A DNA stretch of 39,191 nt from Candidatus Pacearchaeota archaeon (GTDB lineage: Archaea > Nanobdellota > Nanobdellia > Pacearchaeales > GW2011-AR1): the NCBI GenBank assembly GCA_018303995.1, contig JAGVXB010000029.1, forward strand, positions 1-39,191, given 5' to 3'. Under the pieces are notes generated by a model. That model made no database searches. It had not been told where the DNA came from and saw nothing but the letters and a program-made list of their open reading frames with translations. The position numbers were made by a program, and so were the translations under genes. Each line of letters begins with the position of its first letter. Position 1 is the stretch's first letter. This document shows, in pieces, positions 1 through 39,191 of this stretch.

Positions 1-507
1 CGGATGTTTTAGACCCAATAATTGTGGTTGCGACTTGGACCGCTGGGATTACCGCGGCGACTGGCACCAGTCTTGCCCGGTCCTTATTCGTAACACTATC
101 TACATGTCACAAAAGATTTTCAATTATAGAAAATCACTCTGGCTCGCTCTGTCATACTTTCGTACATTGCAGAAAATACTCGACTGCTGCACCCCGTAGG
201 GCTGGGAGTAGTGTCTCAGACTCCCTCTCCGGGCCCCTTCGCTAAAAGCCCGTATGGATCATCGGCTTGGTGGGCCTTTACCCCGCCAACAACCTAATCC
301 ACCGCAGACCCAGTCTATTGCAAATTTTGAGCGCCAACACATTCCAGTAGTCGGCGCCTATCCATTCTTAATCTCAGTTTCCCGAGGGTATCATGGGCAA
401 TAGGGCAGGTTATCTACGTGTTACTGAGCAGTTCGCCTCCTTTCGGAAGACTTGCATGTCTAAGTCAAACCAGATAGCCGCAACCGCCAGCGGGATCAAC
501 TGGATTT
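1..507 (-). rRNA. rrs: 16S rRNA gene, 5' portion (truncated by window start)
   Basis: Reverse complement begins ATCCAGTTGATCCCGCTGGCGG (archaeal 16S 5' end). It contains ACATGCAAGTC, CTCAGTAACACGT, CCTACGGGGTGCAGCAG and GTGCCAGTCGCCGCGGTAA, and GC is higher than in the flanks. The 5' end is accurate to a few nt. Confidence 0.98.
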
Positions 508-800
508 TTATGTAAATTTTTTTAAGAATTACACTAAATCAGATTGATCTCCTATGCATCTGGCAAGATTGCATTTATGATTATTACTTGTCTTTCTTAA
601 CCCTAAAAACTTTGAGTAGTTTTTTGGGCACTCAAAGTGTTCTATCAAGATACACTTTGATGTTAGAAAGTTAATTCGCACTCGCTCCAAAAAATAAAGA
701 ATATTTTTTGAGTCAAAAAATACTATTATAGTTTCTTTGACTCCTAGAACCTTCTTTTCTAAAGAAAGTTGTAGGAAAATAGTAAGACACTCACAACGTG
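508..800 (-). other. Pre-16S rRNA leader with multiple stem-loops
   Basis: Non-coding. Inverted repeats at 601-611/618-628, 632-640/652-660, 688-696/702-710 and 710-717/736-743. Confidence 0.7.
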
Positions 801-832
801 TTCCATCGTAATATTTAATCTGCTTAAAGATA

Positions 833-845
833 GTATTTAAACATT
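833..845 (-). promoter_or_regulatory. Candidate TATA box for the rRNA transcript
   Basis: GTTTAAATA on the minus strand, just upstream of the structured leader. The start site cannot be verified. Confidence 0.4.
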
Positions 846-940
846 ACGTCCTAATCAGTAATGTTTATTTTTGAAAGTTCAGACGGCATTTTAATGTTTT
901 AGGTTTCATGAATTAAATAAGAACCTCTTTACTAATTAAA

Positions 941-1264
941 CTAAATAGGATATCCCAAATCTGAAGCAGCCTTTTCTAAATCTCTCTCAGAAGTGGCTTG
1001 AGACAATTTCATTCCTTCAACAATATCTACAAGTCTTGACTTAGGTATCCAATATTTCGTATCACTATCTCTTGCCGGTTTAACTTCAAGTTTGTCAAGA
1101 TCAACATAAAATAATTTTCCCTTTACATATTCCCTTATTTTATTACCGAACGAAAGAGAACTAGCTTTAGGCACGCCCAAATGCCTTAACATATCTGCTA
1201 ACTGATTAGGAGTATAAACTATTTCCCCAATTCTTGCTGCAATTTGATTTTCTATGCTTACCAT
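941..1264 (-). CDS. Hypothetical protein, possible Xis/MerR-like winged-HTH; paralog of 25248-25487
   Basis: 107-aa ORF with TTTAAAAA about 22 nt upstream. Shares motifs T..L..L..hGxP, RE..KG.L.YV and K..I..SRL with the ORF at 25248. Confidence 0.7.
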   Translation of the reverse strand: MVSIENQIAARIGEIVYTPNQLADMLRHLGVPKASSLSFGNKIREYVKGKLFYVDLDKLEVKPARDSDTKYWIPKSRLVDIVEGMKLSQATSERDLEKAASDLGYPI

Positions 1265-1312
1265 ATTTCAACCTTAAATAACTCCTTTTTAAAGGTTTCG
1301 CGAAATAGAAAA

Positions 1313-2104
1313 TTAAATAATTTCAATAGTCTTGACAGGTTCAAATTCGCGAGCAAGCATTTCACAAGTAGGATTGTAAATTAAAGAATCATAAGTTATT
1401 TCAGGAGATATTGGATTAAACTCTTTAGTCGGAATTTCATAAATTTCAATTTTTGTATTCTTCAAAACGCTTGATTTAGTTCCTCTTATACTCAAATAAG
1501 AATCCTTCAACGAGATATAATAACTTAATTTTTCACCAGATTTAACTTCTATTGGTTGTTGATTATATCCATACCAAGAAGATCCATAACCATAATAATT
1601 TTGAGGATAAATTTCATTAGTGATCCCAATACTAGGTTCATAATATCTTTGAGGCACGGGTTGATTTAAACCATCTAAAGAATTGTTAAAAATAGGTTCA
1701 TAGATTGTGTAGGTTGGCCACAATGCCAAAACCCAATTATTACCTCCAAATCCCAAATTAGTAGAAGTAGCCGTCAAATCAGCACATGCAATAAGACGAG
1801 GAATCTCAACAACACGAGACAAAACCCCTTTATTTTCAAAGGTCATTTTTCCAAGAATAGTAGAAACATATTGAATATTTTGTTCAGACATATTAGATAA
1901 ACTACCATTTCCAACTGCTTGCAAACCTCCAAAATTTTGCATTACGGGATATGATTGAGAAAGCGTAACATAAACTTCCGAAGTCGGAATACTCTCTTTC
2001 AACTCCAAACTATACTCATAATCTTGAACGTTGTAAAAAATTACAGTACCAAAACCAACAAGTAATGCAATAATTAAAACACCAATAAGAATTATATTTT
2101 TCAT
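1313..2104 (-). CDS. Membrane-anchored extracellular hypothetical protein
   Basis: N-terminal hydrophobic helix, several N-x-S/T sequons and a Tyr/Gly-rich loop. Last gene of a tightly packed run. Confidence 0.8.
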   Translation of the reverse strand: MKNIILIGVLIIALLVGFGTVIFYNVQDYEYSLELKESIPTSEVYVTLSQSYPVMQNFGGLQAVGNGSLSNMSEQNIQYVSTILGKMTFENKGVLSRVVEIPRLIACADLTATSTNLGFGGNNWVLALWPTYTIYEPIFNNSLDGLNQPVPQRYYEPSIGITNEIYPQNYYGYGSSWYGYNQQPIEVKSGEKLSYYISLKDSYLSIRGTKSSVLKNTKIEIYEIPTKEFNPISPEITYDSLIYNPTCEMLAREFEPVKTIEII

Positions 2105-2106
2105 GA

Positions 2107-2379
2107 CTACTTCCTCGAGTCAGCACCAAATATCTTTGAGAAATACCATCCAACTAACATAAATAATATAGCAGAAATAACAAGAACAATCAAAATACCA
2201 CCCTTGCTCAAATCATACACATCTATAAAAAATCCTGCCGTGAAAACATACAAAGAAATAGAAATCAAATAAAATATTGGATAAAATTTTCTATGTGTTG
2301 CAAATATAACTATTGCAATTATCAATGAAACTATAAAAACGCTCCAACCCAAGAAAGGATACCATTCACCGTAAGCCAT
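2107..2379 (-). CDS. Small integral membrane protein (about 3 TM)
   Basis: 90 aa with three hydrophobic segments; 2 nt from the next gene. Confidence 0.8.
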   Translation of the reverse strand: MAYGEWYPFLGWSVFIVSLIIAIVIFATHRKFYPIFYLISISLYVFTAGFFIDVYDLSKGGILIVLVISAILFMLVGWYFSKIFGADSRK

Positions 2380-2555
2380 TATATGTCCGACCCCCTCATA
2401 AATTCTGCAATCACATATGAAACAACAACAGAAACAACCAATAAAATAAGTTTCACACTATTAGGGAACTGTGCAATATACTCTTTTGCAAAATACCAAA
2501 CTGAAGCAAACACAAAAATAACGCCTACAATATAAAACAAATACTGTATCTTCAT
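2379..2555 (-). CDS. Small membrane protein (58 aa, 2 TM), absent from the ORF track
   Basis: Own translation: MKIQYLFYIVGVIFVFASVWYFAKEYIAQFPNSVKLILLVVSVVVSYVIAEFMRGSDI*. The stop overlaps the next start (TAATG) and the ORF fills the gap. Confidence 0.8.
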   Translation of the reverse strand: MKIQYLFYIVGVIFVFASVWYFAKEYIAQFPNSVKLILLVVSVVVSYVIAEFMRGSDI

Positions 2556-2577
2556 AGGTCCTAAAGGTTTTTGCTCT

Positions 2578-2787
2578 TTATGAAAATAGCCTTACAAGCC
2601 CTAAGATAATCATCGCCACAATTGCAATTGGAATTAACCCTAACAATCTCCACACACCACCTCCATAGCCACTAATCATATAAAATAACGAATAAAAAGA
2701 TAGCGGTCCAAATATTAACAAACCTATAATTGAAAGCACGACCCACAACCACTTCAAAGAACTCCTTTCTTCAGCCATCCAAAACAT
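2578..2787 (-). CDS. Small membrane protein (2 TM)
   Basis: Two hydrophobic helices linked by GYGGG. Start may be ATG 2778; TTTATATA upstream. Confidence 0.75.
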   Translation of the reverse strand: MFWMAEERSSLKWLWVVLSIIGLLIFGPLSFYSLFYMISGYGGGVWRLLGLIPIAIVAMIILGLVRLFS

Positions 2788-2867
2788 AAGTTAATCCCAT
2801 ATATAAAATTAATCTAAATCTCAAATAATCTTAAGGTTTAAAAAGCATATTCTTTTATCATCACTCC

Positions 2868-3101
2868 ATGAATTTTGAAATGCGAGGAAAGTATAGGGAT
2901 GCACTAAAAGTCTACAGAGAAGTCAAAGCAGCTACAGATCATTTAGAAAGCGATCATTTTCATACATCTCCAGAAGAGGATAGAATAAAAATTTTAGCCC
3001 AATACTCTTCCAAGTTCCATGTTTGGAGGGGCCAAATTCCAGAAGAATTACATCCAAGATTTCATTGTCTCAACAGATTGCAGATGTATGTTAGCGATTA
3101 A
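2868..3101 (+). CDS. Hypothetical protein
   Basis: 77-aa ATG ORF with TTTAAAAA about 24 nt upstream. Confidence 0.65.
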   Translation: MNFEMRGKYRDALKVYREVKAATDHLESDHFHTSPEEDRIKILAQYSSKFHVWRGQIPEELHPRFHCLNRLQMYVSD

Positions 3102-3149
3102 TTTAACTCATTAAGATAAATTTAAAAGCAGATATTTTTGACAGTTACT

Positions 3150-3866
3150 ATGGATTTAGAAGATAGATTACAATCTTTAATGAAATTAGTAGACTCAAAG
3201 ACTGCAGACTATTTTATGTTTGACACTTCAGAACTTGGAAGATATTTTTTAGGGGGCTATCAACTTAATTTAGATTTTTTTCTATCTCATCCAGATTCAG
3301 AAAAAACACATTTTAGTATAAGAACTGCATTGGATAACGCCCAAGTATGTTTTGAATTTTTAAGAAACCGCAAAAATACAATAGCTCCTCCTGCAGTAAT
3401 CGGAGAATCACAAGGAAAAATAATTGCCTTAAAGCGTTTTGCCAATCAATATGAACTCCTAGATAAATTAATTAAAAAAGAAGAACAAATAATAGATTTA
3501 TTAACTTCAAGAATAGAAAAAGTTCCTAGCCCGAATGTATTGCATTCATACAAAGGTTTTGTTATAGATGCCGCTAGACAAGGGGATGGAAATTTAGTCG
3601 ATGAAACAATAGTTGCCGAAGCAATGTACAAAGCATTTCTAAATGAACAACGCATAGCCATTGTAACCAAAGATAGGAGGTTTAAAGATATTCTCATAAA
3701 AACTCAAAATTCACTTGCCCTCTATGGTAAAGAATGTAGGGATTTATTAGACTTTTTACAAAGAGGAAATTTATCCATAATTTTAGGAGAAAGATATAAG
3801 GGTTTTTATGTGGATTACAACTCAAGAGAGTTCAACCCATCATATATGCAAGTAAAGCCATCCTGA
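3150..3866 (+). CDS. PIN-domain-like protein
   Basis: Motifs YFMFDTS, VDETIVAEA and IAIVTKDRRF match the PIN acidic motif layout. Start moved to ATG 3150 (TTTAAAAG upstream). Confidence 0.65.
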   Translation: MDLEDRLQSLMKLVDSKTADYFMFDTSELGRYFLGGYQLNLDFFLSHPDSEKTHFSIRTALDNAQVCFEFLRNRKNTIAPPAVIGESQGKIIALKRFANQYELLDKLIKKEEQIIDLLTSRIEKVPSPNVLHSYKGFVIDAARQGDGNLVDETIVAEAMYKAFLNEQRIAIVTKDRRFKDILIKTQNSLALYGKECRDLLDFLQRGNLSIILGERYKGFYVDYNSREFNPSYMQVKPS

Positions 3867-4749
3867 CATAAAGCCCATTTTCGGCTTGCCTAAAATAAGC
3901 CACACGAGAATCAGTTTGTTCAATTTCAATAGGCAGTTTAATCTCATCTATCTTCGGCAAAGGATGTAAAATTCTAGCAGTTGGCTTAATTAGATTAAAA
4001 TTATTTTCTCCAATAATATATTTCCCTCTAGCATTAGTATATTCATCTAAAGTAATTCTTTCTTTTTGAATGCGAGTCATATAAACAATATCTGCTAAAG
4101 GCAAAACCTCATCAAGATTTTTTTCTTCTCTAAACTCTACTCCATGCCTGAAAAGATATTCTTTGATGTCGTCTTTCATTTTCAAATGTTCAGGTGAGAG
4201 AAAGATAATTTCGTTTCCAGGAAATTTTCCTAACAAATAACACAAAGAGCGAGCCGTTCTACCAGAAGCCAAGTCTCCAACAATTGCAATCTTTAATCCA
4301 TCCAATCTTCCCATTTCTTTGTATATCGTATACAAATCCAATAATGCTTGAGTAGGGTGTTGTCCTTTTCCGTCTCCAGCATTAATAACTGGGACTCTGC
4401 TCAAAGTAGAAGCAAGTTTAGCCATCCCTTCATCATAATGTCTAATTACAATAGCATCTGTGTAAGCAGAAACAATCCTAACCGTGTCTTCCATAGTTTC
4501 GCCTTTAACTGCAGAAGAAAACTCTTTGGCATTTTCAGTAGTAATAACGCTTCCGCCAAGTTTTAACATAGCCGCTTCAAAACTCAAACGCGTTCTCGTA
4601 CTTGGCTCATAAAATAAAGTCGCAAGTACTTTTCCATTTAGCAGTTGTCCATAATTTTTATTTTTGCGAAATTCGTCCGCTTTGGAAAAAATATCAAAAA
4701 TAATCTCCTTATCAAGTTGCTGTGACTCTACAAAATGTGCAAGCACCAT
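3832..4749 (-). CDS. pyrB: Aspartate carbamoyltransferase catalytic subunit
   Basis: Motifs FYEPSTRTRLSF, KGETMEDT, NAGDG.GQHPTQ, YMTRIQKER, HPLP and YFRQAENG. Start set at ATG 4749. Confidence 0.97.
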   Translation of the reverse strand: MVLAHFVESQQLDKEIIFDIFSKADEFRKNKNYGQLLNGKVLATLFYEPSTRTRLSFEAAMLKLGGSVITTENAKEFSSAVKGETMEDTVRIVSAYTDAIVIRHYDEGMAKLASTLSRVPVINAGDGKGQHPTQALLDLYTIYKEMGRLDGLKIAIVGDLASGRTARSLCYLLGKFPGNEIIFLSPEHLKMKDDIKEYLFRHGVEFREEKNLDEVLPLADIVYMTRIQKERITLDEYTNARGKYIIGENNFNLIKPTARILHPLPKIDEIKLPIEIEQTDSRVAYFRQAENGLYVRMALLAYMMG

Positions 4750-4794
4750 CAAAATAATAAATGCAAACAAGGCTATAAAAAGATAGTTGTGATT

Positions 4795-5307
4795 TCAGGA
4801 CTGTAATAATCTCTCTACTAAATCTACAAATATTTGTTTTGCCCCACCACTAATTTCTATTTCACCATTTCTGCGCACATACATTCTTGCATATGGGTTT
4901 CTTGCTAGAGGGTCAAATCCATCAGGATAATGCAAAGCACTGAAATCAGCAACCCTGTAACCGCCCCTTTCAAATTCTTGGACAAGAGGTAGAACTTTAT
5001 CATCTACCCTGCCAAATCTTACAGTATGAAATCTTACAGGCCTAGAAAAAGCAACTACTGAACTTGCTCCCTTATACAATGGAAAAGCTTCTATTTTGTC
5101 AGGTTCCGGAGCACAATTTAACAAATAAGGAACTACAGAATATTCTCGTAATCTTTGCGCAAAATCTGGAATAGACGAATCCAAAGGCAAACCTTCTATA
5201 TCAGGATGTAATATCATAAAAGAAATTTCAGTATTTTGTGTTGGGATTGAAAAAAGAATTTTGCTTGGAAGATGAAAATCTGCATAATTTAAAACAGTAT
5301 CGGCCAT
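4795..5307 (-). CDS. Hypothetical protein
   Basis: 170-aa ATG ORF with an upstream TATA; no recognised motif. Confidence 0.75.
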   Translation of the reverse strand: MADTVLNYADFHLPSKILFSIPTQNTEISFMILHPDIEGLPLDSSIPDFAQRLREYSVVPYLLNCAPEPDKIEAFPLYKGASSVVAFSRPVRFHTVRFGRVDDKVLPLVQEFERGGYRVADFSALHYPDGFDPLARNPYARMYVRRNGEIEISGGAKQIFVDLVERLLQS

Positions 5308-5360
5308 AAGAAACTCTTTAATTTTATATATATAAAGATTATAGCAATTAAATATCTATT

Positions 5361-6347
5361 TTACTTCGGAGGAATCAAATTTTCCCAGTCGTCAATAAAC
5401 TTGTCTATTGTTGGAAGGGCAACATCTAATTTTCGATGTTCAATATAAAGTTTAGCAAGTAAATACATAATCATTCCAAGACTCTTAGCCGATTTATTAT
5501 TTCCAGCTACAATCTGATCAATTCCGAAAGCATAATTATTACTATCGCAAATACTCATAACAGGAATACCTACGCGATTAGCATCCATCAATGCATTTTT
5601 GTCCAACCAAGGATCGCAAATAAATACTAACTTGCACTCAAAAAAATCGCTCAAATTTGTATTTGTAAGTATTCCAGCAGGATATTTCTTCATAAAAGAA
5701 CGAATGCCCAGAAGATCAGAGAACAATTTGACTGCTCTCCAGCCTGCCTCTCTTTTACAGACAATAATTATATCTTCAGGCGCAAATTTTGAAAGAAATG
5801 CTCCTGCCTCTCTCATCTTAGTATCAAGCATTGCCGTGTTGAATACTGCAAGACCATCAGCGCGTCTTTTGTAAATATACTTGCGCATGTTAGGAGTAAT
5901 GACTCTAGGACCTAGATGCATAGAAGCCTTCAGATAATCTTCAATTGGAACAAGAGTATTTGTCGGCTCAGATTTTTCACCAGTAACTTTTTCCTTAATA
6001 TCTATCTTTTCTATATCTTTGAATTTTCCTTCGATTGCCTTAAGCTTTGCCTTCATTGCTTCAGACATTTCTTTTTTAGGCTTAGCTTTCTTTTCAACTT
6101 CATCGGCTTGAGTTTCAGCAGAATCAGATTCTTTTTCTTCTTTTTTCTTAGTGGTTTTTTTCTTAGCTTTTCTTTCTTTCTCGCCGTCATCGTCATCAGC
6201 AACAGATTCAATTGCTTTCTCAATACCTTCAGCAGCGCTTTCAACAACGTGTTCAACAGCCTCGCCAATTTCCTCAACTACATGCTCGGCAGCATGAGCT
6301 ACTTTTTCAATAATAGATTCTTCTTTCTTCTTTGTGGTTTTTACCAT
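5361..6347 (-). CDS. rps2: 30S ribosomal protein uS2 with long charged N-terminal extension
   Basis: C-terminal about 195 aa: LVPIEDYLKASMHLG, YIYKRRADGL, PAGILTN, IPVMSICDSNN and GNNKSAKSLG. Confidence 0.95.
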   Translation of the reverse strand: MVKTTKKKEESIIEKVAHAAEHVVEEIGEAVEHVVESAAEGIEKAIESVADDDDGEKERKAKKKTTKKKEEKESDSAETQADEVEKKAKPKKEMSEAMKAKLKAIEGKFKDIEKIDIKEKVTGEKSEPTNTLVPIEDYLKASMHLGPRVITPNMRKYIYKRRADGLAVFNTAMLDTKMREAGAFLSKFAPEDIIIVCKREAGWRAVKLFSDLLGIRSFMKKYPAGILTNTNLSDFFECKLVFICDPWLDKNALMDANRVGIPVMSICDSNNYAFGIDQIVAGNNKSAKSLGMIMYLLAKLYIEHRKLDVALPTIDKFIDDWENLIPPK

Positions 6348-6493
6348 AATATTATATAAACAGCGCAGGGGTTTAGTCCAAGTTGTTTCAGTTGGTACCT
6401 GCTAAGTTCTTATTCTTCCTTAATTTAGAGGGTTTTTAAATATGATGTTCACAGCTAATAACAATTTTAAAGTGCTCTAGCCTGTCTTGTTAC

Positions 6494-7033
6494 ATGCAAG
6501 ATACTAAAAGAAAAGTCTTATTGATATTTGGTCCAGGGGGTAGTGGAAAAACAAGCATTGCCAAGAGAATAGCAAAAAACAAGAAATGGATGCGCATAAC
6601 AGAGGATGAATTTTGGGCAAAAATTAAGAAAAATCATCCACCTGGAGAAGGTAGAACTCCCGAAGAACAAAAAATAGCGCAATATTTAGCTATAAAAAAG
6701 ATAATAAAAACTCTTTCAACAGGAAAGAATGTAGTATTTGAGTTTATAATATATGAAAATCCTCCTAAACCATTAATAGTTTATCTAAAAAATCTTAAAA
6801 AACAAGAAGCGGAAATATTTGTTAGAGCATTAAAACCTTCAATAAAATCAATACTCTCAAGGCATAAAATTAGAGGACGTCATGAAGATAAAAACCTAAA
6901 ATTGGCCATTTTTAACACAAAACTCCAATTTAAATGCTTGAATTCAAAATATATAAAGAAAGATTGGATAATTGATAATTCAAACGAGTCATTAGAAGAA
7001 ACTTACATTAAACATTTTAAGGCAATTATTTAA
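6494..7033 (+). CDS. P-loop nucleotide-kinase-like protein (AAA_33/AAA_18 type)
   Basis: Walker A GPGGSGKT, then ITEDE, GKNVVFE, an R..IRGR lid and IIDNSNESLEET. Confidence 0.8.
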   Translation: MQDTKRKVLLIFGPGGSGKTSIAKRIAKNKKWMRITEDEFWAKIKKNHPPGEGRTPEEQKIAQYLAIKKIIKTLSTGKNVVFEFIIYENPPKPLIVYLKNLKKQEAEIFVRALKPSIKSILSRHKIRGRHEDKNLKLAIFNTKLQFKCLNSKYIKKDWIIDNSNESLEETYIKHFKAII

Positions 7034-7055
7034 GCAATGATTTGTTGCACATTAA

Positions 7056-7970
7056 ATGGAATTAAATGAACTTAAGATAATATTAAGCCATGAAGAAAAA
7101 TTTAAAGATATTAATAAATGGAAATTTAAAGAAATAACGCACGGCACCGTAAGCCGTCACAAGTATATAGTTTCAAGAAAAAAAGAAAAATATTTTATAA
7201 AACAAATTAAAGATAATGAACAGTTCATATTACTTGAACTGATTAAAATTAAATCTAATCTAATTCCAAGAATATTTTATCCAAACTTGCTAAAGAAAAA
7301 TGTATTGGTTCAACAATGTGTATCAGGCAAACACCTAAAGAGCAAAAAAGCCATAGATATTAAATTAGTCAGAGAGTTTGCCAAATTTCAGAATGGATTA
7401 AACAAAGAAGAAATAATAAACAAAATAAATAAATTTTCCGGATGTAATTCTACAGTAATTGATGAAAGCGACTTCTTTAGAAAAGGAATTTATTCTAATT
7501 TTGATTATGATAAAGATTTATTTATTTTGAAAAAATTTAAACTTCCAATAGTGGATAAGTTCATAAAACTATTAAATTATATAAGAAAAGATAAAGAGAA
7601 TATTATAGATGATTTTTGTAAAATGCCCTTTGCAAGGCAACATCACGATTTTAAAGAAGATAATATAATATGCAATCCTCAAAAATTAGTTGATTGGGGT
7701 TCGTCATATGGGCACGGACCATTTTTATTTGATTTAGCTCCATTCTTAGTAAACAACGAAAAGGCATTTAATGAATTTATAAAATACTCTGATATATGTA
7801 AAAAATATTCAAAGGAGCAGATTAAAAGATGGTTATACGTTGCTTTAGTTGCAAATTTTGTATCCTTATTAAGATACAGACTTAACATTGGAGGCTATTT
7901 TAAAAATAAAAAGCAATGCAAAAAGTTCTTAGAATATGAATATAAAACTTACAAGTTCCTTCTCAAATAA
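7056..7970 (+). CDS. APH/choline-kinase-family phosphotransferase
   Basis: KYFIK (ATP-binding Lys), Brenner-type HHDFKEDNI, LVDWG and GPFLFDLA. Confidence 0.85.
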   Translation: MELNELKIILSHEEKFKDINKWKFKEITHGTVSRHKYIVSRKKEKYFIKQIKDNEQFILLELIKIKSNLIPRIFYPNLLKKNVLVQQCVSGKHLKSKKAIDIKLVREFAKFQNGLNKEEIINKINKFSGCNSTVIDESDFFRKGIYSNFDYDKDLFILKKFKLPIVDKFIKLLNYIRKDKENIIDDFCKMPFARQHHDFKEDNIICNPQKLVDWGSSYGHGPFLFDLAPFLVNNEKAFNEFIKYSDICKKYSKEQIKRWLYVALVANFVSLLRYRLNIGGYFKNKKQCKKFLEYEYKTYKFLLK

Positions 7971-9137
7971 TTAAATCTTCTTTTCAATCTTCGCAAGTCT
8001 CATAAGCTTAACCTCCCGCCATCTAGTTGCAACTCCACACTTAATATAATCTGCTCCAAAGCCGACGGCATAATCAGCAAGCCCAGAATCTAAAGTTTCT
8101 CCAGACCTATGCGAAAGAACTGTCTTAACACCATGCTTACGACATAAATCAAAAATCCTTTTCAATTCAAGAAGCGAGCCATTCTGATTAGGCTTGATAA
8201 TCATCGCATTTATCGACTTAGTTCGTATAGCTCCAACAACTCTATTATATTGAGTAGCCGTCAAATCATCTCCAACAATCAAACACTTTTTACCAAGGGC
8301 TTTCTGCAACTTTGAGAAGTTTTTAAAATCTCTCTCTTGAAAAGGGTCTTCAACATAACTCAAATCATAATTTAATATTAACTCGCTAACAAATTTAACC
8401 TGTTCAGATTGATTAAGTTTCTTATCCGTATAATTATATTTTCTATTTTTAAATAACGTAGAGGTAGCTGCATCAATTCCAATCTCAATATCTACTCTAA
8501 ACTTCTTCTCAGCAATAACCTTTGCTTTATTCAGAGCATCAAAAACTTCTTCATCTGTAGAAGAAACTAACCACGCCCCTTCATCATTGACTCCATGATT
8601 CTGCAAAATATTTTTAACACCATCATAAATATAATTCATTATCTTCAAATTATCTGAAAATCTTTTAGATTTAGGAATAACAAGAAACTCTTGAAAATTA
8701 GGATGTATTTTTATAGCAGAACTATGAAGCCCTCCGCCAACAACATTTCCAACAGGAAAAGGCATTCTCCTATTTGTTCCAATAATCTCAAATAATTCTT
8801 TTTTCTTCTCATGAGCAAGCGCCTTTAAAACTGCAGATTGAAAAGTGTAAAGAGAATTAGCCCCAAATTCGCGAGCATTCCCAAGTCCAAGTTTCTTACA
8901 AATAGCTTTCTCTAATTTAACTAAGTCATCAAACTTATTTATCTCAATTTTATCCCTAAAATTATTCAAAAAGCCGACACAAAAATTAAGAGATTTATAA
9001 TAAGATTTAGTTTCATACTCTCCAGTAGACTTTCCATTTGGCGATGAAGCTTCAGCACCTCCGTTAACACAAACGGCAATAGTATCCTGCCCGCGAGAAT
9101 CTTCAATGATTCTAGATCTAACCTCTTTAATTATCAT
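7971..9137 (-). CDS. eno: Enolase (phosphopyruvate hydratase)
   Basis: Motifs DSRG, GKSTGEYE, FQEF, NDEG, YVEDPF, IVGDDL, IKPNQNG and SHRSGET. Start set at ATG 9137. Confidence 0.96.
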   Translation of the reverse strand: MIIKEVRSRIIEDSRGQDTIAVCVNGGAEASSPNGKSTGEYETKSYYKSLNFCVGFLNNFRDKIEINKFDDLVKLEKAICKKLGLGNAREFGANSLYTFQSAVLKALAHEKKKELFEIIGTNRRMPFPVGNVVGGGLHSSAIKIHPNFQEFLVIPKSKRFSDNLKIMNYIYDGVKNILQNHGVNDEGAWLVSSTDEEVFDALNKAKVIAEKKFRVDIEIGIDAATSTLFKNRKYNYTDKKLNQSEQVKFVSELILNYDLSYVEDPFQERDFKNFSKLQKALGKKCLIVGDDLTATQYNRVVGAIRTKSINAMIIKPNQNGSLLELKRIFDLCRKHGVKTVLSHRSGETLDSGLADYAVGFGADYIKCGVATRWREVKLMRLAKIEKKI

Positions 9138-9199
9138 GAATAAATAAAGCATTAAACATATTTAAAGCATGTCTATCAAAGTATCTTTGGTTTTAAAAA

Positions 9200-9517
9200 A
9201 TGAGGCTTTTATTAGAGAGATTAGCAGATTATCAAAGTGTTCAAGACAGTGAGGCAGAAGCCAATCCGATAATATATGTTTTATCTCGCATGGATCGCGA
9301 CATAAATGCACTCAAACATTTAAAAAATGCAAAAATTAGTGAATATGATAGAAAAATATATTACGAAATATTAGGGATAGAGCTCGGAATTATAGGATTC
9401 CATCTTGACCGTATGAAACCATCAATAAAGACCGGACAATTACATGTTTTAGCAATATCTCAAAAATATGAATCCCTTTTAGGATTGTATAATGATATAT
9501 TCAGGGAAAGCGCTTAA
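9200..9517 (+). CDS. Hypothetical helical protein
   Basis: 105-aa ATG ORF; its stop shares TTAA with the convergent gene. Confidence 0.65.
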   Translation: MRLLLERLADYQSVQDSEAEANPIIYVLSRMDRDINALKHLKNAKISEYDRKIYYEILGIELGIIGFHLDRMKPSIKTGQLHVLAISQKYESLLGLYNDIFRESA

Positions 9518-9951
9518 CTTACTGTAGCTAATTCGGCAAAAACGTTCAAGGGAGAATCTTGTTCGCCCTCAAATGCCTTAGCAAAAATAATAAATTCAAG
9601 CGGTTTGACAACTTTTTTATGAGCTTCAATGGTATCATGAATCCCCCATTCCAAAGACGGAGGCATAAGAGGGGAATGAAGAACAAGTTGCCTTCCAACA
9701 CTAAATGCAATAACTCCATTACTCCCTAAATATCTTGAATAAATTGCATATCCAAATGAATTTAATCCTTTATTATATGCCTCTTTGAATTTATCTTGCA
9801 AAGGTGCATGAACTCCATTCATCAAGTAATCAGACAACGCAGGATGTGGGGATGTCAAATATTGATTAATATCGCAAAAAGTCTCTCCCTTAGAATCTCT
9901 CATTTCATCTATTGATTTAAGAGCATATTCTCTTTGACTTATCTTAACCAT
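9514..9951 (-). CDS. Hypothetical protein
   Basis: 145-aa ATG ORF with TTTTATAA upstream. Confidence 0.7.
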   Translation of the reverse strand: MVKISQREYALKSIDEMRDSKGETFCDINQYLTSPHPALSDYLMNGVHAPLQDKFKEAYNKGLNSFGYAIYSRYLGSNGVIAFSVGRQLVLHSPLMPPSLEWGIHDTIEAHKKVVKPLEFIIFAKAFEGEQDSPLNVFAELATVS

Positions 9952-9986
9952 TAAAACAATTTAAAGAATTTATTTTATAAAACTAA

Positions 9987-10373
9987 TTATTCCTCACTAC
10001 CAGCAGAATTATCTTCAATAATGGCTTCTTCATTATCATTTTCATTAACAAGACCCATTTCTTCAGCTTTCTCAGCTATTTCTTTCTCAACTTCTTTTTC
10101 TTTTTCTATAATCTTCTCATCATCCATAGACTCATCGCGAATAGGTTGCAACTTAGCGCCAGTCTTAGTTGGCATAGGTCTTCTAACAGAGATAGGCAAA
10201 ACACCAGAATAGAATTCTTTACTTGCAATTTTCAAAGCATCATAATGCATAACTTCTAGCTCTGCCTCTGTAATTTTAATCAAAAGAGGAGCATCCATAG
10301 AAATCTGCAAAGCACGAGCTCCTATAATTCTAGCAGTTTCAAACCGTGTAAATTCTTGTGTTGCTTCAGCCAT
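9987..10373 (-). CDS. rpoK: DNA-directed RNA polymerase subunit K (Rpo6) with acidic C-terminal tail
   Basis: TRFETARIIGARALQISMDAP and GVLPISVRRP. Confidence 0.96.
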   Translation of the reverse strand: MAEATQEFTRFETARIIGARALQISMDAPLLIKITEAELEVMHYDALKIASKEFYSGVLPISVRRPMPTKTGAKLQPIRDESMDDEKIIEKEKEVEKEIAEKAEEMGLVNENDNEEAIIEDNSAGSEE

Positions 10374-10374
10374 A

Positions 10375-11196
10375 TCATTTCAAAAACTTTTTAAGCTTTT
10401 TAAGTGTATCGTCATACACTTTTGGCAAGTGTTTCATCATCTCATCTACATTTTGACGAGTTATAGCAGTCTCTAAGCCTTTCTGGCAAGAATGTATCAT
10501 ATGTTCTTTACCTTTCCAATTAGAAATGCCCCATACAATCTTTCCATCACAAGCTTCTTCTTCTTCACGAGTAGGATCGATAATCAAAGACTCTCCAAGT
10601 TTGTAGAATGTAAATGAAAGAGGTATGGTATCTTCCAAAAGAGGCAATTTCTTTGTAGATTTAGATTCATGATCTATTTTACAATCTTTATCAAGTGCAG
10701 GTATATGTGTCTGTAATAAAGCAGCAATTGCTCCTATGCTCGCAGCGTCAATCAAAGCGCCATCATCATTTATTGGGTAAATATCAATAATCACAGTCCA
10801 AACTTTCTCGCCTTCAGTTATTACTAACTTTTTCAAATCAATAACGTGCGACTCACGAATCATTCTGTCAATCAATCTAGGTAACTCTATAGCTGCAAAT
10901 TTAGGCGGACCACTTTCAAAACGAGGCGAAGCCAAAGGTAGTAAATCTCCAGAAACCATTAAATTACCTTTATCCATAGAATCTGGATAGGGAGTTCCAA
11001 CTTCTAACTTAATTCCGACGACAACTTCAGTCTTTCCCATTCTAACGCGAGCACTTCCTTCAGCTTTATTAGACACGTTATATTCAACAGAAAAATCTCT
11101 TTGCTCAATTAACTTACGTCCATCAAATCTCTTACCTTCAGCAAACATTTTAGATAAAGTGTTATAAGTTAAACTAGAAAGTCCCATTGAGCTCAT
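10375..11196 (-). CDS. rrp42: Exosome complex component Rrp42
   Basis: GKRFDGR, KAEGSARVRMGKTEVVVGIK, PYPD, FESGPP and DPTREEE; follows rrp41. Confidence 0.95.
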   Translation of the reverse strand: MSSMGLSSLTYNTLSKMFAEGKRFDGRKLIEQRDFSVEYNVSNKAEGSARVRMGKTEVVVGIKLEVGTPYPDSMDKGNLMVSGDLLPLASPRFESGPPKFAAIELPRLIDRMIRESHVIDLKKLVITEGEKVWTVIIDIYPINDDGALIDAASIGAIAALLQTHIPALDKDCKIDHESKSTKKLPLLEDTIPLSFTFYKLGESLIIDPTREEEEACDGKIVWGISNWKGKEHMIHSCQKGLETAITRQNVDEMMKHLPKVYDDTLKKLKKFLK

Positions 11197-11284
11197 GTTT
11201 AATTTCCTCCCCCTAATGCGAATGTAGATGAGCTAGGGGAAATTGAACAGGCAAAAGTTTCAACTTGTTTCAACAAAAACTTTT
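11196..11284 (-). promoter_or_regulatory. Two stem-loops in the rrp41-rrp42 spacer; the downstream one covers the SD (GGAGG) and the A of the rrp42 start codon
   Basis: mRNA UGUUCAAUUUCC pairs with GGAAAUUAAACA (11/12) plus CCUAG/UUAGG. The second stem is AAAAGUUU/AAACUUUU (11253-11284). Confidence 0.6.
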
Positions 11285-11992
11285 TCATTTTTCATCTCCT
11301 TCAGCAACATTTTTCAATGCCTTTTTCTGAACTTCATATATTTTAGCACATGCTTTATCAGCAAGAGCAAGAGCTTGAGGAATTAAATTTGGCTGTATTT
11401 TTCCATCTAATTGTAATAAAGTATATTCATCGGTATTGGCCAATTTTGCAGTTGCAAAGTCAGTTGCTCCCTCCCCCTCTTCAAAATGCTCTTCAGTATC
11501 ATTAACATCAATAACTAAATCCTTATCAAGCTTTCCAACACTAACACCACATACTAAATTTTTCATAGGAATTCCAGCTTGTGCAAGAGCCATAGATGCA
11601 GCATTTATTCCAGCAACGCGTGTGCTAGCATTAGCTTGCAAAATGTAAATCTGTACATCAACAACGGTATTAGGAAATTCTTTTAAATCTAAAGCAGGAG
11701 ACAAAGCCCATTCAGTTACTTTAGATATCTCTTGACTTCTTCTCGAAGGTCCCGGTTTTTTTCTATCTAATACTGAGAAACTAAGCAAATCATAATTCAC
11801 TCGAAGCACTGCACCCTTGGGGTCTTGCATATGTTGCGGGTGTAGCATTCTAGGTCCATAAACAGCAGCAATAGCAACTGTATTTCCAAATGTAAACATA
11901 GCACTTCCATCAGCATTAGGAATAATCCCAACTTTAGCAGTAATAGGGCGCATTTCATCTGCTTTTCTACCGTCTAATCTTTTTACTACCAT
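11285..11992 (-). CDS. rrp41: Exosome complex exonuclease Rrp41
   Basis: RLDGRKADEMRPI, NADGSA, AAVYGPR, PGPSRRSQEIS, AGIPM and LLQLDG. Confidence 0.96.
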   Translation of the reverse strand: MVVKRLDGRKADEMRPITAKVGIIPNADGSAMFTFGNTVAIAAVYGPRMLHPQHMQDPKGAVLRVNYDLLSFSVLDRKKPGPSRRSQEISKVTEWALSPALDLKEFPNTVVDVQIYILQANASTRVAGINAASMALAQAGIPMKNLVCGVSVGKLDKDLVIDVNDTEEHFEEGEGATDFATAKLANTDEYTLLQLDGKIQPNLIPQALALADKACAKIYEVQKKALKNVAEGDEK

Positions 11993-12705
11993 TATTTATT
12001 CTCCCCAAACCATTTTTCAGTTTTTTCAGTTAATCCAGTTACTAAAACTTTGTCTGCAATAAATTCAATAGCCTTCCTAGCTTTTAATTCAGAATCTAAA
12101 CTATTTCCCTTAACCCAAATCCACCCATTCTGACCAATAGTTATATTGCAACCAGTATTTACTTTTATTAAATTAATCATACTTCCCTCGCGACCAATAA
12201 TTCTAGGCACGCGACTCGGGTTTACCCTAAATATAAATCCGCCCTCTAATTTTCCTAAACCCTTTCCTTTCATAGCCAAATCAATTCCCTTAGGGCTTAC
12301 ACTCCAGACCTTAGCAGCAACTACGTCGCCTATGGCCAAGAACTGGTCCATCTCGCCCTTATTAACAAATCTAGGGCTTTCCATTAAAGGTAAAAATCCA
12401 TTCTGAGCATAATCAATATCAACTATCCAACCACTATGAACTATATCAGATACGCGCCCAATGATAACATTATTTCTTCTAGGAATAAATGCTCCAGAAA
12501 AAGGAATTATCTTAATAACTCTACCAACTTTTTCAGCTAATCCATAACGAGAAGCAACAATATCTTTTCCTTCGCGTCTAGCTCCCTCCCCAGGTAAGAA
12601 ATCTTCTTCAGATGAAACAACTTCTCCAGGAACAACAATTACGCGACTCTGAGGTTCAGAACCAAAATCTTCATATTCTCCTTCGTTTTTATCAAATTCT
12701 TTCAT
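11992..12705 (-). CDS. rrp4: Exosome complex RNA-binding protein Rrp4
   Basis: IVVPGE, an S1 domain, KH-like VPRIIGREGSMI and IGQNGWIW. Start set at ATG 12705. Confidence 0.95.
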   Translation of the reverse strand: MKEFDKNEGEYEDFGSEPQSRVIVVPGEVVSSEEDFLPGEGARREGKDIVASRYGLAEKVGRVIKIIPFSGAFIPRRNNVIIGRVSDIVHSGWIVDIDYAQNGFLPLMESPRFVNKGEMDQFLAIGDVVAAKVWSVSPKGIDLAMKGKGLGKLEGGFIFRVNPSRVPRIIGREGSMINLIKVNTGCNITIGQNGWIWVKGNSLDSELKARKAIEFIADKVLVTGLTEKTEKWFGENK

Positions 12706-12846
12706 GTAATGTAACCAAGACAAAGGATAATCGTAATAATTCCTTTGAATCTTTGTATTTTCAATCTTTTATAAAATTCAGGCTTTTTAAAGATTGCGGT
12801 TCAATTTTTTCAAATATTAAAAGAAAAAAGTATGCGAATAGTAAAA

Positions 12847-12875
12847 TATATAAACACCCACACATATGTGTGGGT
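12847..12875 (+). promoter_or_regulatory. vapBC promoter: TATA box plus perfect 20-bp palindromic operator
   Basis: TATATAAA at 12847-12854, then ACCCACACAT|ATGTGTGGGT at 12856-12875, ending at the base before the antitoxin ATG. Confidence 0.85.
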
Positions 12876-13124
12876 ATGGCGACAAAGAACATATCTCTCT
12901 CAGAAGATGCTTATCAAATACTTTCTAGTCTGCGTCAAAGTGAAAAAGAAAGTTTTTCAGAGGTAGTTAGACGAATGAAAAAAAAAGTAAAATTAAGCGA
13001 TTTTCATGGAATTCTATCAAAAGAATCTGCGAACCAACTTGAGGAGAATATGGAGAAAATAAGAGAAATAAATAGAAGACAACATAAAGAAAGAATCAAA
13101 AAATTAAAAGAGATGTTCAAATAA
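12876..13124 (+). CDS. vapB: VapB-family antitoxin (archaeal DUF217 type)
   Basis: MATKNISLSEDAYQILSSLR..ESFSEVVRR..LSDFHGILS. True start is ATG 12876, not 12612; the stop overlaps the vapC ATG. Confidence 0.9.
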   Translation: MATKNISLSEDAYQILSSLRQSEKESFSEVVRRMKKKVKLSDFHGILSKESANQLEENMEKIREINRRQHKERIKKLKEMFK

Positions 13125-13531
13125 TGGTTTGCCTAGATAGTTGTTTTATAATAGATATAATTAAAGGCTTAAAAGAAGCAGTTAAACTCGAGCAGGAGAT
13201 AGATAATTCTAGCGAAGATGTTACAATTACTACACCAGTAATAACTGAAATAATTGTCGGATTACATTTAACTCGGACAAAAAAATATTCTTCACAAGAA
13301 GAAAAAGATAAAGTAATGAATCTAATTAATTCTTTACATGTTCTAGAGTTAGATAAAGAGTCGGCTATTCTTGCAGGAGAGATTCAAGCCGAATTGGAAA
13401 ATAAAGGAGAAATAATAGATATAGAAGATATAATGATTGGAGCAATAGCAAAGCACAACAATGAAACATTAATCACAAGAAATAAAAAACATTTTGAAAA
13501 GATTTCAGGACTTAAAATTCTTAGTTACTAA
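13124..13531 (+). CDS. vapC: VapC PIN-domain toxin
   Basis: CLDSCFIID, ITEI, DIMIGAIA and LITRNKKHFEKISGL. Confidence 0.93.
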   Translation: MVCLDSCFIIDIIKGLKEAVKLEQEIDNSSEDVTITTPVITEIIVGLHLTRTKKYSSQEEKDKVMNLINSLHVLELDKESAILAGEIQAELENKGEIIDIEDIMIGAIAKHNNETLITRNKKHFEKISGLKILSY

Positions 13532-13561
13532 ACAGCAAAAAATAATTTAAATTAAAATTAT

Positions 13562-14467
13562 TCACTGAGGTGCCGATAACATATCGCCTTCTAAACTAAC
13601 CTGGTTGTTATAACTTAGTGTCCATCTTCCAGCACTATAATTTCCTACCCAGAATATTCCAACGTCATCATTTCTATTAGCATCATATAATCTTAATGTT
13701 ATATCTCCACTAGTTGTCGAGTAAGGAACGTAATTTCCTACACCAATATAATGAACTCCAGGAGTGCCTGCCGAATATAAGTCTCCAGCTAATGTATAAT
13801 CTGTGCTGTTATACATTCCCTGTAAAGTTATATCATAACCATCTGTAGCCATCGAGAAGTTTCCATTTCCTTGTATTGATGGATTAACCATTATATTATA
13901 CTCAGCAGACTCAAGAGCTTGAGTATCTACATTAGTTATTAATTTAACTTTATTATTCCCACCAAACCACAAGTATGGATGAGGTGTTTCTATAGTTACA
14001 TTGTAAACTATATGTCCTGGACCATTGCCTTGGTGATATCCATAACCATATCCATATCCTGCATAGCTTCCAGCAGATCCATTAGATTGGAAAGTATTGT
14101 ATCCATAACCATATCCATAAGGGCTTGAATATCCTACGAGAGTCATAGTAACTCCGTTACAAGCAGTTAATTTCCATCCCCACATATCAATTGTACAAAC
14201 AGTCTCACCGTTTACTACAACGCTCACATTTCTTACATTAACAATTTCGTTAGTCTGTATTTCAACATCGCCTAGAAAAGAAATTGTCTCGCCAGCCGTG
14301 TAGGCGTTCGTCTTCAAACCTGATAATGATAATTGAAATGCTTGTACTGGACCAAGGAAAATAAGCAGTCCAATAACAACTGCAGTAAGGGCAATACTAA
14401 AAATCTTATTCGTTTTCCCACTTTTATTATTTTTTATGTTCACAGTATGATTGCTCAATTTTTGCAT
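13562..14467 (-). CDS. Secreted/surface protein with GYGYGY repeats (S-layer-like); paralog of 23045-23746
   Basis: Signal-peptide-like region ending GPVQA, a Cys pair, two GYGYGY tracts and multiple N-x-S/T sequons. Confidence 0.8.
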   Translation of the reverse strand: MQKLSNHTVNIKNNKSGKTNKIFSIALTAVVIGLLIFLGPVQAFQLSLSGLKTNAYTAGETISFLGDVEIQTNEIVNVRNVSVVVNGETVCTIDMWGWKLTACNGVTMTLVGYSSPYGYGYGYNTFQSNGSAGSYAGYGYGYGYHQGNGPGHIVYNVTIETPHPYLWFGGNNKVKLITNVDTQALESAEYNIMVNPSIQGNGNFSMATDGYDITLQGMYNSTDYTLAGDLYSAGTPGVHYIGVGNYVPYSTTSGDITLRLYDANRNDDVGIFWVGNYSAGRWTLSYNNQVSLEGDMLSAPQ

Positions 14468-14597
14468 ATTAATCTCTGTAACTTTCTATATATAAAGATA
14501 TAGGGTAAAAAATGTTATAATTCGGCAGACGTGTTGTCTATTTACGACTTAATCTGCGATAAGTAATGTTTATAATACTGTGTTTTCCAAAACAATA

Positions 14598-15554
14598 ATG
14601 GTAGGCTTAAAATTAATTGTTCAAATTCCTGCTTACAACGAAGAAAAGTCTATAGCAAATGTTATCCGTGAAATCCCTAGAAAAATCAAAGGTATTGACA
14701 AAGTAGAAGTTCTAGTAATTGATGATGGCAGTAAAGACAACACATCAAAAGCGGCAAAAGACGCCGGAGCGGACCATGTTATTAGAAATACAAAGAACCA
14801 TGGCTTAGCATACACTTTTCAAAAAGGATTAAACTTTGCACTTAAGTTAGGAGCAGACATCATAGTTAACACAGATGCGGATTTCCAATATGATCAAAAA
14901 GAAATTCCGCAACTCCTCAAACCAATTCTAGATCAAAAAGCAGATATAGTTTCAGGAAATAGAAAAGTTGAAACTCTAACTCACATGATTGGAGCAAAGA
15001 AGTACGGCAACATCCTAGGAAGTAAAGTAGTCAAAATATCAGCAGGATATGATATAATAGACGCATCTAGCGGTTTCAGAGCATACAGTCGAGAAGCAGC
15101 ATTACAACTATTTGTTATTTCAAAGCACACATACACTCACGAAACTCTTATCCAAGCAGGTCATAAAAATCTCAAAGTCATCGAAGTCCCAGTAACCTTC
15201 AGAAAACGTGAAGGGCATTCAAAACTAATCAAATCAGTAAGCAGCCACATAAAGAAAAGCTTAGCAACAATAGTCAGAAACACATTAATGTATAATTCAT
15301 TAAAGTTCTTCTCCTACACAGGATTTATACTAATCATCTTAGGTCTTATCCCATTTATCAGATGGTTCTACCTTTCATATATAGTATACACCGCAGGAAA
15401 TCATATTCAATCTCTTTTAGTGGGTGTAATGTTAATGGTCTTCGGAGGCATGTCGATCCTTATAGGTCTTATTTCAGATATCTTGGCCATAAATAGAAAA
15501 CATTTAGAGGAAATCCTTTATCACATAAAGAAGTTGGATTTTGAGAAGAGATGA
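14598..15554 (+). CDS. Family 2 glycosyltransferase (DPM1/AglJ-like) with C-terminal TM helices
   Basis: IPAYNEE, VIDDGSKDNT, TDADFQY and DASSGFRAYSR. Start set at ATG 14598. Confidence 0.93.
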   Translation: MVGLKLIVQIPAYNEEKSIANVIREIPRKIKGIDKVEVLVIDDGSKDNTSKAAKDAGADHVIRNTKNHGLAYTFQKGLNFALKLGADIIVNTDADFQYDQKEIPQLLKPILDQKADIVSGNRKVETLTHMIGAKKYGNILGSKVVKISAGYDIIDASSGFRAYSREAALQLFVISKHTYTHETLIQAGHKNLKVIEVPVTFRKREGHSKLIKSVSSHIKKSLATIVRNTLMYNSLKFFSYTGFILIILGLIPFIRWFYLSYIVYTAGNHIQSLLVGVMLMVFGGMSILIGLISDILAINRKHLEEILYHIKKLDFEKR

Positions 15555-16705
15555 AAAGAGTTTTCATAGTAAAAAATGCGCCATTAGGGGAGTCTCAGCC
15601 TCTATCAGTAGATATAACCAGCCTGCTAAAAAATTTTAAGAAAGAAAAAAATATAGAATTAAATCTAATTATCTCTAAATCTCCAAACATTCCTCAAGAA
15701 ATCAGTTCATTATGTAATAAGATCTATCAAATTAAATCGAGCACCTATTCCATTAAAGATAACTTAAAATTTAGTTTCAAAGTATTTAATATATTGCTAA
15801 AAGAGAATAGAATAAAAAGAATTGGCCTTTTGCAAGCTATTTATCCTAACTCCTCATTGTTTGGATGCGTTTTATTTAAGCTTCTTCATCCAAGTATAAA
15901 AATTATCTATGAAGTAAGAAGCCCGTGGATAGATATGTCTGTTTCTCAAGGATATATTTCTGAAAATATGCAGAAATTATATTTACTTATCTTATATAAT
16001 CAAGAAAGAATTCTTTGTGATTTTGTTAATCACTTTATTTTTATTTCTAAAGGGCTAAGAGATTACTATTTTTCTGAATTTGGGATTGGAGATGCATCTT
16101 ACACAATTATTCCATCAGGTGTAGATACGAATCTCTTCAAAAAAGTAGAATCAAATGTCAGGAAGAAATATGGACTAAAAAATTCAGACCTGCTTTTAGG
16201 ATACGTAGGCAGCATTGAAAAAAAACGCCAACTTCAAGATTTTCTAAATTTATTTGCTAACATATCAAAAACAAACAAAAAGATTAAACTTATATTGGTG
16301 GGGGAGGGGAATAGTAAGGAAGACCTAAAAAATATGGTAGAGGCTATGAAAATATCAAATAAAGTTGTTTTTACTGGAAAAGTCTTACATTCAGAAGTTC
16401 CTAAATATATTTCGTCTTTTGATATTGGTGTTTGTCATTTACCAGATATTTTTGTATATCGAAACAGTTTTCCACTAAAAATACTTGAATATCTAGCATG
16501 TGGAGTCCCAGTGATTTCCTCAAATATTAAGGCTCACAAAGATATAGCAAGAGATCTTGATGGAGTTTATATCTACTCAGACAAAGAATCTTTAAAGAAG
16601 ATTCTCAACAAAAAAATGATTAAGATGAGTAAGCAGATTAACAAATATTCGTGGTCAAATTTAGCTAATTTGTACAAGGAGATATACAAAACAAATGAAG
16701 TCTAA
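15551..16705 (+). CDS. Family 4 glycosyltransferase
   Basis: IIPSGVD, GYVGSI, LVGEG, FTGKV and FPLKILEYLACGVPVISS. Confidence 0.92.
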   Translation: MKRVFIVKNAPLGESQPLSVDITSLLKNFKKEKNIELNLIISKSPNIPQEISSLCNKIYQIKSSTYSIKDNLKFSFKVFNILLKENRIKRIGLLQAIYPNSSLFGCVLFKLLHPSIKIIYEVRSPWIDMSVSQGYISENMQKLYLLILYNQERILCDFVNHFIFISKGLRDYYFSEFGIGDASYTIIPSGVDTNLFKKVESNVRKKYGLKNSDLLLGYVGSIEKKRQLQDFLNLFANISKTNKKIKLILVGEGNSKEDLKNMVEAMKISNKVVFTGKVLHSEVPKYISSFDIGVCHLPDIFVYRNSFPLKILEYLACGVPVISSNIKAHKDIARDLDGVYIYSDKESLKKILNKKMIKMSKQINKYSWSNLANLYKEIYKTNEV

Positions 16706-18155
16706 GAAATTAATTTATGCTATCTTAACAATTATAATAATCGTAAGTGCTTCTTTTATGGCCTTGGATCTATTCCAAGTAGAACAGCTATATTCTTATG
16801 ATGCTTATTTTAGTATCGGTTATGCTAATTTATTTTTAGAGACAGGGGAAGTAACAAGTAATATTAATCCTCCATATTCTACAGAATCTATTTTGAACCC
16901 TACTGGTTATTTACAATTTCTTTCTTTGCATCACGCAATCATTAAAGTTATTTTGAGTGTTGATTCTTTTCTAGCTGCAAAAATATTCTTAATCTTTTCT
17001 ATAATCCTACTAAACTTAAGTGTCTATATATTGCTAAACAAATTTTTTAAAAATAATGCAATTATTCTAACAGCTTTAATTTTAATGAATTTTATTCCGA
17101 TAATTAACTATAGATTCTCATTTTTTGTTCAAGAAAATATTTCCCTTCTATTAGTTTTAGCGATATTTTTTGTTTTAATCTTGAAAGAGCAATGGCCAAT
17201 TTTAGTTTTATATCCTACAAGTCTAGCCATGCATCCAAAGCTAACTCTCTTCTTTACGCCTCTGATATTTATATTGTTCATTAGCTCAAAAAAGAGTGAA
17301 CAAGATTGGAAATCTTTAATAAAAATACCGATTCTTACTTTAGTGCTGAGCCTATTCTTTTTATCTCCAGTTTTTACAGTAATTCAAGGCTATATCTCTA
17401 ATTCTGGAGCCACATACCCACTATTTCCGAAAAATCACGTATTATTTGAAGTAAATGCAGAGACTTTGACAAACTTTCTAAATATATCTTATATATTGGC
17501 GTTTACATTTGGAATAATCTATAGTTATAATGTAAACAAAAAATTAAAACCTCTGCTTTTCACTTGGATAATCTTTACCTTAATTCTTTATTTTGTTTTT
17601 AGCTATCTTGATTTTCCGACTAACAGAATAATGTTATATTTAGCAATTTTAATTCCATTTCTTATTTCATCAACTTTTACTGGCTTTAAGAATTCTTTCT
17701 CAAAAAAGATAAATATTCTAATTATGATTATGATAATGATCTTAGGAATAGTATCTTTCTCAAACTCTCCAAACAGAACTCCATTTTTAGGATGGGGGGA
17801 TGAAGAATCCCAAGCTATGAATTATTTATATAAAAACATCCAAGATCAAAATTATTTAATTATTACTCCAGAATACTCTTTGCCATTTGGTTATAATCTG
17901 AGAAATATAGAATTTAATGAATCTAGAATATCTAATCTATTTAATCAATCTTTTGAAGACTTTACGAATTCATTAAATACTGAATATCCAGAATACCGCG
18001 AAATTTACATAATTTTAGGTAGATATAGTTGTTCTACACTTAATGCTTTATCCTCTATAAGTTATATGTGCCAAAATGAAGAAAAAATATTCTATTCAAA
18101 TAATAGGATTAGAGTTTTATATATTCAAAATGAAAATAGCTCTGTTAGGGATTAA
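16695..18155 (+). CDS. Polytopic membrane protein, probable GT-C-fold glycosyltransferase
   Basis: About 11-12 TM helices, first-loop SYDAYF acidic motif, a late R.MLY motif and a C-terminal soluble domain; lies in the GT operon. Confidence 0.65.
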   Translation: MKSKKLIYAILTIIIIVSASFMALDLFQVEQLYSYDAYFSIGYANLFLETGEVTSNINPPYSTESILNPTGYLQFLSLHHAIIKVILSVDSFLAAKIFLIFSIILLNLSVYILLNKFFKNNAIILTALILMNFIPIINYRFSFFVQENISLLLVLAIFFVLILKEQWPILVLYPTSLAMHPKLTLFFTPLIFILFISSKKSEQDWKSLIKIPILTLVLSLFFLSPVFTVIQGYISNSGATYPLFPKNHVLFEVNAETLTNFLNISYILAFTFGIIYSYNVNKKLKPLLFTWIIFTLILYFVFSYLDFPTNRIMLYLAILIPFLISSTFTGFKNSFSKKINILIMIMIMILGIVSFSNSPNRTPFLGWGDEESQAMNYLYKNIQDQNYLIITPEYSLPFGYNLRNIEFNESRISNLFNQSFEDFTNSLNTEYPEYREIYIILGRYSCSTLNALSSISYMCQNEEKIFYSNNRIRVLYIQNENSSVRD

Positions 18156-19116
18156 TAAAACAAGAAAGACAGGTTTAGAGACTTGGAAAGATAATTTGAT
18201 TAGATTTCTCTCTAAAAAAAATAAAATTAGAGAGGTCTATACTTCTAATATTATAAGCATATTAGCAGATATCCATTTTATCTTATCAGCAGATATAACT
18301 CATTCTTATAGTCAAACACCTGGCACAATCTTAATAATTTTATTGAGAAAAATTTTGGGAAAGAAACACATCCATACAGTTCACGGTAATTATTATTATG
18401 AAAATAAAGATAAGCTTGGATTGAAAAGGGTATTTTGGATCCCATTTAACAGATTATGTGTTCACTCCGCAAATCAAGTTACATTTCCTTCAAATCATTT
18501 ATTGCAAGAAATTATCTCCAAAGAAAAAGAGGTTAACCTGAAATATAAAGTCATACCAAATGGCATAGACTTGACTAATATTGCCTTAGTAAAAAGATAC
18601 TCTAAATCTCAGCTTAAAATACCAGAAGATTATAGGTTCATTTTAGAAGTAACAGGTTTTAATTTGCAAGAAAAAGCCCAAGGAATAGACCTTTTAATAA
18701 AAGAATTTAATGAATTAACTGCCATTAACAAGAAAAATATTCTATATATCCTGGGAAGTGGAAAGTTGCTTCAAGGATATAAAAATAAATATCAATCTAA
18801 AAATGTTAAATTTCTTGGATTTAGAGATGACGCCTTAGCTTTAATTAAATCCTGTGATCTTTTAGTGCATTATAGTAATCTTGACTCTTTTGGATATGTA
18901 ATTTTAGAAGGGCTGAGTTTTAATAAACCCGTTATTGCCCATGGATCTAGAGCATTTAACGAAATTTTAGGAAATGGACAAATTTCGTTAAGAGATATAA
19001 ATCAAAGTAATCTGGCAATTTTAGCTAAGAGGAGTAAAAAACTGATTAAAAAATATTCTCACTTGACTATGGGGGAATCTTTTTTGAAGCTATATAAAAA
19101 TGAAACATCTACATAA
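18130..19116 (+). CDS. Family 4 glycosyltransferase
   Basis: HIHTVHG, VIPNGID, YILGSG, FLGFRDD and DSFGYVILEGL..KPVI. Start set at ATG 18130. Confidence 0.9.
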   Translation: MKIALLGINKTRKTGLETWKDNLIRFLSKKNKIREVYTSNIISILADIHFILSADITHSYSQTPGTILIILLRKILGKKHIHTVHGNYYYENKDKLGLKRVFWIPFNRLCVHSANQVTFPSNHLLQEIISKEKEVNLKYKVIPNGIDLTNIALVKRYSKSQLKIPEDYRFILEVTGFNLQEKAQGIDLLIKEFNELTAINKKNILYILGSGKLLQGYKNKYQSKNVKFLGFRDDALALIKSCDLLVHYSNLDSFGYVILEGLSFNKPVIAHGSRAFNEILGNGQISLRDINQSNLAILAKRSKKLIKKYSHLTMGESFLKLYKNETST

Positions 19117-20050
19117 AAAGATTCTTGGTATAATTGTACTACTAGTACTTATAGCCTGGCTCATACACTACGGCCTATCAAACTACTCATCATTCAAGGA
19201 AGTATCTTTCGAAAACCCATGGTTGCTAATAATTATCGGAATAATCTTTCTTTTAGGATACATTCCCGTGTCTGTAATTACATATTACTTACTTGCTCCA
19301 TTCAATGTGAAACTAGGCAAGAAAGAAAGCTTCGGCTTATCAATTGTAACTGGATTCTATAATTTAATCATGCCATTCCGCGGAGGAATGGCTGTGCGCG
19401 GAATATACTTAAAGAAAAAATACGGCTTTTCTTATACTAACTTCCTTGCAACTTTAGCAGCGTCTTACATATTAACATTCTTTATTGCTTCAATACTCGG
19501 TTTGTTCAGTGTTCTGAATATTTACTTAACAAAGAACATAATTAGTTGGCCAATATTTACAATATTTTCAGGAATGTTCTTAATTTTCTTGATAGTAATT
19601 GTATTGTCTCCAAAAATACCTGAAACAAAATATAAGTTTGTAAATCATTTCATTAGTACTCTAAATGGATGGCACTTAATTAAAAATAAAAGAAATATCC
19701 TCTTAGCGGTAATTATTATGTCTGTAGTTCAATTACTTCTATCTGCATTAAATCTATTATTACAATTTAAAGTATTTGGAATTGATATAACTCTCGGCTC
19801 TGCAATATTCTTATCTGCAATGGGTGCTCTTTCGATGATTGTTGGAATAACTCCGGCAGGTCTAGGGATAAATGAGGCGATAATAGTATTTTCAGCTTCT
19901 ACGCTAGGAATCACTCCAATTCAAAGTTTATCGGCTACATTAGCCGGAAGATTTGTAGGATTCATTGTGCTTTTCATTCTAGGCCCAATATTCAGTTATC
20001 TCTTAATCAAGAAAGGAGGCTCTAATGATAAAGAAAATTCTCACAAATAG
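19100..20050 (+). CDS. UPF0104/lysylphosphatidylglycerol-synthase-TM (AglD2-like putative flippase) protein
   Basis: About 8 TM helices; FYNLIMPFRGG..R and ITPAGLGINE. Confidence 0.85.
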   Translation: MKHLHKKILGIIVLLVLIAWLIHYGLSNYSSFKEVSFENPWLLIIIGIIFLLGYIPVSVITYYLLAPFNVKLGKKESFGLSIVTGFYNLIMPFRGGMAVRGIYLKKKYGFSYTNFLATLAASYILTFFIASILGLFSVLNIYLTKNIISWPIFTIFSGMFLIFLIVIVLSPKIPETKYKFVNHFISTLNGWHLIKNKRNILLAVIIMSVVQLLLSALNLLLQFKVFGIDITLGSAIFLSAMGALSMIVGITPAGLGINEAIIVFSASTLGITPIQSLSATLAGRFVGFIVLFILGPIFSYLLIKKGGSNDKENSHK

Positions 20051-21605
20051 TTTCTTACAACTTTGCGTAATTTATTCGGTGTTGATTGCTGTGATGTATT
20101 TTGGAGTCATCTCACGTTATGCCTTGCATTTTCAAATATTTGCTTTAATCATTGCACTTCTGGGAATTTTTGCAATCTCAGAGTACAAAGAAAAAGAAAT
20201 TTCAAAGAAAGTACATTACATTTTATTTGTTTTAGCAATTCTAATTATTATTATATTAAGAGTAATTCCTTACTTGAATAGCAATATTCCTCTTGGATAT
20301 GATGCCGGGATATACAAGTATGCATTAGAATACGGTCTAGAAAGAAATGACTCATGGATCGTAACTGGCCCAACAATGGAACCAGCTTTCCTCTACTTAA
20401 TGGAACCATTAAAGCTATTTTTCAATGCCGATTTCATAATCAAATGGATATTCATTCTCTCAATTGTTGTTCTTGGTCTAGCTTTATACTGGTGCACTAA
20501 ACTATACCTTGGAAAGACACCCGCATTAATTTCTCTTTTATTTTATTCTGTTTCTGTAACTCAATTTCTAACGTTTACTTTCATGTATTTTAGAAATGTT
20601 CTTGGTCTAGCTTTAATGCTTTTTAGCATAGGTTTTCTAAAAAGATATCAAACTACTAATAAACGAAAACATCTCTATTTGTTTATTATCTTTGGTGGGA
20701 TATTGGGAGCAGTACACAGACCAACATTTTATCTTTTTGGTCTTTCTTACTTTTTCTACACTTTTGGTCCAGGCTGGAGAAAAAGATATGACTTCAAGAA
20801 ATATTTCGCTTATGTATTATATGGAATAATCATTCTTCTAATTGCAGTTTCTTTTTACATAGGAAGGTTTTGGCCTGCAATTACTACAATAATTGAACCT
20901 GTTGCATCTAGTTTTGTAGATGCTGGAGAAAGCCCAGGCACATTCATTTCATTTAAACAATATCAATTTCTAACTTTAGCATACTTTACTTTTGCATTAA
21001 TTGGGATATTTTCACTCTTAAAAAAAAGGAAATTTGACTTCCTAGTTATTTGGGCACTAATTAACGCTTCAATTGTATATTTCCAGTTATTCTTCTTTAA
21101 CAGATTTATCATTCACTTAGACATTATCTTGCTTATGTTTGTAGGTCTAGGTTTTAGTTTAGTAATCCAAGAAAAAAAGTGGGTAGGTGTAGGAATACTT
21201 TCGCTTCTATTCATTTCAAGCAGCTACATTATAACAAAAGAGTCTATTGGGGCAAAAAACCAGATTATTACAGAAGATGACTTATATTTGATAAGAGAAT
21301 TATCTGCCCTTACAGAACATAATTCAATGATTATGTCTTTTTCAAAAGAATATTCTCCGTGGATTTTAGCATACTCAAACAGAACAATTATTGCACCAGG
21401 ATTATTTGACGAAAATAAATGGAATGAAGCAGAGTGGAATATATTCTGGCGTGGTGCAGACAGTGAAAAGACTATAGAGTTGATGTCTAGATACGACACA
21501 AATAGACCCATCTACCTATATACAGGAACCAAAAGTTTTAACAACACCTGCTTCAATCAGTTTTTAGAAGAAAATGGGAGAAATGTCTATGAATATAATT
21601 GTTAA
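20025..21605 (+). CDS. Polytopic membrane protein, probable GT-C-fold glycosyltransferase
   Basis: About 13 TM helices, IPLGYDAGIY loop motif, H in GAVHRPT, FNRF motif and a C-terminal extracellular domain. Confidence 0.7.
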   Translation: MIKKILTNSFLQLCVIYSVLIAVMYFGVISRYALHFQIFALIIALLGIFAISEYKEKEISKKVHYILFVLAILIIIILRVIPYLNSNIPLGYDAGIYKYALEYGLERNDSWIVTGPTMEPAFLYLMEPLKLFFNADFIIKWIFILSIVVLGLALYWCTKLYLGKTPALISLLFYSVSVTQFLTFTFMYFRNVLGLALMLFSIGFLKRYQTTNKRKHLYLFIIFGGILGAVHRPTFYLFGLSYFFYTFGPGWRKRYDFKKYFAYVLYGIIILLIAVSFYIGRFWPAITTIIEPVASSFVDAGESPGTFISFKQYQFLTLAYFTFALIGIFSLLKKRKFDFLVIWALINASIVYFQLFFFNRFIIHLDIILLMFVGLGFSLVIQEKKWVGVGILSLLFISSSYIITKESIGAKNQIITEDDLYLIRELSALTEHNSMIMSFSKEYSPWILAYSNRTIIAPGLFDENKWNEAEWNIFWRGADSEKTIELMSRYDTNRPIYLYTGTKSFNNTCFNQFLEENGRNVYEYNC

Positions 21606-22155
21606 AAAACCAAGAGTTCCTTTACTGATTAAGTTAATTATAATTGCAATTCCACTGTTTATTTTTGGATATCTAATAACTGTAAATTTCATAATTGATC
21701 AAGAATTCAATTACTTCTATGATATTGGGGGAGAAGAAGATACAGCTAAGCCATATCTAACTCCTGTTGAAAGAATGTCTGAAATTTATAATAACTCCTC
21801 TGAAAATTATCGGAATGTTAATTATGATTTAGTTTATGTTAATCCTCCTATTCAAAAAGGATCAGAATATGCAGATATTCAGATGAGGGTTATTCCTCCA
21901 ATTAACCTTTCATTTTTATTAGGTGCAAGAATAAGTCAAGAGTGGAATTATACTTGGAATGAATTAAATTTAAGTCACGCACCATCTGGCCAGTGGGTAG
22001 TGGTAGGAAAGAAAATACAGCTATATGAAACTTACTCCATTAATGATAAATTAAGTATGGCTATTCATATTCCTAAATTCTCAAGTGCAAATGGAGATAA
22101 ATTTTCAATAGACTGGATAAATATAACTGTCTACAAACCAGGAGTATTTTCATGA
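21574..22155 (+). CDS. Membrane-anchored extracellular hypothetical protein
   Basis: One N-terminal TM helix and several sequons. Start may be 21583 or 21589. Confidence 0.75.
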   Translation: MGEMSMNIIVKKPRVPLLIKLIIIAIPLFIFGYLITVNFIIDQEFNYFYDIGGEEDTAKPYLTPVERMSEIYNNSSENYRNVNYDLVYVNPPIQKGSEYADIQMRVIPPINLSFLLGARISQEWNYTWNELNLSHAPSGQWVVVGKKIQLYETYSINDKLSMAIHIPKFSSANGDKFSIDWINITVYKPGVFS

Positions 22156-22538
22156 AAAATATATTTAAAGGAAACATTGCATTAACAGTTAATCATTTAT
22201 TTCAGGTCCTACTTGTAACTTATCTAGTGTTGCTTCTTGCCGAAGAATTATGGGCGGGCGTTGTATCCAATTATCTCAACTTAAATTATATGCTTGCTTT
22301 AGTAATCATACTTGGAATATTAGACGTATTCTCAGAGCCACAAATTAAAAAACAAAAAAAGGCTACAAAGAAAGACTATCTTTTCATAATTATATTAGCA
22401 ATTGCCGGCTTTTTGATAATAAAATTAAAAACATCTAGTTTAGGTTGGTTAAGCTGGGCAATTTCAATTATAGCAGGAGTTTTAATAGCACTTTTATCAA
22501 TATTAGTTCTGGAGGACAACGACAATGAAGTGGAATAA
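22152..22538 (+). CDS. 4-TM membrane protein
   Basis: Four hydrophobic segments; ATGA overlap with the upstream gene. Confidence 0.8.
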   Translation: MKNIFKGNIALTVNHLFQVLLVTYLVLLLAEELWAGVVSNYLNLNYMLALVIILGILDVFSEPQIKKQKKATKKDYLFIIILAIAGFLIIKLKTSSLGWLSWAISIIAGVLIALLSILVLEDNDNEVE

Positions 22539-22938
22539 TTTTAACACAAAAGGAAAAGTAGCTATAGTTCTAGGAATTATCTTAGCCGTAGCAGTTATAA
22601 CTTATATCATAGGATTAATCACTGGTTTAGGTATAACTCCATTAAGAATAATATTCGGATTAATCTACGTCTTATTCTTACCAGGATTTATCTTAACTTT
22701 CATCTTCTTTCCTAAGGGTAAAGAAGGAATAGATCAAATAGAAAGAATAGCTTTGTCCTTTGCATTAAGTATTGCCGTAGTTCCTTTAGTTATTTTTTAC
22801 CTCAATCTTATTGGTTTAAGAATAAGCGCTCTAAACACTTTCTTCTCAATTCTAGGGATAATAGTTATAGAATTAATTATAATTTTATTTCAACAAAGAT
22901 ATAGAACAAAATCCAACATTAAGAATATATTCTTGTAA
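22525..22938 (+). CDS. DUF1616-like membrane protein
   Basis: LRIIFGL..VLFLPGF..FFP..ID.IERIALSFALSIA pattern. Confidence 0.8.
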   Translation: MKWNNFNTKGKVAIVLGIILAVAVITYIIGLITGLGITPLRIIFGLIYVLFLPGFILTFIFFPKGKEGIDQIERIALSFALSIAVVPLVIFYLNLIGLRISALNTFFSILGIIVIELIIILFQQRYRTKSNIKNIFL

Positions 22939-22984
22939 TTAGTCTTTTGATCCCTTCGCCAACAATCGCCCCGAGTAACTAAAT

Positions 22985-23040
22985 TCAATCAGTCATAGAA
23001 GTCAATCCGCAATTGTCACAAGAAATAAAAAACTTTGACA
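22985..23040 (+). pseudogene. Probable remnant of a vapC 3' end
   Basis: TCACAAGAAATAAAAAAC (23016-23033) is identical to vapC 13473-13490 and is followed by TTTGA after a 2-nt gap. It reads SAIVTRNKK. Confidence 0.45.
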
Positions 23041-23044
23041 TAAC

Positions 23045-23746
23045 TTACTCAACTAAAAGGAGTAAACACTCCTGAGGGTTTATAAAATGAACAAACAAAG
23101 ATCCAGAGGTTGAACTAGTAGGCAAATAATTTCCTGCGCCAACACGAATCATATTTGGATCGCCTAACCATCGAACCTCTCCAATAAATGTAAGTGTAGA
23201 GTTATCAAATATTCCAGAGAAAATTGCCTCTCCATCATAAGTTCCCATTGAGAAATTAAGGCTGGCAGAATCCCCAATTAATATTGGATAAAAACTTGAA
23301 TTAAGCGTCTGAGTTAATGTTTGTGTAATAAGCCTAAAATTATTATGTGATGGAGCATTAACATAAGGTTGAAGAGTGTCTATGCTTATATTATAAACAA
23401 GATGCCCACTAACCTCATTTCCATAAATAAAGTTAGCAGAATTTGGAACAACAGAAATCTCTATTCCATCACAACCCTTTAACTCCTCTCCAGACACCGC
23501 GAACACACAAACAATTTCTTGATTAACCTCAAGGGATATTTCTTGAATTGAAACTCCCTCATTAGAGGTTATATTAATGCCTGCAAGAAAATCAATCGTC
23601 TCTCCAACAGTATAAGATGTAGTCTTAAATTCATACAATCCTAAATTTAATGCACCCGCCATTCCTATGAAAACGAGCAACACAACAACAAATGCAATAA
23701 CTCCAAGACCTAGAGCCCCATTTAACTTTCCATATCTGCTCTTCAT
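23045..23746 (-). CDS. Secreted/surface protein, paralog of 13562-14467, possibly C-terminally truncated
   Basis: YTVGETIDFL / YTAGETISFL, a conserved Cys pair, GHLVYNISIDT / GHIVYNVTIET, NFSM.T and G.GNY.P.S.TSG. Confidence 0.8.
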   Translation of the reverse strand: MKSRYGKLNGALGLGVIAFVVVLLVFIGMAGALNLGLYEFKTTSYTVGETIDFLAGINITSNEGVSIQEISLEVNQEIVCVFAVSGEELKGCDGIEISVVPNSANFIYGNEVSGHLVYNISIDTLQPYVNAPSHNNFRLITQTLTQTLNSSFYPILIGDSASLNFSMGTYDGEAIFSGIFDNSTLTFIGEVRWLGDPNMIRVGAGNYLPTSSTSGSLFVHFINPQECLLLLVE

Positions 23747-23855
23747 ATTAACAAAACTATAATTTAATTTATAAATATATGTGGTTAAAATGATATATAT
23801 AATTTCCTAGATTATAAAAATAAAAGATTTATAAATTCCCTATTCGCATGTCGAT

Positions 23856-24518
23856 GTGAAAAAACAAACAAGATCTATTCTTGCTCGAATAGTTCCAGAA
23901 AACGATGGAATGTATGGCGTTTTTCGTCTTTCGGCGTCAGCACCACGCGCTAACCTAAGCAGTATTTGTGGAGAATTTAGAACAGACTCAACTTTCAAAG
24001 TATTGCAATTCCCATCAGCAGACAAATTGTTTTTTTACGGTCTTGAAAAAGACTTCAAACCAAATTTTAGAACTCGCTCAGAAGCAGATGCGGCTACAAA
24101 AGTATTATTTCCAACCCACTTAGAGGCACATTATAGTAAAAGAACTCCTCTTGAAGAAAGAAATGGAATCGGTTATGCAAAAATCTCTATTGAAGAAATG
24201 ACATTCGACGAAGATTGGCATAGTTTGGTCAGAAGCGTCTTAAATCATTATCAAAACACCATGGATGAAATTTTAAAAAAAAGAGAAATAGTTAGAGTGC
24301 CTGAAAAAGACACAATAGCCTACAAATCTATGCTCGGCCAATTTAAGAAATATCCCTCTTCATTAATTGATTTAGTATTAAAAAGCGGATTTTATTATTG
24401 GGCAAGAAGAGATGACACTCTCAACCTATGCATGGAACTTCAACCCTTACAAGGGGCAGTCTCACAAATTCCAGTAGGAAAACTTCCTTTGAATCCTAAA
24501 GCACTAAAAAGATCTTAG
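23856..24518 (+). CDS. Hypothetical protein
   Basis: 220-aa ORF with a GTG start and TTTATAAA upstream; no motif recognised. Confidence 0.7.
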   Translation: MKKQTRSILARIVPENDGMYGVFRLSASAPRANLSSICGEFRTDSTFKVLQFPSADKLFFYGLEKDFKPNFRTRSEADAATKVLFPTHLEAHYSKRTPLEERNGIGYAKISIEEMTFDEDWHSLVRSVLNHYQNTMDEILKKREIVRVPEKDTIAYKSMLGQFKKYPSSLIDLVLKSGFYYWARRDDTLNLCMELQPLQGAVSQIPVGKLPLNPKALKRS

Positions 24519-24529
24519 TTTATGTAAAA

Positions 24530-25198
24530 CTACTTCATCTCTTGGCTAACAATTGCACCGTGAGTAACTGAATTCAACTTGTCATAAAAATCAATCTGTA
24601 ACCCAGAAGGAATATTCATGATAACTTGCAAATCTCCATTTGAAAGCCATTCTTCACTTTCCTTATAATCTTTTAACATTCCATAAACTTGAGCACTAAA
24701 TCTGGCAGGAATGGTAATCTTTATTTTCTTAGTTTCAACCTTAATTGGAATAACTGTCGCCAATTTGATAATTAAATCATTCATCTGCGCTTCAGCAGGC
24801 CTATTATCAAAACTAAAATGTACTTCATTTATTGCCTTTCTTATCCTATCGTCAGTATAAGGCCTACCGTGCTGATCAACTGCATTTCTAATAATTAAGT
24901 CGACTACTTGTTTAATGCGTTTCTCTCGCTCAGCATCTCTGAAATCTTGATCTTTTTGTATCTCACCTTTTTTCATAATTCTATCAGCTATTACATAAAT
25001 ATCAGATGTATCAAAAGCAGCCTCAAGCTCTGCCTTAGAACAAGTCATCCCTTTTCTAACGTCAGTATAAATTGCAGGAGAATTCAAAGCAGCAGAAACA
25101 TTTCCCTTTCCAGCACGCACTTTAAGAGCTTCATCCAAATCTACAGAAATCTCAAATTGCTTTCCCTTTACCTTAATGCGTGCTTCAACTTTTGCCAT
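24530..25198 (-). CDS. sdo1: Ribosome maturation protein SDO1/SBDS
   Basis: ARIKVKGKQFEISVD, AAFDTSD, GEIQ, IPIK and EEWLSNGDL..IPSGLQ..LNSVTHG. Confidence 0.94.
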   Translation of the reverse strand: MAKVEARIKVKGKQFEISVDLDEALKVRAGKGNVSAALNSPAIYTDVRKGMTCSKAELEAAFDTSDIYVIADRIMKKGEIQKDQDFRDAEREKRIKQVVDLIIRNAVDQHGRPYTDDRIRKAINEVHFSFDNRPAEAQMNDLIIKLATVIPIKVETKKIKITIPARFSAQVYGMLKDYKESEEWLSNGDLQVIMNIPSGLQIDFYDKLNSVTHGAIVSQEMK

Positions 25199-25247
25199 GT
25201 AATGATTTGATATATAGATTATTTAAAGATTTAGTTCTCATATCTAT

Positions 25248-25487
25248 CTAATTTTCTTGATGAATGTCTCTGCATACCATTGTTAAATCTTCAGCAGTAG
25301 TAAAAACCCCCAAATATCTAATTAATTCAGGTAATCTGCTCGTACGGATAAATCTTTTACGTCTCTCTGAAACATACAAGCCTTTTTCTCTAGCACCAGT
25401 TTCAATTGATTTATAACTTCTAGGATTTCCAATTACTTGAAGCCCTGCCCGAATATCATCTATTGTAAGCATATCCATTTTATCCAT
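25248..25487 (-). CDS. Hypothetical protein, possible winged-HTH; paralog of 941-1264
   Basis: Collinear motif match to the 941-1264 product. Start set at ATG 25487, with CTTAAAAA upstream. Confidence 0.7.
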   Translation of the reverse strand: MDKMDMLTIDDIRAGLQVIGNPRSYKSIETGAREKGLYVSERRKRFIRTSRLPELIRYLGVFTTAEDLTMVCRDIHQEN

Positions 25488-25541
25488 AAAATTCAAAAAT
25501 TATATGGCTTTTTAAGGGTTGCTGAGTACTAAGATATTTTT

Positions 25542-25667
25542 CTAAGCGTGCAATTCAATGTGCTTTATTTCTTCCTCAATTGATACCATAGCTTTACGAA
25601 TTCTTGCTATATGTTCTTTATTGCTGTCTTCATGGGATTCATTCTGTTGTTCATTTATTTTATTCAT
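25542..25667 (-). CDS. Small putative coiled-coil peptide (41 aa), absent from the ORF track
   Basis: Own translation: MNKINEQQNESHEDSNKEHIARIRKAMVSIEEEIKHIELHA*. It fills the gap on the same strand as its neighbours. Confidence 0.5.
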   Translation of the reverse strand: MNKINEQQNESHEDSNKEHIARIRKAMVSIEEEIKHIELHA

Positions 25668-25733
25668 AACTAAACTAGAGCATAATACTATAATAATGTA
25701 TGCTGTATATTATTATACTACACTTTCTAAGAA

Positions 25734-26459
25734 TTATTTGGCATACTTCTTCAAATCTTCACCATGAACTCTAACTAACTTACCTTCTTTAAGTGAAATC
25801 ATTCCAACATCGAATCTAGAGACTTCAAAATTCTTTCCAAGAATTTCCTTAAATATTTTAATTACAAACTTAACTCCCTCATCCATAGTCATATCATCTT
25901 TGAATCCCTTTCGTAACTCTTCCTTAATTTGTTCATCATTCTCTCCAATAGAATTAGCCCTATATGCAAAAAAGTTTCCAGTAATATCTGACGTATATAG
26001 GTGAGGTCTATTTTTTGAAACTCCAGCAATCATTATTGAAACTCCATACGGACGTGAGCCTCCATATTGTGTGTATGCTTGCTTATTATCTGCAATCATC
26101 TGTATAACACTTATAGGATCTACAGGCGTTCCGTATGAGACTTTATGTTGCTGAGCAAGCAAACGAGCACGGTCAATCAAAACGCGGGCGTCAGAAGCAA
26201 TTCCGGCAGCAGTAGCCATAACATGATCATCAACTTCAAAAACTTTAACAGCAGATTCAGGAGCAATTAAGTTGTCACGAATACGCTTGTCTGCAACAAA
26301 TATAACGCCGTCCTTGCAAACCAATCCGACACTATTACTTCCAAGCTTTACAGTCTTCTCTGCGTACTCGACCTGAAGCAAATGTCCCTCAGGAGAAAAC
26401 ATAGTCGCAGCTCGGTCATATCCCATAGCTTGATGTTGCATTTCTGTTGGCATATCCAT
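25734..26459 (-). CDS. psmA: Proteasome subunit alpha
   Basis: GYDRAATMFSPEGHLLQVEYA and YTQYGGSRPYGVS. Confidence 0.97.
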   Translation of the reverse strand: MDMPTEMQHQAMGYDRAATMFSPEGHLLQVEYAEKTVKLGSNSVGLVCKDGVIFVADKRIRDNLIAPESAVKVFEVDDHVMATAAGIASDARVLIDRARLLAQQHKVSYGTPVDPISVIQMIADNKQAYTQYGGSRPYGVSIMIAGVSKNRPHLYTSDITGNFFAYRANSIGENDEQIKEELRKGFKDDMTMDEGVKFVIKIFKEILGKNFEVSRFDVGMISLKEGKLVRVHGEDLKKYAK

Positions 26460-26506
26460 AGTAGTAGTATTAGTAAACCTCTTAACACACGTCAGCAGAT
26501 ATTAGG

Positions 26507-26848
26507 CTATTTAAAATTTACCCTACTCCTTCCATGCTCCAATATGAGCTTATGAATCTGTCCCACAAGACAATTTTTAGGAAATCTAGGAAGAATATTA
26601 ATTCCACAAATTTCAGTTTCAGGATATAAAATATATTCAATGCCTAAACGAACAGAAGGGAAAAAATAAAAAATAGATTCAAATGGCTTTTTAACAATTT
26701 TAAATTCTTCAAAACTACTGCTTGGATTAATTCCTTGTTTTTGCAAAAAATCTCCCATATCAAGCAATACAAAATCTCTAAATACAATTTCTTCATAAGG
26801 ACCGACAGCACGACCTAAATAGACATTTATAGGTTCAAAAATGGACAT
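26507..26848 (-). CDS. Hypothetical protein
   Basis: 113-aa ATG ORF with TTATAAA upstream. Confidence 0.65.
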   Translation of the reverse strand: MSIFEPINVYLGRAVGPYEEIVFRDFVLLDMGDFLQKQGINPSSSFEEFKIVKKPFESIFYFFPSVRLGIEYILYPETEICGINILPRFPKNCLVGQIHKLILEHGRSRVNFK

Positions 26849-26895
26849 AAATTAAATTTAAAATCTATGTTTATAATATTAATTATATTACAAAT

Positions 26896-27165
26896 TTATT
26901 TCTCCAAACCCTTCAAAGTCCCTGAAACTCTTAAAACTGTCAAATTATCTTTAGCCAAAGCCAAAGCCGCGCGAACATTAGTCAAAGCTTCTCTATTAAC
27001 GCAAACTACAACTTCGTCAGCGTGCTCAGAAACAAAAACCGGCGAGGCTTCAGCCCATCCAAGAACGCCGATATATTCTAGAATCGCCTTTTCAACAGAA
27101 CTACGCAATCCCTTAATCAATAAATATCTTTTACTGTCTCGCGCAGAGGATTTTAGAGCCAACAT
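26896..27165 (-). CDS. rnp2: RNase P protein Pop5/Rpp14 family
   Basis: KRYL at the N-terminus, VRAALAL and RVSGTLK at the C-terminus; lies upstream of psmA as in the archaeal exosome superoperon. Confidence 0.8.
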   Translation of the reverse strand: MLALKSSARDSKRYLLIKGLRSSVEKAILEYIGVLGWAEASPVFVSEHADEVVVCVNREALTNVRAALALAKDNLTVLRVSGTLKGLEK

Positions 27166-27166
27166 A

Positions 27167-27988
27167 TCAAACTATTATCTCCATCTTAACAATCTCATTA
27201 GCTGTCTTTCGTAATGTATTACTCTCAAGCGCAAATCCCAAAGCTTCAGCGCCTCCAACTTTGAAATTAGCCATTCCTATAATCTTTCCATCTTTATTTA
27301 CAAGAGGACCACCAGAATTTCCGGGATTTAAAGTTACATCAGTTTGAATATATGCTTGAAGCCCGTTAGGTCCCTCTCTATGTAATGCAGAAACAATTCC
27401 TTCAGTTACTGTAAATGATAGCCCCAAAGGATTTCCAATAGCAATTACTTTTTCACCAATCACTACTTCATCAGAATCAGATAATTCAAACGCATCAAGC
27501 TCACCAGAAATTTTCAAAACCGCAATATCTGCATTAGCATCAGCACCAACAAGTTCGGCAACATATACTTCATTAGCATAAGTTTGAACTTGTATAGTAT
27601 TACTTCCTTCGATCACATGATTATTAGTGATAATATAACTTCCATCTGCAACAATAAAACCAGTTCCGGCAGACAAGTCGGTAGTTACAGTAACAACTTT
27701 TTTAATAGCCTCTTCAATAACAAGGGAAAAATCTTGTTGAGTCGACTTCAAAAATTCTATTTGATTTTCAAAATCAGTTCTCTGTTGAGACAAACTTCTA
27801 ACTATTTCCCCGATGCGATATTGATTCTCTTGTTTCAAAACATTTATCACCCCATCAGTTTCTTTTTCAAAATTCTGCTGTTGTGAGATTAATTTAGCAG
27901 ATTGAGAACTAATAAATGTAAATGAAATTAACTGAATAACTAATAAAAGAACGACAGCCCCATAAAGCACATTAATATGATGTTCCAT
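27167..27988 (-). CDS. Membrane-anchored HtrA/DegP-like trypsin-family serine protease lacking PDZ
   Basis: TM helix plus coiled coil, then GTGF, TNNHV, DIAVLK, AIGNPLG and NPGNSGGPL. Start set at ATG 27988. Confidence 0.92.
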   Translation of the reverse strand: MEHHINVLYGAVVLLLVIQLISFTFISSQSAKLISQQQNFEKETDGVINVLKQENQYRIGEIVRSLSQQRTDFENQIEFLKSTQQDFSLVIEEAIKKVVTVTTDLSAGTGFIVADGSYIITNNHVIEGSNTIQVQTYANEVYVAELVGADANADIAVLKISGELDAFELSDSDEVVIGEKVIAIGNPLGLSFTVTEGIVSALHREGPNGLQAYIQTDVTLNPGNSGGPLVNKDGKIIGMANFKVGGAEALGFALESNTLRKTANEIVKMEIIV

Positions 27989-28063
27989 AACAGTGTTTGT
28001 ATTCTTTAATATATATAGCTTACTTATAGTCTTATTTATAATCTCATCTTGTTTTAACATATC

Positions 28064-28315
28064 ATGGATAAAAAAGATCCTGTAAGGCAAGTCCAGGAAG
28101 AAATTGTAGTTGGCATATCCGAAGACGGAAGACCTCCAGAATCAATAAGGTCTCTTTATGATTTGTCAAGACATGTTCCTAAAGATACACCCGCAGATCA
28201 ATTTGCAAGAGCAGTTGACGGCTTAGTTCAAGAAGGAGTGACTCCAATGAGGCAAACCCCTATATCTAAAGGTTATTACTTTGAACCAACTAGAGCAAGA
28301 GGAAAATATCTTTAA
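28064..28315 (+). CDS. Hypothetical protein (winged-helix-like pattern)
   Basis: 83-aa ATG ORF with TTTATAA upstream; F.RAV..LV.EG helix followed by a short hairpin. Confidence 0.65.
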   Translation: MDKKDPVRQVQEEIVVGISEDGRPPESIRSLYDLSRHVPKDTPADQFARAVDGLVQEGVTPMRQTPISKGYYFEPTRARGKYL

Positions 28316-28401
28316 TTTGTATTATTACATTCATATTTATAAAAATAGAGATTTAAGAACTACTCAGTTATCTATATAAACATACTTAACAATATCAAAA
28401 T

Positions 28402-29659
28402 ATGGTGAAGATTCATGCAATAGGAGGTTTTAGCGAAGTTGGTAAAAACATGACTGCTGTCGAGTCAGGAGAGGACGTAACTCTATGTGATGCTGGCTTA
28501 TTCATACCAGCGTTAGTAGGCGTAAGTGAAAAAGAAAAAATACCTACTGAGCACGGAATGAGGGCAATAGGCGCACTTCCAAACGACCATTACATGGATG
28601 AAAATAAGTTACGCCATAAAGTTAAATCTATTTTAGTATCTCACGCTCATCTGGACCACGTTGGAGCAGTGCAATATTTAGCTCACAGATATAATGCGGG
28701 AGTATACGGAACCCCTTACACAATGGAAGTATTGAAAGCATTATTGCCTGAAAGAGAAAATCCAATTCCTAATAAATTACATACAGTAAAACCAAATGGA
28801 ATCACAACAGTGAATGGAAAAGAAAAATATAAAGTACAATGATTACAAATTAGATAACACTCCAGTCATAGGAGACAAACCAAATTACAAACGCCTAAAA
28901 GAACTATCCAAAATAGGAGTAAAAGCATTAATTGTAAATTGTCTTTATGCTCATTCAGAAAAGAAAACGCCATCAGAACAAGTAGCCAGAGACATGGTCC
29001 GAGACACTCTAATAAATACAGAAGATAGCAAATCTGGCTTAGTCGTAACGACATTTGCATCTCACATTGCAAGATTAAAATCCATAGTTGACTTCGGACA
29101 AAAACTAGATAGAAAAATCGTTTTTGTAGGCCGTAGTCTAGCAAAATACGTTTCAGCTGGAGAAGTCATAAATCAAGTTCCTTTCAAAAAAGATATTATA
29201 ATGGCAACATATAAGAGACAAGTCGAAAAATTCTTAAAACAAGCAAACGAAGACCGAAGTAAATATCTAATTGTATGCACAGGTCATCAGGGAGAAAAAG
29301 GCTCAATTTTAGATAGAATGGCTCGAGACCAGCTACCCTTTAAAATAAAAGAAAAAGATCATATAATATTTTCATCAAAAACAATTCCAGCTCCAGAAAC
29401 AATCGCAAGCAGAAGTGACTTACAAAACAGATTAAAGAAATTCAATCCAGTAATATTCGATAATCTTCACGTTTCAGGACACGGTTCAAGAGAAGATTTA
29501 ATGGAACTAATAAAATTAACAAATCCAGAAAATGTCATTCCTTCACATGGAGATCATGCAAAAACAATTCCGGGAATGCATGTTGCAGAAGAAATGGGAT
29601 ACAAAAAAGGTTATAATGTTCATTTACTTTCAAATGGTCAGTCAGTAACACTAGCATGA
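28402..29659 (+). pseudogene. rnj: Archaeal RNase J (beta-CASP), interrupted by an internal deletion and frameshift near 28835
   Basis: ORF1 has AIGGFSEVGKNMTA, DAG and SHAHLDHVGA. ORF2 (different frame) has NDYKLDNTP, TTFASHIARL, GRS, CTGHQGE, HVSGHG and IPSHGD. The intervening THS segment is absent. Confidence 0.85.
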
Positions 29660-30096
29660 GAGAAGATATACTTGGGATGTTAAAGAATGCAATTGAGCAC
29701 GGAGGCAATCCTGCAAGAGTAGCTCAATCTCTAATTAATTCAGGTTATCCAGCACAAGAAGTTCAGCAAGCCCTTACTTATATCACAAACGCAATACCTC
29801 AACAATCTTCTACTCAAGGCAATCCAAACTCTCAAGTAACTTCCCAGACAATAAATCAAAATCAACCGCAAACACAAGGAATGCCTTCAGTTCCAACTCC
29901 TCCAATTTCTCAAGTATCTCCACAAATTCAAACTCCTCCAGCCCCTCAATACATATTAAAACCGCTTCCTTCAACAAAATATAATCCTGGGGGAACAGGA
30001 AAACTCATATTCATGATTTTTATTTTATTGATTCTAGTAGGTTCACTAATTTCAGTAATAATATTTAAAGATAAAATATTAAATTGGATAAGCTAA
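29656..30096 (+). CDS. Membrane protein: small helical N-domain, Q/P-rich linker, C-terminal TM
   Basis: Composition and hydrophobicity; ATGA overlap with rnj. Confidence 0.8.
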   Translation: MREDILGMLKNAIEHGGNPARVAQSLINSGYPAQEVQQALTYITNAIPQQSSTQGNPNSQVTSQTINQNQPQTQGMPSVPTPPISQVSPQIQTPPAPQYILKPLPSTKYNPGGTGKLIFMIFILLILVGSLISVIIFKDKILNWIS

Positions 30097-30105
30097 TAAT
30101 TTGGT

Positions 30106-30645
30106 ATGAGTCTAGTATACGAACCCGCAGAAGATTCTTTTCTTTTTGAGAGTGTAATAGAAAAATATGCAAAAAACAAGTCTGTTTTAGATATGTGCAC
30201 AGGATCAGGAATTTTAGCAAAAAAAGCCCTGGAATCAGTGGCAAAATCAGTCACGGCAGTAGACATAAATAAAAGTGCCTTAGACTCAATAACTGACAAT
30301 AGGATAAAAAAAATACGCTCAAGCCTATTTCAAAAAGTAAAAGGTAAATTTGATTTAATATTATGCAATCCTCCGTATTTAGCAGAAGATAAATATGAAG
30401 ACGAAGAAAGCAAATTAGCAACCACAGGCGGAGAAGAAGGAGACGAATTAATTTTAAAATTCCTGGACCAAGTAAAAAAGCATCTGGAAAAAGATGGAAT
30501 TATACTTTTGCTAGTTTCCTCATTGACGCCAATGGATAAAATTAACAAATTATTGGAAAAAGAAAATCTAACCTCGAAAGTAATAGCAAGTAAAAAGATT
30601 TTCTTCGAAAACCTAGAAGTCTTAGAAATTAAACTAAAATTTTAA
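30106..30645 (+). CDS. HemK2/Mtq2-family (release factor glutamine) methyltransferase
   Basis: VYEPAEDSFL, VLDMCTGSG, AVDIN, NPPYL and GGEEG. Confidence 0.92.
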   Translation: MSLVYEPAEDSFLFESVIEKYAKNKSVLDMCTGSGILAKKALESVAKSVTAVDINKSALDSITDNRIKKIRSSLFQKVKGKFDLILCNPPYLAEDKYEDEESKLATTGGEEGDELILKFLDQVKKHLEKDGIILLLVSSLTPMDKINKLLEKENLTSKVIASKKIFFENLEVLEIKLKF

Positions 30646-30696
30646 ACAACAAATCCCATCGGTAAACTTTAAATACATTCACGAATATATAAATAA

Positions 30697-32097
30697 ATGA
30701 AAAGAGGAGCAATATTATTTATAATCCTATCCTTAACTCTCATTCCATTAGTTTTTGCAGAAGACCTTTTTGGAGAAACGCCCACACATGTGACTACAGG
30801 ATATCAAGGTTCTGCAAATATTGGTTTCAATAATCTTGAGAACTGGCCTGCAGATGTAATTCAGGAATTTAAAGATACTCATGATAGAATCCTTGCAAAG
30901 TGTAAATCTGGAGAACATGATAATTGGGAGATGACTAGATCGACTTCAGGAACTGACAGCGGATTATATCACGAAAAGTTATTTGGTACAAGTGACTTCG
31001 AGTCTCAAAGAAAAGAAATGCAAAAAATGCCCTCATATGATGTCGATAGATGGAATCAAGCATTCCGAGACGCTTCTGCAGTTCAAGGCTCAAATGTGCT
31101 TACATATAGCGATGTTATAGAATCTAAAAAATGTCCTGCCCCTCAAGGTCCAAACAGCGTAGTTTACGTTTATTCCGAAGTTCTATCTGTTAGCCGATCT
31201 TCAGCAAATAGCTCTAAAACTTACTCGGCAACATTTAGCTGTCAAACATGGGACTGCGAGAAAACATTAATTCCTCCAAAGAATATTCCTCCAATAATAG
31301 ATTCCATTAACCCGCTTATTGAAAGAGCACCTACTAAGGTAATAGACATATTAGGTGGAAAAGAAATAGGGCTATTAGTTACTAGCAAAGAAGGTGTTAA
31401 GGAGAATTATTTAGTCTCTTTTGAAGGCTCGAAAATAAAGTCAATAGAAAAAGCTCCTTCAACAAAAGAGTTTTCTATTACGATTAAAACATCCCCTGAA
31501 TTTATGAATAAATTAGTCAAGAGTGGCAATCCCAGTGTAACTATCCAACAAGCAGTGAAAAACGGCAATGTTGTTTTAAGTGGCTCCGGCATTACTAATA
31601 AAGCAATAGTAGCTGGACTAAATTTATATTTCACTCCTGAAAAAAAAGAAGTTCTTGAAACATTTACAGTTAATAATCCTACAAATATGCAATATAATGG
31701 CGAGTCCGCGCTAGTTACTCCGCGAGTTGAGAATAGGCCTGTAATTATAACCCTTCCTAGCAGACCAACAACTCCGATTGTATCAGGAGTACAAGGAAAT
31801 ATGATAGGTTACACTACTCCCATAGCACAATGGGCAGCAAACCAACTATATCAAGAATCAATAAGAGGTCCAGGAGAAGGATTGCCTACATACGGAGTTG
31901 CATCGAGATATAGCAATAATGCAGGAATATATCGTTTGAACGTTAATAATAATCCTCCTAGAACACCCTCTACAAGCATTCCGTTAAGTGCAAACAATAA
32001 TGCTAAAAATATGTATGCTGGATTAACATATGGTGCAAGCGCAAAAGTTGCAACAACAACGACAACATATAATCTTGCAAAAGTAGGGAGAAAATAA
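30697..32097 (+). CDS. Large secreted hypothetical protein
   Basis: Signal peptide ending VFA, four Cys in the N-terminal half, a central SCP2-like segment and an N/T/P-rich C-terminus. Confidence 0.8.
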   Translation: MKRGAILFIILSLTLIPLVFAEDLFGETPTHVTTGYQGSANIGFNNLENWPADVIQEFKDTHDRILAKCKSGEHDNWEMTRSTSGTDSGLYHEKLFGTSDFESQRKEMQKMPSYDVDRWNQAFRDASAVQGSNVLTYSDVIESKKCPAPQGPNSVVYVYSEVLSVSRSSANSSKTYSATFSCQTWDCEKTLIPPKNIPPIIDSINPLIERAPTKVIDILGGKEIGLLVTSKEGVKENYLVSFEGSKIKSIEKAPSTKEFSITIKTSPEFMNKLVKSGNPSVTIQQAVKNGNVVLSGSGITNKAIVAGLNLYFTPEKKEVLETFTVNNPTNMQYNGESALVTPRVENRPVIITLPSRPTTPIVSGVQGNMIGYTTPIAQWAANQLYQESIRGPGEGLPTYGVASRYSNNAGIYRLNVNNNPPRTPSTSIPLSANNNAKNMYAGLTYGASAKVATTTTTYNLAKVGRK

Positions 32098-32098
32098 C

Positions 32099-32575
32099 AT
32101 GGGAACAAAAGATAATCAAAAACAAATTCCTCGTAAAGGAAAAAAGAAATGGATTTTCCTAATCCTATTAGTTATTATTGCAGGAGCAGTATTTTGGTTT
32201 TTACAAAAGGGCTCACCCGGAGAAGCAGTTTCAATAGAAGAAGATATTGAATTAAATCCTGATAACTCGCAATTGTATTCATTACTTTCCGAAGCAGGAA
32301 TAACGGACGCAATGATCGACGTGCAAGAAAAAGAAACACTTATTGCACTTTCAATACCTCAAGTACAAAATAAAGAAGATGTCTTGTCATTTGTTTACGG
32401 AGCAGCAACCGGATTCTCACACAATGCAGATAAAATAACTGTGCACATATTAACCCAAAGCGAAGTAGAAGAATATTCAGTCACAACTGAGAATGTTGTA
32501 AAATACGCAGATGGAAAATTGACAAAAGAAGAATTTAACAACGCAGTAATTAAGCAGACATTTCCACTTCAATAG
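32099..32575 (+). CDS. Single-pass membrane protein
   Basis: Basic N-terminus, TM helix and acidic ectodomain; 1 nt after the upstream gene. Confidence 0.8.
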   Translation: MGTKDNQKQIPRKGKKKWIFLILLVIIAGAVFWFLQKGSPGEAVSIEEDIELNPDNSQLYSLLSEAGITDAMIDVQEKETLIALSIPQVQNKEDVLSFVYGAATGFSHNADKITVHILTQSEVEEYSVTTENVVKYADGKLTKEEFNNAVIKQTFPLQ

Positions 32576-32615
32576 TAACTAAACTTCTATAAACTATCCA
32601 CATCACAAAGGCATC

Positions 32616-32798
32616 ATGTCAATAAAAATAAATTTGGAAGAAAAATATCATTCAGGCGAAAGCGACGGTGAATCTTACAGATGGCAGGACAGAAATCCTC
32701 CTAAAACTAACAATATATATCAACCTCCAAGAATAAGGCAAAATCCCCCAAGATACCCAGAGCACAGATCTCAGGATATAGATGATAAATACAAATAA
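32616..32798 (+). CDS. Small disordered hypothetical protein
   Basis: 60-aa ATG ORF with CTATAAA upstream; the motif R.NPP occurs twice. Confidence 0.5.
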   Translation: MSIKINLEEKYHSGESDGESYRWQDRNPPKTNNIYQPPRIRQNPPRYPEHRSQDIDDKYK

Positions 32799-32860
32799 CA
32801 ACAAACCCTCCAAACCGCAATCACAACAAATCCTATAAACTCCACAACTAGAAAAATATC

Positions 32861-34009
32861 ATGAAATTCGCGCATCTAGCAGACTGTCACTTAGGTAGCT
32901 GGAGATACCCTGAATTACAGCATTTAAACTTTGAAAGCTTCAAATATGCCTTAGATATGTGTAAAAAAGAAAAAATTGATTTTGTTTTAATAGCGGGCGA
33001 TTTATTCGACTCGGCATATCCCCCAATAGAAATAATAAAAGACACATTTAACGAGTTTAGAAAGTTAAAAGAAGCAAACATACCCGTTTTTATCATAGCA
33101 GGTAGTCATGACTACTCAATTTCAGGAAAAAGCTTTCTAGATGTTCTAGAAAAATCAGGTTTCGCAGTAAATGTATATAAATCAGAAGAAAGAAACGGCT
33201 CGATAATCTTAGAACCCACAATTTACAAAAACGTAGCCATTTACGGTTTCCCAGGTAAAAAAACTGGTCTTGAGGTCTACGATATTCCTAAAATAAGATT
33301 ACAAGATGCTCCAGGATTATTTAAAATTTTAATGCTTCACACAACATTAAAAGACGCACTCCCAACATTAGACATTCCATCAGTAGATAGAAAAATTCTT
33401 CCTCAAGTAGATTACATTGCTCTAGGCCATTTACATCTATTGTACGAAAAAGAAAATGCAGTATATGGAGGTCCAATATATCCAAATAATGCAAGCGAAT
33501 TAGAGGACTTAAAATACGGAGCTTTTTACATAGTCGACACAAATAAAAATATAAAACGTCACAATATAAAATTAAAAGATGTCTTAGTTTTAGACTTAGA
33601 AATAACAGATTCTTTAGAAGGCACTGAAACAATAATCAAAGAATTAAAAAATCAACCATTAAAAGATAAAATACTAATATTAAAATTAAAAGGAGTCTTA
33701 GAACGAGGAAAGATAGTAGACATAAATTTCAACAAAATAGAGGAATTCGCAAGAAGTCAAGGAGTTTTCTGTTTCTTAAAAAACACAACAAAGTTATTCT
33801 TTCCCATTGTAGAAATGGATGTATCTCCTCAAACAGAAGACTTCGAGAAAGAAATAGTAAATAACTTTTGCATAAAAAATCCTCATGAACTAAATAAACA
33901 CATCCCTTTACTGCTGTCAACTCTTAATTTAGAAAAAAAAGAAGATGAAATATCAAGAACATTCGAAGATAGATTATTTGCAGATTCAAAAAGGATATTA
34001 TTCCCATGA
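32861..34009 (+). CDS. mre11: DNA double-strand break repair nuclease Mre11
   Basis: Phosphoesterase motifs ADCHLG, AGDLFD, AGSHD, LMLH and ALGHLH; coupled to rad50. Confidence 0.93.
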   Translation: MKFAHLADCHLGSWRYPELQHLNFESFKYALDMCKKEKIDFVLIAGDLFDSAYPPIEIIKDTFNEFRKLKEANIPVFIIAGSHDYSISGKSFLDVLEKSGFAVNVYKSEERNGSIILEPTIYKNVAIYGFPGKKTGLEVYDIPKIRLQDAPGLFKILMLHTTLKDALPTLDIPSVDRKILPQVDYIALGHLHLLYEKENAVYGGPIYPNNASELEDLKYGAFYIVDTNKNIKRHNIKLKDVLVLDLEITDSLEGTETIIKELKNQPLKDKILILKLKGVLERGKIVDINFNKIEEFARSQGVFCFLKNTTKLFFPIVEMDVSPQTEDFEKEIVNNFCIKNPHELNKHIPLLLSTLNLEKKEDEISRTFEDRLFADSKRILFP

Positions 34010-36069
34010 TTTTCAAAAATATACGCCTGAAGAATATAAGAAGTTACAAAGAAACGGAAATAAAATTCCCGGAAGGAGCAGTCTTATTGGCAGGAGACGT
34101 AGGTTCAGGAAAAACAACAGTTCTTTTAGCCATAGAATATGCCTTATTCGGACTCCAGCCAGGGCAGAGAGGTTCATCGTTATTATCTAACAGCGAAGAA
34201 TATGGCGAAGTATCTTTAGAAATAGATATAGATGGAATAAAAGTTGTAATTGACCGTGGACTTAAAAGAAATGCAAAGTCTATAAATCAAGATTTTGCAG
34301 CAATAACAATAAATGACATTCGTTTCGAGTCGTCTGTAACCGAAGTCAAACAAAAAATAATAGAATTATTGAATTATCCAATGGATTTCGTAAGAAAAAA
34401 TAATCTTGTTTACAGATATACGGTTTACACACCACAAGAAGAGATGAAACAAATAATTATTGAAGATACTGAAGTTCGTTTAGATGTTCTAAGGCATGTA
34501 TTCGGAGTAGACAAATACAAACGCATTCAAGACAACGCACAAAGAATAATAATGTGGATTCGCGAGGAGTCTAGAACTCTTCAGATAGAGTCAGCCCTTC
34601 TAGACGTAAAAAGAAACGAGCTAGACTCAAATCTAAAATTTATAAAAATTCTAGAATCTAAAATATTAGTTAAAGAAGAAGAAATAAAACAATCAAAAAA
34701 CGCTAGAGAAATTCAACAAAAAGAAGTAGATTCTCTGATTCAATTAGTCACTGAAAAAGAAAATTTCAAAAAAGAAATAGAAAAGTCTGCAATAATGGCA
34801 AACAATAAACAAGAACAAATTTCGAGAATTTTAAAAGACATAAAAGAAATAGATGAATCTATAGGAAATACAAAAATACAACCTGAATATACAAAATTAA
34901 GTACAATTCTAGAACAAATATCTAAAACAAAGAAGACTATAGAGTTATTGGACAAAGAATACCTAGATCTGAATTCTAAAAATCACTCGCTAGATATTCT
35001 AAAAAATCAAGAATTAAGTAAAAAAAGCAGGGTCTTTCAAATGAATTTTTGCCCAACGTGTCTTCAAGACGTCCCAGAGGTCCACAAACACAACATCATG
35101 AATGCTACTGAATCAAGCATAAAAGAAATAGAAAAAAATAAAATGGCATTAGCATCAGAAATAACTAGAATAGAAACAGAATTAAAGAAACAAAAAGAAG
35201 ATTTAAAAAATCTCGAGCATGAGCGTATAACAATAGAAATACAGAATGTTAAACAAGAGAATATAGATAAATATATTAAGAAAAAAGAAGAACTTCTAAA
35301 AAATAAGGAGTCAATTGAGAAAGATTTAGTATTGATTAACGAACACATAGACTCGCTAAAAAAACATTCCTTGGAGTATACAAAATTCGAGAATTTATTA
35401 AAAATTAAAAAAGAAGAATTATCAAAAATATTAGAATCGGAACAAAAAAAAGAAATAGAATTTGCAGAAATAAGAAAAGAAACTGAGTTAATAAACAAAG
35501 AAATAAATAAATTAGAAAAAGAAATATACATTGGTGAACGTTCAAGACAAAAATTAATCTCAATGTTAGATATAGAAAACTGGCTTTCAAACAATTTTTC
35601 AAACCTCATCAAATTCACAGAAAAAAATATTCTAATAGCATTAAGAAAAGAATTCACCAAGATCTTCAATAAATGGTTTTCAGTGCTTACAACAGACTCA
35701 TTTGAGGTCTACTTAGACGAAAATTTCTCTCCAGTCATAGTTCACAATGAATTTGAACTGGACTATCAATTCCTTTCAGGAGGAGAAAGAACAGCTGTGG
35801 CGTTAGCCTACAGACTAGCATTAAACCAGCTAATAAATTCAATTTTAAGTAAAATAAAGACTCAAGATGTAATAATTCTAGACGAGCCAACAGAAGGTTT
35901 CTCAGAACAACAATTAGACAAAGTAAGAGATATGCTTCAGGAAATGCATTTAAAACAACTCCTAATAGTCAGCCACGAATCAAAAATGGAAGGTTTCGTA
36001 GACCATGTTATTCGTTTTAGAAAAGTTAACGGAGTTTCGACAGTAGTAGTCGAGAACGATAAAGTTTAG
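34006..36069 (+). CDS. rad50: DNA double-strand break repair ATPase Rad50
   Basis: Walker A GDVGSGKT, coiled coils, zinc hook CPTC, signature LSGGE, Walker B ILDEPT and VSH. Confidence 0.93.
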   Translation: MIFKNIRLKNIRSYKETEIKFPEGAVLLAGDVGSGKTTVLLAIEYALFGLQPGQRGSSLLSNSEEYGEVSLEIDIDGIKVVIDRGLKRNAKSINQDFAAITINDIRFESSVTEVKQKIIELLNYPMDFVRKNNLVYRYTVYTPQEEMKQIIIEDTEVRLDVLRHVFGVDKYKRIQDNAQRIIMWIREESRTLQIESALLDVKRNELDSNLKFIKILESKILVKEEEIKQSKNAREIQQKEVDSLIQLVTEKENFKKEIEKSAIMANNKQEQISRILKDIKEIDESIGNTKIQPEYTKLSTILEQISKTKKTIELLDKEYLDLNSKNHSLDILKNQELSKKSRVFQMNFCPTCLQDVPEVHKHNIMNATESSIKEIEKNKMALASEITRIETELKKQKEDLKNLEHERITIEIQNVKQENIDKYIKKKEELLKNKESIEKDLVLINEHIDSLKKHSLEYTKFENLLKIKKEELSKILESEQKKEIEFAEIRKETELINKEINKLEKEIYIGERSRQKLISMLDIENWLSNNFSNLIKFTEKNILIALRKEFTKIFNKWFSVLTTDSFEVYLDENFSPVIVHNEFELDYQFLSGGERTAVALAYRLALNQLINSILSKIKTQDVIILDEPTEGFSEQQLDKVRDMLQEMHLKQLLIVSHESKMEGFVDHVIRFRKVNGVSTVVVENDKV

Positions 36070-36123
36070 AATTATTATTGAAACATTTGTCCAATATCCA
36101 GTAGGTATTTGAAGATATTCCAA

Positions 36124-37065
36124 TTAGACTGAATATCTTGTTGGTTGTATCATTGAAAGTGTATACCCTCTATCCTCGCTTGTAGTTAGAAGTTCTGTCC
36201 TAAAACCTGCATCAGATAACAATTTCGTAAATGTCCATTCAGTAAACTTAGCTGATCTCCCAAGCAGAATTAACTCATTTTTCTTTAATGTAAAAGACTC
36301 TGAACCGACTTTTACACCAACATCTTTCTTAAGTTTCAACTTAACTTCTATTCTATTTTCATTAGCATTCCAATTAACAACATTTTCAGAATTGCTATCA
36401 TTGAAGCCAATTTTATTTGGTATAAATTTTAGTAAATTTTGCACTATTTCTGCAGTGTAATGGGGAATAAGTTGTTCAGCTTTAACAAGATTAGTCATTT
36501 CCATTCCAATAATTAAATAGTCTTCAGAACTCATAGATTCCAATATGTTTGATAGTACTCTATTCATATCTGAAAAGTTTCCTAAAGTGCTTCCTAAGAA
36601 CAGCAGTAAGTTTGCAGTACTTTCTTTTCTTAAACCATAAATCTTGTCTGAGAATTGTCCAGAATCAAGATCTAACAAAACCTTATCTGAATTTACATTG
36701 AAATCCTTCTTTATCTTTTTCTCTGCTAGGTTTAACATTTCTTCAGAGATATCAACAGGCACATAATTAAACTTAATTTTTTTCTCATTGAGTTTTTCTA
36801 ATATTGGATAAGCTGGTGTTCCATCTCCACAACCAATATCAATAACGTTAAGCTGACCTACCCCTTCATATTTTCTGAGAAAATCTTCAGTTCTTGAACT
36901 TAATAGCTTTCTTTCTATCAAGTTTATTCCTCCTTTTTTTGCTCTTTCTTGAGCAATAGCTACCCAATTATAAGCTCCCTCTCCGAGATAGGCAAACTTT
37001 AAAGGAATCTCTCCCCTTCCTTTAATTGCGGTTAAAAGTTCAAACTCTTGTTTCTTCGTAAACAT
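36124..37065 (-). CDS. SAM-dependent methyltransferase, EgtD/EasF (Methyltransf_33) family
   Basis: IPLKFAY..G, IDIGCGDG, YVPVDISEEML, LFLGSTLGNF, LIIG, WN..RIEV, S.KF and AGF. Confidence 0.8.
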   Translation of the reverse strand: MFTKKQEFELLTAIKGRGEIPLKFAYLGEGAYNWVAIAQERAKKGGINLIERKLLSSRTEDFLRKYEGVGQLNVIDIGCGDGTPAYPILEKLNEKKIKFNYVPVDISEEMLNLAEKKIKKDFNVNSDKVLLDLDSGQFSDKIYGLRKESTANLLLFLGSTLGNFSDMNRVLSNILESMSSEDYLIIGMEMTNLVKAEQLIPHYTAEIVQNLLKFIPNKIGFNDSNSENVVNWNANENRIEVKLKLKKDVGVKVGSESFTLKKNELILLGRSAKFTEWTFTKLLSDAGFRTELLTTSEDRGYTLSMIQPTRYSV

Positions 37066-37217
37066 ATAAAAAGAGATGTATCGCTCTTTATTAACATTTC
37101 TTTACTGACATTTCAAGACTCACTGAACACTTAGTTAGTTTATCGATTAAATTTTCGAACAGGAAAATTTAAATACTCTGTTTAAAGTCTAACTTAAGAG
37201 GTATTTTCTATTTTATA

Positions 37218-37889
37218 ATGGATCAAGAAATTGCAAAGCACGTTCTAAAGACTGGAACGTTAACCATAGGCATAGTCTGCAAAGACGGCATAGTTGTAGC
37301 GGCAGACAGGCGTCAGTCCTACGGTGGTCAAGGTGGAGGCGTTTCATATTTAGCAGGCACAGCAAAAAAAATCTTAGAAGTCACTGATAGAATGGTTGCT
37401 ACAACTGCGGGAACAGCATCAGACACAAGAAAAGTTCTAGAAATTTTAAGAGCAGAATTTAAATTGAAAGAATTAAGAACAAAAGAAAAAATAACCGTTC
37501 CTGAAGCAGCAAGTTTCTTAGCAAACATGGTTTATGGGAACATCCGTACGCCTTCGATAATTCCAAGCATAACTCACTTTATTTTATCAGGATACGACGA
37601 AAAAGGATTGTACTTATATGATATTTCACCGGACGGATATATTCAACAACATGAAACATGTGTTGCGACTGGTAGCGGAATAATGCAAGCACACCCTATT
37701 TTAGACTTAGAATACGAAAAAAACATGAGCTTAGATAAGGGCATCGATTTAGCAACAAAGTGTATTCGTGCGGCAATGGCTCGCGAGCCATCAGTAGGGG
37801 CAGGAATTGACATCTACACAGTTAAGAAAGGTGAAATTAAGCAAGTTGTAGATAAAGAGGTAAGATCTTCTTTTGAAACAGCAAAGTAG
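37218..37889 (+). CDS. psmB: Proteasome subunit beta
   Basis: Propeptide junction KTG|TLTIGIV, AADRR, catalytic Lys in KKI, TGSG and proximity to aCPSF1. Confidence 0.95.
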   Translation: MDQEIAKHVLKTGTLTIGIVCKDGIVVAADRRQSYGGQGGGVSYLAGTAKKILEVTDRMVATTAGTASDTRKVLEILRAEFKLKELRTKEKITVPEAASFLANMVYGNIRTPSIIPSITHFILSGYDEKGLYLYDISPDGYIQQHETCVATGSGIMQAHPILDLEYEKNMSLDKGIDLATKCIRAAMAREPSVGAGIDIYTVKKGEIKQVVDKEVRSSFETAK

Positions 37890-37898
37890 AGTTCTATA

Positions 37899-39191
37899 AT
37901 GAGTGAAATATTGAAAACGATAAAAAGCGAATTGCCAAATGGAGTAGTTAGCGAAGCCATTTTTGAAGGGGCAAACATAGTTTTATACATTTCAGATAAA
38001 GAATTTTTCAAAAAAAGCGACGAAAAAGTTAGAGAAATAGTCCAAAAAGTAAAAAAAAGAATAGAACTTCGCGCCGATAGCAGTATTCTTGCCCCCGAAG
38101 ATGTAACTGAAAAAACAATTCGAGAGTTAGTCCCAGCAGAAGCGGAAATAGAAAGCATAATCTTTGACTTTCCTCGTAGCATCGTAGTCATAGAAGCAAA
38201 ACGCCCTGGAATAGTGATAGGCAAACAAGGTTCAATAATTAAAGACATCAGAGACTCAACAATGTGGACTGCTCAAACACAGAGAAGCCCTGCAATACAT
38301 TCTAAAATAACTGAAAAAATAAGGGCAGTTTTATATGCAAATAACAATTACAGAAAAAAATTCCTTAATGAAATAGGAAAGAAAATATATGAAAATTGGA
38401 ATCCTGAAAAGATGGATATGTGGGTCAGATTAACATATTTAGGCTCAGGAAGACAAGTAGGTCGTTCATGTTTATTGCTTCAAACTCCAAAATCGAAAAT
38501 AGTCTTTGATTGCGGAATAAACCCTGGAATAATAGAAGGTCCCGAAAAGTTTCCTTATCTAGATGTTTCAGAAATTGGAGACCTTGGTTCTATCGACGCT
38601 ATAGTATTATCGCATGCTCATCTTGACCACTGTCTTCCCCCTAATTATCCAGTTCTGACTGAAAATGGTTACAAAAAAATAGACGACATTCAAGTAGGTG
38701 AAAACGTAATCTCTTTAGATTGGCATACAGGCAAATATATTCCTTCAAAAGTTACAGAAAAAACCCAAACGACAGGTCATAAAAAAGTACTCTCTATCAA
38801 AACCCCTTATTCAAGAATAGAATCTTCTCCAAATCACAGGTTTTTCATTGTTGAAGATTTAAAAATAAAGGAAGTAGAAGCTTCAGAATTAAAGAAAGGC
38901 ACTCTTTTGCCATCAAACCTTCTGCATAAACCTTCAAGTGAATCTAATAAAGTTATTCTTGAAACAAATATAGATTATGATTCAAGGAGAAAAGATATTG
39001 TATCTCTTCCAAAAGAACTGACTCCCAAGTTAGCTGAATTTATTGGCTATTATATGGGCGATGGCCATAAATCTTCAGAGTTTTCATTGAGATTAACAGA
39101 TGCGCATATTCCAATATTAGAGCATCATAAAAAAGCAATCAAAGAATTATTTAATTTTGATGCAATAATCAGACATCATCCAGACAGAACA
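37899..39191 (+). CDS. fttA: aCPSF1/FttA KH-domain beta-CASP ribonuclease (transcription termination factor), intein-containing, truncated by window end
   Basis: Own translation, open to the window end: MSEILK..FEGANIVLY..KKRIELRAD..IEAKRPGIVIGKQG..WVRLTYLGSGRQVGRSC..FDCG..IDAIVLSHAHLDH. Absent from the ORF track because no stop falls in the window. Confidence 0.95.
   Translation, partial: MSEILKTIKSELPNGVVSEAIFEGANIVLYISDKEFFKKSDEKVREIVQKVKKRIELRADSSILAPEDVTEKTIRELVPAEAEIESIIFDFPRSIVVIEAKRPGIVIGKQGSIIKDIRDSTMWTAQTQRSPAIHSKITEKIRAVLYANNNYRKKFLNEIGKKIYENWNPEKMDMWVRLTYLGSGRQVGRSCLLLQTPKSKIVFDCGINPGIIEGPEKFPYLDVSEIGDLGSIDAIVLSHAHLDHCLPPNYPVLTENGYKKIDDIQVGENVISLDWHTGKYIPSKVTEKTQTTGHKKVLSIKTPYSRIESSPNHRFFIVEDLKIKEVEASELKKGTLLPSNLLHKPSSESNKVILETNIDYDSRRKDIVSLPKELTPKLAEFIGYYMGDGHKSSEFSLRLTDAHIPILEHHKKAIKELFNFDAIIRHHPDRT
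38631..39191 (+). mobile_element. Intein with LAGLIDADG homing endonuclease in aCPSF1 (N-terminal part)
   Basis: Block A CLPPNYPVLT..G.KKI.DI..GE.V; block B IESSPNHRF (His codon 38835); V.ASELKKG; block C LAEFIGYYMGDG (39030-39065). Confidence 0.93.

Follow-up and report, generated by a model that had tools for sequence, protein, structure and literature searches.

The question raised by this locus is why sdo1 and rrp4, two genes of the conserved exosome–proteasome array, lie 11,806 bp apart (12724–24529, flanks called with Pfam) in what appears to be a small-genome (DPANN-like) groundwater archaeon with a genome of under 1 Mb. In the window, i.e. the whole stretch of 39,191 nucleotides analysed here, psmA precedes sdo1, and rrp4 is followed by rrp41, rrp42 and rpoK. 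A sequence-only reading had placed the two genes about 11.8 kb apart, with a vapBC pair, glycosylation genes and two surface protein genes in between, and these coordinates and contents were confirmed (Table 1). We consider it likely that the intervening DNA represents a flexible genomic island of the replacement type, devoted to cell-surface glycosylation, which occupies a genus-specific sdo1–rrp4 hotspot and carries a cassette of a type found across phyla.

Table 1. Features of the sdo1–rrp4 region, in window coordinates
Feature	Position	Strand	Evidence
rrp4, exosome cap subunit, conserved flank	11992..12723	-	Pfam KH_6, ECR1_N, RRP4_S1
vapB antitoxin, 82 aa from ATG at 12876	12876..13124	+	PF02697, E 6.6e-13
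vapC PIN-domain toxin	13124..13531	+	PF01850, E 1.5e-16; NCBIfam VapC models below cut-offs
10.3-kb unit, protein A through protein B, absent from sister genome G003	13532..23815		
Protein A, secreted/surface protein	13562..14467	-	AF2; distant PGF-pre-PGF homologs
GT2, polyprenyl-phosphate sugar synthase type	14580..15554	+	PF00535, E 1.5e-23
GT4 glycosyltransferase a	15551..16705	+	PF00534, E 1.7e-24
Compact GT-C, 486 aa, STT3/AglB-like fold	16695..18155	+	AF2, Foldseek, VIA-align, hhalign
GT4 glycosyltransferase b	18076..19116	+	PF00534, E 6.2e-16; PF13439
Flippase-like membrane protein, LPG_synthase_TM/TIGR00374, like MprF transmembrane domain	19100..20050	+	PF03706
GT-C, PMT_2 family	20025..21605	+	PF13231, 35.9 bits (cut-off 26.1)
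sm1, small membrane protein	21574..22155	+	Hydropathy
sm2, small membrane protein	22152..22538	+	Hydropathy
sm3, small membrane protein, N-terminal part of DUF1616	22525..22938	+	PF07760, E 1e-19
Protein B, protein-A-family gene; 3' end truncated in this assembly	23045..23746	-	BLASTP to A
'Orphan' ORF	23856..24518	+	Family homologs beside sdo1
sdo1 (SBDS), conserved flank	24530..25198	-	Pfam SBDS_N, SBDS_domain_II, SBDS_C

The site was compared in 22 genomes from outside the genus holding both genes and in 16 congeners. In other genera, sdo1 and rrp4 share one contig in 21 of the 22 genomes, with a gap of 13–626 bp in 19 of these 21 and of 1.46 and 2.65 kb in the remaining two; this synteny, with gaps below 0.7 kb in those 19 genomes, bears out the proposal that the pair was ancestrally adjacent and is interrupted by the island. 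Among the congeners, the site is held on one contig in half of the genomes (8/16), with gaps of 0.17, 0.6, 0.86, 11.8, 13.1, 15.3, 16.5 and 22.9 kb, and in the other eight assemblies the contigs end no more than a few kb away. Evidence of a glycosylation cluster at the site was present in nine of the 16 congeners and absent from four, with three unscored. While rrp4 is 66–91 % identical to its congeneric counterparts, and the flanking genes are 80–87 % identical across the four genomes with complete islands, the island families shared among these genomes reach 25–45 %. Furthermore, for nine of the 14 proteins of this island, the four other complete islands contain no homolog (E<=1e-8); those four have a common core set of their own. 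The cassette was also thought to be exchangeable between lineages, which agrees with its type differing by lineage and, as described below, crossing phyla.

The boundaries of the cassette are given by the sister genome G003 (support 100/99 in a tree of rrp4 and sdo1, two genes that may themselves recombine), which lacks exactly the 10.3-kb unit and in which the vapC stop joins the region upstream of the orphan within around 27 bp, inside one contig. The toxin–antitoxin module had been taken as part of the cassette, but vapBC is retained in G003 (vapB, 94 % identical) and is the only occupant of the site in G016. Homologs of the orphan, with 23–53 % identity, adjoin sdo1 in G001, G002, G003, G004 and G013 (twice in the latter). 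Therefore, vapBC and the orphan belong to the hotspot rather than to the cassette. The orphan, without a match in Pfam, NCBIfam, the Atlas or PDB sequences, is predicted to be cytoplasmic, and its family was encountered at the sdo1 end of the site alone.

In the available excerpts, replacement flexible genomic islands for exposed surface structures (Lopez-Perez et al. 2014, PMC4033161) and the cell-wall island of Haloquadratum walsbyi (Martin-Cuadrado et al. 2015, PMC4535781) resemble this arrangement in their fixed position between conserved core genes, in serving the same function (surface glycoproteins plus glycosylation genes) with different genes per version, in mosaicism and mobile-element traces, and in that related strains, in public contigs, are represented more at the flanks than within the island. 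Set against what those excerpts describe, the present case differs in its DPANN-like host with a genome below 1 Mb, in its site inside an exosome–proteasome gene array, in that the closest counterpart of one version is a cluster from a different phylum, and in that some congeners have an empty site, so that the island has also been gained or lost, not only replaced.

The operon itself, GT2 through sm3, comprises nine plus-strand ORFs, each abutting or overlapping the next, and the GT2, GT4 and flippase-like proteins anticipated from the sequence are present. Based on Pfam, NCBIfam and hydropathy, the GT2 resembles polyprenyl-phosphate-sugar synthases: its best NCBIfam matches, all below equivalog cut-offs, are AglJ, Dol-P-hexose transferase, PpgS and ArnC, and it ends in two hydrophobic helices. 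The flippase-like protein scores 102.6 bits with PF03706 (cut-off 33.4) and 43.7 bits with TIGR00374 (cut-off 43.2). Of the small proteins, sm1 has an N-terminal membrane helix and an extracytoplasmic domain rich in sequons (six, 97th percentile), sm2 has four hydrophobic helices by hydropathy, no Pfam match and, as nearest Atlas clusters, small proteins without a name from Nanobdellota and CPR bacteria, and sm3, also with four helices, matches the N-terminal third of DUF1616 (profile positions 1–121 of 307).

Both large membrane proteins are GT-C enzymes, as had been supposed: one passes Pfam PMT_2, and the 486-aa protein (AF2 model, pLDDT 85.7, pTM 0.85) folds like STT3/AglB. All of its top 20 Foldseek matches are STT3, PglB or AglB, except ALG12 at rank 12. 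When this model was compared with AglB, PMT and ArnT, STT3/AglB came out nearest (VIA-align Z 27.7, rmsd 3.7, 450 aligned), followed by Pmt4 (Z 22.9) and ArnT (Z 20.6); across STT3, AglB and PglB, the likeness extends over the membrane and C-terminal domains (Z 23.5–27.7, 434–462 aligned). Profile similarity to the genome's own AglB (hhalign 81 %, E 1.2e-5) spans the first acidic loop motif and the P-E motif, and D36, R140, E147, H180 and R311 are conserved. Unlike these enzymes, the protein is around half the size, lacks the WWDYG motif and has no Pfam STT3 match, Pfam giving only a sub-threshold EpsG match. Its family counts 13 proteins, the query included, among 1.84 billion representatives; 'PFLGWGxEE' is present after the last helix only in the close homologs, and a search of 400 further genomes from the window's phylum and 200 from the class of Methanoperedens found no relative (E<=1e-10).

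What appears to be new here is that the operon is collinear with a cluster of 'Ca. Methanoperedens' that adjoins protein-A-like genes, the order there being three protein-A-like genes followed by GT2, GT4, STT3-like GT-C, GT4, methyltransferase, Wzx, PMT2-like and sm1-like genes; the best protein A match in the 3.5-Mb Methanoperedens genome falls inside this locus. The GT2 is 44–68 % identical to the Methanoperedens cluster vs 25–28 % to the congeneric islands, and phylogenetic analysis joins it with Methanoperedens (95/98), while six GT2s from congeners group in a clade of their own (96/100). Likewise, GT4 a is 40.5 % identical to the neighbouring Methanoperedens gene, the PMT_2 protein aligns in full with its counterpart at the corresponding position (29 % identity), and sm1 shares 27 % identity with the gene that ends the cluster; the slot of the flippase-like protein is held there by a Wzx-type Polysacc_synt protein. 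Judging from these comparisons, the nearest relative of the cassette is probably the one in this unrelated methane-oxidizing archaeon. Since the cassette type is common to Methanoperedens and not to most congeners, whole cassettes seem to have moved between phyla and replaced one another. Considering that the genes are only 27–68 % identical and that the GC contents differ (41 % vs 31 %), any transfer involving Methanoperedens would be old, and either direction is possible. Closer to home, the one module in common with a congener (G004; PMT2, 87 % amino acid identity) has diverged about as much as core genes, and thus a recent transfer is not apparent.

Proteins A and B are paralogs; both are secreted, rich in sequons and built of two Ig domains. 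Protein A combines an N-terminal signal/anchor helix with a Gly-Tyr repeat loop and two beta-sandwich domains of the Ig-like type (AF2 pLDDT 80.8); its best fold matches are two-domain Ig proteins, with low TM (0.3–0.4), and its distant homologs are PGF-pre-PGF surface proteins. It has eight sequons (96th percentile of 883 ORFs), the sequon density of A, B and sm1 lies in the 95th–97th percentile, and three sequon columns are retained by 14, 16 and 15 homologs out of 19. The divergent protein A–GT2 pair was found in all seven congeners with both sides assembled, which, together with the Methanoperedens cluster adjoining protein-A-like genes, supports the view that surface protein and operon travel together.

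The enzymes would then probably sugar-coat the co-encoded surface protein. We infer that the AglJ/ArnC-like GT2 loads dolichyl phosphate with a sugar, that the two GT4 enzymes lengthen the lipid-linked glycan at the cytoplasmic face, that the flippase-like protein carries lipid-linked sugar outward, and that the outer-face GT-C pair (compact STT3-like and PMT_2) passes sugar from the lipid carrier to the co-encoded, sequon-rich A, B and sm1, or to glycans already on them. A similar logic operates in bacterial periplasmic glycosylation (GtrA/GtrB/GtrC; ArnC/ArnT/ArnE-F), with a GT2 producing a polyprenyl-phosphate monosaccharide, a flippase or small membrane protein relocating it and a GT-C completing the transfer on the outside. 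Both ArnC and ArnT are among the matches here, and the GT-C is succeeded by small four-helix proteins, just as ArnT is by ArnE/F; unlike in these systems, the carriers and acceptors are archaeal, and for sm2 and sm3 no similarity to GtrA or ArnE/F could be detected.

The system had been proposed to be self-contained, which holds only in part: Pfam detected no initiating phosphoglycosyltransferase or sugar-nucleotide gene in the island, and on another contig (contig 1) lies a canonical AglB cluster, which includes Wzx, GT2 and PMT_2 genes of its own. Because the conserved sequons point to N-glycosylation, and the sole WWDYG-type candidate is this AglB elsewhere, the island enzymes may only tailor glycans, or act on lipids or polymers. 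In Haloferax volcanii, according to the excerpts available of Shalev et al. 2018 (PMC5867893), AglJ and AglD are Dol-P sugar synthases, AglR has a flippase role and AglS adds Dol-P-mannose to the protein-bound glycan. The island shares with that pathway a GT2 most like AglJ/Dol-P-hexose transferase, soluble glycosyltransferases, a flippase-slot protein, a putative outer-face transferase using Dol-P-sugar, and clusters varying between strains; relative to those excerpts, it differs in that AglB is outside the island, the NCBIfam matches stay below equivalog level, the flippase slot is MprF-TM-like rather than Wzx-like, and there is an extra STT3-like GT-C.

The operon might alternatively build a non-protein glycoconjugate (lipoglycan, glycolipid head group or surface polysaccharide), with A, B and sm1 merely linked and not substrates. 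The fold matches include PMT_2/ArnT-type and Emb/Aft-type GT-Cs, which act on lipids and polysaccharides, and the missing WWDYG, the EpsG match and an AglB cluster that could by itself explain the sequons also fit. We nevertheless regard this as rather unlikely, since the A–GT2 pairing is kept in congeners and Methanoperedens, across phyla and non-orthologous GT2s, two sequon positions are common to the protein A family and the Methanoperedens proteins, and the nearest fold is the protein-modifying STT3, then PMT. A known system that resembles the island is that of the pilin allele cassettes of Pseudomonas aeruginosa with pilin-specific glycosylation, for which phage evasion has been proposed (Harvey et al., bioRxiv 10.1101/150227): in the excerpts of that study, too, a surface protein gene and the means of its glycosylation vary together as alleles of one locus, while the substrates are type IV pilins from another domain of life, and protein A has, by our reading, a Sec-type 'GPxxA' site and not a class III signal.

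An origin of A and B through in-place duplication, with the direct repeats letting the enclosed cluster excise or swap as a unit, is very improbable. The two genes, the only family members in the 0.89-Mb assembly, are indeed collinear paralogs in direct orientation (BLASTP 32 % identity over 244 columns, E 3e-40), and G003 lacks the segment from A through B. However, they fall into different deep allele clades, B being sister to the single copy of G004 (99/98), and thus do not reflect a recent duplication; the four other complete islands have one copy each, so that bracketing by duplicated genes, as first described, is particular to this genome. Moreover, no long DNA repeat joining the A and B genes was found, recombination between repeats would leave one hybrid copy where G003 keeps none, and in G004 the same PMT2–sm1–sm2–sm3 module is followed directly by the orphan, without B.

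No more credible is an integrative mobile element or provirus targeting the sdo1–rrp4 spacer and kept by vapBC addiction. Toxin–antitoxin pairs, abundant in every island version, with several families littering the other islands, a DDE transposase at the site in G003 and a 21-nt direct repeat (20 of 21) at 13473 and 23016 point in this direction, but the repeat is close to chance expectation (0.2–1 in 12 kb of AT-rich DNA, by our own estimate) and does not lie at the ends of the G003 indel, no integrase, recombinase or virus gene was found among the island ORFs scanned with Pfam, no tRNA was found in the window, and vapBC stays when the cassette is absent.

Finally, a metagenome-assembled-genome chimera can scarcely explain the juxtaposition, despite the eight broken congeneric assemblies and 97 bases inside protein B missing from the window, since in each of four other genomes a single contig carries sdo1, rrp4 and, between them, an island with this architecture, and exact contigs from four runs cover both vapC–protein A–GT2 (13470–14728) and protein B–orphan–sdo1 (23757–24659). 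Exact contigs from four public runs tile island and flanks at similar depth (17–19 in X1; depth of contigs, not of reads, and unable to rank regions). In three public runs, the contigs include the 97 extra bases at 23071/23072; their absence here accounts for the shortened protein B, and the frame past this point reads VFTPFS*, resembling the C-terminus of the family.

The genes sdo1 and rrp4 are ancestrally adjacent, and the island that separates them in the genome of the window (G000) is genus-specific and variable. When both genes were searched in 40 relatives, they were found outside the genus in 22 genomes, 21 of which carried them on the same contig, with a gap of 13-626 bp in 19 of the 21, i.e. 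below 0.7 kb, and of 1.46 and 2.65 kb in the remaining two. The insertion into a conserved gene pair that the sequence-only reading had claimed is upheld by this synteny. Within the genus, both genes were present in 16 genomes, G000 counted, and one more genome matched neither. The site is spanned by a single contig with a small gap in G012 (0.17 kb), G007 (0.6 kb) and G016 (0.86 kb), and with a large one in G000 (11.8 kb), G014 (13.1 kb), G001 (15.3 kb), G013 (16.5 kb) and G002 (22.9 kb); in eight genomes sdo1 and rrp4 lie on separate contigs, each ending a few kb from the site. Evidence of a glycosylation cluster was obtained for nine of the 16 (from partial contigs in G004, G010, G011 and G015) and none for four (G003, G007, G012 and G016), the three others (G005, G006 and G009) not being scorable.

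In the window, Pfam assigns rpoK, rrp42, rrp41, rrp4, sdo1 and psmA to the minus strand, i.e. an archaeal exosome array with contiguous rrp4-rrp41-rrp42 and with sdo1 and psmA upstream; the order of the three exosome genes is noted in PMC2806925, and Pop5 was not identified in the window, ORF 26507-26848 giving no Pfam match. The gap between rrp4 and sdo1 measures 11,806 bp and holds vapB, vapC, the surface-protein gene A on the minus strand, nine abutting genes on the plus strand (GT2, GT4, a 486-aa membrane protein, GT4, a flippase-like protein of the LPG_synthase_TM/TIGR00374 type, a PMT_2 protein and three small membrane proteins, sm1-sm3), the paralogous gene B on the minus strand and an orphan, so that size and gene content agree exactly with the earlier description (Pfam, NCBIfam and ORF calls). 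The PF02697 antitoxin gene directly upstream of a PF01850 (PIN) gene makes vapBC a putative type II toxin-antitoxin system. The window represents contig C32 of an assembly of 0.89 Mb in 38 contigs, with an estimated completeness of 83 %. The GC content is 33.1 % for the genome, 31.1 % for the island and 34-36 % for its flanks; we dropped it as a sign of transfer, since the difference is small and expected for membrane proteins.

Coordinates of features at and around the sdo1-rrp4 site
Feature	Position	Strand	Remark
rrp4	11992-12723	-	Pfam
vapB	from ATG at 12876		82 aa; overlaps vapC by one base (13124)
Cassette	13532-23815		protein A through protein B
GT2	14580-15554	+	PF00535
486-aa protein	16695-18155	+	STT3-like GT-C fold (model)
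PMT_2 protein	20025-21605	+	predicted PMT_2 family GT-C
sm2	22152-22538	+	small membrane protein
Orphan	23856-24518	+	220 aa
sdo1	24530-25198	-	Pfam
ORF	25248-25496		82 aa
psmA	25734-26459	-	Pfam
ORF	26507-26848		no Pfam match

The extent of the variable unit is given by G003, the sister of G000 on a two-gene tree (100/99), in which the order is sdo1, orphan, vapC, vapB, 2.4 kb with a DDE transposase, and rrp4. Its vapC-orphan junction lies within a single contig and corresponds to window position 13531 joined to around 23816, and the link to rrp4 relies on a 55-bp exact contig overlap. Therefore, proteins A and B and everything between them (10.3 kb) form a clean presence/absence unit that excludes vapBC and the orphan. 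The toxin-antitoxin pair, previously counted as part of the unit, has to be removed from it: G003 keeps vapBC without the cassette, and in G016 vapBC alone separates sdo1 from rrp4. The transposase insert may be linked to cassette loss in G003; this vapB-rrp4 interval (locus L010, contig C20, 138-2339) contains the transposase gene (408 aa) and an unknown ORF of 237 aa. On the same tree, which was built from the flanking genes themselves and has a poorly resolved crown, G003 and G007, both without the cluster, fall among genomes that have it, implying at least two losses or several gains.

There was no indication of a site-specific integrative element: no integrase or recombinase family was found by Pfam among the island ORFs, no tRNA gene in the window, and no direct or inverted repeat at the ends of the indel. 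A 21-nt repeat (20/21) at 13473 and 23016 lies off the indel ends and was judged to be due to chance.

Each of the four other complete islands (G001, G002, G013 and G014) is a glycosylation cluster, and all are built alike. Their rrp4 end is occupied by a divergent gene pair encoding a protein A homolog (39-45 % identical) and a GT2 of 309-311 aa. In the middle are GT4s, a Wzx-type or LPG_synthase_TM protein in the flippase slot, an unknown protein of 383-386 aa and a membrane protein of 645-687 aa that weakly resembles PMT_2. A PMT_2 protein of 460-463 aa follows on the sdo1 side, together with a member of the orphan family in all islands but one. While the flanks of these genomes are 80-87 % identical to those of G000, the shared island families reach only 25-45 %, and for nine of the 14 proteins of the G000 island an all-against-all comparison with the four islands gave no homolog (E<=1e-8, at least half the length). 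The four share a core set among themselves, e.g. the 383-aa protein at 60-63 % identity, and G004 alone has part of the G000 type, i.e. PMT2 (87 %) and sm1-sm3 (around 40-70 %), with the orphan directly next to the module and no protein B. The five complete islands thus hold different genes of the same functional class at the same site, and their gene content points to a history of replacement, not just of divergence; congener flanks, at 66-91 % amino acid identity, are too diverged for a border-substitution recombination test. Toxin-antitoxin pairs are dispersed in the other islands (MNT/HEPN, HepT, DUF433/DUF5615 and MazE), and such pairs are strikingly dense in G001, G002 and G013, G002 alone having five or more genes of the nucleotidyltransferase type.

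Exact contigs from four public groundwater and soil runs match the island and its flanks at similar per-contig depth (17-19 in X1 and X2), and more diverged contigs accumulate on the core flanks; this pattern fits an island of one genotype, which contig depths cannot establish. In X1, contig depths add up to 30-58 over rrp42-vapBC and to 18-25 within the island, although contig depths cannot rank regions. Junctions in the contig layout with only 20-39 bases on a side were left out of account. Between 25198 and 25748, contigs in four runs fuse the sdo1 start to psmA, so that the 549 bp with the 82-aa ORF are either passed over or replaced, with joint sides so short (39-68 bases) that this is a weak signal.

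For the 486-aa membrane protein of the operon, Pfam gave only a sub-threshold EpsG match and a word-indexed database search no relative besides itself. A full HMMER scan of 1.84 billion representatives recovered just 12 relatives, and with these in the alignment AF2 produced a model (pLDDT 85.7, pTM 0.85) whose every Foldseek match at E<=1e-3 is a GT-C enzyme, with STT3, PglB and AglB leading. VIA-align superposed it on yeast STT3 with a Z score of 27.7 (rmsd 3.7 over 450 residues), on AglB/PglB with 23.5-24.4, and on the other GT-C enzymes Pmt4 and ArnT with 22.9 and 20.6, respectively. The model has the multi-helix membrane architecture of solved GT-C enzymes, as well as an acidic residue in the first extracytoplasmic loop, i.e. 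D36 in ‘SYDAY’, kept in at least 90 % of the 12 homologs. The GT-C fold proposed for this candidate is therefore borne out by the model, in an STT3-like form. Profile comparison with the AglB of the same genome gave a probability of 81 %, aligning SYDAY with DLDPF and V-P-E-N with I-P-E-K-E. Neither the 486-aa protein nor its 11 homologs match PF02516 (STT3) at E<=0.01, whereas the genome's real AglB scores 57.5-59.8 bits. The WWDYG motif, which stands at the start of the external domain of STT3, AglB and PglB, was not found in the family alignment; after the last helix, close homologs have ‘PFLGWGDEE’ and distant ones unrelated residues. Since Pfam STT3 and WWDYG are both lacking, we describe the protein as a GT-C enzyme with an STT3-like fold and do not file it as an oligosaccharyltransferase.

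A second GT-C enzyme, of the PMT_2 family, is predicted from PF13231 (35.9 bits, against a gathering cut-off of 26.1, and 39.7 in a genome search). The NCBIfam models closest to the GT2 are those of AglJ, Dol-P-hexose transferase, PpgS and ArnC, none of which it matches above the equivalog cut-off (121 bits for AglJ TIGR04182, cut-off 325), and with its two C-terminal hydrophobic helices (250-268 and 280-298) its predicted architecture is that of a polyprenyl-phosphate sugar synthase such as AglJ, DPM1, GtrB and ArnC. For sm1 and sm2, Pfam gave nothing nameable even at E<=10 and all Atlas clusters were unnamed; an ArnE/F- or GtrA-like role would be only an analogy. The atlas clusters nearest to sm2 are unnamed small membrane proteins of Nanobdellota and CPR (Uhriibacteriota and Moraniibacteriota), and sm2 may belong to a membrane family common to small cells. 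A canonical N-glycosylation cluster is found elsewhere in G000 (locus L025, contig C1, 30000-49000), with an AglB of 904 aa, Wzx, four GT2s, a 618-aa PMT_2 protein, a methyltransferase and an epimerase; the 618-aa protein also touches the STT3 profile.

The locus is most likely a replacement-type surface-glycosylation island, in which the cassette would link the secreted glycoprotein with a Dol-P-based pathway whose two GT-C transferases act on the outer face. What the analysis establishes are the gene families, folds, synteny, indel structure and relationships, while the sugar donors, the acceptors and the biological role, i.e. virus evasion or host contact, are putative. The main rival, that the operon decorates a lipid or polysaccharide and not protein A, appears unlikely.

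The AF2 model of protein A (pLDDT 80.8) has two Ig-like beta sandwiches in addition to an N-terminal helix and a loop of Gly-Tyr repeats that is disordered, and its fold matches are generic two-Ig-domain proteins with low TM-scores. In the family alignment the hydrophobic helix is followed by an invariant G-P-V-x-A, which would correspond to a signal-peptidase site. Sequons number 2.7 per 100 aa in protein A, 2.1 in protein B and 3.1 in sm1 (96th, 95th and 97th percentile among 883 ORFs, respectively), and the sequon columns at protein A N80, N156 and N220 are retained in 14, 16 and 15 of 19 homologs. The family is small, a word-indexed search returning only 12 close and three distant homologs of protein A, and two of protein B. 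The distant ones have the same signal, first domain and Gly-Tyr loop, followed by a PGF-pre-PGF domain, a mark of archaeal surface proteins.

Proteins A and B are homologous (32 % identity, E 3e-40) and the only family members in the G000 assembly, while every other complete island has one copy. On the family tree they fall on opposite sides of the deepest split, with B sister to the single copy of G004 (99/98). Therefore, B is not a recent duplicate but another allele, taken up at the distal end of the cassette. The sequence-only reading holds for the most part in outline, but neither in the duplication of A and B nor in the inclusion of vapBC. Exact contigs of three runs (X1-X3) contain 97 bases that are missing from the window at 23071/23072, in the 3' end of protein B, past which the shifted frame ends in VFTPFS*, resembling the family C-terminus; the absence is probably a small assembly deletion or a minority variant.

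A scan of one genome per species with the five closest relatives of the 486-aa protein as query gave a single locus, in Candidatus Methanoperedens nitroreducens Mnv1 (locus L026, 628-17053), which is collinear with the G000 operon and has three protein-A-like genes on the opposite strand.

Genes of the Methanoperedens locus compared with the G000 operon
Methanoperedens gene	Relation to G000 gene
GT2	44-68 % identity
GT4	40.5 % identity
STT3-like GT-C	32 % identity
Split GT4	around 25-27 %, local matches
Methyltransferase	no G000 counterpart
Wzx flippase	same slot as flippase-like gene, non-homologous
PMT2-like protein	29 %, full length
sm1-like protein	27 %

In the Mnv1 assembly, the GT2 and one of the GT4s seem split or frameshifted. 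The displacement of an MprF-TM-like protein by Wzx, or vice versa, in a conserved slot would support the flippase role. The three neighbouring surface proteins have Gly-Tyr repeats, two of them with C-terminal membrane anchors, and share with protein A the signal motif and two conserved sequon positions; the best protein A match in the whole 3.5-Mb genome is a 324-aa gene within the locus (38 %, residues 20-161). In the GT2 tree, G000 groups with Methanoperedens (95/98) and six congeneric island GT2s form a separate clade (96/100). At E<=1e-10, the STT3-like protein was not found in 400 other sampled genomes of the phylum of the window or in 200 of the class of Methanoperedens. The GC content is 41 % in the Methanoperedens locus as against 31 % in the G000 island, which together with the modest identities implies that any transfer is old; either direction is possible.

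It is tempting to speculate, though we regard it as quite improbable, that the cassette is a portable ‘surface identity’ module with its own STT3-like protein glycosyltransferase, which has passed between Methanoperedens and a DPANN archaeon that shares its anoxic habitats in groundwater or soil. Such a module would comprise an Ig-domain protein that is secreted and bears a loop of Gly-Tyr repeats, and the genes for its glycan, the compact STT3-like GT-C acting as a dedicated protein glycosyltransferase of a new oligosaccharyltransferase-like class without WWDYG, and the symbiont might use it to match or bind the host surface or to alter virus receptors. If so, the shared cassette could point to Methanoperedens as host or gene donor of this uncultured lineage. 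Regardless, the Methanoperedens link is a lead to gene flow, and possibly ecological contact, between DPANN and methane-oxidising archaea, the candidate enzyme-substrate pair, conserved across two phyla, makes archaeal surface-protein glycosylation beyond AglB testable, and so small and rare an STT3-like GT-C family could reveal the minimal requirements of the fold.

The DPANN lifestyle depends on host-cell attachment, and surface-glycan islands that vary from strain to strain are believed to control susceptibility to viruses and recognition between cells. Returning to the replacement-type glycosylation island, the concept is the same as for the replacement flexible islands of aquatic microbes and Haloquadratum (PMC4033161, PMC4535781) and the variable agl clusters of Haloferax (PMC5867893). 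In the main texts of the openly available literature, there was no account of a glycosylation island at sdo1-rrp4, in Pace-/Woesearchaeota or in DPANN. A defined hotspot that occurs in empty, minimal and full versions within a single genus should be useful for population genomics.

The orphan had no match in Pfam, NCBIfam, Atlas or PDB sequences, and a coiled-coil relationship was disregarded, as the best PDB hit, to an unrelated protein, had an E value of only 0.031. It represents a conserved cytoplasmic family that has an invariant LFFYG motif and occurs nowhere but at the sdo1 edge of the hotspot, with homologs in loci L001, L002, L004, L009 and L011, duplicated in G013 and retained in the cassette-less G003.

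What the first reader, a model, noticed from the sequence alone, without database searches (positions are those of the whole stretch)
38610..39191. LAGLIDADG intein inserted right at the metal-binding motif of aCPSF1/FttA
Seen: the frame from ATG 37899 reads SHAHLDH and then, at codon 245 (38631), switches to CLPPNYPVLTENGYKKIDDIQVGENV. Intein block B (SPNH, with Ser in place of the usual Thr of TxxH) and a LAGLIDADG block (LAEFIGYYMGDG) follow. Known: HxHxDH is metallo-beta-lactamase motif 2 and is normally followed by C/S-G, which supplies the +1 nucleophile. Most described inteins sit in replication/recombination or nucleotide-metabolism proteins. Inference: a still-mobile intein occupies the archaeal transcription-termination nuclease, so termination would depend on splicing, a possible conditional switch. 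I cannot say whether this insertion site is already catalogued.
Basis: partly seen in the sequence, partly recalled or inferred. Interest (0 to 1): 0.82.

Follow-up and report, generated by a model that had tools for sequence, protein, structure and literature searches.

The report
Intein inside archaeal termination nuclease aCPSF1
A self-splicing protein element (an intein with a homing endonuclease) sits in the metal-binding site of the archaeal transcription-termination nuclease aCPSF1/FttA; it is an ordinary kind of intein, in a host protein and site for which I found no published description.

Summary
The ORF from 37899 reads as aCPSF1/FttA up to HAHLDH (38613-38630). It then switches at 38631 to an intein with Cys1, block B SPNH and a first LAGLIDADG motif, and runs off the contig end at 39191. 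The rest is not in this assembly.

A congener (G013) has the intact 1141-aa gene: a 510-aa intein ending VVHN, then SGLIPYLY. Empty alleles read HLDH|SGLIPYLY. The intein is in 3 of 17 congeners, and each carrier's nearest relative is empty. At least 3 of 400 phylum genomes and 23 species-representative loci carry it, as does one Asgard-named protein. Catalytic residues of splicing and endonuclease are conserved in 49-52 of 52 sequences. Intein and extein trees conflict (p-AU 1.5e-8), so the intein has moved between lineages.

aCPSF1 also carries inteins at two other sites, beside MBL motifs 3 and 4. Ten full-text searches found no paper on any of this.

One caveat: another assembly holds an identical 431-aa N-part, but its frame breaks 4 codons past the window's end, and a second ORF carries the intein's end and the C-extein. 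The proposed conditional switch was not tested.

Verdict: a new member of a known kind, of moderate interest.

The parts
37899..38630 (+). N-extein of aCPSF1/FttA (244 codons): two KH domains and the start of the metallo-beta-lactamase domain
   Evidence: Pfam KH_TffA matches residues 2-64, KH_2 residues 77-120 and Lactamase_B residues 187-245. TIGR03675 matches profile positions 2-253.
38613..38630 (+). MBL motif 2, HAHLDH. Its last His is the -1 residue of the intein.
   Evidence: The -1 residue is His in 51 of 51 aligned intein-bearing relatives.
38631..39191 (+). Intein, first 187 residues only. It is cut by the contig end; full relatives are 505-515 aa.
   Evidence: It is 71% identical to the G013 intein over residues 1-187 (E 3.1e-84).
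38631..38669 (+). Splicing block A, CLPPNYPVLTENG, with the Cys1 nucleophile
   Evidence: C1 is present in 52 of 52 aligned sequences.
38817..38846 (+). Splicing block B, IESSPNHRFF (Ser-x-x-His)
   Evidence: His is present in 52 of 52. The position three residues before it is Ser in 49 and Thr in 3.
39030..39065 (+). First LAGLIDADG motif of the homing endonuclease, LAEFIGYYMGDG, with the acidic residue in GDG
   Evidence: Asp is present in 52 of 52. The second motif lies beyond the contig end; it is seen in G008 and G013 as LRGFADAEG.

Best explanation
The window holds the 5' 1293 nt of the single aCPSF1/FttA gene of a small-genome DPANN-type archaeon. The gene is interrupted by a canonical class-1 intein of about 510 aa that carries a two-motif LAGLIDADG homing endonuclease. 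The intein lies between the last His of MBL motif 2 (HxHxDH) and the Ser that follows.

Inferred mechanism. The precursor is translated as one chain. Cys1 makes the thioester, helped by the block-B Ser-x-x-His. The +1 Ser attacks it. The terminal Asn, helped by the penultimate His and the block-F Asp, cyclises and releases the intein. The exteins are rejoined to HLDH-SG, which completes the metal site. Nuclease and termination activity should therefore appear only after splicing.

The endonuclease part would cut empty alleles at the HLDH|SG-coding site and copy the intein in. The intein has spread between lineages in the past and probably can still do so.

Shown here: the sequence anatomy, exact restoration of the host sequence in orthologs, conservation of the catalytic residues, patchy distribution and the conflict between intein and extein trees. 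Inferred: splicing, endonuclease activity and the dependence of termination on splicing. In this genome the 3' part is not assembled.
For: Anatomy in the window.

Full-length ortholog: G013 has a 1141-aa open frame. Its intein is residues 245-754, CLPPQY...NIVVHN, followed by SGLIPYLYKMGY. In Pfam it matches Intein_splicing (65.3 bits), LAGLIDADG_3, Beta-Casp and RMMBL. TIGR03675 scores 779 bits against a cut-off of 580.

Empty alleles: 14 of 17 congeners read H.H.DH followed by S (13) or V (1) and G/A.IPYL.

Conservation across 52 aligned sequences: C1 52/52, block-B His 52/52, HN 52/52, block-F Asp 52/52, LAGLIDADG acids 52/52 and 49/52. The +1 residue is Ser in 32 and Cys in 19.

Relation to solved inteins: a profile of the intein matches PI-PfuI at 2.9e-24, VMA inteins at 4.5e-17, and CDC21 and DnaB mini-inteins.

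Spread: 50 of the 55 hits to the intein are aCPSF1 proteins. 23 of 24 species-representative loci show HxHxDH|C.

Patchiness: three changes are needed on the N-extein tree, and one clade is rejected at p-AU 8.9e-5.

Past transfer: 29 close inteins form one branch side (support 100) in the intein tree. Holding the same 29 together is rejected by the extein data (p-AU 1.5e-8).

Single beta-CASP gene: G013 and G004 have one Beta-Casp match each.

Junction: it is bridged by contigs of 4 runs.

C-terminal end near this population: P0218 reads ...NIIVHN|SALIPYLYKM and continues to the end of the C-extein.
Against: The window itself shows only 187 intein residues. Blocks F and G, the second LAGLIDADG motif and the C-extein are not in the 83%-complete assembly.

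In another assembly the identical 431-aa N-part (P0219) goes out of frame 4 codons further on and stops at residue 466. This is a deduced deletion of about 98 nt in the endonuclease domain.

Among near relatives, P0220 has VNN instead of VHN at the intein's end. P0021 lacks blocks F and G.

The three congeneric inteins are no more alike than their hosts at third codon positions (48-55% against 50-60%), so there is no sign of recent transfer among them.

No splicing or cleavage was tested.
Confidence: 0.85

Rival explanations
1. In this population the gene is really broken inside the intein by a deletion of about 98 nt that shifts the frame in the endonuclease domain. That would make it a null or decaying allele of aCPSF1.
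For: P0219 is identical to the window ORF at 431 of 431 residues. It continues with KNAH, then 31 residues that are the +1 frame of codons about 468-500, then a stop. P0218 starts at residue 503 of the intact relative. Both list a longest contig of 53257 nt. The window's contig ends 4 codons before the break.
Against: aCPSF1 was found in 41 of 41 relatives and is the only Beta-Casp match in G013 and G004, so a fixed null allele is unlikely. An intact 1141-aa version exists in the same 90% cluster (P0220). I could not see the DNA of that contig, so an assembly error or a minority variant is not excluded. That the two ORFs share one contig is inferred only from the equal contig length.
Confidence: 0.1
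2. The intein is a fixed, no longer mobile passenger. Its endonuclease is inactive, and the patchy pattern comes from old vertical descent with repeated precise losses.
For: The congeneric inteins are 69-76% identical, against 83-93% for the N-exteins, and their third-position identity is similar to the hosts'. Mini-inteins without an endonuclease occur at the same site: L056 (175 aa), L055 (163 aa), P0065 and P0072.
Against: The endonuclease acid residues are kept in 52/52 and 49/52 sequences and Lys303 in 52/52. The intein and extein trees conflict strongly. P0005 carries an intein 186/187 identical to the window's in an N-extein that differs at 37 of 244 residues (Fisher p 4.5e-9), although that protein could be a chimeric assembly.
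Confidence: 0.25
3. The junction is an assembly chimera: an aCPSF1 5' end joined to an intein fragment from another gene.
For: The contig ends inside the intein. The genome holds at least five other intein loci. Run contigs are fragmented here by related strains.
Against: The same junction, HxHxDH|CLPP, is seen in G008 and G013, in 23 of 24 further loci and in 51 of 51 aligned proteins. Contigs of 4 runs span it with 0 differences.
Confidence: 0.02

Closest known systems
PI-PfuI (Pyrococcus furiosus RNR intein, PDB 1dq3) and archaeal VMA inteins (7qss, 7qsu)
   Same: These are class-1 inteins with a two-motif LAGLIDADG endonuclease inserted between splicing blocks B and F. The intein profile matches 1dq3 at E 2.9e-24 across the N-splicing, endonuclease and C-splicing parts, and the VMA inteins at about 5e-17.
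   Different: The host protein and site differ: here it is aCPSF1 after HxHxDH. Sequence identity is low; a single-sequence search gives only 1e-4 to 8e-8. Between the endonuclease and block F there is an extra segment of about 150 aa, which matches no Pfam HTH family at E <= 0.01 in G013.
RadA and aRF1 inteins of DPANN archaea (nearest non-aCPSF1 relatives)
   Same: After the 50 aCPSF1 proteins, these are the next-best hits to the intein: P0053, P0054 and P0056 carry RadA/Rad51 domains and P0055 carries eRF1 domains, at 25-36% identity. In the phylum sample, ORFs of about 800 aa match at 31-34%.
   Different: The hosts differ and there is a large E-value gap (2.5e-16 or weaker, against 8.8e-47 or stronger for the aCPSF1 inteins). 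That L032 is aRF1 is my own reading of its sequence and was not tested with Pfam.
Conditional-splicing inteins (P. horikoshii RadA intein; redox-trapped Cys1/Cys+1 inteins)
   Same: These are also inteins placed in a catalytic motif of an essential protein, so activity waits for splicing. For PMC4513877 I saw only the search listing and the start of the abstract. The redox trap is recalled.
   Different: Nothing here shows any condition-dependence. In this genus the +1 residue is Ser, so no Cys1/Cys+1 disulfide is possible. Cys+1 occurs in 19 of 51 relatives.
Natural split inteins (Nanoarchaeum equitans PolB, cyanobacterial DnaE; recalled)
   Same: If the P0219/P0218 arrangement is real, the gene would be divided inside the former endonuclease region. 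The N-part would carry blocks A and B, and the C-part blocks F and G.
   Different: The two ORFs would be adjacent rather than dispersed. The halves keep large endonuclease remnants and an out-of-frame tail. The evidence is gene calls from one other assembly only.

Membership tests
Intein (class 1, HINT splicing domain) | A Cys/Ser nucleophile as the first residue, directly after the host sequence (block A) | tested here: met
   Cys245 at 38631 follows HAHLDH. C1 is present in 52/52.
Intein (class 1, HINT splicing domain) | Block B T/S-x-x-H | tested here: met
   SPNH lies at 38826-38837. His is present in 52/52; Ser in 49 and Thr in 3.
Intein (class 1, HINT splicing domain) | C-terminal His-Asn followed by a Ser/Cys/Thr +1 nucleophile (blocks F and G) | tested here: inconclusive
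   This lies beyond the contig end, so it is not in the window. It is met in G013 (VVHN|S), in 52/52 aligned sequences, in 22 of 24 loci and in P0218, the likely continuation from another assembly.
Intein (class 1, HINT splicing domain) | Removing the element restores the uninterrupted host sequence seen in empty alleles | tested here: met
   G013 reads HLDH[intein]SGLIPYLYKMGY. Empty congeners read HLDHSGLIPYLYKMGY.
Intein (class 1, HINT splicing domain) | Pfam Intein_splicing scores above the gathering score | tested here: met
   The window fragment scores 38.5 bits against 35.8. G013 scores 65.3 bits over residues 252-754.
Intein (class 1, HINT splicing domain) | HINT fold, and splicing shown by experiment | not testable with these tools
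No bench test was possible.
LAGLIDADG homing endonuclease (two-motif, intein-borne) | Two LAGLIDADG motifs, each ending in an acidic residue | tested here: inconclusive
   The first motif, with Asp, is in the window (39030-39065). The second is beyond the contig end. In G008 and G013 it reads LRGFADAEG. The acids are conserved in 52/52 and 49/52. Pfam LAGLIDADG_3 scores 52.1 bits in G013 but was not listed for the window fragment.
LAGLIDADG homing endonuclease (two-motif, intein-borne) | Site-specific cleavage of the empty allele | not testable with these tools
   There is only indirect support: the patchy distribution and the intein/extein tree conflict.
aCPSF1 / FttA (TIGR03675, arCOG00543) | N-terminal KH domains plus MBL, beta-CASP and RMMBL domains, scoring above the equivalog cut-off | tested here: met
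   The window part matches profile positions 2-253 at 249.5 bits. That is under the whole-protein cut-off only because the protein is truncated. The ortholog G013 scores 779.3 against 580.2 and has the Beta-Casp and RMMBL domains.
Split intein | Two separately translated genes, each bearing half of the splicing domain, that trans-splice | not tested
   Only the gene calls P0219 (466 aa) and P0218 (639 aa) from another assembly point this way. I saw no DNA, no reads and no expression data.

The most novel reading that the evidence does not exclude
In the window's own population the aCPSF1 gene is physically divided inside the intein's endonuclease domain by a frame-shifting deletion of about 98 nt. 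The two adjacent ORFs would be N-extein plus blocks A/B, and blocks F/G plus C-extein. Together they would still make the essential termination nuclease by protein trans-splicing. That would be a split intein caught at birth, in the same superphylum as the Nanoarchaeum split PolB.
Probability: 0.06. Interest if true: 0.8.

Novelty: new member of a known kind. Interest (0 to 1): 0.45.

Why it matters
[quoted passage not shown] I saw this only as a title in the reference list of PMC12713403. The Novikova et al. survey says that core transcription and translation components contain few inteins (PMC4760082, passage seen).

Here the gene turns out to be a repeated intein target. It has three insertion sites, each next to a metal-binding motif (2, 3 or 4) of the MBL domain. 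The carriers are named in their records as Nanoarchaeota, Woesearchaeota, Pacearchaeota, Aenigmatarchaeota and Iainarchaeum, and one protein is named as an Asgard archaeon.

This has three practical consequences:
- There is a new extein context for intein biochemistry, with splicing that rebuilds a di-metal site.
- Length- or model-based annotation mislabels these genes as 'LAGLIDADG family homing endonuclease' or 'hypothetical protein'.
- The site offers a marker for gene flow among uncultured DPANN archaea.

The mechanism itself is ordinary intein biology, and any regulatory role is speculation.

Tried and rejected
- **Rest of the gene in the assembly.** I searched the own genome with Beta-Casp, ran tblastn with the full G013 protein and looked for contig-end overlaps. 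None found it. The LAGLIDADG ORF at the end of C6 is a free-standing gene that overlaps the end of C21. It is not the continuation.
- **Extending the contig with public runs.** The contigs stop at 39122 and nothing goes on beyond. No loose end at 38630/38631 was among the 24 listed (68 more were not shown). So there is no evidence either way for an empty allele in the same samples.
- **Composition.** The intein is 0.31-0.35 GC and the extein 0.34-0.38, which gives no useful signal.
- **Species-representative scan with a wide 7-sequence alignment.** Only two peptide patterns were used, so the count of 23 is a lower bound.
- **Viral contigs.** One weak hit at 23% identity. No aCPSF1 intein was seen on viral contigs.
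- **Reverse AU test.** Testing the intein data against the extein-defined 15-row clade did not finish in time and I did not repeat it.
- **Literature.** Ten full-text searches: intein with aCPSF1, CPSF, beta-CASP, FttA, metallo-beta-lactamase+archaea, Woesearchaeota or Nanoarchaeota; inteins with DPANN or Asgard; and the title of the Novikova survey. None gave a paper describing this insertion. Passages read in PMC12713403, PMC3553952, PMC4760082, PMC3296008, PMC9348778 and PMC4390880 do not mention it. InBase and the papers' supplements (for example the protein list of PMC4760082) could not be seen and may list it.

Full report
**Observation**

The window is the whole of contig C32 of an 887-kb, 38-contig, 33%-GC genome that is 82.75% complete. 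The ORF that starts at ATG 37899 is open to the last base, 431 codons in all. Residues 1-244 are the N-terminus of aCPSF1/FttA. Pfam finds KH_TffA, KH_2 and Lactamase_B. NCBIfam's aCPSF1 equivalog TIGR03675 matches profile positions 2-253.

After HAHLDH (38613-38630) the frame reads CLPPNYPVLTENG from 38631. IESSPNHRFF follows at 38817-38846 and LAEFIGYYMGDG at 39030-39065. Pfam Intein_splicing passes its gathering score even on this fragment, 38.5 against 35.8 bits.

Contigs from four public runs cross the junction without a difference, so the join is not peculiar to this assembly. The best holder may, however, be the source sample.

**What follows the contig end**

The remainder is not in this assembly. 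There is no Beta-Casp match, no tblastn match to a full-length ortholog beyond C32 and no overlapping contig end. Run contigs stop at 39122.

A congener, G013, carries the intact gene as a 1141-aa open frame. Its intein spans residues 245-754 (510 aa) and has a second LAGLIDADG motif (LRGFADAEG) and block F/G (...YLVDIEVESHNFIAGNIVVHN). It is followed directly by SGLIPYLYKMGY and the complete MBL, beta-CASP and RMMBL C-extein. TIGR03675 scores 779 bits against a cut-off of 580. G008 has the same junction and is also cut by a contig end. The 14 other congeners read H.H.DH, then S (13) or V (1), then G/A.IPYL, with genes of 631 codons where complete. The insertion is thus exact.

**Membership**

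I aligned 52 sequences: the G013 intein, 45 of the 50 aCPSF1 hits, and 6 of the 9 long site-a representatives. I left out P0003 (the same sequence as G013), P0005, P0013, P0021 and P0052. One search gives these counts:

| Position | Count |
|---|---|
| Cys1 | 52/52 |
| Block-B His | 52/52 |
| Residue three before the block-B His | Ser 49, Thr 3 |
| Block-F Asp | 52/52 |
| His-Asn terminus | 52/52 |
| -1 His | 51/51 |
| +1 residue | Ser 32, Cys 19 |
| First LAGLIDADG acid | 52/52 |
| Second LAGLIDADG acid | 49/52 |
| Lys303 | 52/52 |

A profile of seven inteins matches PI-PfuI (E 2.9e-24), VMA inteins, and CDC21, DnaB and TFIIB mini-inteins.

**Distribution**

- *Genus.* The intein is present in 3 of 17 genomes, and aCPSF1 itself in 41 of 41 relatives.
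- *N-extein tree.* Each carrier is sister to an empty allele: G000-G004 (support 90/88), G008-G003 (100/98) and G013-G007 (100/98). Three changes are needed, and a single clade is rejected (p-AU 8.9e-5).
- *Phylum.* In a sample of 400 genomes at least 90% complete, 8 matched the intein at E <= 1e-20. Three of them carry it in aCPSF1. The other 5 are ORFs of about 800 aa in other hosts. This is a lower bound, since only 3 candidates per genome were scored and mini-inteins would be missed.
- *Species representatives.* A pattern scan gave 24 loci, 23 of them with HxHxDH|C. Their titles name Nanoarchaeota, Woesearchaeota, Pacearchaeota, Iainarchaeum and Aenigmatarchaeota. One (L052) is titled a complete genome.
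- *Asgard.* P0059, with the same junction, is named by NCBI as aCPSF1 of a Kariarchaeaceae archaeon.
- *Existing names.* IMG already labels two such proteins 'predicted metal-dependent RNase/intein/homing endonuclease'. The sequences are therefore public and recognised by machine.

**Mobility**

In the intein tree, the 29 inteins most like G013's form one side of a branch with support 100. That group was defined's ranking before any tree was built. The extein data reject holding those 29 together (delta lnL 187.7, p-AU 1.5e-8). For example, P0034 has exteins 41-45% identical to the others but an intein 54-58% identical. In 128 of 1275 pairs the intein is at least as similar as the extein. The intein has therefore crossed between lineages.

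Within the genus there is no sign of recent transfer. The inteins are 69-76% identical against 83-93% for the N-exteins, with similar third-position identity.

One protein, P0005, has an intein part 186/187 identical to the window's while its N-extein differs at 37 of 244 residues (Fisher p 4.5e-9). This could mean recent homing or recombination. However, the protein comes from a source without contig data, ends in an out-of-frame tail, and looks mosaic. A chimeric assembly is not excluded.

**A caveat about this population's gene**

The window's ORF belongs to a 90%-identity cluster that holds three relevant members:
- P0219 (466 aa) is identical to the window ORF at 431/431 residues. It then reads KNAH, 31 residues and a stop.
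- P0218 (639 aa) begins at residue 503 of the intact form. It runs through ...NIIVHN|SALIPYLYKM to the end of the C-extein.
- P0220 is an intact 1141-aa relative. It differs from the window ORF at 11/244 N-extein and 1/187 intein residues, but has VNN at the intein's end.

P0219 and P0218 both list a longest contig of 53257 nt. P0219's tail is the +1 frame of codons about 468-500, which I checked on the DNA of an 88%-identical relative. That assembly therefore has a deletion of about 98 nt in the endonuclease domain, starting 4 codons after the window's last codon.

The break may be an assembly error, a minority variant, a real null allele, or a gene split inside the intein. The window's contig ends just before it, which fits a fork in the assembly graph at that place. 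A stretch that co-occurring relatives share almost exactly would explain the end equally well (P0004, P0005 and P0220 are identical over residues 432-488).

The downstream sequence does return to aCPSF1 with a proper HN|S block. Its frame, however, is not proven intact in this population.

**Function**

The following is inferred from established intein chemistry (recalled). Cis-splicing would rejoin His244 to Ser and complete motif 2. The unspliced precursor has 510 residues between the motif-2 ligands and the rest of the MBL fold and is expected to be inactive.

G013 and G004 each have a single Beta-Casp match, so no paralog is seen to cover for it. Both genomes are incomplete, at 89% and 73%.

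Nothing supports or refutes a conditional switch. In this genus the +1 residue is Ser.

**Beyond the finding**

aCPSF1 has two further insertion sites:
- Site b lies between Y and TGD of motif 4 (P0062, P0067, P0095).
- Site c lies after NAGHxLG of motif 3 (P0069).

Both are confirmed by Pfam, with Intein_splicing at 91 and 95 bits. One Aenigmatarchaeota-titled locus (L055) carries a 163-aa mini-intein at site a and a LAGLIDADG intein of about 505 aa at site b in one 1295-codon frame.

**Literature**

Ten full-text searches and passages read in six papers gave no description of an intein in aCPSF1/FttA. InBase and the papers' supplements could not be consulted.

**Verdict**

This is a real, canonical intein in a host protein and site that I could not find described. 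It is a new member of a known kind and of moderate interest.

Noticed in passing
window 1-506 (- strand): The other end of the contig is the 5' 506 nt of an archaeal SSU rRNA gene (model positions 1-521 of 1478), cut off at the contig start. Both contig ends therefore break inside conserved or mobile-element-prone genes.
   Followed up: no
G000 contigs C14, C33, C37, C38, C35: This 0.89-Mb genome holds at least five more intein loci. By my reading of the frames they lie in a ribonucleotide reductase (C14, mini-intein), an SMC ATPase at its P-loop (C33, 1510-aa frame), GyrB (C37), RadA (C38), and a frame in C35 interrupted by TAA/TAG stops. I did not test the hosts with Pfam.
   Followed up: partly
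G000 C21:23220-23963 (+) and C6:92927-93367 (-): The last 32 residues of the open frame at the end of C21 are the same as the first 32 of the frame entering C6 from its end. The two contigs seem to join through a free-standing LAGLIDADG endonuclease gene that is not an intein.
   Followed up: no
P0062, P0067, P0095 (site b); P0069 (site c); L055:1763-5647: aCPSF1 has two more intein insertion sites, next to MBL motifs 4 and 3. One locus carries inteins at two sites at once: a 163-aa mini-intein after HxHxDH and a LAGLIDADG intein of about 505 aa before TGD.
   Followed up: partly
L056:1748-4198; P0065, P0072: Mini-inteins without an endonuclease occupy the same site a: 175 aa in L056, and two representatives of about 300 aa that lack LAGLIDADG motifs. 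This is the usual end-stage of the homing cycle.
   Followed up: no
L027 (G016), codon 245 of its aCPSF1: One empty congeneric allele has Val instead of Ser/Cys right after HLDH. It has no nucleophile, so an intein inserted there could not splice.
   Followed up: no
P0021 (917 aa): A Pacearchaeota-named protein keeps the HLDH|CLPP junction and the endonuclease but lacks blocks F/G and the +1 Ser (...NIKQRD then GLIPYLY). It also lacks the first 200 or so residues, so it is a decayed allele or an assembly fault.
   Followed up: no
L032:922-3279 (G130); P0055: A related LAGLIDADG intein (about 31% identity) sits in what reads like release factor aRF1, next to the GG of the GGQ region. P0055 carries eRF1 Pfam domains together with intein domains.
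   Followed up: no
P0058, L028, L030, L031 (intein variants of 570-587 aa): A subgroup of the site-a inteins has an extra XRE-type helix-turn-helix of about 65 aa between block B and the first LAGLIDADG motif (Pfam HTH_3 at 28 bits; profile match to C.BclI at 2.2e-6). It is absent from the window's genus.
   Followed up: partly
window 34006-37889: The neighbours are a Rad50/SbcC-like ATPase (34006-36069, +), a histidine-specific SAM methyltransferase family gene (36124-37065, -) and a proteasome subunit (37218-37889, +), which ends 9 nt before the aCPSF1 start. The ATPase-proteasome-aCPSF1 order is the same in G008 and G013.
   Followed up: partly
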